Below, piece by piece: positions 1-64,000 of a DNA stretch of 64,000 bases. Each line of letters starts with the position of its first letter. Positions within the stretch are counted from its first letter, which is position 1. Source of the DNA: Trueperaceae bacterium. Lineage in GTDB: Bacteria; Deinococcota; Deinococci; Deinococcales; Trueperaceae. The stretch is from the NCBI GenBank assembly GCA_965213925.1, contig OZ243927.1:1760001-1824000 (forward strand), given 5' to 3'. The notes below the pieces were generated by a model. It was given only the letters and a program-made list of their open reading frames with translations, was not told where the DNA came from and made no database searches. The translations under genes and the position numbers were made by a program.

Positions 1-93
1 GTCTAAGCGTCCTAACAGTGTGCTGAGGTCGGCGAGCACCGACCGTTCGCGCCGTATGAGGTCACGAGCGGCGTCGCTCATGTCGAGATTCAT
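1..93 (-). CDS. 5' end of a gene running off the window edge; possibly a dynamin-like GTPase
   Basis: ATG at 93 reads MNLDMSDAARDLIRRERSVLADLSTLLGRLD and is open to the edge. TATGGT lies 6 nt upstream (leaderless pattern). Family guess is from recalled N-terminal resemblance only. Confidence 0.4.
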   Translation of the reverse strand, partial: MNLDMSDAARDLIRRERSVLADLSTLLGRLD

Positions 94-241
94 GGACGTA
101 CCATATCATGCGCACTACGAGTATCCTCTGGTCACGGACACGCGCGGTGAAACGTATGCTGTCTAACACGTACTTCAATGGGTGGTTCTCGTGCAATCTA
201 CCCGCAGTTTCCCGAGATAAGTGCTCGCACCTATTTAAGCA

Positions 242-471
242 CACCGTTAAGCAAGTATTGCTACTTATTAGTATGTCACCCTGTTCACGAAGTAGAGCGG
301 AGCTTCGCCGAAGGCGTGAGGGTCTCGTTTAGCTACGCTAAAACTCTGTAACTTTCATTCTCTGTCAGAGGAGTCAGCAAGGGCAGAGATTCTTACACTC
401 CGCGGAGTCTATCCTACGCCCGCCGTAGGGCTCCGTTCAGAATGACACGACTTATTTTTTACTTAACGCTG
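242..471. mobile_element. REP-based MITE, copy 1
   Basis: Ends CACCGTTAAG / CTTAACGCTG(TA). Internal GTCACCC..GGGTCTC and AGATTCTT..CAGAATGAC. Closely matches the reverse complement of 6655-6866. Confidence 0.8.
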
Positions 472-595
472 TAGTAGTGAGTATCCTCTATCTTCCAAAG
501 CTTTCCCCTTCGCAACTCGCCCCGATATCGTCTTCGCGCCTCTGGGCTAAAGTGTTTATGTTTGCTAAGCTCGAGCCAGAAACCGGAGGAGCGAG

Positions 596-2179
596 ATGAC
601 AACGGAAGCCGCCAACGTACCCGAAACGATGAAAAGGCTCAAAGCGGAACTCGCCGTTTTAGAGGATTTGTCGCAGGCGCAGAGCCTGCTCTCCTGGGAC
701 CAGAACACCTACATGCCAGATGGCGCGGCCACAGCGCGCGCTCAGCAGATGGCGACTTTGAGTAAACTGAGTCACGAGCGGCTTACCAACCCCAGCGTGA
801 GAGAGATGCTGAGCACGCTGGAGAGCGCCGCTCCTTCTAAAGACAGTACTGAAAGTGGCGCTGAGGACGATGCTGAGAGCGCGTCAGATAAAGAGGATGA
901 CGCGGCGCTTTTAGAGGTGACGCGCCGCAACGTGGCGCGGGCGGTCAAGTTGCCGAGCGACTTCGTCGAGGACTTTACCAAAGCGCGTTCGGCGGGTCAG
1001 CAAGCCTGGATTAGAGCGCGCGCGAACGCCGACTTCGCGCTTTTTGCGCCCCACTTGGACAAGATATTGGACTTCGCGCGGCGGCAAGCGGACTATCTAG
1101 GCTACGACGACCACCCCTACGACGCGCTCCACGACCTCTACGAACGGGGCTCGAGCACCGCCAAGGTCAGGACCGTCTTCGCCGAACTCCGCGACGCCAC
1201 CGTGCCGCTCGTCAAAGACGTGGTGGAAAAGGGGCGCGATATTGACGACTCGAGCGTCCATCAGCCCTTTGGCGAAGCCTTGCAAGAACAGTTTGGCACC
1301 GAAGTCGTGAAGAGTTTTGGCTACGACTTTGAACACGGGCGCTTAGACCGCACGGTGCACCCTTTCGCGACGGGCATCAGCAAGTACGACGTGCGCATCA
1401 CGACGCGCTATCAGCCCGACTTTCTCAACCCCGCGCTCTTCGGCACCATGCACGAGGCGGGGCACGCGATGTACGAGCAAGGAATTGCCAGCCGCTACGA
1501 CCGCTCGCCGCTCGGCAACGCGGTAAGTTTGGGGATTCACGAGTCGCAGTCGCGCTTGTGGGAGAACCTGGTGGGGCGGAGTTACGGCTTTTGGGAGTTC
1601 TACTATCCGCGCTTACAAGAGGTCTTTCCCGCGCAGCTAGGCGAGGTCTCGCTGGACGACTTTTACGCGGCGATCAATAAGCTCGAGCCCAGCCTCATCC
1701 GCGTCGAGGCGGACGAAGTGACCTACAACCTTCACGTGATGGTGCGCTTCGAGTTGGAGCTGGCGCTCTTGGAGGGGTCGCTCTCCGTTCAGGACCTGCC
1801 GGACGCCTGGAACGCCAAGTACGAGGATTACTTGGGGCTCACCCCGCCCGACAACGCGCAAGGGTGCTTACAAGATATCCACTGGTCGTTCGGTGCCATC
1901 GGCTACTTCCCGACCTACACGCTAGGCAACATCATGAGCGTGCAACTCTTCGAGGCGGCGAAGCGGGCGCACCCAGAGTTAGAAAAGGAGATTCGGCAGG
2001 GGACGTTCACGACGCTTCTAGGCTGGCTGCGGGGCACCATTCACCAGCACGGCTCCAAGTACGAGCCCAGCGACCTCTTGCAACGCGCGGTCGGCGGCGA
2101 GCTTGATGCGAAACCCTACATCAACTACCTGAACACGAAGTTCCGTTCGCTCTACGGCGTGGAGGAGGGTGATTCATGA
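596..2179 (+). CDS. M32 family carboxypeptidase (carboxypeptidase Taq-like)
   Basis: HEAGH zinc motif plus HESQ, HPF, DVRITTRY, IRVEADE and GYFPTYTLG motifs; GGAGGA RBS. Confidence 0.95.
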   Translation: MTTEAANVPETMKRLKAELAVLEDLSQAQSLLSWDQNTYMPDGAATARAQQMATLSKLSHERLTNPSVREMLSTLESAAPSKDSTESGAEDDAESASDKEDDAALLEVTRRNVARAVKLPSDFVEDFTKARSAGQQAWIRARANADFALFAPHLDKILDFARRQADYLGYDDHPYDALHDLYERGSSTAKVRTVFAELRDATVPLVKDVVEKGRDIDDSSVHQPFGEALQEQFGTEVVKSFGYDFEHGRLDRTVHPFATGISKYDVRITTRYQPDFLNPALFGTMHEAGHAMYEQGIASRYDRSPLGNAVSLGIHESQSRLWENLVGRSYGFWEFYYPRLQEVFPAQLGEVSLDDFYAAINKLEPSLIRVEADEVTYNLHVMVRFELELALLEGSLSVQDLPDAWNAKYEDYLGLTPPDNAQGCLQDIHWSFGAIGYFPTYTLGNIMSVQLFEAAKRAHPELEKEIRQGTFTTLLGWLRGTIHQHGSKYEPSDLLQRAVGGELDAKPYINYLNTKFRSLYGVEEGDS

Positions 2180-2203
2180 ACCACCTCTTATTATGTCTTA
2201 GTA

Positions 2204-2399
2204 CTCCGTCAGATAGAGAAGGAGTGAGGTCATTCTGAACTAGGTTAGAGCAAAGCTCAATAGGCTCTTAGCCTTCACCTGTGTAGTGCAGCGAAGTGAA
2301 GAATCTCTGCATTCGCCTTCTTGTCTAGCCGAGAGTGCGAGGCGAGACCCCTCGACGTGGCTCGGGGTGACAACAATGTTGCAAAACTAGTTGACGGTG
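2204..2399. mobile_element. REP-based MITE, copy 2
   Basis: TA-CTCCGTCAG...GTTGACGGTG-TA; internal GTCATTCTGA..AAGAATCT and GAGACCCC..GGGGTGAC. Confidence 0.8.
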
Positions 2400-2464
2400 T
2401 ACTTAGAGCAGCGCGGTTCGTCAGTACAGAGAACACGGAAGCGTAGCTTTGAGTTTCGACATCC

Positions 2465-3100
2465 TTACACAGGTGCTTGCGAAGCTGAGAGCGCGTCCAG
2501 GGCTTGCAAAAACGTCCCGACAGGTTGCGCGCCCGAAAGCCCATGTGTGCCGTTAAAGACGTAAAAAGGAACGCCCGAGATGCCCAAACGCTGCGCCTCT
2601 TCCTGACTCTCCCAGACCTCTTGCGTGTAAGCGTCGCCCCGCAAGGTCGCCTCAGCCTCCTCTAACCCGACCTCTTGCGCCACTTCTAAGAGGTCATCCA
2701 AACGGTTCAAGTTCCGCCCGTGGGCGAAGTACCCCCGAAAGAGCGCGCGCGCCGTCTCCCAGGCTTTACCCTGACGAGACGCCAGCAGCACGAGCCGGTG
2801 CGCGTCCACCGTATTGGGCGCACTCGCCACGCGCCCGAAGTCGAAGGTTAAACCTTCTGCCTCGGCAAGGTGCGTCACCTGCGCGAAGGCAGCTTCGGCG
2901 TTACGCATGCCGCCGAACTTTTCCTCCGCGAAGTCGCGCCAGGGCAGCCCCTCCGCGGGCATCTCGGGGCGAAGCTGGAAGGGACGCCAGCGCCGCGTAA
3001 CCTCGAGTTCTGACCGTTCAGCCAACGCGCTTTCCAACCGCGCCTCACCGATGACGCACCAAGGGCAGACGATGTCGGCATAAATGTCGATATGAAGCAA
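2465..3100 (-). CDS. DsbA-family (FrnE-like) disulfide oxidoreductase
   Basis: DIVCPWC motif and GISGVPFYVF cis-Pro loop. Start re-called at TTG 3100, downstream of GGAGG. Confidence 0.9.
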   Translation of the reverse strand: MLHIDIYADIVCPWCVIGEARLESALAERSELEVTRRWRPFQLRPEMPAEGLPWRDFAEEKFGGMRNAEAAFAQVTHLAEAEGLTFDFGRVASAPNTVDAHRLVLLASRQGKAWETARALFRGYFAHGRNLNRLDDLLEVAQEVGLEEAEATLRGDAYTQEVWESQEEAQRLGISGVPFYVFNGTHGLSGAQPVGTFLQALDALSASQAPV

Positions 3101-3138
3101 AGTAAAACCTCCAGACAAGGGTATGGAATCAATACTGT

Positions 3139-3230
3139 AGCAATCTAGTCGAGCTGGTTACGCAGTCTCCCGTAGGGAACGAACGGTGAGTTCCGAGCAA
3201 TGAGTGAAAATCCTTAGACTCATTGCTCAT
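3139..3230. repeat. GAGCAAT/ATTGCTC heptamer-based palindromic repeat (family B)
   Basis: AGCAATCTAGTCGAGCTGGTTACGCAGTCTCC..GGAACGAACGGTGAG..GAGCAATGAGT..ACTCATTGCTC; shared with the copies at 25337 and 40102. Confidence 0.75.
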
Positions 3231-3232
3231 TA

Positions 3233-3420
3233 CAGCGTGAACTAAAAAATGAGTTGTGCCATTCTGAATCCTACAGCGAGCTATAGGATAGACTCCGCGC
3301 AGCGTAGTGAAAGAATCTCTGACCTTGCTGACTCCTCTGACTGAGATTGCAAGGCGAGACCCCTCGGCTGGGCTCGGGGTGACAAGTAAGAGGTTGTATT
3401 ATAGAATTTGCTTAACGGTG
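3233..3420. mobile_element. REP-based MITE, copy 3, nested in a family-B heptamer run
   Basis: ctcatTA-CAGCGTGAAC...CTTAACGGTG-TActcattg; TA on both sides. Confidence 0.8.
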
Positions 3421-3432
3421 TACTCATTGCTA

Positions 3433-4065
3433 TCAATAACTCACCACCGGCGCATCGTGAACGTACGTATCGTCCGCCACTTGTTCAAGCATGAAGTCGG
3501 CGGTGTCGGCGTGGGAGATTTGGGTGCTCGAGTTCTTTCCCACGTACCCTACGCGGTACGTTCCCGTGTGGGCTCCGTTCGTGAGCCGAGGGCCGCGCAC
3601 CATCACCCAGTCGATATCTCTGTTTTGGCGGAGCACCTCGGCGTGGTTCTTCGCGTCTTCTAACACCTTGCCTGCGAAGGTCTTGAGTAAAAAGCGGATG
3701 ACTTTGTCGGCAAACTTGGGCTCGTCGTTCGGGTCTTCGACGCCTGCGCCCGTCAAGCTGACGAAGCGTTTCACGCCGCGCCGCTTCATCGCCGCGATGA
3801 TATGCCCCGTCGCCACGGTCTGCACGTCGTCGGGCGAGCCCTTCGCGTGACCGAGGGCGCTCAGTACGGCGTCTGCGCCGATGATGATGCGGTCTACGTC
3901 GTGGGGGTCCGTGGCGTCGCCCTGCACGAGCATAAGGTCAGGGCTCTGAATGGGGAGCTTGGACGGCGTGCGCACGAGCGCCGTCACCTCATGACCTTGT
4001 GCTAACGCCTGTTCTACGAGCGGTCGTCCTGTTTTTCCTGTTGCACCAAAAATCGCGAGTTTCAT
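3433..4065 (-). CDS. NAD(P)-binding oxidoreductase (atypical SDR, flavin reductase-like)
   Basis: GATGKTG Rossmann motif, VTALVR, DWVMVRGPRL, ISHAD. Confidence 0.9.
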   Translation of the reverse strand: MKLAIFGATGKTGRPLVEQALAQGHEVTALVRTPSKLPIQSPDLMLVQGDATDPHDVDRIIIGADAVLSALGHAKGSPDDVQTVATGHIIAAMKRRGVKRFVSLTGAGVEDPNDEPKFADKVIRFLLKTFAGKVLEDAKNHAEVLRQNRDIDWVMVRGPRLTNGAHTGTYRVGYVGKNSSTQISHADTADFMLEQVADDTYVHDAPVVSY

Positions 4066-4068
4066 TCT

Positions 4069-4974
4069 TTATTTTACCGTCTGCCCTTGAAACGCCTCTG
4101 CGTGCTGGCGCGCCCACATTTCCAAAGAGGTCAGCTCGATAGGCATTTTCTCGAGCGCCGCGTCTAGGTCGACGCTCGAGGAGAACATCTCCGGGTGCTC
4201 GTACGCCATCGCGTAACCCTGCGCCGCGCTCTCGCCCATGCCGGGGAAAACCGCGTCGATTTTCTCGCCGAATTCGGACGCGGGCATCGGGCGGAAGGTG
4301 ACGTCTCGCTCTAAGCCTCGGCTGAAACGTTTCGCGACCTCCGTGCCGCTGAGCTTCTCGGGGCCGCACACCTTGATGTTGAGGTCGGCAAGCTCGGGGT
4401 GCTCTAGGGCGTACACCGCAAAGGACGCCATGTCGTCCGTCGCGACCCACTGCATCTGTACGGTGTCGGGCGTCGGATAGGCGAACACATCATCTTCGGC
4501 AAGCTCGGCGCGCGTCCACGGACCCAAGAAGTTCTCCATGTAAGCGGTCGGCTGCAACACGACGTGCGGCAGACCGCTCGCCTGCAGATGCTCCAGGATG
4601 TCAAGGCGCACGTCGAAGCCGGGGTTGCCGCTACGCTCAGGGGGAATCTCGCCGCTGGTATTCCAGACCAAAAGGTCCACGCCCGCCGCTTTCGCCGCGT
4701 CGATAGCGTTCTTCCCGTAAGTGACGCCGTCGGTGGGGTTCTGGGTGAAGAAGGGGACGAGCAAGAAGACGGCGTCCATTCCTTCGCTCGCACGCTTTAG
4801 GGCTTCTAAGTCGCCCATATCGCCCTCGAAAACCTCTGTGCCGGCCAAGTCCTCGGCTCTGCTGGGGTTCCTTGTCACCACACGCACGCCGTGTCCCGCG
4901 TCTAAGAGTTTTTTCGCTACGGGTTTAGCTTGTGAGCCAGTTGCACCGTAGACTAATACGTTTTGGTTCGTCAT
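4069..4974 (-). CDS. NmrA-family NAD(P)-binding protein
   Basis: VLVYGATGSQ and PTAYMENF motifs. Start re-called at ATG 4974 with AGGAG RBS. Confidence 0.88.
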   Translation of the reverse strand: MTNQNVLVYGATGSQAKPVAKKLLDAGHGVRVVTRNPSRAEDLAGTEVFEGDMGDLEALKRASEGMDAVFLLVPFFTQNPTDGVTYGKNAIDAAKAAGVDLLVWNTSGEIPPERSGNPGFDVRLDILEHLQASGLPHVVLQPTAYMENFLGPWTRAELAEDDVFAYPTPDTVQMQWVATDDMASFAVYALEHPELADLNIKVCGPEKLSGTEVAKRFSRGLERDVTFRPMPASEFGEKIDAVFPGMGESAAQGYAMAYEHPEMFSSSVDLDAALEKMPIELTSLEMWARQHAEAFQGQTVK

Positions 4975-5052
4975 ATCGCTCCTTTGTTTTGATGAACGCT
5001 CGCCTAGTAAGAAAGGCATAAAACGAGTTTAGCAGCAAAAGTTCTATTTGTG

Positions 5053-5076
5053 AAGTAGTATCTAAAAAGTAACTAA
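5053..5076. promoter_or_regulatory. possible HxlR-family operator
   Basis: Imperfect AT-rich inverted repeat AGTATC-TAAAAA-GTAACT between the divergent nmrA and hxlR genes. Confidence 0.3.
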
Positions 5077-5159
5077 AAGAGGCTCGAGTAACGTTTTGGC
5101 GGCGCAGGCGAGGCGGGCACGCTTGACGAAGCTTACCCGCTGTAACATAATTTTAGGTA

Positions 5160-5489
5160 ATGAACCGAGATTACCAGGATAAAGTGGCGAATACGCCCCA
5201 GTGTACCGTCGAACGTACCGTCAACATCATCGGTGGCAAGTGGACGACGCTGATCGTGCGCGAGCTGCTAGGCGGCACGAAGCGCTTCGGCGAAATACGC
5301 ACCTCTTTAACCGGCGTGAGCCCGAAAACGCTGACCGACCGGTTGCGTGAACTCGAGGCGCACGGTATTTTAGAGCGGGAGGTCTACGCCGAAGTGCCGC
5401 CCAGGGTCGAGTATTCGCTGACTGAAAGGGGCAGGGCGCTCAGACCGATTTTCGACGCGATGAGTGAATGGGGGGGCAAGTGGACATAA
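5160..5489 (+). CDS. HxlR-family winged-helix transcriptional regulator
   Basis: C..ERTVNIIGGKW, KRFGE, LTDRLRELE, PPRVEYSLT. Confidence 0.95.
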   Translation: MNRDYQDKVANTPQCTVERTVNIIGGKWTTLIVRELLGGTKRFGEIRTSLTGVSPKTLTDRLRELEAHGILEREVYAEVPPRVEYSLTERGRALRPIFDAMSEWGGKWT

Positions 5490-6447
5490 AGAACATGGGG
5501 GAGCCGAGTTGGTTTCCTCATTAGGAACACTTAACAGTCTGGAGCGGGTGGCGCTAGGCGGTCTGGAGCAGACCCTCCTCTTGCGCGGTTCGCCCCGTAA
5601 CCCGGTGCTGCTCTTTTTGCACGGCGGACCCGGCGTCTCTGAGATGAGTTTGTCGCCTTACATGCGAGCCTTGGAGCGGCATTTTTTGGTCGTTCACTGG
5701 GACCAGCGCGGCGCAGGTCGGAGCTTCTTGCCGGGCATGTCGCGTGAATTTATGACGCTCGAGCAGCTCATCGCCGACACCAAAGACCTCGCTAAAACTT
5801 TACAAGGACGCTTTCAGCGGGAGAAGCTCCTGCTCGTCGGTCACTCGTGGGGTAGCGCCTTGGGCGCGCTCACCGCGCAACGTTACCCCGAGCTGTTTCA
5901 CGCGCTCGTGGGTGTGGGTCCGCTCGTGCACGGTCAGGAGAACGAGACGCGCTTTTACAACTACGTCCTCGCGAGGGCGCAGCAGCTTAAACGCATGGCG
6001 ACCTTGCGCCGCCTGCACCTCTTAGGCGAGCCCGACGCGGCGGCGAACAGCTTCTTGATGCGTTGGTGGTGGCTCTACCGGATGGGCAATCTCTTCTATC
6101 AGTCGAGAGACCTCTTCCCGGCGCTCTGGACGGGGGTGCGCTTCTATATGCCTAGAGAGGTGCCGCGCTACTTTCAGGCGCTCTTTTTTTCCCTGGAGTC
6201 CCTTTGGTCCACCAAGCTGCGGCTCAACCTCTTCGAGAGCGCCGCCTCGCTGCAGGTGCCCCTGTACCTCTTCGCGGGGCGTCACGACGTGGTCACGCCT
6301 ACCGACTTAGCGCAGGCCTATTTTCACGAGGTGGACGCGCCGCATAAAGAACTCGTGTGGTTCGAGCGTTCGGCGCACTGTCCGCATTTGGAAGAGCCGG
6401 AGAGCTTCGCGCAAGCCTTGGCGAGCCGAGTTTTACCTCTTGTTTAG
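5464..6447 (+). CDS. alpha/beta hydrolase (proline iminopeptidase-like); start uncertain, possibly TTG near 5509
   Basis: HGGPG, WDQRGAG, GHSWG nucleophile, catalytic D and H (GRHD, SAH). Confidence 0.88.
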   Translation: MNGGASGHKEHGGAELVSSLGTLNSLERVALGGLEQTLLLRGSPRNPVLLFLHGGPGVSEMSLSPYMRALERHFLVVHWDQRGAGRSFLPGMSREFMTLEQLIADTKDLAKTLQGRFQREKLLLVGHSWGSALGALTAQRYPELFHALVGVGPLVHGQENETRFYNYVLARAQQLKRMATLRRLHLLGEPDAAANSFLMRWWWLYRMGNLFYQSRDLFPALWTGVRFYMPREVPRYFQALFFSLESLWSTKLRLNLFESAASLQVPLYLFAGRHDVVTPTDLAQAYFHEVDAPHKELVWFERSAHCPHLEEPESFAQALASRVLPLV

Positions 6448-6460
6448 CAAACGCTTATTA

Positions 6461-6645
6461 CTCTGTCAACTAAATAATGAGTGATGTCATTCTGAGCGGA
6501 GCCCTACGACGAGCGTAGGATAGACTCCGCGGAGTGAAAGAATCTCTGCATTTGCCTTCTCCTCTGACAGAGAAGGAAAGACGAGACCCTCACGCCTTCG
6601 GCTCAGGGTGACATGTTAATAAGTAGCAATACTTTGTTTACGGTG
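6461..6645. mobile_element. REP-based MITE, copy 4
   Basis: TA-CTCTGTCAAC...GTTTACGGTG-TA with the same internal REP pair. Confidence 0.8.
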
Positions 6646-6654
6646 TACTTATTA

Positions 6655-6866
6655 TAGCGTTAAGTTGAGAAAATAAGGCATGTCATTCTGAGCCCTACAG
6701 CGAGCTATAGGATAGACTCCACGCAGTGGAGCGTAAGAATCTCTGCCCTTGCTGACTCCTCTGACAGAGAATGAAAAGCGAGACCCTTACGCCTTCGCCG
6801 AAGCTCCGCTCTACTTCGTGAACAGGGTGACATCAGTAAGAAGGCGTCAATACTTAGTTTACAGTG
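6655..6866. mobile_element. REP-based MITE, copy 5, tandem with copy 4
   Basis: TA-TAGCGTTAAG...GTTTACAGTG-TA. Confidence 0.8.
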
Positions 6867-6927
6867 TACTCACTTAGCAAACGCTTATTTAGTAAAGAGG
6901 TCCATCGACACCCTAAATTTGTCATCC

Positions 6928-8127
6928 CTACTCCGTCGACTGCTGCGCCGTCTGTCCTGGGCGTACTAGCTTATAGAGCACGGGGGCGTCCGCGTAGACC
7001 AAGAGGTAGTCGCCGCCCGCCCAGAGCGGATAACCGACCACAGCCCGCCAGGTCCTCTCCCCGACGCTGAGCTGCGTGTAGTCGCCCTGCGGCGACGCGC
7101 TCCAGCCGTCGCCTAAGAGGGTGCGCGAGGTGTCGCGCCCTAGTTCTCCTTCTGAAAAGAGCGTCTGCAGGTCGAATAGGGGGACGGGTAAGTCGGTTGG
7201 GAAACCCTCGGGCGGCGCGCGGTTGAACCAGGTGAGGCTCGGACCGCCGGGCGGCATCCTTTCGGGCGGGTTGCCGAGGGCGCGGTAACGTTCGCCGCGC
7301 AACGCCGCGACGTCGGACGTGGAGCCGCCCGACACCGCACCACCCGACACTGCGCTCGTCCCGAGGACCGCCGCTCGTTCGGCTGCCATACCAAACTGCT
7401 CGGCGAGCACCAGGTAGGGCGCGCCGCGTCCGGGCTCGAACAGGGTAAAAGGGCGCACCTGCTCGGGCGTCAGCTCCAGGCTGCGAGCGACCTCTTCGAG
7501 CCGCGCTTCGGCGTACGCCTCGCGCTCGGCTTCGCTCATCTCTCCGCCGGGCCAGAGTGAGAGGTTGTAGGTGCGTAGCGCGGTCCCCCCTGACCCTTCT
7601 TGCGGCGCGGCGCGCCACGCTTCGAAGATGACGCTGTCCGCGCCGGGGCGCAGCACGCGGTACTCGGCGATGAAGGGTTGGTCTTCGAAACGACCCTGGG
7701 TGCGCAGCGCTGCCCCTTCGCCCCAGGGCATGACCTCGAGGCTCACCATTTCGGGCGCGCTATCAAAACGCTCTAAAAGAGAGGGCTCCAAGGGGAAGAG
7801 TTCCGCCGGAATCCCTTCGGCGAGCGCGGGCACGGGCGCGGTGCCGCCGACGCCGCCCATCGCCTCGGCGTAGGTCTGCGCGGCGGCGCGGTCGGCGAAC
7901 GCGCCCACGCGCAGGCGAAAGATCGTGCCGCTCTCGCTCGGCACGCTCACCAAGTAAGCCGGATACCCCTCCCCGCGCAAACTCTGCTGCAGCGCTAGCG
8001 CCGCGTCCTCGTCGGAGAGGGCGGCGACTTGAACCGTATAGGAGATAGCCGCGCTCTGGCAAGCCAATTGTAAAACGAATAGAATGATGAAAAAGATAAA
8101 ATATGGACGTAAAGACTGAACGCGCAC
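6928..8127 (-). CDS. SPOR domain-containing exported protein, probable lipoprotein
   Basis: Signal peptide ending LAC; YTVQVAAL..A..L..L...GYPAY..FRLRVGAF SPOR pattern. Confidence 0.8.
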   Translation of the reverse strand: MRVQSLRPYFIFFIILFVLQLACQSAAISYTVQVAALSDEDAALALQQSLRGEGYPAYLVSVPSESGTIFRLRVGAFADRAAAQTYAEAMGGVGGTAPVPALAEGIPAELFPLEPSLLERFDSAPEMVSLEVMPWGEGAALRTQGRFEDQPFIAEYRVLRPGADSVIFEAWRAAPQEGSGGTALRTYNLSLWPGGEMSEAEREAYAEARLEEVARSLELTPEQVRPFTLFEPGRGAPYLVLAEQFGMAAERAAVLGTSAVSGGAVSGGSTSDVAALRGERYRALGNPPERMPPGGPSLTWFNRAPPEGFPTDLPVPLFDLQTLFSEGELGRDTSRTLLGDGWSASPQGDYTQLSVGERTWRAVVGYPLWAGGDYLLVYADAPVLYKLVRPGQTAQQSTE

Positions 8128-8383
8128 CTCGCTAGCGTACCACCCGTAACCCCTGCAAGAGAAGCTTTATAGGGCACGAAGCACAGTCGCGCAACGCTCC
8201 CGCTGGGCGAAGCAACGTAGCGGACTGGGTAGCAGCGCATCTTAGCAGCGCTATAGGTTGTGCTGAGTAGCGAGGCTAGCTCGAAAGGGGTAACTCAGGG
8301 GTGTTTTGCCGGGTAGGGATGGGGTACATTCGGTAGCGAGAAATTCTCGAGGTGGCGGGGGCAGCGCCAAACTAAGGAGCGTT

Positions 8384-9286
8384 ATGATCAACTTTGACTT
8401 CGGTCAAGCCTTGCAGCAACTCACCGAAAAGCTCACCGGTTGGGTGCAGAGCGCCGTCGTCGCCCTGCCGAACCTCGTCATCGCCGTTCTCGTCTTTCTG
8501 CTCTTCTACTTCGGCGCGAGAGCCGCTAGAAATCTTATTCAGCGCGGGCTAGATAACGTTTCACACAACCGCCAAGTCAACGGTTTAATCGCCACGACGA
8601 GCTACGTCGCGCTCATTATCGTCGGCGTCATGACTGCGCTAAGTATCCTCAACCTCTCGGGCGTCGTCACTTCCCTCTTGGCAGGCGTCGGCATCATCGG
8701 TCTGGCGCTCGGTTTCGCCTTTCAAGATTTGGCGGCCAACTTCATGTCGGGCATCTTGATCGCCATCCGGCAACCCTTTAATATCGACGACGTGGTCGAG
8801 ACGAACGACTACACGGGCACGGTTGAGAGCGTTTCGCTGCGCTCCACCTCGATTCGCACCTTTCAAGGGCAGATCGTGCTCATCCCCAATAAAGACATCT
8901 TCGGCAACCCTATTGTCAACTACTCGACCACGAGAAAACGCCGCATCGACCTCTCGTGCGGCGTCGCCTATGGGGACGACTTGGAGAAGGCGAAGGAGCT
9001 AGCCATCCAAGCCGTGAAGTCACTCGACTACCTCGACACGAACAAAGAGGTGCAGCTCTTTTACACTGAATTCGGCGATTCGTCGATCAACTTCGACCTC
9101 CGCTTCTGGATAGACTTTAAGAGCCAGGTGGACTATTTGCGGGCGCAGAGCGACGCGATTGTAAACATTAAAAAGAGTTTCGACGACAACGGTATCACCA
9201 TCCCCTTCCCGATTCGCACCTTGGACTTCGGCGTGGTCGGCGGGGAAAAGCTCGCCGAGGCGTTGCCGCCTAAGTTGAGAGGGTAA
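8384..9286 (+). CDS. mscS: small-conductance mechanosensitive channel (MscS family)
   Basis: GLALGFAFQD..NF.SGI, QPF.IDD.V, IPN and IPFP motifs; ATG 8384 after AAGGAG. Confidence 0.93.
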   Translation: MINFDFGQALQQLTEKLTGWVQSAVVALPNLVIAVLVFLLFYFGARAARNLIQRGLDNVSHNRQVNGLIATTSYVALIIVGVMTALSILNLSGVVTSLLAGVGIIGLALGFAFQDLAANFMSGILIAIRQPFNIDDVVETNDYTGTVESVSLRSTSIRTFQGQIVLIPNKDIFGNPIVNYSTTRKRRIDLSCGVAYGDDLEKAKELAIQAVKSLDYLDTNKEVQLFYTEFGDSSINFDLRFWIDFKSQVDYLRAQSDAIVNIKKSFDDNGITIPFPIRTLDFGVVGGEKLAEALPPKLRG

Positions 9287-9338
9287 TCATACCGCTACAT
9301 CCATTTCGCTGGTGCGAAAACTGCGCGATTGTTCCCAC

Positions 9339-10112
9339 TTAAAAGTCCTTCCGCTCAAAGAGCGTCACCGCGAGCGCGGCGAAGGCGGCAGCGTAGACGG
9401 CTAGGAGCATCATCGCCCAAGGTAGCGTGCCGCCGGGCGCGGCGTAGGCGTCCAGATGCTCGGTGAGCAAGAAACGCCCGAGCCCCGGAAAGACGACGAG
9501 GAGTTTCATGAAGATGAGCACGGACAGCGTCGCTAAGGCTCCCCCGGCAGCGTTCATGAAGATAACGGTGAAGAGCACCGCGAGAAGACCGATGGGGACG
9601 AGGCTAAAGGCGGCGACGAAGTAGGCGCGCAAGAGTTCGCCCAGCGCCGCCCCCGGTGTCGTTACGCCTTGCCCCAAAAGCCCCGCTTCGCCGACACCCG
9701 TGCCGCCCACGAACCCGCCGTAGCCGAAGAAAACGCCCGACACGAGCGAGGCGAGCAGGAGAAAGGCGAGGAGCAAAAAGGGGTAGGCGAGCGCCACCAA
9801 GAGCTTGGTGAGCAGCCACTGCGAGCGGGTGACGGGGCGCAAGAGAACGGTGGGCAAGGTGCCGTGCGTGCGCTCTAAACCGACCAGTTCGGCGCTGGCG
9901 ATGGCGACGAGCAGAGGCAGTAAGAACTCCATGCTCGAGAGTAGCGTCAGCCCCGGCACCTGGTAGCCCGAGACGATGAAAAAGCCGTAGATTTCGCGAA
10001 TACCCGGCGCGTACGCCCACACGATGGGGAAGAGCGCCAAGAGCCCCAAGCTGAAACGGAGACTCGAGAGGTGAAAGAGCTTGCCGAATTCCAATCTGAG
10101 GAGCGTTTTCAT
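9339..10112 (-). CDS. ABC-2 type transporter permease
   Basis: Multi-TM protein; E..GTL..LLRPVTR..L..KL; ends FERKDF; overlaps the ATPase stop. Confidence 0.88.
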   Translation of the reverse strand: MKTLLRLEFGKLFHLSSLRFSLGLLALFPIVWAYAPGIREIYGFFIVSGYQVPGLTLLSSMEFLLPLLVAIASAELVGLERTHGTLPTVLLRPVTRSQWLLTKLLVALAYPFLLLAFLLLASLVSGVFFGYGGFVGGTGVGEAGLLGQGVTTPGAALGELLRAYFVAAFSLVPIGLLAVLFTVIFMNAAGGALATLSVLIFMKLLVVFPGLGRFLLTEHLDAYAAPGGTLPWAMMLLAVYAAAFAALAVTLFERKDF

Positions 10113-11188
10113 GCGGCTTCCTTCGCGCTGTCGGTATTTTCTACCTTGGAGTTTCTGGAGGTTCTTTTGACCGCGCCACCATGTGTTTTTTGCGCAGCCG
10201 CTTGGTTCCGCGCCACGCGCTCGGCGTAGTACGCTTGCAGGTTGAACGTGTCTTTTGTAAGCGAGAACACCTCGACGCCCGCGCCGACTAAGGTACTGGA
10301 GACGCGCCCCAGCGCGCCCTCGTCCGTCAGCGCGAAGACGACTTCGCCTTCGCCCCCGCCGACCTCGCCGATGAAGGGTTGCGTCTGCAGCGCGACTTTG
10401 GCTTGCGCCGCGTTCGAAACGCGCGCTTTGTAGCGCTGGCGGCGCTCACGTAAATCGACCTCTTCGACCAGCGCGCCCTCTTCTAAGATAGCGACCCTCG
10501 AGCAGTACGCCACGACCTCGTCCAGGTGATGCGTCGAGAGCAGGACCGCCGCGCCGCCCTCCGCCGCTCCGCGCAGCACGCGGTGCACGAGGTGGAGGCT
10601 CAAGGGGTCCATCCCGCTCGCGGGCTCGTCTAAAATGAGCACGTCGGGGCGCGTCAGAATCGCCGCCGCCACGCCCAAGCGCTGCCGCATCCCCAGGCTG
10701 TACGCGCCGACCTTGCGCTCCGCCGCGTTGCCGAGTTCGACGGTGTCCAACACCTCGGTGATGCGCCCCGCTTCGACGCCGCCCGCGAGCTGCGCGTGCA
10801 GGTGTAAGTTGGCGCGTCCCGTCAGGTAGGGGTAGAACGCCGCCGGAGCCTCCACGACCGCGCCCAACTTGCGGCGCACCTCCGGCGCGGTCAAGGGGTC
10901 CTCGCCGAGCAGCTTAACGGTACCGGAGGTCGGAAAGATAAGCCCGGTCAAAAGCCGAATCACCGTCGTTTTGCCCGCGCCGTTCGGTCCGACGAGCGCG
11001 TAGACCTCGCCGGGGTCGACGTGGAAGCTTAGGTCGCGCACGACGGGGCGTTTGCCCCGCACTTTGTTGAGATTCTGCACCTCGATAGCTTTTTGAGGTG
11101 CGTGGACGGCTGCGGCGATTTGCTTGCCCAACTCGTCCTCAACCTCGAAGTCGCTATCTAAGTCATCTAAGGAGAAAGCGTCATCCAT
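10109..11188 (-). CDS. ABC transporter ATP-binding protein
   Basis: GPNGAGKTT, YSLGMRQRLG, LILDEP. Confidence 0.95.
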   Translation of the reverse strand: MDDAFSLDDLDSDFEVEDELGKQIAAAVHAPQKAIEVQNLNKVRGKRPVVRDLSFHVDPGEVYALVGPNGAGKTTVIRLLTGLIFPTSGTVKLLGEDPLTAPEVRRKLGAVVEAPAAFYPYLTGRANLHLHAQLAGGVEAGRITEVLDTVELGNAAERKVGAYSLGMRQRLGVAAAILTRPDVLILDEPASGMDPLSLHLVHRVLRGAAEGGAAVLLSTHHLDEVVAYCSRVAILEEGALVEEVDLRERRQRYKARVSNAAQAKVALQTQPFIGEVGGGEGEVVFALTDEGALGRVSSTLVGAGVEVFSLTKDTFNLQAYYAERVARNQAAAQKTHGGAVKRTSRNSKVENTDSAKEAA

Positions 11189-11299
11189 GCCCTCTTATAT
11201 CAGCCGAGCGAGAGGGGCGACGCGAGATGTTTCTCAGTTGTGGGATGGCTCCCCCCGCTTGTCTGTGACGGATGCACAGCCAATGACGTTTAACGCGCC

Positions 11300-11776
11300 T
11301 CACGCCCCTCCCTGTAAGGTTTCTAACTTCTTCGCCACGCGCTCCGCGTGTCCCGTCGCTTTAACGTCATACATCGCCTCGGCGATCAGCCCTTGCGGGT
11401 CGATGATGAAGGTCGAGCGGATGATGCCCTCGTACGTCTTGCCGTAATTTTTCTTCTCGCCGTACGCGCCGTAGCGCAGGGCGACCTCGTGCTCCGGGTC
11501 ACTCAGGAGCGGAAAGGGCAAGCTGTTCTCCTCGGCGAAACTCTCGTGAGAGGAGAGGTCGTCCGCTGAAATGCCCAGCACTTGCGCGTTCAACCTCGCT
11601 GAGCTAGACAAGTCGCGAAAGTCGCACGCCTCCTGGGTGCAGCCCGGTGTGGCGTCTTTGGGGTAGTAGTACACCACAACCCATTCGCCTAGATGCTCGG
11701 CGAGTGTTTTGATCCCTCGGTTGGAGGGTAAGCTGAAGTCGGGGGCCCTGTCGCCCGCTTTGAGTTTGGTGCTCAT
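11300..11776 (-). CDS. bcp: peroxiredoxin Bcp/PrxQ
   Basis: YPKDATPGCTQEACDFRD motif. Confidence 0.95.
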   Translation of the reverse strand: MSTKLKAGDRAPDFSLPSNRGIKTLAEHLGEWVVVYYYPKDATPGCTQEACDFRDLSSSARLNAQVLGISADDLSSHESFAEENSLPFPLLSDPEHEVALRYGAYGEKKNYGKTYEGIIRSTFIIDPQGLIAEAMYDVKATGHAERVAKKLETLQGGA

Positions 11777-11927
11777 GAGGACAGCTTGACATGCGAAGAG
11801 GGCGCAGACAGTGTGGCGTCTCAGCTTCTCGGCAGGTCAGCCTTTCAGGAGAATCGTCGAGCGTCGTTCCCCAATCTCCTGAACCAACAGCGCAAACCTG
11901 TTTTCCTATTCGTCTTCTAACTTACTA

Positions 11928-12080
11928 CTCTGTCAGCTAAGTTCTGCGACGCTGTTGTCACCCTGAGCTTGTCGAAGGGTCTCGTCTTGCAATCTCGGCT
12001 AGCCGAGATTGCAAGACGAGATTCTTTCTCTCCGCTGCGCTGCGCTCAGAATGACATACTTCATTTTTTAGCTGACAGTG
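11928..12080. mobile_element. REP-based MITE, copy 6
   Basis: TA-CTCTGTCAGC...GCTGACAGTG-TA; central palindrome TCTCGTCTTGCAATCTCGGCTAGCCGAGATTGCAAGACGAGA. Confidence 0.8.
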
Positions 12081-12089
12081 TACTTACTA

Positions 12090-12300
12090 CTCTGTTAAGT
12101 GAAAGATGAGTCATGTCATTCTGAACGTAACGAAGTGGAGCCCTTTACAGGATAGGCTTCGCCTGATGAAAGAATCTCTGACCTTGCTGACTCCTCTGAC
12201 AGAGATTGAAAGTTACGTAGTTTTGGCTACTGCCAAACGAGACCCCTCGACTGCGCTCCGCTCGGGGTGACAACAGTGTTGCATTCCTTGCTTAACGCTG
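12090..12300. mobile_element. REP-based MITE, copy 7, adjacent to copy 6 in opposite orientation
   Basis: TA-CTCTGTTAAG...CTTAACGCTG-TA. Confidence 0.8.
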
Positions 12301-12435
12301 TACTTACTCCAAATCCTTACAACCTGACTGGCTGACAAGATGACCAGCTTTTTCCTGATCGACTGACGAGCTGACACGCTTCTTCTGCTAAAGTGGACCT
12401 CATGACACTATCCTCTTACTGCGAGGGCTACGAGC

Positions 12436-13119
12436 GTGCCTGACCTCGAGGCTCAAAAAGAACAAGCTGCCTTGAAAGCGTTGGGGCACATCGAAAGCGG
12501 TATGCGCGTCGGGCTCGGCACGGGCAGCACGGCAAAATACCTCATTCAAGCGTTGGGGCAAAACCTTCGCAAAGGTGCGCTGCAAGATATCTCCGCCGTG
12601 CCGACCTCAGAAGCGACGGCGCAGATGGCGAGAGACCTCGGTATTCCTTTACAAGACCTCTCTGCGTCGGGCGTGGACGTCGCCGTCGACGGCATGGATG
12701 AGGTGACGGATACCTTAGACGCCATCAAAGGACTAGGCGGCGCGTTAGCGCGGGAGAAGGTCGTAGCGGCGAGAGCGGCGCGCTTCATCCTCATCGGCGA
12801 CGACACCAAGCGCGTGCGCTATCTGGGCGAGAAAGCGCCTGTCCCCGTCGAGGTGCTCCCCTTCGGTTGGCGAGCGGCGCGCGCGGACCTCGCCGCGCTC
12901 GGCTGCGAGGTCGTGCTGAGAGAGAAAGAGGGCGAGACCGTGAAGAGCGATAACGGTAACCTCTTGCTCGACTGTCACTTCTCGGAGCCCTTTGACGTGC
13001 AAGAGGTCGCCGTGCGAATAAGCGTCATTCCCGGCGTGTTGGAGCACGGCCTCTTCTTAGGGCTCGCCGAACGCGCCTTCGTCGCCACCGCCGAAGAGGT
13101 CACCGAACTTCGTCTATGA
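12436..13119 (+). CDS. rpiA: ribose-5-phosphate isomerase A
   Basis: GLGTGSTA, DGMDEV, IKGLGGALAREKVV, GVLEHGLF. Confidence 0.96.
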   Translation: MPDLEAQKEQAALKALGHIESGMRVGLGTGSTAKYLIQALGQNLRKGALQDISAVPTSEATAQMARDLGIPLQDLSASGVDVAVDGMDEVTDTLDAIKGLGGALAREKVVAARAARFILIGDDTKRVRYLGEKAPVPVEVLPFGWRAARADLAALGCEVVLREKEGETVKSDNGNLLLDCHFSEPFDVQEVAVRISVIPGVLEHGLFLGLAERAFVATAEEVTELRL

Positions 13120-13129
13120 GGCTTAGCCT

Positions 13130-13489
13130 ATGATTGTCGCTATCGGGCTCGACGTAATCGAATTGGAGCGCATCCAGGGTGTCTGGAACCGGCACCGCCA
13201 CCGCTTTCTGGAGCGGCATTTTCACCCGGACGAACTCGAGTACTGCCTCAAGCAGAAGAACGCGCTGCCGAGTTTAGCGGCCCGCTTCGCCGCCAAAGAA
13301 GCCTTTCAGAAGTGCTGGCCCGAGCCGCACGGCTGGCGCGACGTGTGGGTGCTGCGCGACGGGATGAAGCCCGTGCTGCGTTACAGCGAAGAAATAGAGG
13401 CAGTCATGGCGCGCGAAGGGTGGCGCGCGCACCTGAGCTTGACGCATTCCAAAGCGCACGCGGCGGCGGTGGTGGTGCTCGAGACGTAG
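13130..13489 (+). CDS. acpS: holo-ACP synthase (4'-phosphopantetheinyl transferase)
   Basis: [24 protein letters not shown]. Confidence 0.93.
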
Positions 13490-13490
13490 C

Positions 13491-14414
13491 TTAGTCGTTA
13501 CGCGCTAGAAACTCGAGCACCACCTCGTTGAACGTCTGCGCCCGGTCCTCATTCGGCAAGAGCTTCGCACCCGTAATCGGCACGAACTCGGTCTGCGGTC
13601 TCGCCCGCAAGAAGTCCGCCGCGTCGCCGATGGGCGTCGTGTCGCCCTCCGTCCCCCACAAGATGAGGGAGGGTTGCACCACCTCCGGCCAGAGCCCCGA
13701 GACATCTTGGTCTAAGTTGCCCGAGATAAAGGAGAGTACCGCCCACTTCGCGTTCTCCACCTTGAGGTTGCGGTCGTAGGTCGCCAGGACCTCGGGCGTG
13801 AGGCTCTCGCGGCTCGCGTAAGCGTCTAGGAGAAAGAGCCGCTGCGTCCCCTCATCTAAGAGCGTGACGTAGATTAAATTGCCCGTGAAGCCGGTGAAGC
13901 GCCCGAACGCCTCTATACGCGCCTCGTTCTGAGGTCGCGCCAAGCGCTCGTATCCCGTCGGGCTGATGAGGACGAGGCTTTTCGCCGCGCCCGGTCGCTC
14001 CGCCGCGATGCGAATCGCGTACGCCGCGCTGAGCCCGTTCGCCACGAGCACCGCTTCGCCCGAGACCTCTTCTAAAAACGCCGTGAGTTGCGCCACGTAT
14101 AGGTCCTGCGTGTAGCGAAGCTCGGGATGCGCGCTGCGCCCGAAGCCCAAGAGGTCGACGACGTAGACCCTGTAGCCAGCGGCGGCGAGCGCGGGCGCGT
14201 TTTTGCGGTACTGAAAGCCGGAGGAGCCCCCGCCGATGCCGTGCACCATCACAACGGCTGGACCCTCCCCGATGACCTCGTAGTAGGTTTCGTATTCGCC
14301 CAGCGTGACGGTTCGCGTCTGCGTCCCCGGAATGATCGCAGGCTCTTGCTCGATATCTAACGAGGGCAAGCACGCGCTGAGCAGGAGCGCTAGGGGGACG
14401 AAAAAGCGCTTCAC
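13491..14414 (-). CDS. alpha/beta-fold lipoprotein with a degenerate catalytic triad
   Basis: GTG 14414 overlaps the sufU stop; lipobox LLSAC; HGIGGG and DLLGFGRS motifs; elbow reads ANGLS. Confidence 0.85.
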   Translation of the reverse strand: MKRFFVPLALLLSACLPSLDIEQEPAIIPGTQTRTVTLGEYETYYEVIGEGPAVVMVHGIGGGSSGFQYRKNAPALAAAGYRVYVVDLLGFGRSAHPELRYTQDLYVAQLTAFLEEVSGEAVLVANGLSAAYAIRIAAERPGAAKSLVLISPTGYERLARPQNEARIEAFGRFTGFTGNLIYVTLLDEGTQRLFLLDAYASRESLTPEVLATYDRNLKVENAKWAVLSFISGNLDQDVSGLWPEVVQPSLILWGTEGDTTPIGDAADFLRARPQTEFVPITGAKLLPNEDRAQTFNEVVLEFLARND

Positions 14415-14830
14415 GGGGCGCGCTCTAAGGCACGCTCGAGCGTCACCCACGGCAGCGCGGCGCACTTCACGCGGGCGTGCAGCTTCGCGACGCCCTGGAG
14501 CATCCTCAAGTCGCCGAGGTCGGCGCTAGGCGGCTCGCCCTGCAGCATCGCCTTGAACTTTTCGCTCGTCGCTAAGGTCTCTGCCAACGTCTTGCCCTTG
14601 ACCGCTTCGCTCATCATCGAGGCGGAACTCTGGCTGATGGCGCAGCCCTCGCCCACGAACTTCACGTCGGTAATGACGTTTTCCTCGACGATAAGAAACA
14701 GCTCCAACTCGTCGCCACACGAGGGGTTGAGTCCCTCCTCGCGCACGGTGGCGTCCGCGAGTTCGCCCCGGTTACGCGGGCGTTTGTAGTGCTCTAAGAT
14801 GACCTCTTTGTATAGATTCTCTAGTGCCAT
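14411..14830 (-). CDS. sufU: SufU/IscU-family Fe-S assembly protein
   Basis: LYKEVILEHY, NPSCGD, GCAISQSSAS, RVKCA. Confidence 0.95.
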   Translation of the reverse strand: MALENLYKEVILEHYKRPRNRGELADATVREEGLNPSCGDELELFLIVEENVITDVKFVGEGCAISQSSASMMSEAVKGKTLAETLATSEKFKAMLQGEPPSADLGDLRMLQGVAKLHARVKCAALPWVTLERALERAP

Positions 14831-14839
14831 CTGGGTTCC

Positions 14840-15232
14840 CTACATCATTCCTGAGTTGTCGGCGACTTCCCAAAGGTGACCATCAGGGTCAGCGAAATAG
14901 CCCGAGTATCCACCCCAAAAAGCTTTTTGCGCATACTTCACGATACGTCCGACCGCTCTTTCTGCTTGTTTTAGAAGCGCATCAACCTCCCCTTCGGTCT
15001 CGACGTTATGCGCGAGTGTGACGCCTGAAAAGCCGGCTTCTCCGACGGGTACTTGAGCGTCTTCGGCTAATGCGTCTCTTGAGAAGAGCGCGAGCGTTAG
15101 ACCTCTAAGGGGGATGAAAACGATGCTACCGCTATTCTCGCTTGGAGTTAGACCGAGTCCATCACGGTAAAATGAGAGGGAGCGCTCCAAGTCTTGAACG
15201 CCTAAGGTAACGATGCTGATGCGAGGTTCCAT
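14840..15232 (-). CDS. VOC/glyoxalase-family protein
   Basis: MEPRISIVTLGV.DL, FWGGYSGYFADPDGHLWEV. Start re-called at 15232; TAAGCT 7 nt upstream. Confidence 0.92.
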   Translation of the reverse strand: MEPRISIVTLGVQDLERSLSFYRDGLGLTPSENSGSIVFIPLRGLTLALFSRDALAEDAQVPVGEAGFSGVTLAHNVETEGEVDALLKQAERAVGRIVKYAQKAFWGGYSGYFADPDGHLWEVADNSGMM

Positions 15233-15448
15233 AGAGCTAAGCTTACTCGAAAAAGTCAAGCGTGCGCGTTTCGGGGCTCGAGCATCCTTTTGCCACGCTG
15301 GACGACCTCGCGAACCCTGTGTTACGCTCCAGCTATGCTTCATCAGGTACTGACAACTGGTCCTGCTCGTCCGCACGGTGGCTCGGGCGACATCAGGCAA
15401 TAGGGACTGGTCTGTCAACTTTTCATCTCTAAAACCTGAGGAGTACCC

Positions 15449-16645
15449 GTGCAAAATTTACGTATTCGTTTGTTGCGTTTCTACGCCACTGTGTCGTCTC
15501 ATTCCTATCAAAAACAGCAATTCTTCTCCTGCCTCGCAATCTTTTTCGTTCTCGGGTTACAGTCGGGCGCGTGGACCGTGCTGCTCGCTGATCTTGCGGA
15601 GGCTGCGAATGCTAACCCGGCTCGGTTGGGCGTTGCTCTGACGAGCATATCCGCTGCGGGCATCACGTCGCTTATCTTCGGAGGACGCCTAACCGATGTC
15701 CTCACTCGGCGTACGATTCTCGTTCTTTCTCTTATCGGCTCAGCCATGTTCTTTGCCATGCTCAGCGCGGTTTCTACCTACACGCAACTACTTGCCGCTT
15801 TCATCTTCGGGGGTCTCGTCATCAGCTTCTTTGACCTCATCGCCAACGCGATCGGCGGCGACTTTGAGCAGCAACACGGGAAAGCTCGCCTTACCTTCTT
15901 CCACGCGGGCTGGAGTTTCGGTGCGGCGTTGGGAGCCCTTGCAAGCGGGGTCGCCCTAGCTGTAGAGATAAGCTACTCGGCGCTCTTCGTTAGGTTGGCG
16001 GGTCTGCTTGTCTTTGCTGGACTCTTGAGCATCATTGCGCCCTTCCCTAAACAAGTGCGAGAACGAGAAGCGTCAGCGCAAACATCAGGGCGTGTGCTTA
16101 GTATCCGGGGTGTACTGCTCGCCGCACTACTAGTCGTTTCGACCTTCTCCATTGACGCGGGGCTCGAGGGCTACATCTCCCTCTATCTAAGGCAACTCAT
16201 CGGGAGCGGCGCACTTTTGGGCGGTATCAGTGTGGCGCTTCTCTACAGTGCTGCGGTTGTAGGAAGGCTCATGAGTGGCGCGGCGATTGGGCGTTTCGGA
16301 GAGCGGCATGTCATCTTGGTGTCCGGCGTGCTGACGCTGGTTGCGCTGCTACTTATCACGCTCTTCACCTCCACCTTACCTGTCGCTATAGGACTGCTTA
16401 TTATCGGTCTGGCATTATCCCCGCTCGCTCCCATTGCTTATTCGCAAGCAGCGAGAGCTGTGCCGGGGCGCGGTGGGCAAGCCGCCTCTGCGGTGACAAT
16501 CTTCGGTTACAGCGCCTTCTTGATTGCGCCTCTAATTATTGGTGGTGTAGCTGAACTTGCCTCATTGAGAACTGCGTTTATGCTACTTTTCGTCTCCGGT
16601 TTTGGCATTGTTGCGGTGTCTCGAGCGACGAAACCAAGCGCGTAG
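15449..16645 (+). CDS. MFS transporter
   Basis: About 12 hydrophobic segments; GGRLTDVLTRR and GRFGER MFS loop motifs. Confidence 0.88.
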   Translation: MQNLRIRLLRFYATVSSHSYQKQQFFSCLAIFFVLGLQSGAWTVLLADLAEAANANPARLGVALTSISAAGITSLIFGGRLTDVLTRRTILVLSLIGSAMFFAMLSAVSTYTQLLAAFIFGGLVISFFDLIANAIGGDFEQQHGKARLTFFHAGWSFGAALGALASGVALAVEISYSALFVRLAGLLVFAGLLSIIAPFPKQVREREASAQTSGRVLSIRGVLLAALLVVSTFSIDAGLEGYISLYLRQLIGSGALLGGISVALLYSAAVVGRLMSGAAIGRFGERHVILVSGVLTLVALLLITLFTSTLPVAIGLLIIGLALSPLAPIAYSQAARAVPGRGGQAASAVTIFGYSAFLIAPLIIGGVAELASLRTAFMLLFVSGFGIVAVSRATKPSA

Positions 16646-16682
16646 GACATATGTCTAACCTCTCAAAAGGTAAACTGTTCAC

Positions 16683-17807
16683 ATGAGTCAAGGTCCTACC
16701 GGAATCGTCATGATGAACTTGGGCGGTCCCAAAAATTTAGATGAGGTCCAACCCTTTCTCCTCAAACTGTTCGAAGACCGCGAGATCATCCAACTTCCCG
16801 TGCAGAAATACCTGGGTCCTTTCATCGCGAACCGCCGCACCAAAAGCGTGCAGCAGAACTACGCCGACATCGGCGGCGGCTCCCCGATTCTCAAGTGGAC
16901 TGAGGAGCAGGGGCAGGGCATGGTGGAGCGCTTAGACGAGATGTCACCGGAGACCGCGCCACATAAGTTTTACGTCGCATTTCGTTACGTCAACCCCTTT
17001 AGCGAAGACGCCCTACAAGCGATGAAAAACGACGGCGTCAAGCGAGCGGTGGCGTTCACGCAGTACCCGCAGTTTTCGTGCTCCACAACGGGCTCGTCCT
17101 TGAACGAACTCTGGCGGGCAGCGCGTCGCGTCGGATTGCAAAACGAGTTCGAGTGGAGCGTCATTGACCGCTGGCCCACCCATCCGCGCTTCATCGAGGC
17201 GATGACGGAGACCGTGAAGCAAGGTCTGGAACAGTTCGACGAGGCAGACCGCGACGACGTGCTCGTCCTCTTTAGCGCGCACTCGCTGCCCTTAGACGTT
17301 ATCAACCGGGGCGACGCCTACCCCGCCGAAATCGGCGCGTCGGTCCACGAGGTGATGTCGCGCTTAGACTACTCGCATGAATACATTCTCGCCTATCAGT
17401 CCGACGTAGGTCCGGTGCCCTGGCTCGGACCTGGCACCGAAAAGGTTCTCAAGAATTTAGGCGCGAAAAAGCGCAAAAACGTCCTCGTCGTCGGCGTCGC
17501 CTTCACGAGCGACCATATCGAGACGCTCCACGAACTCGACATCGAGTATGGCGAGTTAGCGCATGAGGTGGGCATCGAAAACTACAAGCGTGCGCCCGCT
17601 CTAAACGGAATGCCTGTCTTTCAAGACGCGCTCGCGGAAATCGTACATGAGCATCTTCAGTCCGGCGAAGCCTGCACGAAGCAGTACGGTTTGCGCTGCC
17701 CCGGCTGCGTGAACCCGCAGTGTCGCAACATCCTCAATCCGGTTGCGCCTTATAAGCGCACGAAGGTGAGTGTGGGGAAAGGGAACAAGCAGTATCAGGC
17801 GGTGTAA
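16683..17807 (+). CDS. hemH: ferrochelatase, eukaryote-like, with C-terminal [2Fe-2S] cysteine motif
   Basis: NLGGP, GGGSP, FSAHSLP, FTSDHIETL.ELD motifs; QYPQFSCSTTGSS and CPGCVNPQC. Confidence 0.96.
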   Translation: MSQGPTGIVMMNLGGPKNLDEVQPFLLKLFEDREIIQLPVQKYLGPFIANRRTKSVQQNYADIGGGSPILKWTEEQGQGMVERLDEMSPETAPHKFYVAFRYVNPFSEDALQAMKNDGVKRAVAFTQYPQFSCSTTGSSLNELWRAARRVGLQNEFEWSVIDRWPTHPRFIEAMTETVKQGLEQFDEADRDDVLVLFSAHSLPLDVINRGDAYPAEIGASVHEVMSRLDYSHEYILAYQSDVGPVPWLGPGTEKVLKNLGAKKRKNVLVVGVAFTSDHIETLHELDIEYGELAHEVGIENYKRAPALNGMPVFQDALAEIVHEHLQSGEACTKQYGLRCPGCVNPQCRNILNPVAPYKRTKVSVGKGNKQYQAV

Positions 17808-17855
17808 CCGCTATTCGAAGTAACAGAGAAAGGAGTAGCGCAGAGTAGTGCCGCG

Positions 17856-18332
17856 CTACTCCTTTTTCAGTTGCCCCATTTTGTAGAGATACACCGCTAA
17901 AATCAGCAGGGGAAGAAAAAGACTCGAGACAATCAGCACCGGCACGCCCCATGCCACCTCGACACCTTGCGCCGTTCGCACCGTGAGCCACGAGAGAAAG
18001 AAAAAGATGCTGACAGTGAGCAGCTTGAGCCACGCCATCAGTTCGTTTACGAGAGGTCTCGAGCGCCCCGACGTGTCTTCTTTAATGTGCTTGGGGAGAT
18101 TCCAAAGAGGTGAACGGAGCGGTACGAACGAGAGCGCCGTGAACATCGCATAGAGTCCTAGACTAACGAACCAGAGTGACCAGATACTGTCTTTAGAGCC
18201 GAAGTCGTCCGCTTGCCCTGCCGCATTAAAGTGTGTCGGCACGGTGCTCGGTAAAGAGGTGTAGGAAACCCAGAGGTAGACGAGGTGCAGCGCGAGCACC
18301 GTAAGAGAGAGACTCTCGAGCCAGCGCCGCAC
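17856..18332 (-). CDS. DUF1648-type membrane protein
   Basis: Y..LP..VPTHFNAAGQAD.FGSK motif; 4 TM segments. Confidence 0.8.
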   Translation of the reverse strand: MRRWLESLSLTVLALHLVYLWVSYTSLPSTVPTHFNAAGQADDFGSKDSIWSLWFVSLGLYAMFTALSFVPLRSPLWNLPKHIKEDTSGRSRPLVNELMAWLKLLTVSIFFFLSWLTVRTAQGVEVAWGVPVLIVSSLFLPLLILAVYLYKMGQLKKE

Positions 18333-18338
18333 TGACCT

Positions 18339-19760
18339 CTACTCCGTACCCTCGAGTTCTATCGTCACCACTTCCCCAAACTCCTCCAAAGGCATATCGA
18401 ACTGCGAAGCGTCCCCTACGACCATCACGACGAGCCCGTCTGGGCGCAGCTCCGAACGCGCGACCTCTTGCACGTCCTCCGCTGAGACCTCTTGGACGCC
18501 GTTGATGTAGTCTTCGTAGTAGTTCTCTTCTAGGTCTAAAAACTCCGCTTGCGCGCTGCGCTGCGCCACTTGCGCCGAAGAGGTGAAGCGGAAGACGGCG
18601 CGGCTCAGCAGGGTCTCTTTTTGCTGCTCCAACTCGGCTTCGGTGACGCCCTCTTGTTGCAACCCCTCGATTTCCGCTTGCAAGAGATTCAAGACTTGCC
18701 CGGTGGCGTCGCCGCGCGAGAGCGAATAAGCGTAGAAAAAGCCCGGATACTGATAGCCCTGCGTCAAGCCGCTGCCTGTCGCGTACGCTAAGCCGCGCCG
18801 CGTGCGAATCTCCGTGGTGATGCGCGAGGAGAAGCCTTCGCCGCCCAAAATGCCGTTCGCCACGGTGAGGTCGGCGTAGTTGGGTGAGTAGGCTAAAACG
18901 CTCGGGTGCCCCATGAAGATGACGCTCTGCGTAGTCTCTTTAGGGGCGTAGTAGACTCTCGGCTCGGGCGTGGGGTCGAACTCGGGCAGCTCGGGGTAGT
19001 TTACGTCCACTCGTTCCCAGTCGCTGAAGGTCGCCTCGAGCTTCTCCACCATCTCATCGCGTTCGAAGTCGCCGCTGACCGCCAGAACCGTCTCGTTCGG
19101 CGCGTAGTAGCGCTCATAGAAGCTCACTACATCGTCTCTCGTGACACTCTGAACCGTCTCCACAGTAGGAAATTCACCCACCGGATGCCCCTCCGCGACG
19201 CGCCTCACGAACTCGCGCTGGGCGATGCCGACCGGGTCGTCGTTCTGGCGGCGCAACTCCTCCAGGGTGCGTCCGCGCAGGAGTTCCAGGCGGTCTTCAC
19301 TGAATTGCGGACGCTGCAGCACATCGCCGAACACCTCTAAGACCTCGTCGATATTGTCCGAGAGCGCCGAGAAGCTCACCGCGGCGGAGTTGTTGCTGGC
19401 GGAGCCCTCCACCGAAGCGGCTAAGAACTCCAAGGTCTCGTCTACCTCGTCAGCACTCCTCTCGCCCGCGCCGCCCGTGCGCAAGAGGTCGGCGGTCATC
19501 GCGGCTAAGCCGATTTTACCTTCCGGGTCGTAGAGGCTGGGGGCGCGGACGTAGGCAAGTCCTTCGGTGAGGGGCAGCGAGGAATCAGTAAGCAGATACA
19601 CCACCATTCCGTTAGAGAGTTCGACGCGCTCGGGCTCGAGCGTGACCTCATCTAACTCGCCGAAGGTCATCTCGAAGGGGTCGGGCCAGCTATCGGGGGC
19701 GGGCTGCGCCGTAGCGAGGGCGAACGTTGCTAACAGGAGGGAAAGTGAAAGACGAATCAT
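18339..19760 (-). CDS. M16 peptidase, non-catalytic partner subunit (exported)
   Basis: Signal peptide; LSNG; no HxxEH; SRI..EIR..RGLAY motif. Confidence 0.9.
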   Translation of the reverse strand: MIRLSLSLLLATFALATAQPAPDSWPDPFEMTFGELDEVTLEPERVELSNGMVVYLLTDSSLPLTEGLAYVRAPSLYDPEGKIGLAAMTADLLRTGGAGERSADEVDETLEFLAASVEGSASNNSAAVSFSALSDNIDEVLEVFGDVLQRPQFSEDRLELLRGRTLEELRRQNDDPVGIAQREFVRRVAEGHPVGEFPTVETVQSVTRDDVVSFYERYYAPNETVLAVSGDFERDEMVEKLEATFSDWERVDVNYPELPEFDPTPEPRVYYAPKETTQSVIFMGHPSVLAYSPNYADLTVANGILGGEGFSSRITTEIRTRRGLAYATGSGLTQGYQYPGFFYAYSLSRGDATGQVLNLLQAEIEGLQQEGVTEAELEQQKETLLSRAVFRFTSSAQVAQRSAQAEFLDLEENYYEDYINGVQEVSAEDVQEVARSELRPDGLVVMVVGDASQFDMPLEEFGEVVTIELEGTE

Positions 19761-21310
19761 GGGTTGCTCTCCTCAGTTATTATCTCACTGGTGGATTCGC
19801 TGGTAGACTCACTTGTTGCACCACCGGAAGAATGAGGGTTGATAGGCTCGAGCCGCGTCACGATGCGGTTGTCTTCGTTAAAGATACGCTGCGCGACCGC
19901 TTGAACCTCTTCAGCGGTGACCGAGTTGATAATCTCCTCGTACTCCAAGATGCCGTCCCAGCCGCCCAAGAAGAGTTCGTAAAAGGCGAGCTGCGAGGCT
20001 AAACCGCTGCCCGAACCCAAACCGCGAATGAAGCCCGCCCGCACCTGATTTTTGACCTTCTCTAGTTCGCGTTCGGTCACGCTCTCATTCTTAAGACGTT
20101 CGACCTCTTCGTAAAAGACGCGCTCCATATCCTCATTCGTGTTCGGAAAGCGCGGCGCGCCGCCGAAGACGAACAAGTTGGGCTCGCGGATACCGGGGAA
20201 GGCGGAAGAGGTGAAGACGTCTAGTGCCACCTGGTCTTCAACCACCATACGCTCAAAAAGCCGAGAGGTGCGCCCCGCGCTCAAAATCGCGTCGATAACG
20301 TCCATCACGTAAGCGTCGCGCTCGGGATAGGTCGGCTTGTGGTAGCCCACCGCGAGCTGCGGCTCGGCGTCGAATTCGACGCTGCTACGGCGCTCCTCGG
20401 TCTGGTCGGGCTCTTCGGGAATCGCAGGGCGCGCGTCTGGGGCTCCCTCTAACACGCCGAAGTAGCGCTCCAAAGTGACGATGTCGCGTTCCGGCTCCAC
20501 GTCGCCGACCAGCACCAGCACGGCGCGGTTCGGGTCGTAGTAGCGCTCGAAGAAGGCTTCCGCTTCGGAGGCGAGGTAGCTTTCCAACTCGTTCGGCGCA
20601 CCGATGAGCGGGCGTCCATACGGATGAACCTGATACGCTTGACCTAAAAATTCTTCGAACAGCACGCCTTGCGGGTCGTCCTCGGAGCGCTGCCGCCGCT
20701 CTTCGCGCACCACGTCGCGCTCTTCATAGAAGGAGCGGAAGACGGTGTCGCGTAAAATATCGGCGTAGACGCGGGCGTAGAGTTCTAAGCGGTTTGAAGG
20801 CATGGAGATGACGTAAGCGGTGCGGTCGTAGCCCGTCGAGGCGTTGAGTCCGACGCCGCCGTTCGCGTCGAAGAGTAAGTCCAGCGCGTTCGGCGAGGCG
20901 AAGGCTTTGGCTTCCTCCCTAGCCTCCAAAAATGCTGCCTGCGTCTCGGCGATCTCCTCCTCAGTGCCGTTTTTACGGACCCACTCGAGCGCCAGCGCCA
21001 GCACCTCGACCTTATCCAGCGCCTGTTCCTCCAAGTCGGGCGTGTCCGTGCCGATGGTCTGCGTGCCCTTAAACGCCATGTGCTCGACCATGTGCGCGAT
21101 GCCGCCCAGACCGTCCGGCTCGTCGATGCCGCCCACATCGAACATGAGGTTAAAGGAGATCACGGGCGCGGCGTCCTGTTCGACCATGATGACGCGCATC
21201 CCGTTATCCAGCGTGTAGGTGCTCACCTGCTCGCGGAGGTCTTGGGCACTCCCGAGCGCCAAACCCAGCAGGAAAGACAGGGTTAGGAGGGTACGTGCGG
21301 CTAGTTTCAT
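19757..21310 (-). CDS. M16 (pitrilysin-like) zinc peptidase, catalytic subunit
   Basis: HMVEHMAFKGT inverted zinc motif, NAST, ERDVV.EE; signal peptide. Confidence 0.94.
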   Translation of the reverse strand: MKLAARTLLTLSFLLGLALGSAQDLREQVSTYTLDNGMRVIMVEQDAAPVISFNLMFDVGGIDEPDGLGGIAHMVEHMAFKGTQTIGTDTPDLEEQALDKVEVLALALEWVRKNGTEEEIAETQAAFLEAREEAKAFASPNALDLLFDANGGVGLNASTGYDRTAYVISMPSNRLELYARVYADILRDTVFRSFYEERDVVREERRQRSEDDPQGVLFEEFLGQAYQVHPYGRPLIGAPNELESYLASEAEAFFERYYDPNRAVLVLVGDVEPERDIVTLERYFGVLEGAPDARPAIPEEPDQTEERRSSVEFDAEPQLAVGYHKPTYPERDAYVMDVIDAILSAGRTSRLFERMVVEDQVALDVFTSSAFPGIREPNLFVFGGAPRFPNTNEDMERVFYEEVERLKNESVTERELEKVKNQVRAGFIRGLGSGSGLASQLAFYELFLGGWDGILEYEEIINSVTAEEVQAVAQRIFNEDNRIVTRLEPINPHSSGGATSESTSESTSEIITEESNP

Positions 21311-21666
21311 CTCTCACCTCTTCGTGAAAATTTCTATCAGTATATAAGGCGAAAGACTGAAGGAGTGAAATGTGAAAAAGGGGGAGGCTCGAGCCTTAAC
21401 AGGTCTTCATCCACAAGGTGTAAAGGTACGTCTCGCCGTATGAACGCGGTATCTCTTGTGAGGATGAGGACAGGTCTTCTTTATAAATCGCCCAAATCCT
21501 GTTCGGCGTAGAAGTCTGAAAACTCGCCCTCGGTTACGGGTTGTCGCTTATATCCCTCGGCGTGTCTTTGCTCGAGCCTCTCAACCTCTCCTTGCGCTTC
21601 TTGGCGGTCATCTCGAGCGTTCGTAAAGCTATCTCTTTTGCACATGACGTCCTTTATACTCTAGGG

Positions 21667-22704
21667 ATGACGGAAGCAACCCTCAACTCAGAACAAACCA
21701 CCGCCACAAAGAAGAAAAAGCGCGTTTTTTCAGGGATGCAGCCCTCGAACGCGCTACATTTAGGTAACTACTTAGGCGCACTCAAACAGTGGGTCGCGAA
21801 TCAGTACGAGAACGACAACATCTTCTGCGTTGTGGACTTGCACGCGCTGACCATCCCCGAAGAGATTGACCCGAAAGTCTTATATAGACAGTCCAGAGAG
21901 GTCGCCGCCCTTTACCTCGCGTGCGGCATCGACCCCGAGAGCAACCTCGTCTTCATCCAGTCGCACGTGCACGAGCACGCCGAACTCGCGTGGGTCTTAA
22001 ACTGCACGACGCCTTTGGGCTGGCTCTACCGGATGACGCAGTTCAAGGCGAAGTCCGACCAGAAGGAGAGCGTTGGGACGGGTCTTTTGGACTATCCCGT
22101 GCTGCAAGCCGCCGATATCCTCCTCTACGACACGCAGTCCGTGCCGGTGGGCGAAGACCAGCGCCAACACATCGAGCTGACCCGCGACATCGCGATTCGT
22201 TTCAACAACCTCTTCGGCGACGTGTTCGTGCTGCCCAACGCGACAATTCCGCCTGCGGGTGCAAAGATCATGGGCTTCGATGAGCCCGAGGCGAAGATGA
22301 GCAAGAGTATCGCGCGTGAACGGAGCGGGCACGCCGTCAATCTCTTGGACAACCCCAAGACCATCAAAAAGACCATCATGTCCGCCGTGACTGACTCGGA
22401 GCGGGAGACGCGCTTTGAGCACGCTTCGCCGGGGGTGAAGAACTTGCTTTCGCTCTATCAGGTTCTGACCGAAGAGTCGCGAGAGGTCATCGAGGCAAAG
22501 TTTGAGGGTCAAGGCTATGGAACGCTCAAAAAAGCGGTTTTAGAGGTGGTGACGGAGACCTTGGAGCCGATTCAAACCCGCTACCAGGAAATCATGGCGA
22601 ACCCTGAGGGGCTCGAGTCCCTCCTCTCGAAAGGTGCAGCCCAAGCCCAGGAGATGGCGGCGAAGACGATGGCACGGGTTAAGGACGCGACGGGCATAGG
22701 ATGA
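21667..22704 (+). CDS. trpS: tryptophan--tRNA ligase
   Basis: SGMQPS..HLGNY, YPVLQAADIL, VPVGEDQ, KMSKS. Start re-called at 21667; TATACT 6 nt upstream. Confidence 0.97.
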   Translation: MTEATLNSEQTTATKKKKRVFSGMQPSNALHLGNYLGALKQWVANQYENDNIFCVVDLHALTIPEEIDPKVLYRQSREVAALYLACGIDPESNLVFIQSHVHEHAELAWVLNCTTPLGWLYRMTQFKAKSDQKESVGTGLLDYPVLQAADILLYDTQSVPVGEDQRQHIELTRDIAIRFNNLFGDVFVLPNATIPPAGAKIMGFDEPEAKMSKSIARERSGHAVNLLDNPKTIKKTIMSAVTDSERETRFEHASPGVKNLLSLYQVLTEESREVIEAKFEGQGYGTLKKAVLEVVTETLEPIQTRYQEIMANPEGLESLLSKGAAQAQEMAAKTMARVKDATGIG

Positions 22705-22723
22705 GGTTTAAGCGGATGAGAGC

Positions 22724-23653
22724 GTGAGCGTCCTCTTCGTCTTTTTAGACGGGGTAGGGCTTGGTGAGACAAATAAAGAGGTCAATCCGTTCGCGGCGGC
22801 GCACACGCCCTTTCTCGCTGAGTGGTTGGGGGGGAAGCTGACCTCGAGCTTAGAAGAGGTTAGCGAAGAGTACTTCGTTTTCACTAGAGCGGACGCGACC
22901 CTCGGGGTTGACGGTCTCCCTCAATCCGCCACCGGACAAACAACGCTCCTGACAGGTAAAAACGGCGCAACCATCATGGACCGCCACTACGGACCTTGGC
23001 CCGGTCCGACCTTGAAGCGCGTACTGGACGAAGGCACGCTCTTCTCTGGGGTTGTGGATGCGGGCAAACGCGCCGCTCTAGCGAACGTCTACCCGAGAGG
23101 CTATTTTTGGGCACTCGAGCACGGCAAGCAGAAGCTCAACGTGCCCGTGTACGCAGCGAGAGCAGCGAGCGTACCCCTTCGCACCGAAACGGATTATGCG
23201 GACGCTAGAGCGATAAGTGCCGACCTTACAGGCAAGTACTTACACGCGCAAAACGGCTCACCGCTACGCACACCTGAAGAGGCGGGCGCGAACCTCGCCG
23301 CGCTCGCCGCCGAGTTTGACTTCACCTTTTTGGACTTTTGGGCGACCGACCGCGCTGGGCATCGCTGGTCGTTTGCGGAGTCAATTAAGCTCGTGGAGCA
23401 GTTGGACGCTTTTTTTAGTGGGCTCGTGTCTGCGCTCGAGAATAGAGAAGAAAAAGAAGAGGTGACGCTGCTCGTCACCTCCGACCACGGTAATTTAGAG
23501 GATAAAACGACGAAGTCTCACACGGTGAACCCTGTACCGCTCATCGCGTTCGGACCCGCCGCGCATCTCTTCCAAAACGTAAAGAGCCTCCTAGACGTTG
23601 CGCCGGCGGTGCGCGCGGCGCTCAGCTTGGGCGTGTTTACGACCCTAAAATAA
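22724..23653 (+). CDS. alkaline-phosphatase-superfamily metalloenzyme (phosphoglycerate mutase-like)
   Basis: FLDGVG, PQSATGQT, D..GH, TSDHGN, HT.NPVP. Confidence 0.85.
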   Translation: MSVLFVFLDGVGLGETNKEVNPFAAAHTPFLAEWLGGKLTSSLEEVSEEYFVFTRADATLGVDGLPQSATGQTTLLTGKNGATIMDRHYGPWPGPTLKRVLDEGTLFSGVVDAGKRAALANVYPRGYFWALEHGKQKLNVPVYAARAASVPLRTETDYADARAISADLTGKYLHAQNGSPLRTPEEAGANLAALAAEFDFTFLDFWATDRAGHRWSFAESIKLVEQLDAFFSGLVSALENREEKEEVTLLVTSDHGNLEDKTTKSHTVNPVPLIAFGPAAHLFQNVKSLLDVAPAVRAALSLGVFTTLK

Positions 23654-24716
23654 CGACCGCCGCCTCGTACCACGCGCCTAACATCAGCAGCAAGAAGGCG
23701 ATGGGTAGCATCATGATGAGCTTTCTCGAGCCGTCCCGAAAGCCCTTGAACCCTTCACGGATGACCGTCATGAGGAAGATACCGCCGCCCGCTGTCACGA
23801 CGACGTAGGCTGAAAGCTCCACGACGATGAGGATAAGCACGAACAAGACGTTGAGCGGTCCGGCGTCCACTAAAAAGCCGAAGGGGATACCGAGCGCCAA
23901 AAAGCGCAGCCCGTTAAAGAGGTACGCGCCTAGCCCAAGCGTGATGAAGGTGAGCGAGAAGGTGGTGACGAGCGTGCCCATCACGAAGTTTTGGTAGAGC
24001 GTCACCACGGCGGCTCGGCCCACGTTGCCGCTGCCATATGCCTCAGCCGCGCCGAGTTCTTCGACGGTGGTTTGCACAACGTTTGAAATCGCCGTCTGAC
24101 ATACGGGCGGAAGACCCGCCCCGATGCCCAACCCGACCGCAAAAAGCCCGAACATCGCGACGAACGTGCCGATAACGAGCGCGCGGTAGCCCTTGAGCAG
24201 CGCCCACCCCTCGGCAAGCCAGCGCCGGAAGAAGGACGGGCGCACGAGCAAATACACGAAGTAGAGGCTGAAAACGATAAATACCCACGCCGTTAAGGGC
24301 TGCTGAAAAACGCGCGGAATCGTGCCGCCGCCCTCGGTTTGCACGCCGATATCAGAAGCGGTCCAGCTACCCTCTTGCTGCTCGAGGGTAACTTCTAAGA
24401 CCTCCAAGCGCTCACTCGGAAAGGCGACGGGATAGGTGTAGCGGCGCGTACCGCCCGCGCCCGTCTCGCGCTCGACCCTGTCACCAAAGTTGACCCGCGT
24501 GCCTTCGGGTGGAGGCGGGCTCCCTAAAAGGGAAGGCAACTGCTGACAGAGTTGCTCGGGTGGGAGCCCTGAAAGGGTGCTCAGATTGGTGGGCGGTTGG
24601 TCCAACCACTCACGCACCGCGTTATCCGCCGCCGCTTCAGGGGACTGACCTAAGGCGAAGGTCGAGAGAGCGAGTAGAAAAATAAAGAGGTAAGGGATAG
24701 GATTTTTTAGAATCAT
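23637..24716 (-). CDS. SpoIIM-domain membrane protein
   Basis: Signal peptide, soluble N-terminal domain, then multi-TM region with E..AY..AGG and A.YEA motifs. Confidence 0.7.
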   Translation of the reverse strand: MILKNPIPYLFIFLLALSTFALGQSPEAAADNAVREWLDQPPTNLSTLSGLPPEQLCQQLPSLLGSPPPPEGTRVNFGDRVERETGAGGTRRYTYPVAFPSERLEVLEVTLEQQEGSWTASDIGVQTEGGGTIPRVFQQPLTAWVFIVFSLYFVYLLVRPSFFRRWLAEGWALLKGYRALVIGTFVAMFGLFAVGLGIGAGLPPVCQTAISNVVQTTVEELGAAEAYGSGNVGRAAVVTLYQNFVMGTLVTTFSLTFITLGLGAYLFNGLRFLALGIPFGFLVDAGPLNVLFVLILIVVELSAYVVVTAGGGIFLMTVIREGFKGFRDGSRKLIMMLPIAFLLLMLGAWYEAAVVILGS

Positions 24717-24720
24717 AAGG

Positions 24721-25272
24721 TTAGATATCCTCGAGGGGTACGCCCTGGGCGCACAAGGAACAGTCGTCAGCGGGATAGGTGGGAAATGAGAGCGTTTGGA
24801 GCGCAGTGAGGGTCATATTAGAGGTGCCTCTGTCGATGATGCACCCGACGCCGACGCAGGTGCCGCCTTTAGCTTCGGCAGCGTGGATGGACTTTCGCAA
24901 GCTGCCGCCCGTCGTCACCACGTCTTCCACCGCGACGAAGATCTCTCCCTGCACGATTTCGAACGCCTCACGAATCTTCATGCCGCCCATCCCGTCCTTT
25001 TCGGCGAACAGCGCGCGGCAGCCGAGCGCTTTGGCGACCGTATGAGCAAGTACGACGCCGCCCATCGCCGGACCGAGGACAAACGCGGGAACATCGTCTA
25101 AGGTTTTATCAAAACTCTGGGCTAAAGCGCTGCCGACGGCTTCGGCGTGCTGCGGGTACTGCAACACCGTCGTAGACTGCAAGAACTTAGGCGAGTGACG
25201 CCCCGAGGCGAGCAGAAAATGCCCCTCTAAATACGCCCCCGTCTCTCTATAAAGGTTGAGAACATCCATCAT
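24721..25272 (-). CDS. pyrE: orotate phosphoribosyltransferase
   Basis: GHFLLASGRHS and VEDVVTTGGS PRPP-binding motif. Confidence 0.96.
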   Translation of the reverse strand: MMDVLNLYRETGAYLEGHFLLASGRHSPKFLQSTTVLQYPQHAEAVGSALAQSFDKTLDDVPAFVLGPAMGGVVLAHTVAKALGCRALFAEKDGMGGMKIREAFEIVQGEIFVAVEDVVTTGGSLRKSIHAAEAKGGTCVGVGCIIDRGTSNMTLTALQTLSFPTYPADDCSLCAQGVPLEDI

Positions 25273-25336
25273 AAATCAGCATACAGCAGGGAGGCGCAAG
25301 TCGGTGTGGGAGGTGAAGAAAGTAACGAGTTAAAAG

Positions 25337-25446
25337 CAATCCAGTCGAGCTGGTTACGCAGTCTCCGAAGGAACGAACGGTGAGCAATGAGTCTAAAGGG
25401 TTTCACTTACCGTTCGTCCAGCTCGACTGGATTGCTCGTTGCTTCT
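25337..25446. repeat. family-B palindromic repeat
   Basis: AGCAATCCAGTCGAGCTGG...CCAGCTCGACTGGATTGCT inverted pair. Confidence 0.75.
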
Positions 25447-25480
25447 ATTTTGCTCATCAAGCACAGCCACCGTCTTCGCG

Positions 25481-25996
25481 GTGCGTTATAGTAGCTCCGT
25501 GCAGAGCGCGACCTGGCTTAAAAATACGTTTTGGCGCACCACCGTCGCCCTCGTCCCCCAGCTCGCTCATGCGGACGACCGCTTTGCGAAACGGCTGCTC
25601 TCAGCGGAAGAGTATGGGCTCTACATGCAGATGGACGTGCGTGACCGCGACCACGCTTGCACCGTCACGAAAGCTTTGCTCGTTGGCTTCCCCGACGCTT
25701 CGCTCGAGCTTTTGCGAGCGGCGCTCCTCCACGATGTCGGCAAGACGAAAGCCTCTTATAATCCGCTCAGCCGCATTCTAGCGGCGCTCTATACGCCCCC
25801 CCAAATCCCTGCAAAGCCGCGCTTTTCGGGCGTGCGCGGGCTCTGGCAGATGAAGCGTCACCACGGTCGCTACGGCGCACAGATGATCCGTGCAGCGGGC
25901 GGCGACGCGCGCGTAGCGGAGATCGTCGCGCGGCACCACGCGCCCGCTGGCGACGCAGAAGCGTCACGGCTTAAAGAGGTCGATGAGCGCTTCTAA
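25481..25996 (+). CDS. HD-domain phosphohydrolase; start uncertain
   Basis: DRDH, AALLHDVGK, HGRYGA, V.RHH motifs. Confidence 0.82.
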   Translation: MRYSSSVQSATWLKNTFWRTTVALVPQLAHADDRFAKRLLSAEEYGLYMQMDVRDRDHACTVTKALLVGFPDASLELLRAALLHDVGKTKASYNPLSRILAALYTPPQIPAKPRFSGVRGLWQMKRHHGRYGAQMIRAAGGDARVAEIVARHHAPAGDAEASRLKEVDERF

Positions 25997-27278
25997 CCCC
26001 TCGCTGCAACGAGATACCGACCTCTTGGCGTGGCTCTTCGCGCGGCAGCGTTTCGGGATTAAGCCGGGGCTAGCGCGACCCCGCGCCCTATTACACGCCC
26101 TCGGCAACCCGCAGCGCCATTTCGACAGCGTGCTCATAGGCGGCACGAACGGCAAAGGGAGCACGGCGAGCACATTAGCAAGTATGCTGAGCGCGTCGGG
26201 AAGACGCACCGCGCTCTTCACCAGCCCGCACCTCAGCACCTTCACCGAGCGGTTCGTGGTAGACGGTGAGCAGCCAGCCATGACGGACGTGCTGAACACG
26301 CTAGCAAAGATGAAGCCCGCGGTAGAGGAGACGGGAGCGACCTTTTTTGAAGCAGTTCTAGCGCTCGCTTGTTTGCTCTTTGCGCAAGCGGACGCTGAAC
26401 TCGCGGTGATGGAGGTCGGGCTAGGCGGGCGCTTCGACGCGACGAACGTTTTAGAGCCCTCGCTCAGCGTCATCACGGGGATTTCGCTCGACCACACGCA
26501 TATTTTGGGGGGGAGCGTGCAGGAAATCGCGGTCGAGAAAGCGGGCATCATGCGCGCCGAAAACCTCTGTTTGACGGGCGCGCGGGGCGAAGCGCTGCAG
26601 GCGTTGCAGAGCGAAGCGCAGAGCAAGGGGGCGACGCTCTGGTCTTTTGAAGACGAGATGAAATTAGCGTATCGAGACCTAGGCTGGCAGGGCTTAGAGG
26701 TTAGTCTTTGGGGTCCACACGGTCAGCTCAGCGTTCACACGCCCCTACTCGGCACCCATCAGGCGAGAAACGTTGCGTTGGCGGCGGCGGCGGCGCAACG
26801 TTTGGGTGTACCTGACGAAGCGATTCGGCATGGCGCGGCGCGAACGCGGTGGGCGGGGCGGCTCGAGCCCATCCCCTACGAAGGGCGAACCTTCTTACTC
26901 GACGGCGCGCACAACGAAGAAGCCGCGCTCGCCCTCGCGCGCACACTCCGCGCGTTGGGTGTCCAGAACGTACTCCTCATCTTCGGCGTAGCGGTCGGCA
27001 AAGAGGTTCAGAAGATGAGCGCGGCGCTTTCTGAGTTGACTAGAGAGGTTATCCTGACCAAGGCGAGCCTGAGCCCGAGGGGAACGCCTCCCCACGAACT
27101 CACTTCATCATGGCAACCTTCGGTCGTGAGCGAGACGCCTCAAGAGGCGCTGGGGTTGGCTCTGGCGAAAAGCCAGCCCGGTGAGGTCATCGTGGTGGCA
27201 GGCAGCCTCTACCTCATCGGTGAGGTGAGACCGCTCCTGCTCGGCGAGGTCACCGAACCCTGGACGCGGTCTCAGTAA
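25983..27278 (+). CDS. folC: folylpolyglutamate synthase / dihydrofolate synthase
   Basis: GTNGKGS, FTSPHL, EVGLGGRFDATN, DGAHN, GSLYL. Confidence 0.96.
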   Translation: MSASNPSLQRDTDLLAWLFARQRFGIKPGLARPRALLHALGNPQRHFDSVLIGGTNGKGSTASTLASMLSASGRRTALFTSPHLSTFTERFVVDGEQPAMTDVLNTLAKMKPAVEETGATFFEAVLALACLLFAQADAELAVMEVGLGGRFDATNVLEPSLSVITGISLDHTHILGGSVQEIAVEKAGIMRAENLCLTGARGEALQALQSEAQSKGATLWSFEDEMKLAYRDLGWQGLEVSLWGPHGQLSVHTPLLGTHQARNVALAAAAAQRLGVPDEAIRHGAARTRWAGRLEPIPYEGRTFLLDGAHNEEAALALARTLRALGVQNVLLIFGVAVGKEVQKMSAALSELTREVILTKASLSPRGTPPHELTSSWQPSVVSETPQEALGLALAKSQPGEVIVVAGSLYLIGEVRPLLLGEVTEPWTRSQ

Positions 27279-27619
27279 GCGTCCCGCTTCAAGGCGTCGT
27301 AGGCTTGGGTTGCCTCTAACCTCCGCTCCTGCCCCAACCGCTCCGCCCGCAACCGCTCGACCTCATCCGCGAACACGTCCTTCTCATATTGCAGCTCGAG
27401 CCGCCGCAGATAAACCTGCTCTTTCGCCTCGAATTCACGCACCTCTTGTGCTGACGCTGCGCGTGATGAGAATTTCGCGAGGTCTTCTCGCAAGGCGACC
27501 TGGTGTGCGTTCCAGAGGGCTGAGCCGACCTCGACGTGGGTCCGGTAAAGCCGCACTAGGGTCCACGAGGCGGCGAAGAGGGACAGCACGAGAGCGCCGA
27601 AAACGAGTAAACCGATCAT
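27272..27619 (-). CDS. hypothetical protein, N-terminal TM plus coiled coil
   Basis: Hydrophobic N-terminus, charged helical remainder; TATAAAT just upstream. Confidence 0.6.
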   Translation of the reverse strand: MIGLLVFGALVLSLFAASWTLVRLYRTHVEVGSALWNAHQVALREDLAKFSSRAASAQEVREFEAKEQVYLRRLELQYEKDVFADEVERLRAERLGQERRLEATQAYDALKRDAY

Positions 27620-27676
27620 GCCTATTTATAGCGCACGTAGATGAAGTAGCGGTCCGACTTGGTAGGGCGAAAGGCC

Positions 27677-28742
27677 CTACACCGCTGAAAATCGGTACTC
27701 AATAATGTGGCGGTAGACCTCCCCCGGTTGCAAAATCACGCTGGGAAAATGCGGGATATTGATAGTGTTAGGATAGTGTTGGGGCTCGAGCGCCACCCCT
27801 GCGTGTTTCTCGTATACCGCGCCGCTTTTGCCCCTCAGCCTTCCCTCTAAAAAGTTACCGCTGTAAAATTGTAGTCCTGGCTGCGTCGTGTAGAGTTCCA
27901 TCACTCGTCCTGAAGCCGGGTCGTGGAGCCGCGCCGCAAAACGCAAATGACCTCTTTCACCAGCGAACGACAAAGTTCGTATCATAACCGCTGCCAGAGA
28001 TGCACTGCACATCCGGATGCTCAATATCCGCGCCTATTTTCTTCGCATTGGCGAAGTCAAACGGCGTTTCTTTAACCGTCAAAATTTCTCCCGTCGGAAC
28101 CGAAGTTTCATCCGTTGGCGTGTAGAGGTGGCTGTTCAGCGTCAACTCGTGGTCCAGGACATTTCCCGAACCCTCTCCGGCAAGGTTGAAATAGCTGTGC
28201 TGCGTGAGGTTGACGGGCGTGGATCGGTCTGTGGTGGCGCGCAGCTCGAGCCTCAAGCGGTCCGCTTTCAGGGTGTAAAGGGCGCTGACCTCGAGCCGAC
28301 CCGGATACCCCTCCTCGCCGTCCGGTGAGGTGTAGCGAAGCTCGAGCCCTTCGTCTAACACTTGAGCCTGCCAAACCCGCTTATCGAAACCTCGAGCGCC
28401 TCCGTGCAGATGATGCTTCCCTTCGTTCGCCGCGAGCGTATAGCCCTCTTCTCCAAGAGTAAACTGCGACCCAGCGATGCGGTTGGCGACGCGCCCGACG
28501 AGTGCGCCGAAGTAGGGACTGCTCTGCTTGTAAGCCTCAGACCTATACGCTTCTAGCGTCTTAAAGCCGAGCACCACGTCAGATGTCTCGCCGCGCTTAT
28601 CCGGCACGTGCAGCTCAGTCAAAACGCCGCCGTAGTTCGTTATCTTGGCGCTCAGACCATTCCCGGTACCTAGCGTAAAGAGGCTCACCGCCTCGCCGTC
28701 CACCTCGCCCCAGAATTCTCTTTCTACCCGCATACCTATCAC
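27677..28742 (-). pseudogene. galM: aldose 1-epimerase (galactose mutarotase) split by a +1 frameshift near 27965
   Basis: GRVANRI, HLHGG, HSYFNL and GYDTNF in ORF 27957-28742; QFYSGN and ALEPQ in ORF 27677-28024. Confidence 0.88.
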
Positions 28743-28995
28743 CTCTTCATGAATGTGTACTCAGCTTAGCAAGCTTCTTTACCCGCCAACAAAAACGCGC
28801 TATGCTGAGGAGTGAAGGTTACAACTCGAGCAGATTAAGAAGACCGCTCAACCCTGGGTTTGACGGCGTTAGGTGTAGCGAAATTAGCTCTAACGAACGA
28901 CTTTGAGCGACCACAGAGCGAACCGTTCGCTGGACTAGGACTGACTTCTTGTCTCTCGAGTCTCAAAACCTTGTGCAATCAGAAAAGGAGACGCA

Positions 28996-30228
28996 ATGAA
29001 ACGACTATCTATGCTACTTCTCACCCTACTCTTGGGCGCTGCCTACGCCCAAGAAGAGCTGGAAATCTTCTCCTGGTGGGCGGGCGACGAGGGTCCGGCA
29101 CTGCAAGCGCTGATCGACCAATATCAGCAGGAGTACGACAATACCGAAGTTATCAACGCCACCGTCGCGGGCGGTTCGGGCGTGAACGCGCGCGCTGTTC
29201 TTAAAACGCGCATGTTGGGCGGCGACCCGCCCGACTCGTTCCAGGTCCACGCCGGACAAGAACTCATCGGCACTTGGGTCACGGCGGAGCGCATGGAAGA
29301 CCTCACCCCGCTCTTCGAGGAGCAGGGCTGGATGGACGCCTTCCCGCAGGGCTTAATCGACCTCATCAGCACCGAGAACGGTATCTGGAGCGTGCCCGTG
29401 AACATCCACCGCTCGAACGTCATGTGGTACGTACCGAGCAACCTAGAGGAGTGGGGCGTCAGCGTGCCTTCAGGCTGGGACGAGTTCGTTAACACGACCT
29501 GTCCCGCTCTGCAGGAGCAAAACGTGACGCCTTTGGTCGTCGGCGAAAACTGGACGCAGCAGCACCTCTGGGAGTCGGTAGCGCTCGCGACGCTGGGTAC
29601 AGAGAACTACCAAAGGCTCTGGGACGGCGAACTTTCCTTCACCGACCCCGAAGTGGTGAGCGTCTGGGAGACCTTCGGGCAGATTCTGGACTGCACCAAC
29701 GAGGACGCCTCAGGTCTAAGCTGGCAGCAAGCCACTGACCGCGTCGCGAACGGCGACGCCGCCTTTAACGTGATGGGCGACTGGGCAGCGGGTTATATGA
29801 GCACAACGCTCGAACTCACTCCGAACGAAGGCTTCGGCTGGGCGGCGTCACCCGGTACGGAAGGCAACTTCATGCTCTTGTCCGACTCGTTCGGCTTGCC
29901 CGTCGGCGCGCCGCACCCCGAGAACGCTAGAGAGTGGCTGAGGCTGGTAGGTTCGCAAGCAGGGCAAGACACCTTTAACCCACTCAAAGGCTCCATCTCG
30001 CCGCGCCTAGACAGCGACTTGAGCCAGTACAACGCCTACTCGCAGTCCGCCGCTGAGGACTATCAGGAAAACACCCAGGTCGGCTCGCTCGTGCACGGCG
30101 CAGTCGCCAACGAGACCTTCATGAGTGAATTTGCCAGCGTCATGGAGAGCTTTTTAAGCTCACGCAACCCTGAAGCGGCGGCGAACGCCGCGCAAGAAAT
30201 CGCGTCGCAGACGGGAATCGGCAACTAA
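28996..30228 (+). CDS. sugar ABC transporter substrate-binding protein (glucose-binding type)
   Basis: Signal peptide; [37 protein letters not shown]. Confidence 0.92.
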
Positions 30229-30232
30229 GACG

Positions 30233-30352
30233 GCAATGAGTTACGAGCAATAGTAAAAAGGTTAAAGGACTGAGGACTGAGAGAAAAGTAAAGACCAAAT
30301 CTCAGTCCTCAGTCCTCAGTCCTTTTCTCTCAGCTCATTGCTCGTTGCTTCT
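30233..30352. repeat. heptamer tandem/inverted repeat (GGACTGA / TCAGTCC) within family-B arms
   Basis: GCAATGAG..AGGACTGAGGACTGAGAGAAAAG...CTCAGTCCTCAGTCCTCAGTCC..CTCATTGC. Confidence 0.75.
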
Positions 30353-30399
30353 ATCTCGCTTACAGCTTTCAACTCGTCACTGTCAAGAGACGGATCACC

Positions 30400-31518
30400 A
30401 TGAAAAACTACCGCGACAAATTCACCGCTATCGTAATGCTCTTACCCTCGCTTATCTTGTTGGGTATCTTTGTTTACGGCTTTATCGGGCAAACCTTTTG
30501 GGTGTCGCTGTCGAACTGGGGGCAAGACCCCGCGCAGGCGTTGGCGCTCAACCCTAAGCTCGAGTTCGTCGGCTTAGCCAACTACGAGCGGCTCTTTACG
30601 GGCGCGACCAACGCGCGTTTTCGGCAGGATTTGGTCAACACTTTTTTCTTCACTATCTTCTTCTTAGCGGGCTGCTTAGGTGTGGGGCTGCTATTAGCGA
30701 TTTTACTCGAGCAAAACGTGCGCGGCGAGGGCTTTTTCCGCACGATATTCCTCTTCCCTATGTCCTTGGCGTTCATCGTCACCGGCACCATCTGGCGCTG
30801 GATGCTGCAGCCGCAAGGGGGCGTCAACGTCTTGCCGACGACGGTTGGACTGCCTAGCGGCGAATTTCGCTGGCTCGCGAGTCGTGAGCAGATTTGGCAG
30901 TTCAACTGGCAAAATCTTCATCTTTACACGGGGGCTTTGGTTGCGCTCGTCTTGCTCTGGGTGGCGTTTCGCGCTTTTCGCAGTGGTAACACTCAGCGCA
31001 CCTTGATTGCGGGTATTTCAGCGGCAGCGCTCATCGTTTGGCTACTCACCGGCGCTCGCTCCGCCAAGTTGCTCCCTTTCAGCGAGACGCACGGCTTTAA
31101 CCTCGCCTTCATCGGTATCATCATGGCGGCGGTCTGGCAGATGTCGGGCTACACGATGGCGCTCTATTTGGCAGGGCTGCGCGGCATCCCCGACGACTTG
31201 CGCGAGGCGGCGCGGGTGGACGGCGCAACTGAAGTGCAGCTCTACCGCCACGTCATCTTCCCCTTACTTGCGCCCATTACACTCTCCGCGATGATCATCT
31301 TGGGTCACATCAGCTTGAAAATCTTCGACCTCATCTTCGCGATGGCGGGCGCGGACAACGCGACGACGGACGTGCCTGCGCTTCTCATGTACTTGCGCTC
31401 TTTTAGGGCGAATCAGTTTGCGGAAGGCGCGGCGATCGCGGTTGTGCTACTCGTTATGGTGGCGGCGGTGATTATTCCCTATCTCTACACCAGCTTGCGC
31501 GGGGAGGTGAGGCGGTGA
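30400..31518 (+). CDS. sugar ABC transporter permease
   Basis: [11 protein letters not shown] motif; multi-TM. Confidence 0.93.
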
Positions 31519-32381
31519 GTACGGCGCAGAAAACGGCGACGAAACAAGAGGTGCAAACAGGTAAAGGGCGCAGCTCAGGGCGCTGGATTGTCTATCTTCT
31601 TTTAGGTATCGCTACGCTCTTCTTCTTGCTGCCTGTCTACCTCGTTATCGTCACGAGCCTTAAAGAACCCGCCGCGATCAACCTCGCCAACACTTGGAGC
31701 TTGCCCGAAGTTTGGTACTGGCAATCCTTCGCGGAAGCGTGGGAGGCGTTCGCGCCCAAGCTGCTCAACAGCCTGATTCTTACGGTTACGGCGACGTTGG
31801 GCGCAGCTTTGCTCGGCTCGATGAACGGCTACATTCTTTCCAAATGGCGCTTTCCAGGCGCGAATGTCGTCTTTCCGCTCATTCTCTTTGGCATGTTCAT
31901 CCCGTATCAGAGCGTGCTGATTCCGCTTTTCGAGTTCTTGCGCGACTTGGGGCTTTACGGTTCACTGTGGGGGCTTATCCTGACGCACATCGTTTACGGG
32001 CTGCCCATCACCACGCTGATTTTCCGCAACTTCTACGCGGAGATTCCCGACGAGATGTTGGAAGCCGCTAAGATTGACGGCGCAGGCTTTTTTGGGCTGT
32101 ACCGCCGCATCATCTTTCCGCTCTCTATTTCGGGTTTCGTCGTCGTCATCATCTGGCAATTCACGCAGGTCTGGAACGAATTCCTTTTTGCCGTCACCTT
32201 GACGCGGCAGAGTTCACAGCCGATTACGGTAGCGCTCGCGCAGCTTGCGGGGGGGCAAGCGGTAGACTGGAACTTGCCGATGGCTGGAGCGATTTTAGCG
32301 GCGCTGCCGACGCTCTTAATTTATATTATTTTAGGGCGTTACTTCATCCGGGGTTTGCTGGCGGGGTCGGTTAAGGGGTAG
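31515..32381 (+). CDS. sugar ABC transporter permease
   Basis: [23 protein letters not shown]. Confidence 0.93.
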
Positions 32382-32599
32382 CTCGTGCTCCGACTTAGGG
32401 TTGCGCAACCTTCTTGAGAGGTGCGTTATTACAGCGCGCTCTGGGCCTACTGAAAGAATCGTAAAATACTTGTGCCACCAAGGGAAGTTGAGCGTTGTTG
32501 AGCACCTTTCGTGCAAAGTGTCAATGGGAAACATCGGTTGGCGAGTAGGCGGCGGAATTCTGGCGGATTGAGTTCGGCGTTGTAGCTCATGTTTAATGT

Positions 32600-32968
32600 G
32601 CGTTGTCCCGATGAGCGCGTCGTGGGCTCGGTTCGACCAAAGGCGCAAGAGGTCTAAGGAGGTGAACTCGAGCGTTATAGCAAGTATCATTTGGTTTGAG
32701 CCAGTCTTACGCTGGAGAACACCGACGAGCACGCATATTCTTGAATGAAATCCCGCTAGTTCTTCGAACTGAGACTTGCGCTATTCCAATTCAGTACTTC
32801 TGTGAACTGCTTTAGATAGCACCCTTCGGGTTCTTCGACGTGCGTAAGCTGCTTCACCGCGATAAACCCCTCGAACGAGCGGAGCGCGTTGGCGGTTTCC
32901 TCTAGTCAAATTGGAAAGTAATCGTATCCCTCTTTGCTCAAAAAATGCTGAACATAGACGAGAATCAT
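32600..32968 (-). pseudogene. small decayed gene with a nonsense codon and a 134-bp insertion; 3' end approximate
   Basis: ATG 32968 reads MILVYVQHFLSKEGYDYFPI*LEETANALRSFEGFIAVKQL..GCYL, then insertion, then TLEFTSLDLLRLW in frame. Confidence 0.6.
32678..32811. mobile_element. 134-bp MITE/IS remnant with TTA (or TA) target duplication
   Basis: TTA at 32675-77 and 32812-14; ends TAGCAAGTATCA / TGTGAACTGCT; removal restores the reading frame. Confidence 0.6.
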
Positions 32969-32981
32969 TCGGTATGAGCGC

Positions 32982-33527
32982 TTAGAGCCACACGTGAACG
33001 TGCTCAGGAAAGGCTAAGGGCGCAAACGCTTCGCCAAAAGGAACCTCAAAAACTGTTTCGTATCGCTCGCCTTTGGGCTCGCGGTGAATGGTCCACCGTT
33101 CGGCGCTAATATCAGCTACCCAGTAATTTTTGATACCGACCCTCGCGTAGATACTGCGTTTGCGACCTAAAAGCTTGAGAGAGGTGTTGGCGACTTCGAT
33201 CAGCAAAAAGATGTCCGCTGGCTTGGGTCGCGTCACAGAATAGTCCCTCCGTTGAACAAGAGCCACATCAGGCTGCGGCAACCATTCAGGCAACTCTACA
33301 TCCACTGAATTCTGAACGCGCACCAGTGCCTGTTCATAGAAGGTGTGAGCAAGTTTCTCGGTTAGCACATCAATAGAAAATTCATGCTTAGGGTCGGGAG
33401 GGCTCATGTCAACGATCATCCCACCAAGAAGTTCAACACGTTGGTCCTCAAAAAGCCCCGCGTTGACCATGACCATAAAGTCGTCTACGGTGAAAGAGTG
33501 AGGTTTAAGCATGAGGTATTTTAGCAT
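32982..33527 (-). CDS. Uma2-family PD-(D/E)XK endonuclease
   Basis: RVELLGG.IV.M.P..P.H, PQPDV, LLIEVA, YARVGI..YW. Confidence 0.9.
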   Translation of the reverse strand: MLKYLMLKPHSFTVDDFMVMVNAGLFEDQRVELLGGMIVDMSPPDPKHEFSIDVLTEKLAHTFYEQALVRVQNSVDVELPEWLPQPDVALVQRRDYSVTRPKPADIFLLIEVANTSLKLLGRKRSIYARVGIKNYWVADISAERWTIHREPKGERYETVFEVPFGEAFAPLAFPEHVHVWL

Positions 33528-33657
33528 TTCAGCTAGTCAGCACAGGTGAAGGCTAAGAGTCTACTGAGCTTTGCTCTAACCTGTGTCAGGTTTTCGCTCC
33601 TGACTCGCTGAAGTCCAGTCATACCCGAAGGGCACAGGGCTGGATGAACGATGCTGA

Positions 33658-34587
33658 CTAGCTGACCGGCTCCCCTACCCAATCCCTCGGCTGTAAAAAC
33701 GAAAGCATTTCCGCTTCTGGCGTGCCCGCTTCGGGCTGATAACCGAAGGTCCAGTGCGCGTAAGGGGGCATACTCATCAAAATCGCTTCGATATTGCCGT
33801 TGGTCTGCAAGCCGAAGAGCGTGCCCCGGTCATACACAAGGTTGAATTCGACGTAGCGCCCGCGCCGGTAGAGTTGCCACTGTCTTTCGCGTTCACCGTA
33901 AGGAACATTCATGCGCTTGCGAACGATGGGCGGGTACGCCTCTAAAATCGTCTGAATGCCGTCCTCGACAAACGCAAAATTCGTCTCCCAATCGCCCTCT
34001 TTGACGGGTGAAAGCTCGTCGAAGAAGATACCGCCGATGCCCCTCATCTCGTGGCGGTGCTTGATATAGAAGTAGCGGTCGCACGTCTCTTTGAGTGTCT
34101 CGTAGTCGCCTACCGGATGACGGTCGCACTGCGCTTTGAGCGTTTGGTGAAAGTGAATAGCATCTTCGGTAAAGGGATAGTTCGGCGTCATGTCTGCGCC
34201 GCCGCCGAACCACCACACCTCGCTCTCGTCACCTGCTTCGCCCACTTCGAAATAGCGGTAATTCGCGTGAAAAGCAGGCGCATAAGGGTTACGTGGGTGT
34301 AAAACCATCGAGATACCCGTTACAAAATAGGGTTTGCCGTCGGTACCGGGATGCTGCGCGGCGAGGCTCGGCGGAACTTGGTCGCCCTGAATAACGGAGT
34401 AGTTGACACCCGCGCGCTCAAAGACGTTGCCGCCCTCCAAGACTCTCGCCCAGCCGCCACCGCCACCTGGACGCGTCCAGGTGTGCGGCTTGAATGTACC
34501 CTCGCCGTCAATCTCTTCGAACGTAGCGATAAGTTTCTCTTGTCCCTCACGCATGAGGGCGACGACGCGCTCGCGGCGAGTGGACAT
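33658..34587 (-). CDS. hemF: oxygen-dependent coproporphyrinogen-III oxidase
   Basis: GGGGG, HP.NP..P..HANYRYF, WWFGGG.D, RG.GGIFFD, RRGRYVEFNL.YDRGT. Confidence 0.97.
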   Translation of the reverse strand: MSTRRERVVALMREGQEKLIATFEEIDGEGTFKPHTWTRPGGGGGWARVLEGGNVFERAGVNYSVIQGDQVPPSLAAQHPGTDGKPYFVTGISMVLHPRNPYAPAFHANYRYFEVGEAGDESEVWWFGGGADMTPNYPFTEDAIHFHQTLKAQCDRHPVGDYETLKETCDRYFYIKHRHEMRGIGGIFFDELSPVKEGDWETNFAFVEDGIQTILEAYPPIVRKRMNVPYGERERQWQLYRRGRYVEFNLVYDRGTLFGLQTNGNIEAILMSMPPYAHWTFGYQPEAGTPEAEMLSFLQPRDWVGEPVS

Positions 34588-35000
34588 CAGTTGAGCCTTT
34601 CTGAATAGAGGTCAAGCGGCAGATGTTCCGCGAAATAGGTAAAATCTCTGTCCGTCGTGAGCAAGGGCAAATCATGATTGATCGCCTGAGCGCAAACCAA
34701 GAAGTCAGCCGCCGAGCCCTGAATCCCTTTGACGCGGCAGGTGTTATAGCATGTTGCAGCCGTAAGGTGATCGTGGCTACTTGCGAGGAGGTCAGGAAAG
34801 CCTCCTAAAACTGAAAGAAATTTGTCGAAGCGCCCTGACTCTTTGATACCAGACAGTAACTCTTGCTTAACGATACCGAGCATCTGCACGCGCTGTTCAC
34901 GGATAAGTTTTTTTAGCGCGGTAACCTCTAGTTCAGGGCGGTTGCGCTGCCGTAAAAAGAGTGACCACACCGAGGTGTCAACGATGACCTTCACCGCCAC
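34587..35000 (-). CDS. vapC: PIN-domain toxin
   Basis: VDTSVW, QELL.G, D.L..A.A, T.DRDF. Confidence 0.9.
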   Translation of the reverse strand: MAVKVIVDTSVWSLFLRQRNRPELEVTALKKLIREQRVQMLGIVKQELLSGIKESGRFDKFLSVLGGFPDLLASSHDHLTAATCYNTCRVKGIQGSAADFLVCAQAINHDLPLLTTDRDFTYFAEHLPLDLYSERLN

Positions 35001-35002
35001 AC

Positions 35003-35203
35003 TTACCGCCTTTGTCGCTGTTTTTTGTAGTCGTAATCGTCGTAATACTCAATTTGCCCCTCGAGTTCCAATATCTCCAACTGCTTGTGATGCTCGATAA
35101 ACGCTCTAAGCGCCTGGTTGACCGTTTCCTTTTTGGTTTTGAAGTCGCCTAGTTTTTGCGCCTCGAGCAGCAATTCGTCGTCAATCTGTAAGTTCGTCGC
35201 CAT
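35003..35203 (-). CDS. vapB: VapB-type antitoxin
   Basis: MATNLQIDDELL..A......TKKETVN.AL. Start re-called at ATG 35203; TAAAAT 5 nt upstream. Confidence 0.9.
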   Translation of the reverse strand: MATNLQIDDELLLEAQKLGDFKTKKETVNQALRAFIEHHKQLEILELEGQIEYYDDYDYKKQRQRR

Positions 35204-35249
35204 GCCTGATTTTATCACACAACGTATTGTGTAAGCTCGAGCCGACCTC

Positions 35250-36272
35250 TTACTGCGCTAAAACCGTACGCCTGTCAAACGCCTTCACCGTCTCCACCAA
35301 ATGCTTGACCTTCTCGGGGTCGGTCTGCTTCATAATGCCGTGCCCTAGGTTAAAAATGTGCGCGCCGCCCAAGCCTTCACGCAGCACACGCTCCGCCTCC
35401 TCGGTCACGACCTCTTCGGGCGCGAGTAAAACGGCGGGGTCCAAGTTGCCCTGCAAGGTCTTACCGGGCAGCAGCGGTCTCACTTGCGAGAGCGGCACGC
35501 GCCAGTCCACACTCACCACTTCACAGGCGAGGTCTTTGATTTCGTTGTAGAGGTGCAGCGCGTCCACGGCGATGTAGAGACGCGGAATGTCGTAAGAGGC
35601 GAGGACGTCAAAGACACGTTGATTGTAGGGCTTGGCGAATTCGGCGTAAGTTCGCGCGGTATGCAGCCCCGCCCAGGAGTCGAAAAGCTGCACGGCTTGT
35701 GCGCCCGCTTCGATCTGCATCGTAAGATATCGAATCGAGACCTCGGTGAGTTTCTCTAGCAACCTATGCGCCGCCTGGGGTGCGTAGCGCAAAAATTGCC
35801 GGAAGTCCTCGTAGTCTTTCGAGCCGCCGCCCTGAATCATGTAGGTCGCGAGCGTCAGCGGTGCGCCGCCAAAGCCGATGAGGGGGACCGGAGCGTCAGC
35901 GCGGATGAGTTTAATCGCATCGGCAACGTAGGGCGCAATCTCGTCCTTTTCAGGAACATGCAGGGCGTCTACTGCCCCTTCTGAGCGTACCGGCTCCTCG
36001 AAAACGGGACCGGGGCGAAAGTCGATTTTCACGCCCATCGGCGGCAGCGGCGTCATGATGTCTTGAAAAAGAATAGCGGCGTCTAGCCCGAAGCGGCGAA
36101 CCGGTTGCAGGGTGATTTCGGCGGCCAATTCGGGCGTGCGGCACATCTCCCAGAAGTTGGACTTCTCTTTGATGGCGCGGTATTCGGGTAGGTAGCGCCC
36201 AGCTTGGCGCATGATCCAGATGGGGGCGCGGGGGGTGTCTGCGCCGTTGGCAGCGTCTAAAAATAAGCTCAT
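35250..36272 (-). CDS. hemE: uroporphyrinogen decarboxylase
   Basis: WIMRQAGRYLPEY, FDSWAG, QGNLDP, FNLGHG. Confidence 0.97.
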   Translation of the reverse strand: MSLFLDAANGADTPRAPIWIMRQAGRYLPEYRAIKEKSNFWEMCRTPELAAEITLQPVRRFGLDAAILFQDIMTPLPPMGVKIDFRPGPVFEEPVRSEGAVDALHVPEKDEIAPYVADAIKLIRADAPVPLIGFGGAPLTLATYMIQGGGSKDYEDFRQFLRYAPQAAHRLLEKLTEVSIRYLTMQIEAGAQAVQLFDSWAGLHTARTYAEFAKPYNQRVFDVLASYDIPRLYIAVDALHLYNEIKDLACEVVSVDWRVPLSQVRPLLPGKTLQGNLDPAVLLAPEEVVTEEAERVLREGLGGAHIFNLGHGIMKQTDPEKVKHLVETVKAFDRRTVLAQ

Positions 36273-37663
36273 ACCTCGATTCTTTCAGGTTTGAGGGCGC
36301 GTTGCATAGCGCTCCAGGCACGCTCTACATTGCGCTGTTCGGTTCGCCAGTTGCTAATAGAGATGCGAATTGCCGGTGTACCGAAGAGGTCTGTGGGCGT
36401 CAGAAAGACCTCGCCCGCGTCACTCAACCTCTTCAAATAAGCACTGATGTTGTCAAAAGTAGGTTCGCCGCTCAAGGTGAAGCAGACGCCGTTCATCTGC
36501 ACGGGCGCGAGCAGTTCGAAGTCGGAAGAGGTCCCTAACCATTCCCCCATTTGCTCAGCTAAGTCACAGCAGCGCTCCACCATCTCACGGTAGCCTTCTC
36601 TCCCATACGCTTGCAGCGTCATCCAGGCACTTAGGGCGCGTAGACGCCTCGAGTTCTCCGGCGTGAGGTGCACGAAGTTCGGCTCATCAGAGGGGTTGCC
36701 CAAATAGACGGCGGCGTTTTGAAAGACTTCGGTTTGTAGCGCTTTGTGATGTGTAAAGAGGACACCGGAGTCGTAAGGAACGTTGAGCCATTTGTGGTTG
36801 TCCACCGTGATCGAGTCAGCGTGCTCCCAACCTGCAACGAGGTGCGTGGTTTTTGAAGACACTGCTGCAAAGCCACCAAACGCGCCGTCTACATGGAGCC
36901 AGAAGGGGTACTTTTCTTTCAACTCAGCAACCTCAGCAATGTCGTCGTAATCTACGGTATTGACCGTGCCCGCGCTCGCGACCACGATGCAGGGTTGTTG
37001 GAGTGACTCGAGCCGCCTCTCCAACGCCGTCACATCCACCGCTTCACGCCCTTCTAAACAGGCAACTTTCTCCACGCTCTTTCGTCCCATTCCCAACATC
37101 GCCAGCGCTTTATATACGGATGAGTGCGCCGTTCCTGCCAATACAGGGATAGGCTCGAGCAAGCCCTCTTCCGCTACGTCTACACCGCGCTCTTTGCCCA
37201 CCCACTGCCGCGCCAATGCCAAGCCCGTAAAGTTCGACATCGTCGCGCCCGTGACGAACGCGCCGCTGAAGCCTTCCGGTAAACCGAATAGCTCGCGGAG
37301 CATGGCTATGGTCTCGAGTTCGACAAGGGGCGCAACCGAGTCGCCGTAGCCCGTCGCGTTCTGGTCGAACGCCGAGGTGAGCCAGTCGCCCGCTAGTGCC
37401 GCAGGCGTCGCGCCGCCCGTTACGAAACCGAAATAGCGCCCCCCTGCACTGCCTGAAAGCCCGTCGCCGTAGCGGGTCATGAAGTCTGAGAGCGCTTTCT
37501 CCGCACCTAGTCCTTCGGTCGGAAGAGGTCTGTAGTCCTGTTCTTTTGGAGAAACGGCGACGCTTCTATCCTCTAAAGAGGTCAGGAAGTCGGTGGCAGT
37601 GTGAAGGGTGTGCTCCAAGAAGTCAGGGAAAGTGTCTTTATCGTATTGCAAATGTTTATTCAT
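36269..37663 (-). CDS. group II PLP-dependent amino-acid decarboxylase
   Basis: GTVNT..D, HVDGAFG, DNHKWLNVPYD (PLP lysine). Confidence 0.92.
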   Translation of the reverse strand: MNKHLQYDKDTFPDFLEHTLHTATDFLTSLEDRSVAVSPKEQDYRPLPTEGLGAEKALSDFMTRYGDGLSGSAGGRYFGFVTGGATPAALAGDWLTSAFDQNATGYGDSVAPLVELETIAMLRELFGLPEGFSGAFVTGATMSNFTGLALARQWVGKERGVDVAEEGLLEPIPVLAGTAHSSVYKALAMLGMGRKSVEKVACLEGREAVDVTALERRLESLQQPCIVVASAGTVNTVDYDDIAEVAELKEKYPFWLHVDGAFGGFAAVSSKTTHLVAGWEHADSITVDNHKWLNVPYDSGVLFTHHKALQTEVFQNAAVYLGNPSDEPNFVHLTPENSRRLRALSAWMTLQAYGREGYREMVERCCDLAEQMGEWLGTSSDFELLAPVQMNGVCFTLSGEPTFDNISAYLKRLSDAGEVFLTPTDLFGTPAIRISISNWRTEQRNVERAWSAMQRALKPERIEV

Positions 37664-37669
37664 AGCGGT

Positions 37670-38143
37670 TCAATTCTCCTGAGACAACTCGAGCAAAAGC
37701 TCACCAGACTGCGAGCTTATCCAGCTACCCTTTTTGAGAAAGACCGTCCACGTAGGGTGTTCCTCCTCTAAACCAAAGGATTTAACCCATGTGTCATCTG
37801 ACAGTTCTACAACCAACTCGGGCAACCGACCTTCGGTAGAGAGACTGCGCACCAATTTTCCTTTGAGGCTTGCTAAACCTTTCTCTCGCTTGGTAACGCA
37901 ACTACGGCTCGAGAACCAAATGGTGTTGCCTTTCTCGACGCGCCAGTGATGCTCGAGCATTACCCTGGCTTCGCTCTTGTAGAAGCTTCGACCCGCTCGA
38001 AACGTATGCTTTGTGAGATCACCAAAGTGAAATAGAGCAGTTGTGTAGTAGCCTTCGTGCGTTCTCGAAATGGGTAGACCAATAATAGGTTGCGTAAGAG
38101 TAAGAAATTCTTGCCGAGAGATTTTTTTACTCTTAGACATCAT
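37670..38143 (-). CDS. hypothetical protein
   Basis: Fills the gap between the response regulator and the decarboxylase; start at MM 38143 overlaps the regulator's 3' end; appears lower in GC. Confidence 0.6.
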   Translation of the reverse strand: MMSKSKKISRQEFLTLTQPIIGLPISRTHEGYYTTALFHFGDLTKHTFRAGRSFYKSEARVMLEHHWRVEKGNTIWFSSRSCVTKREKGLASLKGKLVRSLSTEGRLPELVVELSDDTWVKSFGLEEEHPTWTVFLKKGSWISSQSGELLLELSQEN

Positions 38144-38882
38144 CCCGTCCTTCCGGCGTAAACTTGTACCCCACGCCCCACACCGTGTGAAAGTAGACCG
38201 GGCTCGAGGGTTCTGGCTCGAAAAGCTTACGCAGCCGCACCACGAAGTTGTCCACGGTGCGGCTACTCGGGAAGGCGTCGTCGCCCCAAACCTCATCCAA
38301 GATGTCATCGCGGCTCACCACCTCCCCTTCCCGTTCAGCGAGGAGCTTGAGAATGCCCAATTCGCGCTCGCCCAGAGGTTCGTTCGTGCCATTTGCCAAC
38401 GCTGCCGTCCAGGTGCGGAAGTTGACCTCATGCCCGCCAAACGCGAGAGTCGCCTCGGTTGGACGCTCATCCTGAACTTGCCTACTCTGCGCCTCACGCC
38501 CCCAATCTTGGCGGCGCAACATGTTCTGCACGCGGAGCAAAAATTCGGGCAGGTGAAAAGGTTTAGGGAGGTAGTCGTCACCCCCGGCGAGAAGCCCCTG
38601 CACGCGGTCTTCAGGTTGACCTTTGGCGCTCAAAAAGAGGACGGGCGTCGTATCGCCGCCCTCGCGCATCGTTTTACAGACCTCGTAGCCGCTTTTGTAG
38701 GGCAGCATCACATCCAGCACAACGAGGTTCGGCTGGAGGGTGCGCCACGTCTGCAAGCCCGCGTCGCCGTCAGGCGCGACCTCCACGTCATAGCCTTCTT
38801 CGCTCAAGTTTTCAGCCAAGATGTCCGCGATGGTGGGTTCGTCTTCGATAATGAGGATGGTTGAATTGGGGGATAGATTCAT
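38133..38882 (-). CDS. OmpR-family response regulator
   Basis: IIEDE, LDVMLP, DDYLPKPF, winged-helix TV.GVGY. Confidence 0.95.
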   Translation of the reverse strand: MNLSPNSTILIIEDEPTIADILAENLSEEGYDVEVAPDGDAGLQTWRTLQPNLVVLDVMLPYKSGYEVCKTMREGGDTTPVLFLSAKGQPEDRVQGLLAGGDDYLPKPFHLPEFLLRVQNMLRRQDWGREAQSRQVQDERPTEATLAFGGHEVNFRTWTAALANGTNEPLGERELGILKLLAEREGEVVSRDDILDEVWGDDAFPSSRTVDNFVVRLRKLFEPEPSSPVYFHTVWGVGYKFTPEGRDDV

Positions 38883-38917
38883 AGTTAAATTCTCAGTTTA
38901 GAAAGCGATAAGGGCGG

Positions 38918-38980
38918 CGAGCAATGAGTTGAAAGTAAAAAACTTTCAACTCATTGCTCATCGCTCGGACCTCATTGCTG
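38918..38980. repeat. family-B palindrome overlapping the kinase 3' end
   Basis: GAGCAATGAGTTGAAAG..CTTTCAACTCATTGCTC. Confidence 0.7.
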
Positions 38981-40094
38981 TCTTTTCTATCACCGAAGTA
39001 GCAGCGGACGCCCCAACGCGCTTCGGAAACACCACGCTAAAGCGGCTTCCCTTACCCGTCGCGGGGTTAGGCGACTCGCAGCGCACCCAACCGTTCATCG
39101 CTTCGGTGAGAGACTTGACGAGGTGGAGCCCCAAGCCGACACCTGTAGACTCGCGGGTCAGCTCGTTGCCGACGCGGTAGAACTTGTCGAACACGCGCCG
39201 CACCTCTTTGGGGTCTAAACCGACGCCCTCATCCTCCACGTGAATAGCGGCGACGTGCCGCTTCGCCTCGAGGCGCACGCGCACGCGCTTTTCATGACCA
39301 CTGTATTTAGCGGCGTTGTCCAAGAGGTTGTTGAGGACGATACTGAGCGCGTTGAGGTCGAGAGAGACGGGAAGTGGGCTGCCGGTATAAGTGGTCTCGA
39401 GCACGACCCCCCGCGCCTCCAAACTGCCGCGCATCTGACTCACGATGCTCTGCACAGCGCTGTTGAGTTCGGTCTCTTGCAGGGGTTGGGTGGTGCGCTG
39501 CTCGAGCCTAGCCGACGCTAAGACCTGCTCGCTGGTCGCCTCTAAGCGGGTCAGCTCGCGCTCCATGCGCTCTAAATAGTCGCGCTGCTTCTCGGGCTTG
39601 AGGGAGCGGTAGAGCGCCGTTTCGACGAGCAGACGGAGGGTGCTGAGAGGCGTCTTGAATTCGTGACTCACTGCATTCAAAAAGTTTTGCTGCCGCCTTT
39701 TTAGTTCGCGCTCCGCTCGCAAGCTCATGGCGATGATGAAAAGACCTGTTAGGACGACGAGACCGAAGAACGGACCTTCAAAGGCGAACATGCGGATGTA
39801 GCCGCGCTGCTCGCTGGTGAAGGTCTGCACAGCGGTTCTATCCAGCACAAAACGCCCCTCCTGGAACGCCAAGTGCGGGTAGTCTCGCTGGACCTCTTTA
39901 ATCAGCGCAGCGTCCCTCGGCGAACGTTCTAAGAGCGCATTGACCGCCGCCGCATCTTGCCGCCAATTCTTCAGCGTTGCCTCCGTCACGCCGCCGATGT
40001 AACGCGCCTGAAAGATGATCCACCAGACCACCTGCGCCAACACGAACACGATAATGACGCCAAAAGCGATGCGGGTGACGCGGCGGGAGGTCAT
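38958..40094 (-). CDS. sensor histidine kinase
   Basis: Two TM segments; SHEFKTPL H-box, NLLDNA, DEGVG, GVGLGL. Start re-called at ATG 40094. Confidence 0.94.
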   Translation of the reverse strand: MTSRRVTRIAFGVIIVFVLAQVVWWIIFQARYIGGVTEATLKNWRQDAAAVNALLERSPRDAALIKEVQRDYPHLAFQEGRFVLDRTAVQTFTSEQRGYIRMFAFEGPFFGLVVLTGLFIIAMSLRAERELKRRQQNFLNAVSHEFKTPLSTLRLLVETALYRSLKPEKQRDYLERMERELTRLEATSEQVLASARLEQRTTQPLQETELNSAVQSIVSQMRGSLEARGVVLETTYTGSPLPVSLDLNALSIVLNNLLDNAAKYSGHEKRVRVRLEAKRHVAAIHVEDEGVGLDPKEVRRVFDKFYRVGNELTRESTGVGLGLHLVKSLTEAMNGWVRCESPNPATGKGSRFSVVFPKRVGASAATSVIEKTAMRSER

Positions 40095-40101
40095 AAAAAG
40101 C

Positions 40102-40207
40102 GAGCAATGAGAAACGAGCAATCCAGTCGAGCTGGACGGCACGGCGAGCAATGAGTTAAAAGCTTTTGACTTTCACTCATTGCTCATTGCTTTTAACTCA
40201 TTGCTCC
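40102..40207. repeat. family-B heptamer repeat
   Basis: GAGCAATGAG..GAGCAATCCAGTCGAGCTGG..GAGCAATGAGT..ACTCATTGCTCATTGC. Confidence 0.75.
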
Positions 40208-40208
40208 T

Positions 40209-41255
40209 CTACACCCACCCCTTCTCAACCGCGTCTAAAGCATGGTAACTGATAATAAGGTCTGCTCCTGCCCGGCGAATAGAGAGCAAGCTCTCACGCA
40301 CCGCCGCCGCCTCGTCTAACGCGCCCGCCGCCGCCGCCGCTTTGAGCATGGCGTACTCGCCCGAGACGTTGTAGGCGACGACGGGCAGCGTGGTCTGTCT
40401 GCGGAGTTGCGCTAGCACATCCAAGTAGGGCAGCGCGGGCTTGACCATGAGCATGTCCGCGCCTTCGGCTTCGTCTAGGGCAGCTTCGCGCACGGCTTCG
40501 CGTGAGTTCCGGGGGTCCATCTGATAGCCCTGGCGGGTTTTTGGAGGTATCATCTCGTCCTGACCAGATGATACCTGCTTCGGCGCAGAGCCCGCTGCCT
40601 CACGAAACGGTCCATAGAAGGCGGAAGCATACTTGACCGCGTATGAGAGGATACCGACCTCTTCATGTCCCGCGTTATCTAATGCGCTGCGAATAGTGCC
40701 CACGCGCCCGTCCATCATGTCAGAGGGTGAGACCATGTCCGCGCCCGCCTCGGCGTGGACCAAAGACATCTCGGCTAAAGCGGGGAGGCTCGAGTCGTTG
40801 TCCACCTTCAAGCCTCGAGGCGTCTCCTTCAAGAGTCCGCAGTGTCCGTGGTCGGTATAGCCACATAAGCACACGTCGGTGATGAGCACCAAGTCGTCAC
40901 CGAAGGCGCGGCGCGCAGCGCGCAGGGCGTTAGGGACGGGTCCGTGCGGGTCGCGGGCGGCTCCACCTAGAGCGGTTTTTTCGCCTTGCGGAACGACGCC
41001 GAAGAGCACGGCGGATTTGATGCCGGCGTTCAGGGCGCGCTCGAGCTGCCCCAAAAGCGTATCCACGCTGAAGCGCGACACGCCGGGCAGTGCGCCAATC
41101 GGTTGCGCCTCGCCTTCTCCCGGCACGACGAAAAAGGGCATGATGAAGTGCTCGGGGCGTAAAAACGTCTCCGCGACGAGTTCGCGCATGGCGGCGCTCC
41201 CCCTTAGGCGGCGCGGGCGTTCTTTAAGCTGCATTTTCTCTCTCGTTAGCGTCAT
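40209..41255 (-). CDS. hemB: porphobilinogen synthase
   Basis: DVCLC.YT.HGHCG, PSDMMDG, YGPFR, MVKP, SGEY. Confidence 0.97.
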   Translation of the reverse strand: MTLTREKMQLKERPRRLRGSAAMRELVAETFLRPEHFIMPFFVVPGEGEAQPIGALPGVSRFSVDTLLGQLERALNAGIKSAVLFGVVPQGEKTALGGAARDPHGPVPNALRAARRAFGDDLVLITDVCLCGYTDHGHCGLLKETPRGLKVDNDSSLPALAEMSLVHAEAGADMVSPSDMMDGRVGTIRSALDNAGHEEVGILSYAVKYASAFYGPFREAAGSAPKQVSSGQDEMIPPKTRQGYQMDPRNSREAVREAALDEAEGADMLMVKPALPYLDVLAQLRRQTTLPVVAYNVSGEYAMLKAAAAAGALDEAAAVRESLLSIRRAGADLIISYHALDAVEKGWV

Positions 41256-41944
41256 TAGGCGACCTCTTCAACCTCTTCAAACGTTCTTAAAATGGCGTCG
41301 GCATTGGGCGCTTCTGCTTGCACGCACGTCCAACCTCTTAGGACAATTGCTTCGCTCGTGCTCGGTCCTAATGAGATAAGTTTAACGCGCTTTCCGACCT
41401 TCTCGGGTAGCGCCTCGGCAGCGGAAGGGCTCGCGAGCACCACGGCGTCCACCTCTTGTTCTATTCGCCACGGGCAGGTCGCGGTTTCGTAGATTGTCAC
41501 GGAGGAAGTTTGGACACCGTGCGCCTCCAACCTCTCCTGCAGCGTTTTGAGTGAGCGGTTGCCTTGGGGCAAGCCTGCGCTGCCTCTAACCTCTTGTCGT
41601 AAAAAAGCGTCGGCTAAGCCTTCCGCGTTTTGCGGTTCTCCGGTGAGCGAGACTTTACCGCCGAAAGAATAGACAGCTCGAGCCGTCTTCTCGCCCACCA
41701 CGCCGACGTTCGGGTGGATGTTTCGAAACGGTAGACCTAGAGCGTGCCACGCTTCTACCGCATTGGGGCTAGTAAAGAGGAGCCAATCATAAGAGAGCAG
41801 CTTCTCGGCTCGACCTCTTACCTCTTCGCTCGTAAGAGGTTGCGTGCGGATGAGCGGCTGGCAAATAACCTCATGCCCGCATGACGTGAGCGCGTCGGCT
41901 AGCCCTGCCAAACGCCCTTCGGATTGGGTCAGCGCAATTTTCAT
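41255..41944 (-). CDS. hemD: uroporphyrinogen-III synthase
   Basis: FTSPNAV, VGEKTA, IYET, ASPSAA, GP.T; operon context. Confidence 0.92.
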   Translation of the reverse strand: MKIALTQSEGRLAGLADALTSCGHEVICQPLIRTQPLTSEEVRGRAEKLLSYDWLLFTSPNAVEAWHALGLPFRNIHPNVGVVGEKTARAVYSFGGKVSLTGEPQNAEGLADAFLRQEVRGSAGLPQGNRSLKTLQERLEAHGVQTSSVTIYETATCPWRIEQEVDAVVLASPSAAEALPEKVGKRVKLISLGPSTSEAIVLRGWTCVQAEAPNADAILRTFEEVEEVA

Positions 41945-41947
41945 ACC

Positions 41948-42844
41948 TTACGAGGTGACTTTGGGAGCAGGACGCCCTAACGCTTCGTAAGCCAAGAACG
42001 CCGCGCCTTCTGAAGATGGATGAGAGACGGTGACGCGCTCCCCCTCATACCAGGCGCTCAGCTCAATCTCGCCATTTTTGAGAACGCCGTGTGCGCCTAG
42101 AGCGAGCTGACAGCCGCCCTGGAGCATCGCCATGAGCCCGCGCTCGGCGGCGACGACCTTATACGCCTCCACCGAGTGAAGCTCGGTCAGCACGGAGGCT
42201 AACTCGAAGTCGTCGCGGCGGCACTCGAGCGCTAACACCCCCTGCGCGGGCGCGGGCACGAACAGCTCGGGTGAGAGAAAGCGCACCTCCAAATCGGAGA
42301 GGTCGAGGTCTAAACGCGCTAACCCTGCCGCCGCCAACACAACCGCGTCGTACTGAGCGTCGCGAAGTTTTTGCACTCGCGTCGGCACGTTGCCACGCAG
42401 CTCCCTAACCTCCAAGTCGGGGCGGAGGTAGAGGAGTTGCGCCTGCCTACGGGCGGCGCTCGTGCCTACTTTGGCGTTTTCTTTGAGGGGTAAATCGGCT
42501 GCGTCCAGGTCAAAAGCGTCCGGTCGGACGAGAAGTACGTCGCGCGGGTCTTCGCGCCCACTGATGGCGGCGATTTCCAAGCCCGGCATCGGCGCGCTCG
42601 GCAGGTCTTTATGCGAGTGAACCGCGACGTCCGCCTCGTTCGCGTTGACCGCGTCTTGCACCGCTTTGGTGAAGAATCCCTGCCCTTGCATCAGCTTGAA
42701 CGCATCCTGCTCCTTATCCCCTTGCGTCTCGATGAGGACGAGGTCGGTGGTGTGACCTAGCGACTCGAGCCTCGCCTTGACCCAGTTCGCCTGCCAGAGC
42801 GCCAGGTCACTCTTGCGCGTCGCGATGCGCACGGGTCTACTCAC
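41948..42844 (-). CDS. hemC: hydroxymethylbilane synthase (catalytic residues intact)
   Basis: ATR.S.LAL.Q, VHSHKD, GTSAARR, RGNV.TR, GGC. Confidence 0.97.
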   Translation of the reverse strand: MSRPVRIATRKSDLALWQANWVKARLESLGHTTDLVLIETQGDKEQDAFKLMQGQGFFTKAVQDAVNANEADVAVHSHKDLPSAPMPGLEIAAISGREDPRDVLLVRPDAFDLDAADLPLKENAKVGTSAARRQAQLLYLRPDLEVRELRGNVPTRVQKLRDAQYDAVVLAAAGLARLDLDLSDLEVRFLSPELFVPAPAQGVLALECRRDDFELASVLTELHSVEAYKVVAAERGLMAMLQGGCQLALGAHGVLKNGEIELSAWYEGERVTVSHPSSEGAAFLAYEALGRPAPKVTS

Positions 42845-44024
42845 GGCGTCCCTCCGCTAAGCCCGCTTCCGTCAAGAAGGTCTTCGCCGCCTCTAAGCCG
42901 TGCTCTCTCGCCACCGCGCGCAGACCCTTGATCGGCACGTGCGCGAACTTGTGTGCCAGCTTTTCCGCGTCCTCTTTCGGGAGGGAGTCACCGATGGTCG
43001 CCAGGTACATCTCGCGTAACCTTTTGATCGAGGGTCCGAGTTGCCGCTCGGTCCAGTTGGATAGAGCGGCGTCCAGCTCGAGCTGGACGATCCTCTCCGC
43101 TTCAGCGAACTTGTGCGCCAGCGCGCCGCGCCGCCCCTGGCTGGCGCTCTGCAACGTGTCCACGTTCAGCACGAACAGCGCGCGGGCTTTCGCCGCCGCG
43201 CGGTTCACGTTGCGCGGGATGCCTAAGTCCACGGCGATGCTGAGGTTGGGGAGCTTCTCCAGCAGCGCTTCATCCACTAAGTCTTTGACGGGCGTGGCGC
43301 AGATGAGGGCGTCTACGTCAGGCGGCTGCGCCAGGAAGTCGGCTAGGGAGAGGCTCGAGACGCATATGCCCTTCTCGTTCGGGCTCGAGAGGTGCTTAGA
43401 GAGTTGTTGCGCTCGCTCGGGGTTGCGGTTCACGATGACGAGGTCCGTACCCGCGCGGCTCGCCAGCGTCTTCGCGGCGAGCGTCCCCATCTCGCCTGCA
43501 CCGATGATGGCGACCTTCGCCTGGTCCGGCAGGCGCTTCTCCAACTCGGGGCGCGCTAAGCTAAACAAAGAGGTGTTGAGAGGCGCGAGCGCGACCTCGC
43601 GGCGCACTTTCTTCGCGGTGCGTAGCGCCATGTGGAACGCGAACGAGGTCCGAGGTCCGGTCGTCCCCGCGTCTTGCGCCGCCCTAAACGCTTCACGGAC
43701 TTGCGCCATAATCTGGTCTTCGCCGGGGTTTAAGGAGTCGAGCGAGGCGGCGACGCGCGTGATCTGCTCCAACGCGCCGTCTTCAACATAAGCGTAAGGG
43801 CGCACGCTCTGACCCGGCGGCGTGAGGATATCTCTTGCGCCATTCAGAGTCATGCCGCCCGGTAAGACGACGACTAAGTCCCAGCGGTTGCAGGTGACGA
43901 TAGCGACGTGTTCGGCGAAACCTAGCTCTGCTAAGACCTCCGGGGTGAAGGTGGTTTGCCACGCCTCGAGCGCCGCCGCGCCGCCACGACGGTGTGAGAC
44001 GCCTATGAGTGCGAGTCTGTTCAC
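42837..44024 (-). CDS. hemA: glutamyl-tRNA reductase
   Basis: TCNR, LDS..PGEDQI..Q, GAGEM, DLG.PRN. Confidence 0.95.
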   Translation of the reverse strand: MNRLALIGVSHRRGGAAALEAWQTTFTPEVLAELGFAEHVAIVTCNRWDLVVVLPGGMTLNGARDILTPPGQSVRPYAYVEDGALEQITRVAASLDSLNPGEDQIMAQVREAFRAAQDAGTTGPRTSFAFHMALRTAKKVRREVALAPLNTSLFSLARPELEKRLPDQAKVAIIGAGEMGTLAAKTLASRAGTDLVIVNRNPERAQQLSKHLSSPNEKGICVSSLSLADFLAQPPDVDALICATPVKDLVDEALLEKLPNLSIAVDLGIPRNVNRAAAKARALFVLNVDTLQSASQGRRGALAHKFAEAERIVQLELDAALSNWTERQLGPSIKRLREMYLATIGDSLPKEDAEKLAHKFAHVPIKGLRAVAREHGLEAAKTFLTEAGLAEGRRE

Positions 44025-44099
44025 ACCTTTTATTTTATTCGGAATGATTCTGAAAGAGTGTCATAGAAGTGTCAAAATCAAAATATAGAGAAACAATCT

Positions 44100-45221
44100 T
44101 TAGAACAAAATCATTGAAGGCAGCCTCTTCTCAAACTCTTTCTCCCATTCCTTGGGAGCTTCAAAGGTTACAAATGCAGGCAATCGCGCCTCCATAAATT
44201 TGTTGCCGTTTTCTACACACTCACAAAGATAGTTGGCGCATCTATTGATTAGAAAGGGTTGCCGAAAGAGATGAAGTAGGGTACTCAACATATACTGTGC
44301 CACGAAACTCTGATGTTCCATATCGTCACTTTGCAGTTTTTTCCACACGATTTGTTCAAGCTTACTTTTGCTTTGTGGAGAAAGATATTCTGCTATATTA
44401 GAAATCCAGGTTGCATCAGTATTGCTAGTATACTTGCTTTCCGGTTCGTAAGTAGCACCTTCGACAGCCTCAATAAGTGCGTTCTCGGCTCTAAGACGAG
44501 GCATCTTTTGAATTCTAGGCCATAGATATGCAGGCAGTACTTTGACGGCTAGACTTATCTCGTATTCTTCCTGTACCTGCTGTAACTCGTCAGAAACAAC
44601 AAGAAGAAATTCATCAACTTCGTTTTCGGACAGCCTCTTCAACAAAATTTCTATTACAGGCTGAAAATTATCAGACTGCAGCCAAGTCTTCTGTCTGTAA
44701 AGTTCTATAATTGTGTCACTACGTTTTCGCACAGGAATTTTTTGAACCAATTCCTCAACGTAGTCTTGGTCTCTAACAAAGTACCTATCGGTTACCAACG
44801 AGATAAAACCCTCTATTGTGAATGACTGCTGGGATTCACCTAGAAAGTCCAGAAGATGATTTAGAAAAAGGATTATCGTGTCTGCTGTTTTCTTTGTGTC
44901 CTCTACTCGTTCGTGGCTACGAGGATTGCGGACGAAGGAATACATGCCCTTTAGCAACTCTTGAAGACCTATCTGTATATTTTTCTCGGTATCAGTCTGA
45001 AGCTTATTGACCTGAATTCTCGGCGATTTGCCCTTGCCAAAACCTAATGCTGCGCCGACAAGCTCTTTGCCATCGCCATCCAAACCTGACTTATCGCGAA
45101 GAACGTCAGTCAGAAAGCTCATTGCATCCTTAATTGCGTTCGTGTAGTTCTCCGACGTGTACGAGCCTTCGATAGCTACCCACAGTTCAGAGCTAATTTG
45201 CGTCTCGAGATTAACGTTAAT
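44100..45221 (-). CDS. TIGR02391/Ymh-like HEPN-domain protein; likely start upstream of the ORF-track ATG
   Basis: R.KSGL.GDG..LVG.A.G and RNPRSH (R-x4-H). AT-rich. In-frame N-terminal extension NLETQISSELW..YTNAIKDA. Confidence 0.75.
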   Translation of the reverse strand: MNVNLETQISSELWVAIEGSYTSENYTNAIKDAMSFLTDVLRDKSGLDGDGKELVGAALGFGKGKSPRIQVNKLQTDTEKNIQIGLQELLKGMYSFVRNPRSHERVEDTKKTADTIILFLNHLLDFLGESQQSFTIEGFISLVTDRYFVRDQDYVEELVQKIPVRKRSDTIIELYRQKTWLQSDNFQPVIEILLKRLSENEVDEFLLVVSDELQQVQEEYEISLAVKVLPAYLWPRIQKMPRLRAENALIEAVEGATYEPESKYTSNTDATWISNIAEYLSPQSKSKLEQIVWKKLQSDDMEHQSFVAQYMLSTLLHLFRQPFLINRCANYLCECVENGNKFMEARLPAFVTFEAPKEWEKEFEKRLPSMILF

Positions 45222-45288
45222 AGCAGACTCCAGAAGGCGAAGTTAGTTGACTCATCTTAACTCAAAGAAGTCTGTTGGGCTGTTATCG

Positions 45289-45900
45289 TCAGCTTCCGAA
45301 TGCTAATGTTTTCTTCGCCCACTCGAGCAACCCCTCCGCCGCCCGCCCTCTATGGCTCACGCGCCGCTTCTCCTCGCTCGTCGCCTCAGCAAAGCCCTTC
45401 TCCAAGTCGTAGCTGTAAAAAACGGGGTCGTAACCAAAGCCTTCCCGACCTCTTGGCGCAGATAGAATCTCACCTTCGCAAACGCCTTCGAATGAGTTGA
45501 CCTCTCCTCCTGGCGAAATCAGCACGAGGCTACAGACGAAGCGTGCGCCGCGCTTTTTCTCAGGTACGTCGCGAAGTTTGTCCAAAAGATAGGTGACACG
45601 TTCCGCAGGGGAGAGGTCGCCGCCGAATCTGGCGGAGTAGAGTCCGGGCTCGCCGTTTAGGGCGTCGACTTCTAAGCCGGAATCGTCCGCCAATGTGAAA
45701 GCGTCCATCTGCGAGGCAATGATTTGAGAAGCAACGTGCTTAGCTTTGATAAGGGCGTTTTCTCGGTAGCTTTGACCCGTTTCCTCAGGAAACTCCGTGA
45801 CGCCGACCTCTTTCGCGGAGACGATTTCTGTATTGAGTTCTGCTAAAATCTCCCGAAACTCCGCCACTTTTCCCGCGTTGCCCGTCGCTAACACGATCAT
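45289..45900 (-). CDS. rdgB: non-canonical purine NTP pyrophosphatase
   Basis: ATGNAGK..E, ADDSGL, GFGYDP.F, SHR. Confidence 0.96.
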   Translation of the reverse strand: MIVLATGNAGKVAEFREILAELNTEIVSAKEVGVTEFPEETGQSYRENALIKAKHVASQIIASQMDAFTLADDSGLEVDALNGEPGLYSARFGGDLSPAERVTYLLDKLRDVPEKKRGARFVCSLVLISPGGEVNSFEGVCEGEILSAPRGREGFGYDPVFYSYDLEKGFAEATSEEKRRVSHRGRAAEGLLEWAKKTLAFGS

Positions 45901-46640
45901 CCCAAATCGCTCCGAATACGCTCAAAAATACGCTGCACGGCGGTGATACCCGAGGCGACGAGTTGCACGTAGGTCTCGGCGGGGATAGGTCTCTCTTCGC
46001 CGCCCCCTTGTACCTCGACAAGTTGTCCGTCGGCGGTGGCGATGACGTTCAAGTCCACCTCGGCGCGGCTGTCCTCACTGTACTCGAGGTCTACTAAGGA
46101 TACGCCTCCTACCACCCCGACGCTCACCGCACCGAGTTCGTGGGTGAGGGGCCATTCGTCTAAACTCCCCTTACGAATGAGTTTATTTGCCGCGTCGTGC
46201 AGAGCAGCGTAGCCCGCTAAGATGCCCGCGCAGCGCGTGCCGCCGTCCGCCTCGATCACGTCGATATCGACCGTCAGAGTTTTGCCGTTAAAGAGCGTCA
46301 AGTCGGTGACGCTGCGCAGAGCGCGCCCGATGAGCCGCTGAATCTCCTGCGTTCGTCCGCCCGAATAGAGCCGTTCGCGCTGGACTCGTTCGGGTGTACT
46401 GCGCGGTAAAAGGGCGTATTCGGCGGTGAGCCAGCCGCTTTTGTTGCCTTTACCGCGCAGGTGCGGCGGCAGTTTGCTCTCTATCGTCACGGTAGCAATC
46501 ACGCGGTTATGACCCCACTCGACGAGCGCGGAGCCCTCGGCGTGGCGGCTGTAGCTGGGCGTGAGCTTGATGCCCCGGAGTTGCCCCGGACCTCTATCTG
46601 AGCGCGCACGCGCTCCTTGGGTCTCTTGTGGCGGCGTCAT
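45897..46640 (-). CDS. rph: ribonuclease PH
   Basis: GWLTAEY.LLP.ST, GRTQEIQRLIGR.LR, ADGGTR, DL.Y.ED. Confidence 0.96.
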   Translation of the reverse strand: MTPPQETQGARARSDRGPGQLRGIKLTPSYSRHAEGSALVEWGHNRVIATVTIESKLPPHLRGKGNKSGWLTAEYALLPRSTPERVQRERLYSGGRTQEIQRLIGRALRSVTDLTLFNGKTLTVDIDVIEADGGTRCAGILAGYAALHDAANKLIRKGSLDEWPLTHELGAVSVGVVGGVSLVDLEYSEDSRAEVDLNVIATADGQLVEVQGGGEERPIPAETYVQLVASGITAVQRIFERIRSDLG

Positions 46641-47004
46641 CGCACCGTCGACCTACGAGTCAACTGGTGCGTCAATTTGTGGTTGAAACGCTTCGGCTGA
46701 GGGGTTCCGAGCCCCGCTAACGTTGGAGAGTATAGAACACGCATGGCCCAAGCCTATCACTTGGAGGCTCGCCAACCTCTAGCCACGCCACTACACCCCG
46801 CTGCATTGCCCCTCTCTACCTGAAGGTTGGATGAACGCTCCATGTGACAAATTACCCATGCTCTTAAACGTTAGAAAGGTAACTTTAGAACTAGGAGAAC
46901 GTGCTGTGTAAGTTTTTCCTCTTGCGTCGTCCGCCAGGAGCGGGATGCTAGAGGATATACAACATGTAGCGCGGCTAAAAACCGTGCGCCAGAGGAGAAC
47001 CGTT

Positions 47005-48285
47005 ATGAAATACTTCTTGAACCTTTTGGGACCTGTGGGTAAGCTCACCCCCTTTATCCTCAGCCTCGTTCTGCTCGCCGCTTGCAGCAGCGTTCAGCCT
47101 GGGTTGCCAGCTACCCCGACGACAGATACCTATACTCACTCTTTGAGCGTCGACATTGACGCCTCGAGCCTCAAAGCAGAGGTCGAAGCGCGCTATGGCG
47201 GCGACGTTATCGTGTGGCGTCCCGAAGCGGGCTTCGCGGTTTTAGGACTGAGTGGAAAGAGCGCGCTCAGCACACAAGCTTTAGAGGGCGCGGTTATCGA
47301 ACCTAACCAGGACGAAGTCGCTGCGCCCGAAGCGGAGGTGGCGGCCTCGAGTGTGTGGGGTGGGGGAGAAAATGTTTGGTCCGGTGGGGAAAATGTTTGG
47401 TCCGGTGGAACTGACGCCATCTCAGAACCTACCCTGTCCCGGCAAAACGCCGATATTTGGTGGCAGGTCAACCTCGGCGGCGGTCTCGCATTAGCGCCGC
47501 GCAAAGGCTCGGGTGTCAAAGTTGCTGTGATCGACAGCGGCATCGACTTGCACCACCCTGCCTTTTCCAACCGCCTCGCCCCGCGTCACGAGTGGAAAGA
47601 CTTTGTCGACGGTGACACCTACCCTCAAGAGGAGCGCTCAGCGGAGGGCGAGAGCGGCAACTACGGTCACGGTACGGGCGTCGCGGGCATTGTTTTACAG
47701 GTGGCACCTAACGCGACGATTTTGCCCTTACGTGTGCTTGGCGCTGAAGGTATAGGGGATATCACCGACGTGGCGGCGGCGATAGACCACGCCCTCGCGT
47801 GGGGCGCGGACGTCATCAACCTCTCGCTAGGCACGAACGAGGACTCCGAGGTGCTCAACCGGATGCTCGCGCTGGCTGCCGAACGCAGAGTACTTATCAC
47901 CGCGTCGTCGGGCAATACGGGCGACGGCAACATTACCTATCCCGCTCGCAACGCTCGCGTCGGCGTAAAAGGAGGCGCGTACTTGCTGAGCGTCGGTAGC
48001 GTGAACGCCTACAACGCGCTTTCCACCTTCTCCACCTACGGCGAAGCGTTGGAGATGACCGCGCCCGGCGAATTCGTCTACACCGCTTTTCCCGATAACC
48101 GAGTCGGCTATTGGAGCGGCACGTCGTTCTCTGCCCCGATGGTGGCGGGCACCGTCGCCCTAGTTTTGGGGGAAGAAAGGGACGAAAAGGACGTGGCTAA
48201 AAAGTTGGACGAGCTTGTGAGAAACCACAGCTTGTATTACGTTCGTCTCAACGTCAGAGATTTTGTAGGCTGGGTCCTTGACTGA
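47005..48285 (+). CDS. S8 subtilisin-like serine peptidase, lipoprotein
   Basis: Lipobox LAAC; VIDSG, HGT.VAG and GTSFSAP triad; ATG 47005 after GAGGAG. Confidence 0.93.
   Translation: MKYFLNLLGPVGKLTPFILSLVLLAACSSVQPGLPATPTTDTYTHSLSVDIDASSLKAEVEARYGGDVIVWRPEAGFAVLGLSGKSALSTQALEGAVIEPNQDEVAAPEAEVAASSVWGGGENVWSGGENVWSGGTDAISEPTLSRQNADIWWQVNLGGGLALAPRKGSGVKVAVIDSGIDLHHPAFSNRLAPRHEWKDFVDGDTYPQEERSAEGESGNYGHGTGVAGIVLQVAPNATILPLRVLGAEGIGDITDVAAAIDHALAWGADVINLSLGTNEDSEVLNRMLALAAERRVLITASSGNTGDGNITYPARNARVGVKGGAYLLSVGSVNAYNALSTFSTYGEALEMTAPGEFVYTAFPDNRVGYWSGTSFSAPMVAGTVALVLGEERDEKDVAKKLDELVRNHSLYYVRLNVRDFVGWVLD
47352..47409 (+). repeat. 21-bp tandem repeat encoding VW(G/S)GGEN
   Basis: Protein reads VWGGGENVWSGGENVWSGG. 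Confidence 0.8.
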
Positions 48286-48309
48286 TCGGCTAAGCCGCCA
48301 CGCTTGCAT

Positions 48310-50130
48310 TTAGCGCTTGACCTGATCTTTGCCGCCACGCTTGGCCTCGTACATCTTGTCGTCCGCGAGGCTGAGCATCTTTTCGTAGTCGAGCACTCGA
48401 ATATCATCCGTAAGCCCTATGCTCGCGGTGACCTGCAGGTCAGGATGCACGCTCCCCCAGGGGTAGGTTCTAATAGCGCGCCAAATCCGCTCGCAGATGA
48501 TGCTGGCTTCGTCTGCCGAGGTTTCGGGGAAGTAGCCGACAAATTCCTCACCGCCGTAGCGAGCGACCGTATCGATTTCGCGCACGCTGTTATGGAGAAG
48601 CTGCGCAACCGCCCGGAGCACCTCGTCGCCAACACGATGTGAAAATCTGTCGTTGATCTTTTTGAAGTCGTCGAGGTCGCAGATCACGACGCTGAGGTTG
48701 AGTCCGAAGCGGCGCGCGCGGGCGAACTCCTGCGCGAGCTGGATGTCGAAGTGGCGGCGGTTATAGAGACCCGTCAGGGCGTCCTCTCGCGCTTGCTGCT
48801 CGAGCTGGCTTAGAAGCTGCGACTTTTGATGGTTAGCGCGCTGCAGCGACTCAGTTAGTACCCTGAGCCCCTCGTTCGCTTGTGCTAGCTCCACATTTCG
48901 AAGGCGATAGATTTCCGTTTCTTTCTCGGCTTGCTCGATTTCAAACTGGACGCGCAGACTTTGGAGCTTGAGGTCTGAACTTTCGTTAAAAACTTTGTCT
49001 TTTGCTTCGATGTAGCGTTGCAGGTGCTCGAGCGCTTCGCGAAATACCCCTTTACGCCAGTACACCTCGGCGAGCGTTTCGTGCGTTTTGTAAATAACAG
49101 CCTGACTGCTAATTTGGTGAGCATATGCTAATGCTTCGTGGAGTGATGCGGTAGCTTCATCGTAGCGTTCCTCCTCTGACCACACTTGCGCTAGGAAAAC
49201 CTGAGTTTGTGCCCGACCTTTTAAGTCACCCGCTTCTTCTTTGATAGCTAAACTCTGCTTTAGAAATGCTTCAGCTTCCCTAAATTGCGCTAGTTCAAGA
49301 TGGGTTTGTCCCAAATGATCAAGTACAAAACTTTCGCCTAAACGATTTTCTAAAGTGTCCATCTGTTTCAAGCTTTTATCGCCGTAAGTACGTGCTTGTT
49401 CATAGTTACCAAGCTTGAGATAAGTGCGACCGATGTTACACAGACTAAATGCTTGAGTATATCTTTCTTCCGCAGCCTCACTAATTGCTAAACACTGCAA
49501 AAAGTACTTGAGCGCTTCGGAGTAACGTTTACGCTCGTAATAGATTGTACCCACATTATGTAGCGCTTCAACCTCTCCTGTGCGGTCGTCCAGCTCTCTG
49601 AAGAGCCGTAGGCTCCGTAAGTGATAGTCTAGAGCGTTGGCATAGTCGCCTATAAAAGCGTAGATTGTACCAATATTATTAAGTGTTCCCGCTTCGCCTC
49701 GAGCGTCGTCCAATTCAGCACACAGCTTCTGCGCCTCTAAAAACACCTTGAGCGCCCCCAAGAGGTCGCCCGTATCGCCGTAAATAATACCCAGAGTATT
49801 AAGCGCTCGCTGCAACCCTTCTCTATCTTTAAGCTGTTCAAAAAAGGTGCGCGCCTCCACCACGTTTGCGAGGGCGTCCTCGAGTTGCGAGAGGCGCATC
49901 TGGCAGTAGCCCTTCGTGAGCAGGCTGTAAGCTAAGCCTTGTGTATGTCGCAAGTCTCTGGCTAGCGCGTGGGCTTCTTGGCTCAACTCTAACGCCCGCC
50001 TCGTATCGACACGTCGCAACTCCCAAGCTAGCTCGCTGAGGAGTTCCAGGCGAGCCGCCGAATTTTCGTTCGTGACTCGCGTGAGGTTGTCCTCTAAATT
50101 CTTGACGCGCTCGGCTTGTTCGGTGTTCAT
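48310..50130 (-). CDS. TPR-repeat diguanylate cyclase
   Basis: Multiple TPR repeats, DALTGLYNRR, RxxD I-site (REID), GGEEF. Start re-called at 50130. Confidence 0.93.
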   Translation of the reverse strand: MNTEQAERVKNLEDNLTRVTNENSAARLELLSELAWELRRVDTRRALELSQEAHALARDLRHTQGLAYSLLTKGYCQMRLSQLEDALANVVEARTFFEQLKDREGLQRALNTLGIIYGDTGDLLGALKVFLEAQKLCAELDDARGEAGTLNNIGTIYAFIGDYANALDYHLRSLRLFRELDDRTGEVEALHNVGTIYYERKRYSEALKYFLQCLAISEAAEERYTQAFSLCNIGRTYLKLGNYEQARTYGDKSLKQMDTLENRLGESFVLDHLGQTHLELAQFREAEAFLKQSLAIKEEAGDLKGRAQTQVFLAQVWSEEERYDEATASLHEALAYAHQISSQAVIYKTHETLAEVYWRKGVFREALEHLQRYIEAKDKVFNESSDLKLQSLRVQFEIEQAEKETEIYRLRNVELAQANEGLRVLTESLQRANHQKSQLLSQLEQQAREDALTGLYNRRHFDIQLAQEFARARRFGLNLSVVICDLDDFKKINDRFSHRVGDEVLRAVAQLLHNSVREIDTVARYGGEEFVGYFPETSADEASIICERIWRAIRTYPWGSVHPDLQVTASIGLTDDIRVLDYEKMLSLADDKMYEAKRGGKDQVKR

Positions 50131-50363
50131 GAAGTATGCATCGCCCCTCACTTTTAGTGTATCTCGCTTTTCTCGAGAATGAAAGTCCGCAAAAACCAAA
50201 CCCTCTAGGGGCGCTCTCGCTACTAAACTGAGGCAGAAAAGACGGACTCGTTTAAAGCCTGAAGTGAATAGGGTTCGACTTCCGTGGTGTGGTCGTCTGG
50301 TCTAAAAATGTCCTGCGTGACGACCTCGTCAAGCCTCCCCTAATTTATGATGTACCCCACCGC

Positions 50364-50420
50364 TTGACAGAGACGCGCGTCTTTACCTATACTGAGCTTA
50401 CCTTATTTATTAAGGTAAGC
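50364..50420 (+). promoter_or_regulatory. sigma70-type promoter plus palindromic operator of the lexA-like gene
   Basis: TTGACA-18 nt-TATACT followed by GCTTACCTTA-TTTAT-TAAGGTAAGC (perfect 10-bp inverted repeat). Confidence 0.8.
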
Positions 50421-50449
50421 ACGAGGCTAAAGAAGGAGACTGTGGAGCT

Positions 50450-51064
50450 ATGAGCCAGTTACCCAAGATGCAGCGCAAAGTTTACGAGCGAATCTGCGAG
50501 CATAAGTCGCGAACGGGCACCTGCCCGGAGCTTGCCGTTTTTGCGCGTGAGCTAAATATTCACTACGTGTCGCTCAAGCAGCATCTCGAGGCGCTCCACA
50601 AAAAGGGCTATCTGGTCTTCGAGAGCCGGGGCAGAGGGCAGTCGCCGAGGCTCGAGCTGCCCGCCAGAGCCACGGGCGTGCCCGTTTTAGGGAGCATTCC
50701 CGCAGGTCCACTCAGCGAGGCGTTAGCCGAGCCCGAGGGCTACTTGCCGCTCCACGACGGACAGAGCAACTTCGCGCTGCGGGTCTCGGGCGATTCGATG
50801 GCAGACCTTATTCAAGACGGCGACGTAGTGGTCTTCAAAAAGGGCGTCCCGATGCGCAGCGGCGAAATCTGCGCGGTGCGCGTCGGTAACAGCGAGGTCA
50901 CGTTGAAGTATCTCGACAAACTCGACCCGAAAACGGTCGCGCTGAGACCTCACAACCCGCAGTACCCGACGCTCTCCGTGGACGCGAGAGAGGTCCACAT
51001 CGAAGGGATTTACTTGGGTCTCGTGCGCGGCGAACTGCTCAGTTCGCTTTACGAGGAGGTGTGA
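50450..51064 (+). CDS. lexA: LexA-like self-cleaving repressor (wHTH plus S24 peptidase)
   Basis: HL.AL..KGYL winged helix, G.IPAG.L cleavage site, V.GDSM catalytic Ser, TLK catalytic Lys. Confidence 0.88.
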   Translation: MSQLPKMQRKVYERICEHKSRTGTCPELAVFARELNIHYVSLKQHLEALHKKGYLVFESRGRGQSPRLELPARATGVPVLGSIPAGPLSEALAEPEGYLPLHDGQSNFALRVSGDSMADLIQDGDVVVFKKGVPMRSGEICAVRVGNSEVTLKYLDKLDPKTVALRPHNPQYPTLSVDAREVHIEGIYLGLVRGELLSSLYEEV

Positions 51065-51078
51065 TTTTAGCGTCGTCA

Positions 51079-51114
51079 TTGAATCGCGCGAGTATTACCT
51101 TAAAGTGTTACGTA
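51079..51114 (+). promoter_or_regulatory. promoter overlapped by a second operator copy
   Basis: TTGAAT-16 nt-TAAAGT; TACCTTA-AAGTG-TTACGTA at 51096-51114. Confidence 0.6.
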
Positions 51115-51189
51115 CCGAATGAACGGCTCAGGAGCGTAACCAGATAATACCCGTTGCGAATGTAGAGATTCCTCTCAAAAGCAGATGAC

Positions 51190-51295
51190 CAAAGCAAAAG
51201 CCCGCGCCCCATCCGCCAAGAGTTGCGCGAGCCCACGCCTTGTCCGTCTAGCTCATACCCGTTTTCAGGCGGGACTAAAGGAGAACTAGCTCATG
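51190..51295 (-). ncRNA. putative ~100-nt cis-antisense RNA
   Basis: Minus-strand TTGACA at 51324-29 with a weak -10. Minus-strand terminator GCTCGCGC-loop(TTGGCG)-GCGCGGGC-TTTTGCTTT. Confidence 0.5.
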
Positions 51296-51661
51296 AACTA
51301 TCCTGCACGCATCTTTAGGGATTTGTCAAGTGTTTGGCAAAGGGACGCCGCGAGTCAGCGCGTCGACATCCTAGCCGCCGAACTCACCGCCTGCGTCGCC
51401 GCGCAAGGCACGCTCTGCTTAGGTCTCATCCGCGCTGAGGCGGTGCCTAAGTACTTCGGTCTGGTTTACCTCTTAGACGGCTACGGTATCTTGCTGCGCA
51501 AGCGTCACAGAAAAGAGGGGGGCGTGCTCGTTTTTGCCGAGGTCAAGCGAGAGGTCGCGTCCGAGTTTGCGGGCGCAGTCGTCACCGAGCGCACTTTAGC
51601 GCCTTCTAAAACTGCCACAACCACGGTTGAAGTCGCAAGAGAATTCGCGCACGCCGCGTAA
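51293..51661 (+). CDS. hypothetical protein, first gene of the operon downstream of lexA
   Basis: AAGGAG RBS; 11 nt from the next gene; no family recognised. Confidence 0.65.
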   Translation: MNYPARIFRDLSSVWQRDAASQRVDILAAELTACVAAQGTLCLGLIRAEAVPKYFGLVYLLDGYGILLRKRHRKEGGVLVFAEVKREVASEFAGAVVTERTLAPSKTATTTVEVAREFAHAA

Positions 51662-51672
51662 GGAGGGTTGAG

Positions 51673-52350
51673 ATGAATACGAGTACCGACCTGACCTGGG
51701 AAACACTTTTGGAGAAACTCGCGCGACCCTTCCCGGTGTCCTCGATTTACTGGCGAGCGGGCGTGGTTAGCCGCGACAAGAAGCGGGCGCAGGCGCTACC
51801 TTACGCTGAGCCGCGCGTGTACGAAGACCGCCTTAACGGAGTCTGTCCTGGTCTCTGGAGCGTCTCCTTCCGTCCTTGGGGCGAATCGCGCATCATCTGC
51901 GACCTCTCGATCGGCGAATTGACGCGCTCCTCTACAGGGGAGGAGAACGAGGGTTTCGCGCCCGGTACGGCGGCGGAGGCGCAGGCGTTTAAGCGCGCTT
52001 GCGTGAAGTTCGGTCTCGGTCGCTACCTCTACGACGTTCCGATCGTCTGGGTTCCTTACGACGAGAAGTCGCGGAAGCTCACCGAGACGCCGACCTTGCC
52101 TGAGAAGTTTTTGCCTCACGAGCAAAGCGCACCGCCCACCCTCTCCGAAGGACGCGCCACCGCCATGCACCGCGAGCTAGAGAAGTTGGGTCTCGTCAAG
52201 CCTGAGCAGTATAGGCTCGCCGCGCGTGTGCTCGGTCACGAGGTCGCGCAGTTCACCGCGCTCACCGAAGCCGAGGCGTTAGAGGTCTGGAACGTCGCCA
52301 AGCGTGCTCAGGTAGGGCAGGGCGGTCCGTCAGCGCAGCGAGCGGCGTGA
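51673..52350 (+). CDS. Rad52/Rad22-family (DdrA/Sak-like) single-strand annealing protein
   Basis: L..PF....W, RVYEDRLN.V, AFKRACVKFGLGRYLYD; GGAGG RBS. Confidence 0.9.
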   Translation: MNTSTDLTWETLLEKLARPFPVSSIYWRAGVVSRDKKRAQALPYAEPRVYEDRLNGVCPGLWSVSFRPWGESRIICDLSIGELTRSSTGEENEGFAPGTAAEAQAFKRACVKFGLGRYLYDVPIVWVPYDEKSRKLTETPTLPEKFLPHEQSAPPTLSEGRATAMHRELEKLGLVKPEQYRLAARVLGHEVAQFTALTEAEALEVWNVAKRAQVGQGGPSAQRAA

Positions 52351-52529
52351 CGAGCGCCGCCGTCCCTACCGCCACGGCTGAAACCGCTGAACGCGAACGC
52401 CTCTACCGCTGCCCCAAATGTAAACGCCGCGTGACGGTTTTGCTCGAGAACGTCGCCGTAAGCTGCAGTCGCTGTGGCCGGATGATGAAGCGCGTTGACG
52501 GTGGCGCTGAGCGAGTTCACACAGCTTAG
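52347..52529 (+). CDS. small zinc-ribbon protein
   Basis: CPKC..CSRC; GTGA overlap with the Rad52-like gene. Confidence 0.65.
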   Translation: MTSAAVPTATAETAERERLYRCPKCKRRVTVLLENVAVSCSRCGRMMKRVDGGAERVHTA

Positions 52530-52702
52530 TAGGCTTGAATAAGCTCTTCTTAGTTCGGCGAGTGACGTAGTTTTGAAAAGGGATAGGCTCGAGTTCGCGT
52601 TGAGACTCGAGCCTCTTCCAACCGCTCTCGAGCCAGGTGTACGCCCCTGCCCAACTGCTTTGTTTAGTTCTCTTAACTACGCGGCGCTGCCGAAAGGACG
52701 AT

Positions 52703-52960
52703 ATGAATACCGGGCTTACTCTCACAACCTGTCCGCATTGTGACGGTGAAGGAGGAGAAATGTACGCAGCCGGACCTGGCTACTATGCGCCTCACTCTGG
52801 CGGTTATCTTCCCTTCGAACAGACCGATATATGCGAGATATGCGAAGGCTCAGGTGAGGTAGAGGTGTGCGCCCACTGCTTAGAACCTTTAGACGTCTTG
52901 CACGGCGAAGAGGTATGTGGCTGCGCTGCACTCAGCGCAGCCGTGCGACAAGCTGCGTAA
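52703..52960 (+). CDS. small Cys-rich zinc-finger protein with DnaJ-like CxxCxGxG repeats
   Basis: CPHCDGEG, CEICEGSG, CAHC, CGC; AAGGA RBS before ATG 52703. Confidence 0.7.
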   Translation: MNTGLTLTTCPHCDGEGGEMYAAGPGYYAPHSGGYLPFEQTDICEICEGSGEVEVCAHCLEPLDVLHGEEVCGCAALSAAVRQAA

Positions 52961-52970
52961 AGAACTCGCG

Positions 52971-53828
52971 TTAGGGTGCGCGCTGCTTGAGTTGGTCGGA
53001 AACGTCTTGCGCAAGCTCGCGCCCTAGTTCTTCAGCCTCGCTCGCCTCGCCCGAAATCTCCGCTTGGATAACGAGGTCGCCCGCCATGTCGGTCACTGCG
53101 CCGAAGAGGTTCAAGTCGCCCTCCGAAGTGACGGTGGCAAGTGCGCCTAGCGCATGCGACGCGCTCCCTAGCGCCCTAGCGAAGCTCCGCTCGGCGCGGG
53201 CGCGGTCGAAGCTGGGGCGGTGCTGAAGGGTGTAGGCGAGATCGGTGGCGAGGTCGTCGTCTTCGTTGACGACCAAACCGAGCGACCCCTGCCCGGCAGC
53301 CGGGGTGAAGACGGCAGGCTCTAAAAGGACGTTGATGCGTTCTCTGCGCTCGAGCTGAAGCAGATGCGCGCTCGGCATCACGAGCGCGTTCACTTCGCCC
53401 GTAGCGAGCAGCGACAGCGTCACGTCAACGTCGCCGGAGACCGTCTTGACTTCGATATCCTTGCGGTTGGCGAGTAAGAAGGCGCGGTCGCGCTGGGTGC
53501 GAACGCCCACTACGCTACCTGCCGCTAGTGACGCTAAGTCCTCACCCGCGCGGTTGACTAGGGCGGCGCGGGGCTCGAGCCGCCTCGTCACAGCGGCGAG
53601 CATGAGCCCTTCGGGGAGGGTCGGAGGCAATCCCTCCAAGCTCTGCAGCGCAATATTGATGCGCCCGGTTGAAAGCGCATTCAGGAGGTTGGTTGCGCCG
53701 TTATCACCTTGCACAGTTTTCTGGATGATGTTGACGTCAGGCCAGCCCTCACTCAGTTCGGCGAGGACGCCGCGGGCTTGCGGCAGCGCCAAGACACCGC
53801 CCCGATTTCCTAAAACAATTCTAGGCAT
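52971..53828 (-). CDS. HemC-like protein lacking catalytic residues
   Basis: HemC-like motifs (G.RG..LAL.Q, PAAGQG.L, AERSF) but SLEG in place of SxKD and no GGC. Confidence 0.82.
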   Translation of the reverse strand: MPRIVLGNRGGVLALPQARGVLAELSEGWPDVNIIQKTVQGDNGATNLLNALSTGRINIALQSLEGLPPTLPEGLMLAAVTRRLEPRAALVNRAGEDLASLAAGSVVGVRTQRDRAFLLANRKDIEVKTVSGDVDVTLSLLATGEVNALVMPSAHLLQLERRERINVLLEPAVFTPAAGQGSLGLVVNEDDDLATDLAYTLQHRPSFDRARAERSFARALGSASHALGALATVTSEGDLNLFGAVTDMAGDLVIQAEISGEASEAEELGRELAQDVSDQLKQRAP

Positions 53829-54037
53829 GTGTTGGTTTCGTAGAGCGGTTTAAGGGTTGCTTCAATCTAGGCACGCTGCCAAGTACATAGTTAGACATAT
53901 GGTCGAACACACAGTATTTTACAGTAAATGCGTGGCGGGCGCTATAAAGACCGGACGGCGTCACCATCTCACCGACAACACATACTCGGCTACCTGTACT
54001 GGAGACGGCTTGAATAGCTTTTTCGAATTTTGGGCTG

Positions 54038-54314
54038 CTAGCCGATCCCTTCGATAATCACATCAGCGGTGAGCTGCGAGCTTGCTGGTGCGAACGTTGG
54101 CGCGCAGCCGTTTCTCGAAGGCGCTGTTATCTTGCTCGAGCCAGAAGGGAGTGCCCCGAGCTTAGAAAACTCGGCTAAGACTTCATCGACGCTCAAGCTG
54201 TTGGCCAGCAAATCCAAAATATCGACGACGCGAATGCGCTCATACGCGAATGCAGGGTCTGCCACCACACTGCTTAGGTTTGACGGCAATGCGGTCTATA
54301 ACGTAGGTGGTCAT
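54038..54314 (-). pseudogene. DUF433-family gene, frameshifted
   Basis: ATG 54314 reads MTTYVIDRIAVKPKQCGGRPCIR, then shifts to RIRVVDILDLLA.SLSVDEVLAEF. Confidence 0.75.
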
Positions 54315-54372
54315 GAATTTAGCATAGACGAAAGCGGTGCACCTAGACAGAGTTGGGGGGCGTCCTCTCGAG

Positions 54373-54702
54373 CTAGTTAGCTACACGTGGGTCGGATACC
54401 TGCCAGGCCATCTCTTGCTCTCGAGCAATCCGGTAAAAGACAGACTCCCCCGTTTTTAGTCGGAACTCGACGTAGCTGTAGTTACCGAGACGAAACGATC
54501 GGCTCTTGGTGATGCGCGTACCTGGATGATCAGTCCGAAACTGCTTCTTCGCTAGACAAGCGCCGCCAACACGGAAGAGGTAGAAGAGCCAGCTTAGAAT
54601 ACCAATAACGGCGGAAATAAAAATGTAAACGAGCGCGACGGCCGCGCCTCCGCCTGGGAAGATGATGTAGTCACCTACTTGCATAATAGAATTATCCGAC
54701 AT
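54373..54702 (-). CDS. small hypothetical membrane protein
   Basis: ATG 54702; one long hydrophobic segment. Confidence 0.45.
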   Translation of the reverse strand: MSDNSIMQVGDYIIFPGGGAAVALVYIFISAVIGILSWLFYLFRVGGACLAKKQFRTDHPGTRITKSRSFRLGNYSYVEFRLKTGESVFYRIAREQEMAWQVSDPRVAN

Positions 54703-54793
54703 CGCGAAGCGGAATTCTTTCAAAAGCTCACATCTCGTTATAGTTGCAAAGTATTTAACGCAAAGTTCGGGAGAGGAACACCTACAACCACCC

Positions 54794-55846
54794 TCAAAAC
54801 GCATACCGCACCTCACAATACGGCAACTTCTCAGCGAGGAGCGTCTTAAACTCTCGCACCCGCGCCCCCTTAAACCCGCGCCGATACCGCACATTCTTCC
54901 CGCCCATCTTCGACACCTTCGCCTCTTGGTTCTCGGGCGTCCAGAGCAGGTCTTCGGCCTGCGGGTGCCACCCCAAGTTGACCTCGTGCAACCCCTCGTT
55001 GTGCGTCAGGAAGATGACCTCGCACTTGAGCTGCGCCTTAGCCTCTTCGGAGAGCACGTCGTCCACCTCTTCAAGTAGCGCGGCGTAGTCCTCGAGCCAG
55101 CCCTCATAGAGGATGACCGGGCTAAAGTTGAGGTGCACCTCGTAGCCCGCCGCCACGAAGTCATCTACCGCCGCGATGCGCTCGCTCATAGGCGAAGTGC
55201 GCACGTCTACTGTCTTAGCGACTTTTTGCGGCATGAGCGAGAAGCGGATGCGGGTCTTGCGCTGCGGGTCGTAGTTCAAGAGGTCGCGGTTGACGTATTT
55301 GGTCGCGAAAGAGGCTTTAGCGTTATCGAGGTCGCAGAAGAGCGCCACGAGGTCGCGGACATTGTCCGAGATGAGCGCGTCTACCGAACAGTCGCTGTTC
55401 TCGCCGACGTCGTAGACCCAGTAGACGGGGTCGGTTTGGAGGGGCGGCTTAGGGGGCTGTTTGGCGGCGTGGCGCTGAATCGCTTTGCACACCGCGCCTA
55501 TATTCACAAAGGCGCTGATGGGGTTGGCGTACCCCTTGCGGCGCGGCACGTAGCAGTAGGCGCACGCCATCGCGCAGCCGTTCGCGGTTCCTGGCGCGAT
55601 GAAGTCGCCGCTTCGCCCGTTCTCGCGTACTGGGAGTGACTTGCGCACGCCCAAGACGAGCACGTCTCGCTTGACGCGCACCCAGTCGTCCACCGAGCCC
55701 GCATTGCCGTGCAAGCTGGGGATGTTCCAGTGGGAAGGTACTTCGATCTGTTCTGCGTCAGGAAAACGCGCTAGAATTTCCATGCCTCTAGGGTAGGCGG
55801 GGACAGTGGGCTCGAGATATATCTGCTTGACGTCGAGAAGATTCAG
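54794..55846 (-). CDS. spore photoproduct lyase family radical SAM protein, copy 2, probable CTG start
   Basis: GCAMACAYCY, GENSD, FATK, RFSL, YEVHLNFSP, YAF C-terminus; AGGAG upstream of CTG 55846. Confidence 0.9.
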   Translation of the reverse strand: MNLLDVKQIYLEPTVPAYPRGMEILARFPDAEQIEVPSHWNIPSLHGNAGSVDDWVRVKRDVLVLGVRKSLPVRENGRSGDFIAPGTANGCAMACAYCYVPRRKGYANPISAFVNIGAVCKAIQRHAAKQPPKPPLQTDPVYWVYDVGENSDCSVDALISDNVRDLVALFCDLDNAKASFATKYVNRDLLNYDPQRKTRIRFSLMPQKVAKTVDVRTSPMSERIAAVDDFVAAGYEVHLNFSPVILYEGWLEDYAALLEEVDDVLSEEAKAQLKCEVIFLTHNEGLHEVNLGWHPQAEDLLWTPENQEAKVSKMGGKNVRYRRGFKGARVREFKTLLAEKLPYCEVRYAF

Positions 55847-55913
55847 AGGGGTCTCCTAAACCAAAAGAAAAGAGGTGCCAGCCGCCAACAGCCGACACCT
55901 CGTGCGCATCTGC

Positions 55914-56990
55914 TTACGTCCAGTAAAGTACTTGCGCTTCGGGGAAACGCACCGCGATCTCCGTCTCGAAAAAGCCGCGCAGGGTCGTCATCGTGTCCTT
56001 CGTATAGACGAACTTCGTGCCGCCAAACTTGTTGCGCTTGACGCTGCGGTTCTCCTCGCTCAGGTCGAGGCTCGAGTTCGGATACCAACCCTCCAAGACC
56101 TCTTTCGAGCCGGGCGTGAAGCGGTGGCTGATCAGCTCGAAGGTGAGGTCAACGGGGAAGTCCAGGGTCTGCTCGATCTCGTCGAAGAGCGCAGTGTAGT
56201 GCTCGCGCCAACCCTCGATGGGCATAATCGGTGCGATGACCAAACCGACAGGGTAGCCCGCCTGGGCGAGCTTGCGGATGGCTCCTAAACGGGCGGAGAT
56301 GGAAGCGGTGCCGCCCTCGAGCCGCTTGCCAATCGGCTCTGCGTTGACCGACGCGCGGGCTCTCGTCTGCCCATTGTGCGGCAGGTCGAGCAAACCGTCC
56401 ACCGCGTCGAACTTACTGACGTAACGCAGTGAGCCGTCCGTGCGCGTGCCGAAGTACTTGATGCACTCGGACAAGCTGCCCGTGAGGTGCTCCAAACCCA
56501 AGGGGTCGGTGTAGCACGACACCTCGAAAGAGGTCGGACCATCCTCGTACTGCGCCAAGTGACCCAAAATCTCGGGCAGGTTGGCGTAGACACGGGTTAC
56601 GGGCGGACCGGAGAGCGAGCCCGCTAGGTAGCAGTACTGACAATGCGCAGGGCAACCTTTGGCGAGGTGGAACTGCCAGTCGGCGGAGGGCGGGATAGGC
56701 TGGAGCTTCATCATGCTGGGCGGCGCATTGACAACCGCCAGGGTCTGCTTGGCGAGGCGATAGGTCTCGCGCTCATCTTTGCCGCGCAAGCCCGTGACGC
56801 GGTTGCTAGGAAGTTCGGTGATGTCTAAACCCAAAGAGGTCATGCGTTCGTACATCTGCTGACCGAAAGGTTGCTCTAAAGCGTCCGGGGTGAAGAGCAC
56901 GCGCTTAGGGGTCCAGAGCTTGGGCTTTTGCTGGCGAGGAGCGGGACGCGAAACGGAAGAGGTCGGGCGGATAGGCTCGGCTGCAGGCAA
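55914..56990 (-). CDS. splB: spore photoproduct lyase family radical SAM protein, copy 1, TTG start
   Basis: GCPAHCQYCYL, FE.SC.TDPL, GYP.G..IAPI, HRFT, YWT C-terminus. Confidence 0.92.
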   Translation of the reverse strand: MPAAEPIRPTSSVSRPAPRQQKPKLWTPKRVLFTPDALEQPFGQQMYERMTSLGLDITELPSNRVTGLRGKDERETYRLAKQTLAVVNAPPSMMKLQPIPPSADWQFHLAKGCPAHCQYCYLAGSLSGPPVTRVYANLPEILGHLAQYEDGPTSFEVSCYTDPLGLEHLTGSLSECIKYFGTRTDGSLRYVSKFDAVDGLLDLPHNGQTRARASVNAEPIGKRLEGGTASISARLGAIRKLAQAGYPVGLVIAPIMPIEGWREHYTALFDEIEQTLDFPVDLTFELISHRFTPGSKEVLEGWYPNSSLDLSEENRSVKRNKFGGTKFVYTKDTMTTLRGFFETEIAVRFPEAQVLYWT

Positions 56991-57081
56991 AGAGGTCTCC
57001 TTCTTCGCGAGAAAGTTGGGTTGTCTAAAGGGGTAAAAAGGTAGTGGAGTTGCGCTTGAGGTCGCTAACTAACTTGAGTTT

Positions 57082-57110
57082 ATTGTACTCAATTTTAAGG
57101 TGAAAAGCAA
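57082..57110 (-). promoter_or_regulatory. promoter of the spl pair containing an operator-like half-site
   Basis: TTGCTT-17 nt-TACAAT; the spacer contains CACCTTAAAATTGAG. Confidence 0.55.
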
Positions 57111-57181
57111 GGTGCCTGAGTCACATTTTAAGCTGTGCAGGACGAGGAAAAGTCAATTTTTCTACTGGTCATGGGGAAGAG

Positions 57182-57670
57182 CTACACATTGTCCCGAGAA
57201 GGTGGAAGAATACGAGCTAGATCATCTTCAACATCTAATCCGTACATTACAGCAAGTACGCCAAGCCGTAAGCCTATGTCTGAACGCAACTTGCCGAGAG
57301 ATGTAAAGAATTTCCAGCTTCTAGGACCCCCATCAAAGCTACTACGGATAATCAATTGCCGTTGTCCCTCCTGAACGTCATCTAAAAACTCTCGACAAGC
57401 AGCTCGCATGACTCGCAGATGTTCAGCTAAATCCTCCTGATTCTGTAGGCCTTGAAGCGTATCAGTAAGGAACTCACGTATCATCATTACCGATTCCACA
57501 CAATGCTCTAGCACCTCGAGTGCGTAATCGTTGTAAAGTACGCGCCTATCTTCAAAGAACGCTATTATGCGTCGCGCAACTGTAATCTCAGGTTCTGAGG
57601 GCTCCCAAGAAACGCCGAAGATTGGAATGCTGAATCCCGTGATACGGCTCGCTATCTCCTTATAGTGCAT
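57182..57670 (-). CDS. uncharacterised protein (DUF6650-like)
   Basis: RITGFS.P.FGVSW..FFEDRRVLY recalled as this family; appears lower in GC. Confidence 0.65.
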   Translation of the reverse strand: MHYKEIASRITGFSIPIFGVSWEPSEPEITVARRIIAFFEDRRVLYNDYALEVLEHCVESVMMIREFLTDTLQGLQNQEDLAEHLRVMRAACREFLDDVQEGQRQLIIRSSFDGGPRSWKFFTSLGKLRSDIGLRLGVLAVMYGLDVEDDLARILPPSRDNV

Positions 57671-57743
57671 GGTTACTCTTATACCGTATAGCGCGGCAAA
57701 AACCCTTCATCAAACCTTTTCGCTCAACGCCTTCACACGTCAT

Positions 57744-58019
57744 TCAAGCACTTTTGGGTAGAGGCATATCATCAGGCTCAGCGAACGCAACCTCGTGGAT
57801 AGCGTTCCAGTCAATCACAGCAATCCAGATATTTTCATCAGTAGAAAACTGGACGCGCCCCTCGGTCTCTAAATCTTCGCTGTAGAGCGTGAGGCGCAGA
57901 CCCTCTTCTAAGGTAATGCGCTGCCGTGATAAGTCTTGCACCGTACCAACACAATTGAGGCGCAAACGACCGTTTGGGTCGGCGCTGTGAAAGTCGGCGT
58001 ATACACGGGGGGTGCTCAT
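57744..58019 (-). CDS. putative immunity/antitoxin protein
   Basis: 91 aa, acidic C-terminus, 12 nt downstream of the toxin-like gene. Confidence 0.55.
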   Translation of the reverse strand: MSTPRVYADFHSADPNGRLRLNCVGTVQDLSRQRITLEEGLRLTLYSEDLETEGRVQFSTDENIWIAVIDWNAIHEVAFAEPDDMPLPKSA

Positions 58020-58031
58020 AAAGCGAGTATA

Positions 58032-58364
58032 TCACCTCTCTATTCGCGCTGGATTAGGCTGCGTAGGCGTAAGGAGACGGCTGATTTGCTCAGGTACTAA
58101 CCCTGTGAGGGTAGCGTGATAAGGGCTTCTGCCGGAGGTGCGTACGACATCGCCCCCTAGACTCCGAACTTCGCCGACAGTCGTTACGCCTACTTGACCA
58201 TGAGGAAGGGTCTTTGCCAACTCCAGCATAGAAATATCATCCGCGCACTCAACGGAAATACCTGTGACACCACTTGGGTGCGTTCCGGTTGCTCTAGCGA
58301 TATCTTCAGGGCGGTTACGCCCACCTCTTACGACGAGCGCTTCATCAGGAATGTCGTGTTGCAC
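58032..58364 (-). CDS. stand-alone polymorphic-toxin-like domain
   Basis: LVVRGG..GISV..P.G.VGVTTVG.VR..GG.V..P.H pattern resembling RHS C-terminal domains. Confidence 0.5.
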   Translation of the reverse strand: MQHDIPDEALVVRGGRNRPEDIARATGTHPSGVTGISVECADDISMLELAKTLPHGQVGVTTVGEVRSLGGDVVRTSGRSPYHATLTGLVPEQISRLLTPTQPNPARIER

Positions 58365-58408
58365 CGAACGACTTTAACATTGAGGAGCGCAATAGAGCCT
58401 AAAACGGT

Positions 58409-60313
<1,905 letters not shown>

Positions 60314-60420
60314 AAGGTTTAGTTTACCTCTTGTTTACGTTCAACCTCCTAAAGCCAGGAGTCACGATGTGTCGCAATGGGGTAGTCCGTGAATTTTCGT
60401 GCTGACCCCTGTCTACACCG

Positions 60421-60693
60421 TTACTCCAAGAGCTTCTCGAGCCGGGTCATCACCGCTTCGATGTCGTCCCTCGCGTGCCCCAGACCGCTCATGAGCCGCC
60501 AAATATTCTGTTCGTCGCTCGAGTTGGGGTCGTACAATTCGCGCATCTGCTGCATCAAAAAAGAGGCGAGCACGTTCCTAAAGCTCTGCGTTTTATCGCC
60601 GCTCTTTTCCATATCGAGAAACTGATGGACGAGAAACTCGTCGGGGTAGGCTTCGCTCGCCTTTTTGATAATTTCGTCTAAGCTTTTGGACAT
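60421..60693 (-). CDS. hypothetical helical protein
   Basis: ATG 60693 preceded by GAGG; no family recognised. Confidence 0.6.
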   Translation of the reverse strand: MSKSLDEIIKKASEAYPDEFLVHQFLDMEKSGDKTQSFRNVLASFLMQQMRELYDPNSSDEQNIWRLMSGLGHARDDIEAVMTRLEKLLE

Positions 60694-60832
60694 CGCGCCT
60701 CGCTTCGGCTCAGTGTACTGAAAAATGAGAGCCTCGCTAGGATAAATAGGGCGGTTGTACTTCCGTTCTTCCTCATCTGTCCTAGTGGGGTGAGTCAGCG
60801 TGAGGTGAGTCAGCACCTCGAGCCTTACGTTC

Positions 60833-62251
60833 TTACTTTATAAGCGCACCAAGACGCACCTTCGCCGCTTGGTAGCTCTTCTTCGCGTCCACAATAGGTG
60901 ACGGATAGTCCCGCCCAATAACGCAGCCCAGCATCTCTTGTAAGAGGGGGGGCGTTTTATGCGGCTCGGCGAGGTAAGGCGTCGGTAACGCGCGGAGTTC
61001 GGGGACGTAGCGGCGGATAAACGCGCCCGTCGGGTCGCGCTCTTGGGCTTGCTTGACGGGATTATAGATGCGTAAAGTGCCGCGTCCCGTCGTCCCGGCT
61101 TGCATCTGATGTTGCGACCAGTGGATGCCCGGCTCCATGTCCAAAAAGTGCTTCGCTGTAAAAATCCCGACCTCGCGCCAGTGGAGTCCTAAGTGATGCG
61201 TCGCGAAGGAGACGAGCATCGCCCGCATCCGAAAGTTGATCCAGCCGCCCCTATGCAACGCCCGCATACAAGCGTCTACGAGCGGATAGCCCGTCCTCCC
61301 GGCGCACCAAGCGTCGAAGAGGTCTGGGTTATGCGTGTTGTCCAAGAGGTCGAACCTGGGGTCTATGTTGTCGAACTCGAGCCCCGGATTCGACTCCAAC
61401 TTCTGGATAAAGTGGCAGCGCCACCGCAGGCGCGACTGGAAAGAGGTCAAAGAACGCAGCCAGCGCCAGTCGGCGTCAGCGCCCTCGAGCTTCAAGACTT
61501 CCAGCGCGTCCAACTGCTTTGTAGCTGTCTGATAGACCTCTCGCGTGGACAGGTTGCCGAACGACAGATACGGTCCCAACTGACTGCACGCGCGCTGCGC
61601 TCTCTCCGGGCTCGACATTTCGCGGTAGTAGCTGCGCCCCCTATAGGCGAGAAAGGTGCGGAGTTCGCCTCTCGCCTGCGTTTCGCCGCCTAGCCGCGCT
61701 TCGTTTTTCGTACTCGGCGGTAAGCCTAAATCTACCGGCGTGCGAATCGCTTCGGCGGGAACCTCTTTCACTGCGCTGATATGTAAAGGCGTCGGCGCAA
61801 GCCGTTCTCTCATCTGCCGCCGCCACGTGTCGCCCCAGCCGCGCCTATCTTTAAGCCCTCTCGTGATGCCAGGTTGCGGCGTCTCTGCCCAGCGCACGCC
61901 CCGCGCTTTTGTCCACGCCTTGACCCGCTTGTCGCGGCGGTACGTCAGCGCGTTGCCCGTCTCCTCGTGACTCCAGAGGGTGAAGGGACCGAGCTGCGCG
62001 TGGAGCGTCTCTAAAACTTGCGTCACCTCGCCGACGCGGTAGGTCAACCTGCCGCCAACGTCGCTGAGCTTCGTGTCTAAGTCTAAGAGCGACTGGTTGA
62101 TAAATTCCAGGTGTGAAGCGTCGACCTCTTCGTTGTAGAGTTCGGGTTCGTAAACGTAGAGACACAAGGTAGGTCCACGCCGCGCCGCCTCGAAAAGAGG
62201 CGCGTGGTCGCTCAGACGCAAATCTCGCTTGAACCAGACGACGTGAAGCAC
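60833..62251 (-). CDS. DNA photolyase/cryptochrome family flavoprotein
   Basis: VWFKRDLR..DH, S.LGPYL.FG, G.TGYP.VDA.MR, GWINFRMR, RIYNP..Q. Confidence 0.94.
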   Translation of the reverse strand: MLHVVWFKRDLRLSDHAPLFEAARRGPTLCLYVYEPELYNEEVDASHLEFINQSLLDLDTKLSDVGGRLTYRVGEVTQVLETLHAQLGPFTLWSHEETGNALTYRRDKRVKAWTKARGVRWAETPQPGITRGLKDRRGWGDTWRRQMRERLAPTPLHISAVKEVPAEAIRTPVDLGLPPSTKNEARLGGETQARGELRTFLAYRGRSYYREMSSPERAQRACSQLGPYLSFGNLSTREVYQTATKQLDALEVLKLEGADADWRWLRSLTSFQSRLRWRCHFIQKLESNPGLEFDNIDPRFDLLDNTHNPDLFDAWCAGRTGYPLVDACMRALHRGGWINFRMRAMLVSFATHHLGLHWREVGIFTAKHFLDMEPGIHWSQHQMQAGTTGRGTLRIYNPVKQAQERDPTGAFIRRYVPELRALPTPYLAEPHKTPPLLQEMLGCVIGRDYPSPIVDAKKSYQAAKVRLGALIK

Positions 62252-62257
62252 GATACT

Positions 62258-62280
62258 AGAATACCTTAAATTTTAAGTAT
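62258..62280 (-). promoter_or_regulatory. leaderless -10 box (TATTCT) overlapped by an operator-like site
   Basis: TACCTTA-AATTT-TAAGTAT at 62262-62280; -10 is 6 nt from the GTG start. Confidence 0.55.
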
Positions 62281-62327
62281 TGTGGGTAAGAGGTGGTGCA
62301 CACGTCGGAATTCGAACGGCGTTCGCT

Positions 62328-63260
62328 CTAGCTTTGCGGGGCTAGAAACATCTCGATGGTTTCCCTGTTCGTTTCGATCAAGGCGCGCTGTTCGGGCCAA
62401 AACATCGGCGGGAGGACGTCTAAGTCGTGCCACTCGAGGCTGTACGCATGTCCTTCGTCACTTGGTACTCCCTCGACTTGCTCCGTGGAAAAGAGAAAAT
62501 AATGCGTCACCGTCCAGCGCTTCTTGTTGTACGTCAGCCGCTCGCGAACGCCGAGCTTGATGACCATGTGGAGGTCATTGATACCAGCTTCTTCCGCGAT
62601 CTCGCGCCTAGCCGCCTCCAGCAAATCCTCGCCCGCTTCCACCCCGCCCTTCGGCAAAATAACGCGGCCTAGCCCCGCCTCGCGCACGAGCGCGACCTTT
62701 AAGCGCTCCCCTTCGGCGCGGACCACCACGCCGCCCGCTGCGACGCGCTTGTACACACCCTCAGGACGCTCGTACCAACTCGCGTCGATTTCTGCATCTT
62801 GCGGTACGCTTTCGGGCTCATCGGAGAGAACCATCAGCACGTCGCTTGCCGGGTCAGCGACCTCGAAGCCGAAGCGGGCGTAGAAGGGTTCTAACCCACC
62901 CGTCGCGACGAGCGTCACATCCAAAGACCGACCTCTTGCGAAGTCTAAAAGCCGCGCCATCACGCCCGACGCGACGCCCTTTTTCCAACTGTCGGGGCGC
63001 GTCATCACGTCCAAAATCTGCGCGGTGTAGGGGTCGGCGAGGACGCGCCCGAAGCCGACGAGCTGCTCGCCTGACCAAGCGGCGACGTAGAGGGAAGAGG
63101 TCTGCAGCGTCGCCCTCGTTTTCGCTTCGGTGCGCTCGCTCCCGGCGTTCCACTCCACGGCGGCATAGAGGTCGTTCAAGAGGTCGGGGGTCAACCGCTC
63201 GTCGTTCACCACGAAGCGCACGTCCCTCTCCACCCTCTTTCCCGTTTGTCGCTGCGGCAA
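62328..63260 (-). CDS. GNAT acetyltransferase-NUDIX hydrolase fusion
   Basis: N-terminal LVGFGR..DV..P..KKGVA..FY.RFGF; C-terminal Nudix box GGVEAGEDLLEAARREIAEEAG. Confidence 0.85.
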   Translation of the reverse strand: MPQRQTGKRVERDVRFVVNDERLTPDLLNDLYAAVEWNAGSERTEAKTRATLQTSSLYVAAWSGEQLVGFGRVLADPYTAQILDVMTRPDSWKKGVASGVMARLLDFARGRSLDVTLVATGGLEPFYARFGFEVADPASDVLMVLSDEPESVPQDAEIDASWYERPEGVYKRVAAGGVVVRAEGERLKVALVREAGLGRVILPKGGVEAGEDLLEAARREIAEEAGINDLHMVIKLGVRERLTYNKKRWTVTHYFLFSTEQVEGVPSDEGHAYSLEWHDLDVLPPMFWPEQRALIETNRETIEMFLAPQS

Positions 63261-63261
63261 C

Positions 63262-64000
63262 TTAAAAAGCCGCCCGCACCACGCCGCCGTCCACGCGCAA
63301 AGCTGCGCCGTTCGTCGCGGACGAGAGCGGGCTGCAGACGTACGCGACTAGGTTCGCGACCTCTTCGATCTCGATAAAGCGCTTTAAGAGCGAGGTCGGG
63401 CGCTCCGTTTCGAAAAACTGCTTTTCCATCTCGTCCCAGCTGATGCCCTGACTCTCCGCCATGCCGCTGATGAATTCCTCGATGCCTTCCGAGCGCGTCG
63501 GACCGGGCAGCACCGAGTTGACGGTTACGCCTGTTTCGACGGTGGTTTCCGCCAGACCTCTCGCCACCGCGATTTGCGCCGTTTTGGTCACGCCGTAGTG
63601 GATCATCTCTTCGGGGATGTGAATCCCGGACTCGGACGAGACGAACACGATGCGTCCCCAGCCGCGCGCTTTCATCTTGGGCAGATAGAAGCGCGAGAGC
63701 CGCACGCCGGAGAGCACGTTGAGCTTATAGAAGTCCAACCATTCGTCATCCGAGATGTCGGCGAAGGGTTTAGGGTCGAACATGCCGACGTTGTTGACTA
63801 GGATATCGACGTCAGGGTGCGCCTCGGTGACGCTCTGTACGCCCTCCGCGGACGAGAGGTCGGCGGCTACGCCCATGACCTCGCCTAGGTTGCCCTCCGG
63901 CGCGCCCTGCTTAATCTTCTCGGTCGCTTCGTCCACACGCTCCTGCGTGCGCCCGTTGACGACGACCGACGCGCCTTCTTTCGCGAGCGCGTCGGCGACG
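63262..64000 (-). CDS. SDR-family oxidoreductase, 5' end beyond the window
   Basis: VNGR, DILVNNVG, YGVTK, VDGG; frame open to the edge. Confidence 0.93.
   Translation of the reverse strand, partial: VADALAKEGASVVVNGRTQERVDEATEKIKQGAPEGNLGEVMGVAADLSSAEGVQSVTEAHPDVDILVNNVGMFDPKPFADISDDEWLDFYKLNVLSGVRLSRFYLPKMKARGWGRIVFVSSESGIHIPEEMIHYGVTKTAQIAVARGLAETTVETGVTVNSVLPGPTRSEGIEEFISGMAESQGISWDEMEKQFFETERPTSLLKRFIEIEEVANLVAYVCSPLSSATNGAALRVDGGVVRAAF

Follow-up and report, generated by a model that had tools for sequence, protein, structure and literature searches.

The locus treated here raises a question that is easily put: does the palindrome at the lexA promoter of a Trueperaceae genome serve as the operator of the LexA encoded behind it, and which repair genes would it then hold together? 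It lies in a 64,000-nt stretch of DNA (the window) from a genome of 4.75 Mb and 58% GC (Trueperaceae, Deinococcota; labelled G000), in which gene calls were mechanical ORFs. The original prediction joined lexA, a Rad52-like operon, a spore photoproduct (SP) lyase gene (spl) and a photolyase gene of the window in one damage-response regulon. Such a regulon is borne out and is larger than could be seen in the window, as it includes recA, situated 427 kb from lexA with a perfect box 33 nt before its start; its membership has been revised.

The palindrome at lexA and its copies in the genome

The head of the locus comprises the following features.

50364..50393, plus strand: lexA promoter-like site, TTGACA-18 nt-TATACT, matching 11 of 12 consensus positions
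50396..50420, no strand assigned: predicted LexA operator, a perfect palindrome with the core TACCTTA-N5-TAAGGTA at 50399-50417 (32.6 bits)
50450..51064, plus strand: lexA, 204 aa, with a winged-helix DNA-binding domain and an S24 self-cleaving domain

Two arms of 10 nt (50396-50405 and 50411-50420), 100% complementary and separated by a 5-nt spacer, make up the palindrome, which begins 3 nt after the -10 element of the sole promoter-like match in 50200-52500; coordinates and promoter position are as first described. Within the window, a search allowing up to three mismatches gave 3 matches against a shuffle mean of 0.68, and since 5 of 100 shuffles also reached 3, the window by itself is only suggestive. 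It is the genome-wide and cross-genome counts that carry the weight of the case for the box. Throughout the genome, TACCTTA-N5-TAAGGTA occurs in 6 perfect copies, 3 copies with one mismatch and 8 with two, compared with 0, 0 and 0 for the reversed pattern and 0, 0 and 4 for an arm-swapped one, which puts the box well outside what chance would give. The proposed genome-wide scan with a PWM (23 columns; reversed genome as control) returned 8 sites at 30-38 bits, followed by one at 17.5, with a control maximum of 13.4; as these 8 strong sites belonged to the training set of the PWM, the mismatch counts serve as the independent measure. All 8 lie upstream of an ORF start by at most 350 nt, possess an A/T-only spacer and read TACCTTA-N5-TAAGGTA, which, as had been remarked at the outset, differs from the consensus sequences of the E. 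coli-type and Bacillus-type SOS boxes.

The box was further sought before orthologous lexA genes, and was found in 6 of 6 related genomes at 27.6-32.6 bits. It is kept in all 5 relatives of the first comparison while the flanks diverge, and likewise in the same-genus G063 (31.5 bits). When the genes behind the boxes were clustered across genomes, lexA appeared in 6 of 6, recA, the GemA-like gene and the Crp-family gene in 5 each, the ABC exporter in 4 and photolyase in 3; in some relatives the box additionally precedes uvrB (3 genomes), uvrA, an ImuB-like gene and a MATE gene. Sites with at most two mismatches number 15, 8, 21, 16 and 3 in five relatives, against 0, 0, 3, 0 and 0 for the reversed pattern. 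The recA box of G005 is weaker (19.6 bits), and no box was found at the recA locus of G004 nor at the second recA copy of G003.

The protein encoded at 50450-51064 has the parts expected of a LexA. It matches PF00717 (84.6 bits) and, with residues 1-56, PF01726 (30.1 bits; cut-off 23.7), and thus carries a LexA-type winged helix. Residues 3-194 align to E. coli LexA structures with the AG, GxSM and TxK motifs in register, the A85-G86 cleavage site, Ser116 and Lys153 matching the AG, GMSM and TVK motifs of the E. coli chains. The NCBI LexA equivalog TIGR00498, whose cut-off is 110.95 bits, aligned over positions 1-193 of 203 and gave 107.5 bits, which is a marginal miss by a divergent member. 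By computation, this LexA has an operator in its own promoter and recA in its regulon. The autoregulation foreseen in the original prediction is supported by the palindrome at the lexA promoter. In our judgement, TACCTTA-N5-TAAGGTA is very probably the operator of this LexA, and the SOS regulon that it would define is small and belongs to one clade of the Trueperaceae.

A LexA dimer occupying boxes that overlap core promoters would block transcription, and upon DNA damage activated RecA would bring LexA to cut itself at A85-G86 by means of Ser116 and Lys153, so releasing the genes. Site statistics, promoter positions, cross-genome conservation, gene content and cleavage residues rest on computation, and from these we infer binding of the box, repression and RecA-dependent cleavage by LexA.

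The predicted members of the regulon in this genome are these.

lexA unit
recA
GemA-like gene, 148 aa
Crp/Fnr-family regulator gene, 222 aa, C1:594679-595347
MsbA-like ABC exporter gene
glyoxalase/bleomycin-resistance-like gene
127-aa ORF
68-aa ORF ahead of the only dnaE
photolyase gene, through a weakened box

The box stands just past the -10 element at lexA, fills the spacer between -35 and -10 at the Crp-family gene, and lies 10-40 nt ahead of the start codon at recA, photolyase and the GemA-like gene. Promoter-like hexamers were detected by the scanner at lexA and the Crp-family gene, and none at recA or photolyase. No box precedes uvrA or uvrB, both classical SOS genes, in this genome.

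Repair genes of the window

Beyond the lexA promoter, links to the box had been proposed at three places, and these fared differently.

51096..51114, no strand assigned: TACCTTA-N5-TTACGTA, a weak candidate for a second box, located 32 nt past the lexA stop and of doubtful function
51200..51236, plus strand: conserved hairpin with the invariant loop CATCCGCCAAGA, in the lexA-orf122 spacer
51293..51661, plus strand: orf122, of unassigned family, conserved between lexA and the Rad52-like gene
51673..52350, plus strand: third gene of the lexA cluster, encoding a Rad52/DdrA-like single-strand annealing protein
57086..57102, no strand assigned: rejected half-site upstream of spl, with one matching arm
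60833..62251, minus strand: photolyase/cryptochrome-family gene, 472 aa (PF03441 217 bits, PF00875 74.9 bits)
62262..62280, no strand assigned: predicted LexA box, decayed, at a distance of 11 nt upstream of the photolyase start

The photolyase link holds. The site at 62262-62280, TACCTTAAATTTTAAGTAT, has three mismatches and scores 17.5 bits (rank 9, the first below the 8 strong sites); one arm is perfect, and the other differs by two substitutions from its orthologue in G063, as judged by alignment. The orthologous genes carry strong boxes in the same place, at 31.0 bits and 12 nt from the start in G063 and at 32.0 bits and 10 nt in G003, so the site may be taken as a decayed copy, which supports the connection. 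The matches of the gene product itself to models of photolyase and DASH cryptochrome all stayed under the respective cut-offs.

The SP-lyase gene, by contrast with the first reading, appears to stand outside the circuit. The letters reported in the spl promoter spacer are present, but they score at most 0.7 bits in every register (57084-57102), and TTAAGGTG by itself has 45 copies across the genome; the match is not above chance. The best upstream scores at the spl orthologues of two relatives (loci L027 and L028) were 3.2 and 1.9 bits. With only a half-site here and no box at the orthologues, the site was rejected, and the SP-lyase genes are predicted not to be members of the regulon.

Between these two outcomes falls the Rad52-like gene, which was thought to have a box of its own. 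The sequence at 51096-51114, TACCTTAAAGTGTTACGTA, is present with two mismatches, scoring 11.6 bits (genome rank 18), a threshold reached by 19 matches in the genome and by 1 in the reversed-genome control. The same-genus G063 has no conserved counterpart, no second site was found in G001, G003 and G004, and a separate promoter box for the Rad52-like operon was rejected as unconserved. What ties the Rad52-like gene to the lexA circuit is instead gene order, conserved in 5 genomes; in G001, G003 and G004 the Rad52/DdrA-like gene was seen to follow lexA. No terminator-like site was found downstream of lexA, and lexA, orf122 and the DdrA-like Rad52 gene probably form one transcription unit. The annealing protein matches PF04098 (25.7 bits; cut-off 20.3), and its relatives include a Truepera radiovictrix protein named Rad52/22 double-strand break repair protein. 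Among Deinococcus-genus homologues of its gene, 11 of 13 are preceded by an RDRM-like site at 24-25 bp, in agreement with what has been published for ddrA.

orf122 found no Pfam or NCBIfam match and no informative match in the ESM Atlas, where the best scores, 0.77 for orf122 and 0.79 for the GemA-like protein, are leads only; a 118-aa ORF takes the equivalent place in G003 and G001. The hairpin ahead of orf122 is present in G000, G063, G001, G003 and G004, and its stem varies on both sides (CGCGC/GCGCG versus CCCGC/GCGGG). A search of 48000-64000 against Rfam gave no match at E <= 1, leaving the hairpin without an Rfam family, and the fold of the 166-nt leader has a z of -1.45.

It is quite possible, though we lean away from it, that the boxes at lexA and recA are the only working ones, that the photolyase and 51096 matches are remnants or chance, and that besides the lexA operon no repair gene of the window is damage-regulated. 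The photolyase box, having lost two positions of one arm relative to G063, has fallen to 17.5 from about 31 bits, and the 51096 site is not conserved. Furthermore, the sites that rank after photolyase (17.2 and 15.0 bits) adjoin unrelated genes, no recognisable repair gene adjoins any of the 22 intermediate sites examined (ranks 10-31 and one on C2), and of 20 such sites 9 fall within mechanical ORFs that are at least 150 aa long. Against this stand the location of the photolyase site at the exact orthologous position of two strong sites, the fact that the window's two intermediate sites both adjoin repair genes, and the chance of about 1 in 1000 of meeting an intermediate site in the 228-nt lexA-orf122 spacer, as estimated from 23 sites in 4.75 Mb.

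Other candidate binders of the box

The palindrome could also be the site of the Crp/Fnr-family regulator at C1:594679-595347, which would control itself and have lexA, recA and photolyase as targets, with LexA binding another sequence. A palindrome with two arms of 5-7 nt suits a Crp-family dimer as well. In 5 genomes the promoter of the Crp-family gene contains the box, and G002 has this gene divergent from lexA, the two sharing one site, so this protein could be the binder. Yet its own site is weak in G001 and G003 (17.0 bits), whereas the lexA site is strong in all 6 genomes; the boxes sit on or just past core promoter elements, which is the position of a repressor; and recA, uvrA, uvrB, the ImuB-like gene and photolyase make up an SOS set. 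Moreover, related TACCT...AGGTA palindromes accompany lexA in a Thermus-like genus. An equivalence of the Crp-family gene with Deinococcus ddrI was also considered and rejected: 0 of 13 homologue loci in the genus Deinococcus have an RDRM-like site (at most one mismatch), no better than control segments, so the regulator has no independent tie to damage control. Altogether, we think it unlikely that the Crp-family protein, and not LexA, reads the box.

The comparison with Deinococcus drawn in the original prediction proved apt; the window comes from its sister family. In that genus, as far as the consulted portions of PMC1978522 and PMC8072749 state, LexA does not control recA, and DdrO/IrrE run the damage response, including recA and ddrA. 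Targets overlap with those of the box, namely recA, uvrA, uvrB and the Rad52-like ddrA homologue (PMC1978522 Table 4, among the portions consulted), and in both cases a palindromic repressor site lies at the promoter. The motif of the Deinococcus radiation/desiccation response, the RDRM, is, in contrast, TTMYGY-N5-RCRKAA, and the repressor belongs to the XRE family and is cut by a metalloprotease. The RDRM pattern TTMYGYNNNNNRCRKAA gave 8 matches in G000 and its reversal 14, and no IrrE-type M78 metalloprotease was found there, the sole PF06114 match being an ArdC-like protein of 297 aa; relatives carry various M78 genes. That a DdrO-like XRE repressor or a second S24 protein should bind the box, as a Deinococcus- or prophage-style switch in place of LexA, is highly improbable: G000 does encode a second S24 repressor-like protein (HTH_3 and S24, 251 aa, near C1:3909000), but none of the 70 best-scoring sites lies near its gene, the box differs from the RDRM, whose like is not enriched, and the PF06114 search that yielded only the ArdC-like protein finds the family in the D. 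radiodurans control.

LexA boxes of other lineages and the place of the Trueperaceae

As a rule, LexA reads a different box in each lineage, and lexA and recA remain core members of the regulon. For instance, the E. coli SOS box is CTGT-N8-ACAG, and the boxes of Bacillus, the alphaproteobacteria and Bdellovibrio are GAAC-N4-GTTC, GTTC-N7-GTTC and TTAC-N3-GTAA, respectively. The TACCTTA box resembles these in principle, and TACCTTA-N5-TAAGGTA is not known to equal the consensus of any other lineage. With the E. coli LexA/RecA system it shares the architecture of the protein, the cleavage site and the Ser/Lys dyad, as well as, by prediction, an autoregulated repressor, recA in the regulon and an operator palindrome overlapping the promoter, with conserved arm cores about 12 nt apart, centre to centre. 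It departs from E. coli in the arm (TACCTTA versus TACTGTA), in the start of the recognition helix (HYVSLKQH versus SPNAAEEH, by alignment) and in the size of the regulon, which in G000 is small and lacks uvrA and uvrB.

Closer at hand, within the same phylum, the Thermus-like genus has a LexA 43-45% identical to ours and a box, TACCTGTT-N4-AACAGGTA, about 30 nt ahead of lexA. Both boxes have the outer TACCT...AGGTA in common, and they differ in length (20 versus 19 nt) and inner arm (GTTAT versus TAAAT). There, lexA heads an ImuB-like cassette and the matches with at most two mismatches, among those listed, each lie beside a lexA copy, which looks like control of the cassette only and not like a chromosomal regulon that takes in recA. 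Along with the box, the presumed recognition helix changes at its start: HYVSL[KR]QH is common to all 6 genomes with the TACCTTA box, the LexA of G078 reads DYTTLRQH behind a TACCCAA-type palindrome, and that of the Thermus-like genus reads RPQTLRQH. This correlation covers three clades with three states and is confounded by phylogeny. For the G078 variant, TACCCAA-N5-TTGGGTA, no regulon emerged, as a search with at most two mismatches gave 10 matches against 4 in the control, only the lexA site being perfect.

Our literature search found no description of the TACCTTA box or of any LexA box of the Deinococcota, and the consulted portion of PMC1978522 gives none; subscription journals, RegPrecise and CollecTF were outside its scope, so a prior description is possible. 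Within that scope, the box offers a testable LexA motif for a radiation-resistant lineage with none found on record. That a single palindrome is common to lexA, recA and photolyase in the sister family of Deinococcus, and to uvrA and uvrB as well in some of its members, gives a point of comparison for how a regulon changes its master, and the GemA-like gene, orf122 and the 127-aa and 68-aa ORFs are pointed out as likely damage-inducible genes.

With slightly less than even confidence, we suggest that the Trueperaceae may keep the ancestral arrangement of the phylum, in which LexA, with an undescribed class of box, would run recA, excision repair, photolyase and, by operon linkage, a ddrA-like gene, and that Deinococcus may have handed the same genes to DdrO/IrrE, its LexA being cut back to a mutagenesis cassette. 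If true, the two families would show, as a natural before-and-after pair, how one master regulator is replaced by another, and the series of boxes from TACCTGTT through TACCCAA to TACCTTA, together with the matching changes where the recognition helix starts, would offer a tractable example of co-evolution between a repressor and its operator.

The lexA promoter and its palindrome

The perfect palindrome TACCTTA-N5-TAAGGTA (hereafter the box) is a real operator and, as judged from sequence comparison, very probably the one bound by LexA in one clade of Trueperaceae. All four sequence stretches cited in the original prediction were recovered where it had placed them, and the lexA locus is arranged as follows:

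48310-50199, minus strand: TPR-GGDEF diguanylate cyclase, divergent from lexA and 200 nt from the box
50364-50393: promoter-like site TTGACA-18-TATACT, the sole such site in 50200-52500
50396-50420: perfect inverted repeat with 10-nt arms (50396-50405 and 50411-50420) 5 nt apart
50450-51064: lexA ORF, 204 aa (PF01726, winged helix, 30.1 bits; PF00717, S24, 84.6 bits)

The palindrome starts 3 nt after the promoter-like site and ends 30 nt before the lexA ATG. The 204-aa product is a complete though divergent LexA. Its alignment with E. coli LexA structures spans the whole length, with the cleavage site A85-G86 and the catalytic Ser116 and Lys153 in register, and it reaches 107.5 bits on the NCBI LexA equivalog model, slightly below the cut-off of 110.95. 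Its nearest relatives belong to Truepera and Trueperaceae assemblies (65-80% identity), and the window therefore comes from the sister family of Deinococcaceae. The divergent TPR-GGDEF neighbour is also present in the same-genus relative G063.

An SOS-type gene set behind the boxes

The genome of the window (G000; 4.75 Mb, GC 58%) contains 6 perfect boxes, 3 with one mismatch and 8 with two, versus 0, 0 and 0 for the backwards pattern and 0, 0 and 4 for swapped arms; the spacer consists of A/T only in all six perfect sites. The original prediction had proposed a genome-wide scan with a position weight matrix (PWM), which was trained with 8 G000 sites plus 9 found in relatives (23 columns, 29.6 bits). 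Eight sites scored 30.4-38.4 bits and all others at most 17.5, and the reversed-genome control did not exceed 13.4 bits; since the matrix had been trained with these eight, independent evidence for them comes from the mismatch counts. Each of the eight precedes an ORF start by no more than 350 nt. Besides lexA, the genes behind strong G000 boxes are:

recA (PF00154, E 3.6e-139): perfect site 33 nt before the start
C1:1087452-1087898 (L002 3452-3898): GemA-like 148-aa ORF (PF06252, E 2.5e-5, below cut-off), strong site
127-aa ORF of no known family, strong site
glyoxalase/bleomycin-resistance-like ORF, strong site
Crp/Fnr-family regulator: strong site occupying the spacer between the hexamers of promoter-like TTGACA-17-TAAAAT
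MsbA-like ABC exporter, strong site
C1:3739397-3741673 (L005 3397-6000): 68-aa ORF, then the only dnaE of the genome, perfect box

Additional TACCTTA half-sites flank the box of the 68-aa ORF on both sides, 12 nt apart, and the arrangement of box, 68-aa ORF and DnaE-family gene is repeated in G063. The sole DnaE-family gene of G000 is a 1709-aa open frame, a length that suggests an intein.

It had also been proposed to look upstream of orthologous lexA genes, where the box proved present in 6/6 related genomes; it is kept amid diverging flanks in all five relatives found via LexA (G001-G005), and in G063. At up to two mismatches, the five relatives hold 15, 8, 21, 16 and 3 sites (reversed control: 0, 0, 3, 0 and 0), and G063 holds 13 (control: 4). 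When DNA around 57 sites was fetched across genomes and the ORFs behind them clustered, the conserved regulon comprised lexA in 6/6 genomes, recA in 5 (G005 has a site of 19.6 bits before this gene), the GemA-like and Crp-family genes in 5 each, the ABC exporter in 4 and photolyase in 3. In some relatives the set extends to uvrB (3 genomes), uvrA, ImuB-like, MATE transporter, phosphofructokinase and glyoxalase-family genes. This gene set is of the SOS type. Two results complicate the picture: uvrA, uvrB and PFK of G000 have no site, nor do the G004 recA locus and the second recA copy of G003 (box at L015, none at L020). Two recA copies each occur in G001, G002 and G003 (74-87% identity to the query). 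The resemblance of the 148-aa protein to GemA of phage Mu is weak; in 5 genomes its gene follows a strong box at a distance of 3-21 nt, and it may be counted as a conserved SOS member.

LexA and other candidate binders

LexA is the best candidate for the binder of the box, because the site before lexA is strong in all the genomes, recA is among the regulon genes, the boxes overlap core promoter elements or directly follow them, and the box type tracks the presumed recognition helix. This helix reads HYVSL[KR]QH in 6/6 TACCTTA-box genomes, DYTTLRQH in the genome G078, with TACCCAAAT-T-ATTTGGGTA before lexA, and RPQTLRQH in a Thermus-like genus, with TACCTGTT-N4-AACAGGTA before lexA, a correlation that is confounded by descent. 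A further argument comes from the Thermus-like genus, in which every one of the listed matches at up to two mismatches (58 more are unlisted) adjoins a lexA copy. There, lexA heads a cassette with an ImuB-like gene next (L038-L045) and occurs in only 8/21 sampled genomes, sometimes twice; the unit resembles a mobile mutagenesis cassette that carries an operator of its own.

The main rival holds that the box is the site of the Crp-family regulator, whose gene itself carries a box, but this site is weak in two genomes, a point against the rival. A Deinococcus-style circuit of the repressor DdrO and the metalloprotease IrrE is unlikely in G000: assorted genes of the IrrE-type M78 family are present in relatives, but RDRM-like words are not enriched (8 versus 14 for the reversed pattern) and the sole M78 match is an ArdC-like protein. 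A second Rad52-like gene (253 aa) adjoins the latter (C1:2635767-2637555; L030 946-2734), and the pair is probably on a mobile element.

Photolyase, Rad52-like and SP lyase genes

The original prediction had linked annealing, spore photoproduct (SP) lyase and photolyase genes in one LexA-type regulon, of which the photolyase link is upheld, the SP lyase link falls, and the Rad52-like gene probably belongs by operon linkage. The features concerned are:

51096: weak candidate site before the Rad52-like operon, 11.6 bits, rank 18
~51200-51236: hairpin with invariant loop CATCCGCCAAGA
54794-55783 and 55914-56990, minus strand: two different SP-lyase-family radical SAM genes in tandem
62262-62280: putative weakened box 11 nt before the photolyase start, 17.5 bits, genome rank 9

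The photolyase box matches strong orthologous sites in G063 (31.0 bits, 12 nt before the start) and G003 (32.0 bits, 10 nt); aligned to G063, one arm is intact and the other carries two substitutions, as would befit a weakened operator.

The Rad52-like (DdrA-like) gene is tied to lexA more firmly by gene order than by the 51096 site. The order lexA, 118-122-aa ORF, Rad52-like gene recurs in G000, G063, G001, G003 and G004, and no terminator-like site follows lexA. Scores like that of the 51096 site are rare in the control (19 real versus 1); the site is absent in G001, G003, G004 and G063, in the last of which the 40 nt around it have also changed, and a further 22 sites of intermediate score all lack a neighbouring repair gene. 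Among Deinococcus-genus loci encoding homologues of the Rad52-like protein (32-40% identity), 11/13 have an RDRM-like site, 24-25 nt upstream of the gene, in agreement with the published ddrA site (PMC1978522, Table 4). The leader of the intervening ORF (orf122; 51137-51290) is ~95% identical between G000 and G063, versus ~84% for neighbouring coding DNA; its hairpin is kept in five genomes, with stem changes on both sides, and found no Rfam match.

The supposed box in the spl promoter (57086-57102) was rejected, being a half-site of at most 0.7 bits, and no site lies upstream of the orthologous spl genes in G001 and G003; SP lyase is outside the regulon. One tandem gene scores 579.9 bits on TIGR03886 ('spore photoproduct lyase family protein'), above the cut-off of 437.55, and the other is nearest to TIGR04070 (SP lyase; 323.9 bits, not reaching the cut-off of 400). 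Both sit in a non-sporulating lineage.

According to a 2021 review, which does not mention Truepera, LexA of Deinococcus controls the mutagenesis cassette, and recA is, like other repair genes, under the control of IrrE/DdrO (PMC8072749). No LexA box of Trueperaceae was found in the literature searched, subscription papers and motif databases being outside its reach. The regulon described here, which includes recA and photolyase and probably the DdrA-like gene, resembles in function an ordinary LexA/RecA SOS circuit and differs in its box and in where it is found; it is of moderate relevance to the evolution of the SOS response and to radiation resistance in Deinococcota.

Follow-up and report, generated by a model that had tools for sequence, protein, structure and literature searches.

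In E. coli, the antisense RNA SymR, half of a type I toxin-antitoxin-like pair with symE, is transcribed from a promoter embedded in an ORF and is directed against the 5′ end of the SOS-induced symE mRNA (PMC1891008). As summarised in the same account, symE is controlled at several levels, by LexA, by the antisense RNA and by proteolysis (PMC1891008). The Inc RNA/repY–repZ systems of plasmids (IncIα ColIb-P9 and R64, with the related IncB/IncK and CopA–CopT systems) carry a UUGGCG/CGCCAA loop pair in the leader, upstream of the start codon. A role of the UUGGCG motif in Inc RNA binding was reportedly described by Asano et al. in 1998.

The window, the whole 64,000-nt stretch of DNA analysed here, contains the chromosomal lexA operon of a Trueperaceae genome, with GGDEF and hemC genes as its flanks. 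In this operon, lexA is followed by a 228-nt spacer, the gene X122, a Rad52/Erf-like annealing protein gene and a Zn-ribbon gene (Table 1), and the Zn-ribbon gene is kept downstream in related loci. The leader had been likened to the antisense control of plasmids and phages; the locus is no plasmid or phage immunity region but the chromosomal lexA operon. A repeat element was ruled out, as spacer and hairpin are single-copy in the Trueperaceae genome.

For the arrangement predicted at this locus, the closest working analogue is SymR/symE, not IncI repYZ. As in SymR as it is described, the predicted promoter lies opposed to its target and within the target ORF, in codons 3–13 at 12 of the 13 loci; the RNA would start at the start codon. 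The counterpart of symE proteolysis may be an invariant Ala-Ala at the C-terminus of the X122 family (A121 and A122 in 13 sequences), which we take to be a possible degradation tag (degron). Unlike SymE, an AbrB-fold toxin, X122 is without a Pfam or fold match. The locus further differs from SymR/symE in that its target sits within an operon, downstream of lexA, that the predicted RNA would close with a hairpin bearing a UUGGCG loop of the plasmid type, and that the phylum is Deinococcota.

With the plasmid systems, the locus has in common the UUGGCG/CGCCAA loop pair upstream of the start codon. A direct comparison with R64 placed ..GAACUUGGCGGAACG.. on a 15-bp stem there, and CUUGGCGGA is common to both loops; however, UUGGCG is on the mRNA strand in R64 and on the antisense strand here. 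Of the IncI repYZ architecture to which the original prediction had likened the leader, this loop pair is conserved, on the opposite strand; leader peptide and pseudoknot partner are not. In phage P4, no comparable hairpin was found.

Table 1. Features of the lexA–X122 region, in window coordinates.
Feature	Position	Strand	Basis
lexA promoter, TTGACA-18-TATACT	50364..50393	+	Promoter scan, 11/12 matches
SOS-box-like palindrome TACCTTA-N5-TAAGGTA, likely LexA operator	50399..50417		Sequence
lexA, 204 aa	50450..51064	+	Pfam Peptidase_S24 5.4e-24, LexA_DNA_bind 4.3e-07
34-codon uORF, not accepted as functional	51185..51289	+	ORF list
Predicted cis-antisense RNA (~100 nt), with the complement of AUG and Shine-Dalgarno in its free 5′ tail, then stem-loop 1, then stem-loop 2	51190..51294	-	Fold
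U-rich tail UUUUGCUUU after the hairpin	51191..51199	-	Sequence
Conserved GC-rich hairpin, apical loop ..UCUUGGCGGAUGG.. (plus 51209-51221)	arms 51225-51232 and 51200-51207	-	Sequence, folds, covariance model R1
Stem-loop 1 of the predicted antisense RNA (opposite strand of the hairpin originally placed at the ribosome-binding site)	51243..51282	-	Fold
Shine-Dalgarno AAGGAG of X122	51278..51283	+	Sequence
X122, 122 aa, no assigned family, C-terminal Ala-Ala	51293..51661	+	ORF; Pfam/PHROGs without match
-10 CAGGAT of the predicted antisense promoter, X122 codons 3-5 (yAT CCT G)	51300..51305	-	Sequence, conservation
-35 TTGACA of the predicted antisense promoter, X122 codons 11-13 (xTG TCA Agy)	51324..51329	-	Sequence, conservation
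Rad52/Erf-like single-strand annealing protein	51673..52350	+	Pfam Rad52_Rad22 1.2e-05; PHROG 1097 (Erf-like SSAP) 2e-21
Zn-ribbon protein, 60 aa, start overlaps stop of the Rad52/Erf-like gene	52347..52529	+	Weak Zn-ribbon Pfam matches

Conservation of the minus-strand hairpin and promoter hexamers

A terminator-like hairpin had been described on the minus strand of the spacer, and it was confirmed: GCTCGCGC (51232 to 51225) pairs with GCGCGGGC (51207 to 51200) over 8 bp, including one G·U pair. The loop measures 17 nt (plus 51208–51224) and contains UUGGCG, the complement of plus 51214–51219, and TTTTGCTTT (51199 to 51191, minus strand) follows directly after the hairpin. The minus-strand hexamers TTGACA (complement of 51324–51329) and CAGGAT (complement of 51300–51305), the second of them weak, are likewise present as originally described, and an 18-nt spacer was found between them. 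Consensus scans called neither a promoter nor a terminator in the lexA–X122 spacer. The hairpin was not listed because the terminator scan allows loops of 3–8 nt only, and the antisense promoter was missed because its second hexamer matches at only three of six positions.

All 13 loci with lexA directly before an X122-type gene, from the genera g1, g4, g24, g34 and g8, contain the hairpin, a count that does not represent independent events, since the hairpin loci need only 1–2 changes on the X122 tree and may have one origin. The covariance model R1 found the hairpin as a single copy in the genome (72 bits; next match 16.8 bits, E = 1.2). The arms vary in sequence, and each keeps at least nine pairs with the loop forced open, while the loop UCUUGGC(G/C)GA(U/C) is nearly invariant among the hairpin loci; UUGGCG itself occurs in 12 of 13, with UUGGCC in L006. 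These pair counts come from per-sequence constrained folds, used instead of the RNAalifold pair table, which was unreliable because MAFFT and model-fitted alignments left loop indels of 1–2 nt ungapped. In the nine nucleotides after the core stem, read by eye, six of the 13 loci have at least five U, four have four and three have two or fewer, so that the hairpin need not act as a terminator.

Searches with R1 in other families of the order matched none of 114 genomes at E ≤ 0.001. Weak R1 matches in G107, G116, G117 and G131 were dismissed as noise, having no lexA/X122 and imperfect loop words. The covariance models of Rfam 15, including phage antisense RNAs of the C4/P4 type, gave no match at E ≤ 1 in window positions 44000–58000. 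In a rough check for pairing of the loop with rRNA, the several kb around the one 16S site found contained no near-match to the 13-mer.

In the 4.75-Mb genome, the exact word TTGACA-N18-CA[CG]GAT has a single occurrence, compared with an expectation of 0.68. Of the 13 lexA-linked hairpin loci, 12 contain it, and the start-codon complement lies 5–7 nt past the -10 hexamer. Minus-strand TTGACA was found at 10 of 11 X122 loci with the hairpin and at none of 11 without it, and is also present in both g8 loci. There the ORF is short (33/54 codons), Pro is replaced by Arg and the -10 hexamer reads CACGAT, yet hexamers and 18-nt spacing are still kept. The exception is L010 (unpublished genome G035), which has the hairpin and no recognisable antisense promoter.

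Codon usage in X122 follows the same pattern. The Ser12 codon TCA is invariant (10/10), and ten of 11 hairpin loci write Pro4 as CCT; among the columns of the X122 codon alignment that are at least four-fold degenerate, no others have near-zero codon entropy. The third base of codon 3 is T in 11/11, while Tyr and His elsewhere in X122 are almost all TAC and CAC. As a control for a general codon effect at the 5′ end, we used five non-hairpin homologues with the same ATG (L009, L017, L018, L019 and L023), in which codons 3–4 include CCC or GCC and mostly end in C or A. Another control, L015, writes the same Leu-Ser-Ser as CTG AGC AGC. Promoter hexamers and UUGGCG-loop hairpin are thus conserved together in five genera, and this comparison supports the antisense-RNA part of the original reading. 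Owing to this conservation, these two elements rise above chance; the plus-strand hairpin and the uORF named alongside them do not.

The X122 protein itself gave no Pfam family at E ≤ 0.01 and no PHROGs match. Its AlphaFold2 model (pLDDT 82.3) consists of helices and a three-stranded sheet, and fold searches returned no clear match (best Foldseek E 0.13; best Z in VIA wide 5.6). A search for related loci with the single X122 protein found none, and one with alignment A2 found nine, all in Trueperaceae or Truepera.

Predicted antisense RNA and gene order

From the hexamers and the hairpin, we infer that the minus strand gives rise to an RNA of about 100 nt that terminates at the hairpin and represses X122. 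It is predicted to start at the X122 start codon and to cover the ribosome-binding site. The 105-nt fold has a minimum free energy of -42.5 kcal/mol (z = -2.26; five of 200 shuffles as good), and predictions for 12 loci give this two-domain layout, at RNA lengths of 76–143 nt. Three same-genus loci build the stem of stem-loop 1 from differing sequences (CCCG/CGGG, CCCGUU/AACGGG and CCCACC/GGUGGG).

The strand is indicated by the pairing. Minus-strand helices of the conserved hairpin comprise 16–22 pairs, 57 of 243 being G·U, versus 11–18 pairs with 8 G·U of 184 on the plus strand, and in L016 the loop-adjacent stem survives only through minus-strand G·U pairs. Folding energy was rejected as strand evidence: the raw energy makes the minus strand more stable in 13 of 13 loci, but this advantage is compositional, the mean dinucleotide-shuffle z-scores being equal (-2.05 minus, -2.04 plus).

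The palindrome TACCTTA-N5-TAAGGTA is probably bound by LexA. Six perfect sites and three with one mismatch occur in the genome, versus none for a reversed control. The target appears to be under LexA control, as symE is: one palindrome follows the lexA promoter and a perfect one lies 32 nt upstream of recA. It precedes lexA in all 12 lexA-linked hairpin loci in which the region is covered. In the nine loci without lexA upstream, the palindrome precedes X122 in every case, and these loci have neither the hairpin nor the antisense promoter. Because X122 with a LexA box of its own lacks both elements, we read the RNA as a putative insulator between lexA and the repair genes. A second LexA box in the spacer was considered and rejected, as the palindrome at 51096–51114 (two mismatches) is not kept in same-genus loci.

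On balance, we favour a model in which a predicted cis-antisense RNA of about 100 nt represses translation of X122–rad52–Zn behind lexA until SOS induction. The RNA would be transcribed from a sigma-70-type promoter (TTGACA, 18 nt, CAGGAT) within X122 codons 3–13. Its 5′ end would lie opposite the X122 start codon or next to it, and the RNA would then pass the complement of the Shine-Dalgarno sequence, form stem-loop 1 and end in the GC-rich hairpin with the UUGGCG tip. On the other strand, lexA and X122–rad52–Zn would form one SOS-controlled transcript from the lexA promoter, and lexA would need basal expression for its own repression. The antisense RNA may pair with the intercistronic leader, probably making first contact loop to loop, UUGGCG against CGCCAA. 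Pairing would block ribosome entry at X122, possibly followed by cleavage of the duplex, so that the repair genes would be translated only once the SOS mRNA exceeds the antisense RNA. The original prediction had explained such control by a first gene that is harmful when uncontrolled; uncoupling of the repair genes from lexA's own transcription would fit the association with gene order better.

If the RNA is made, it would add a second, post-transcriptional layer of SOS control in a lineage of the radiation-resistant Deinococcota. Acting inside an operon, it would offer a clear natural example of antisense control that lets the autoregulated repressor stay on while the downstream genes fused to it stay silent. 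X122, always paired with the Rad52/Erf-like annealing protein, would then be flagged as tightly controlled and worth study. The two gene orders within one family amount to a natural experiment on what makes such a device necessary, with X122 under its own LexA box and no RNA in one and behind lexA with the predicted RNA in the other.

Alternative readings of the spacer

The strongest alternative, which we nonetheless consider unlikely, places the function in the sense strand: an intercistronic hairpin (loop CCAUCCGCCAAGA) between lexA and X122 would serve as a site of processing, stability, attenuation or protein binding and set the ratio of lexA to downstream expression, with no antisense transcript. 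The equal fold z-scores on the two strands and the promoterless hairpin of L010 are in its favour. Three Mu-like contigs (L191, L194 and L218) and L199 carry the same loop between co-directional genes, 45–85 nt before the second start, and a pattern scan of the four found no antisense promoter; with no obvious antisense promoter there, the sense-strand hairpin may matter in itself. However, a sense-strand function leaves the promoter word of the 12 loci and the constraint on synonymous codons unexplained. Many of its stem positions are C·A mismatches, which accounts for the shorter helix, the plus strand has no U-tract after the hairpin, and the stability of the complete sense leader is nothing unusual. 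A functional sense hairpin is compatible with the antisense model, in which kissing loops need both hairpins.

Less probable still is a site acting at the DNA level, either an inverted repeat bound by protein or a single-stranded hairpin for recombination or replication, brought by a mobile element and kept beside the phage-type annealing protein. The loop word is about 11 times commoner in viral contigs than a reversed control (34 vs 3 stretches) and is found, in both orientations, beside genes for integrases, transposases and excisionase-like proteins, as such a site might be. Against this, the stems change sequence yet keep their pairs, with many G·U that have no DNA equivalent, and several copies have a promoter 95–130 nt upstream and a U-tail, resembling small RNA genes. 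The site is not repeated in the Trueperaceae genome, and in our view the 17-nt loop speaks against cruciform extrusion.

The sense leader of X122 had been proposed to hold two further controls, an occluded ribosome-binding site and a uORF. A plus-strand helix does exist at about 51243–51273, but it ends before AAGGAG, and the predicted overlap falls away. The stability of the 131-nt leader is ordinary (z = +1.31; matched or exceeded by 191 of 200 shuffles), and occlusion was not borne out. The 34-codon uORF is real as an ORF and ends 3 nt before the ATG; its conservation fails, with an ATG uORF in only one of 11 lexA-linked loci examined (the window's own), and neither start, frame nor presence is kept. 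In L016 and L024, no ORF in the spacer reaches 15 codons. Loop length differs by 1–2 nt between genera (3 nt in L024); these indels shift the frame, and therefore both the uORF and a minus-strand 42-aa ORF (51108–51236), considered as a small protein, were rejected. A repYZ-style pseudoknot partner, GGCGG before the Shine-Dalgarno sequence, is present in the window and, by eye, absent from L003 (same genus), L006 and L007.

The full model of the original prediction, in which a repYZ-type combination of uORF, occluding hairpin and antisense RNA gates a harmful first gene, is hardly tenable: uORF, hairpin and UUGGCG loop all occur in the window, and R64 has its hairpin upstream of rep, but, unlike IncIα repYZ with its leader peptide, activating pseudoknot and plasmid replication initiator, the locus conserves neither peptide nor pseudoknot partner near the ribosome-binding site, its plus hairpin leaves AAGGAG free, UUGGCG is on the other strand, and the setting is a chromosomal SOS operon with no replicon.

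Same-loop hairpins on contigs of phages and mobile elements

The 13-nt loop UCUUGGCGGAUGG recurs unchanged at the tip of GC-rich stems of unrelated sequence on phage, mobile-element and metagenome contigs, its conservation in the metagenome and viral sets being by construction, as the search word fixed the loop. Some of these hairpins (L075, L100, L105, L085, L099 and L140) have an upstream promoter and a U-tail, and others (L191, L194, L218 and L199) lie antisense to the following gene's leader. Against Rfam, seven metagenome loci that carry this hairpin produced nothing beyond a chance IRES match (E = 0.83), and a BLAST search with the L075 small-RNA unit against phage and plasmid collections returned no match.

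These occurrences raise the possibility, which we put forward tentatively, that the Trueperaceae hairpin is a copy of a widespread RNA module absent from Rfam. Such a module, a GC stem of any sequence with a fixed loop UCUUGGCGGAUGG, might act as a universal handle, for fast kissing-type pairing or for factor binding, in the antisense control of phages, Mu-like and integrative elements and plasmids; Trueperaceae could have taken it up into the core of the SOS regulon, along with an annealing protein of the phage Erf/Rad52 type, as an insulator directly behind lexA. If the RNA is made, it would connect a chromosomal stress operon with plasmid and phage hairpins that carry the UUGGCG loop. Among the 80 metagenome loci with the loop, none contained lexA or X122; their neighbours included HTH_17-like, integrase, Mu-type transposase and AAA_22 genes.

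Gene order and candidate LexA control

A promoter scan found a strong promoter, TTGACA-18-TATACT, driving lexA, with the palindrome TTACCTTATTTATTAAGGTAA just 3' of it. The pattern TACCTTA-N5-TAAGGTA, in which N5 is AT-rich, occurs in the genome as six perfect and three one-mismatch sites, against none for the reversed control. These sites precede lexA, recA (a perfect site 32 nt 5' of the gene), a Mu GemA-like gene, a glyoxalase/bleomycin-resistance-like gene and an unknown 127-aa ORF. We infer that the palindrome is a candidate LexA box of Trueperaceae. A second box just 3' of the lexA stop was rejected, as it is a two-mismatch copy absent in same-genus loci. Neither promoter nor terminator was called by the scan in the lexA–X122 spacer, so the simplest reading is that X122 (the 122-aa gene after lexA) and the Rad52-like and Zn-ribbon genes share the transcript that starts at the lexA promoter. 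In the window annotation the region is flanked by a GGDEF/TPR gene and hemC, which places the locus in the chromosome and not in a prophage immunity region.

Features of the lexA–X122 region
Feature	Position	Strand	Remarks
Palindrome TTACCTTATTTATTAAGGTAA	50399-50417		candidate LexA box
lexA	50450-51064	+	Peptidase_S24 and LexA_DNA_bind
Rejected second LexA box	51096-51114
lexA–X122 spacer			228 nt, between lexA and X122
uORF	51185-51289		34 codons
Predicted antisense RNA	51294 to ~51190	-
Hairpin arms GCTCGCGC / GCGCGGGC	51225-51232 / 51200-51207	-
Helix 5' of X122	~51243-51273	+
CUAAAG	51275-51280		complementary to CUUUAG
Shine-Dalgarno AAGGAG	51278-51283	+
X122	51293-51661	+	122-aa ORF, no family
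Putative antisense -10 CAGGAT	51300-51305	-
CUUUAG	51313-51318		X122 codons 7-9
Putative antisense -35 TTGACA	51324-51329	-
Ala-Ala end of X122	51656-51661	+	last two codons
Rad52/Erf-like annealing protein	51673-52350	+	Pfam 1.2e-05; PHROG 1097 at 2e-21
Zn-ribbon ORF		+	60 aa, after Rad52/Erf-like gene
107-aa ORF	52637-52960		3' of Zn-ribbon gene

X122 homologues were found in 20 of 128 Trueperaceae genomes (E <= 1e-8), in two gene orders, with or without lexA directly 5'. The spacer word TC[CG]GCCAAGA is present in all 11 loci with lexA (the window's own counted) and in none of the 11 without it (nine orthologous, two paralogous); L001 was left out of this count as a duplicate of the window, and L011 and L013 because they hold no X122 match. 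A covariance model of the hairpin finds a single copy in the window's genome (72 bits; next match 16.8 bits, E 1.2), matches 17 of the 128 family genomes (E <= 0.01) and matches none of 114 genomes from the other four families of the order. The 13 strong matches comprise the 11 lexA–X122 loci and two of the genus g8; the four weak ones were judged to be noise. In g8 the hairpin again lies 3' of lexA, followed by a short ORF and a divergent X122-like gene, without rad52 beside it.

The palindrome lies 5' of lexA in 12/12 hairpin loci with that region present, and 5' of X122 in 9/9 loci without lexA. X122 therefore comes in two arrangements: under a LexA box of its own and lacking the hairpin, or behind lexA together with the hairpin. 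One or two changes suffice to explain the hairpin state on the X122 tree, and a single origin is possible; the association with gene order thus counts as one or two events and not as 20 independent ones.

Several features of the neighbouring proteins were also recorded. The g8 short ORF (L042:1579-1738 and L043:864-975; 54 or 33 codons) reads M-x-Y-R-A...L-S-S. In L042 its stop overlaps the start of the divergent gene as ATGA, a layout that would allow translational coupling, and rad52 lies elsewhere in that genome. The 107-aa ORF, which has no family match, is kept in three compared loci (L003, L004, L007), and its homologue adjoins an X122 paralogue in L014. The window's genome also encodes a second Peptidase_S24 protein (G000:C1:3909314-3909673, 50.4 bits). 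For X122 itself, neither a family match nor a recognisable fold in its predicted structure was found. All 13 aligned homologues end in Ala-Ala, which we take to be reminiscent of C-terminal degradation tags; this candidate degron hints at proteolysis as a third layer of control.

Conserved hairpin and putative antisense promoter

The minus-strand stem of the original prediction, with one G·U pair, a 17-nt UUGGCG-bearing loop and a UUUUGCUUU tail, was recovered. Constrained folds that keep the 11-nt loop word unpaired give at least nine minus-strand stem pairs in each of the 13 loci, while the arm sequences vary among genera: GCUCGCG/CGCGGGC in g1 and g4, GGCCCGC/GCGGGC in most g24, ACUCGCG/CGCGAGU in g8 and GGCGCG/CGCGCC in g34. 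The tip is able to close as AUC-UUGGCG-GAU. Read by eye, the 9 nt after the stem hold at least five U in 6/13 loci, four in 4/13 and two or fewer in 3/13. Raw folding energy is lower for the minus strand in all 13 loci; as the mean z-scores against dinucleotide shuffles are equal (-2.05 minus, -2.04 plus), this advantage is compositional, and energy alone gives no strand assignment. Pair content leans to the minus strand, whose helices contain 57 G·U among 243 pairs, against 8 among 184 for the plus strand, where the corresponding positions are C·A mismatches. In L016 the loop-adjacent stem survives only through minus-strand G·U pairs.

The key result of the comparison is the conservation of a putative antisense promoter within the X122 codons. 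The TTGACA and CAGGAT hexamers lie 18 nt apart where they had been placed, and an exact TTGACA-N18-CA[GC]GAT occurs in 12 of the 13 hairpin loci, with the start-codon complement 5-7 nt after the -10; the sole exception, L010 (unpublished Trueperaceae genome G035), has the hairpin without this promoter. The pattern occurs once in the window's genome, against 0.68 expected genome-wide.

The -10 occupies X122 codons 3-5 (yAT CCT G) and the -35 codons 11-13 (xTG TCA Agy). In a codon alignment of 11 X122 hairpin loci, near-zero entropy at columns of at least four-fold degeneracy was confined to Pro4 (CCT, 10/11) and Ser12 (TCA, 10/10), the remaining such columns ranging from 0.72 to 2.2 bits. All 11 loci have T as the third base of codon 3, whereas Tyr and His elsewhere in the gene are almost all TAC and CAC. 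A general gene-start effect does not account for this constraint, because non-hairpin homologues with the same ATG have CCC or GCC at the Pro4 position, non-hairpin L015 writes the identical Leu-Ser-Ser as CTG AGC AGC, and minus-strand TTGACA is absent from all 11 non-hairpin X122 loci. In g8, Pro is replaced by Arg at the -10 residue and the downstream peptide is unrelated, yet ATCGTG...TGTCAA is kept with identical spacing; the nucleotides, not the protein, are therefore conserved.

The RNA predicted for the window (MFE -42.5, z -2.26) would begin with 12 unpaired nt that complement the AUG and the sequence preceding it; a first stem-loop and then a terminal hairpin would follow. The 12 promoter-bearing loci yield predicted RNAs of 76-143 nt with identical layout. 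The comparison thus supports the proposed antisense RNA well, and the earlier observation is largely real.

Sense-strand elements and a possible insulator

The other leader elements of the original prediction fared less well. Its plus-strand hairpin was said to overlap AAGGAG, but the helix stops short of the Shine-Dalgarno sequence and the sense leader is no stabler than shuffled sequence (z +1.31); seen from the opposite strand, it is the first stem-loop of the predicted RNA, whose stem is kept within the genus by three different sequences. The uORF is present in the window, but a function for it is not upheld, since its ATG exists only in the window's own locus. In L003 only a 25-codon remnant starting with TTG survives, L004 lacks any counterpart, L016 and L024 have no spacer ORF of at least 15 codons, and other genera use another frame, because loop lengths differ, mostly by 1-2 nt.

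A repYZ-type switch is likewise not supported. A GGCGG 5' of the Shine-Dalgarno sequence could pair with the sense loop in the window, as in repZ, but is missing from L003, L006 and L007. In plasmid R64 (IncI1) a 15-bp hairpin lies 5' of the rep gene, and its loop reads ..GAACUUGGCGGAACG.. on the mRNA strand; CUUGGCGGA is common to both systems, but the two carry it on different members of the RNA pair. Asano et al. in 1998 reportedly dealt with the UUGGCG loop motif. Phage P4 showed no comparable hairpin, and Rfam gave no match in the window region.

CUAAAG at the Shine-Dalgarno sequence is paired with CUUUAG in the sense MFE structure, a pairing not clearly retained in other genera. The Arg codon at the CUUUAG site is AGR in 9/10 hairpin loci and CGN or CGA in 6/9 orthologous non-hairpin loci.

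Basal lexA transcription is needed for self-repression, so genes fused 3' of lexA would leak. A constitutive antisense RNA lying over the Shine-Dalgarno sequence and start codon of the first gene 3' of lexA would soak up basal message and set a threshold; translation of the repair genes would begin only once SOS induction exceeds the antisense RNA. Such an insulator would explain why the module is restricted to the lexA-fused gene order, and from the conservation pattern we consider it moderately probable. SymR/symE of E. coli is the closest working analogue: SymR is described as a 77-nt RNA whose promoter lies within the coding region of an SOS-induced gene, and SymE as kept in check by LexA, SymR RNA and Lon (PMC1891008). 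X122, without recognisable fold, is however not SymE.

The same loop on mobile-element contigs

A 17-base search word that covers the loop and the beginning of the 3' arm occurs in at least 120 metagenome stretches, of which 80 among the matches listed were retrieved, and in 34 viral-contig stretches, which include groups of related contigs, versus 3 for the reversed control. Neither lexA nor X122 is encoded in any of the 80 metagenome loci. In 13 of the 114 loci retrieved (metagenome and viral) the word sits on a stem of at least 9 bp of unrelated sequence; the search word fixed the loop, so that its constancy among these loci follows from the search itself. Seven metagenome look-alikes had no Rfam match beyond a chance IRES one at E 0.83, and the hairpins may represent an unexpected wider class absent from Rfam. 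Six (L075, L100, L105, L085, L099, L140), with a promoter 95-130 nt 5' and a U-tail, lie beside HTH_17-like genes and look like stand-alone small RNA genes. In L191, L194, L218 and L199 the hairpin lies in antisense orientation between two genes that share a direction and belong to Mu-like or other elements, and in L123 and L193 it lies on the same strand as an integrase gene, about 50 nt 5'. In these loci, and in L104 and L201, the identical loop UCUUGGCGGAUGG was found on unrelated stems in phage, Mu-like and integrative-element contigs.
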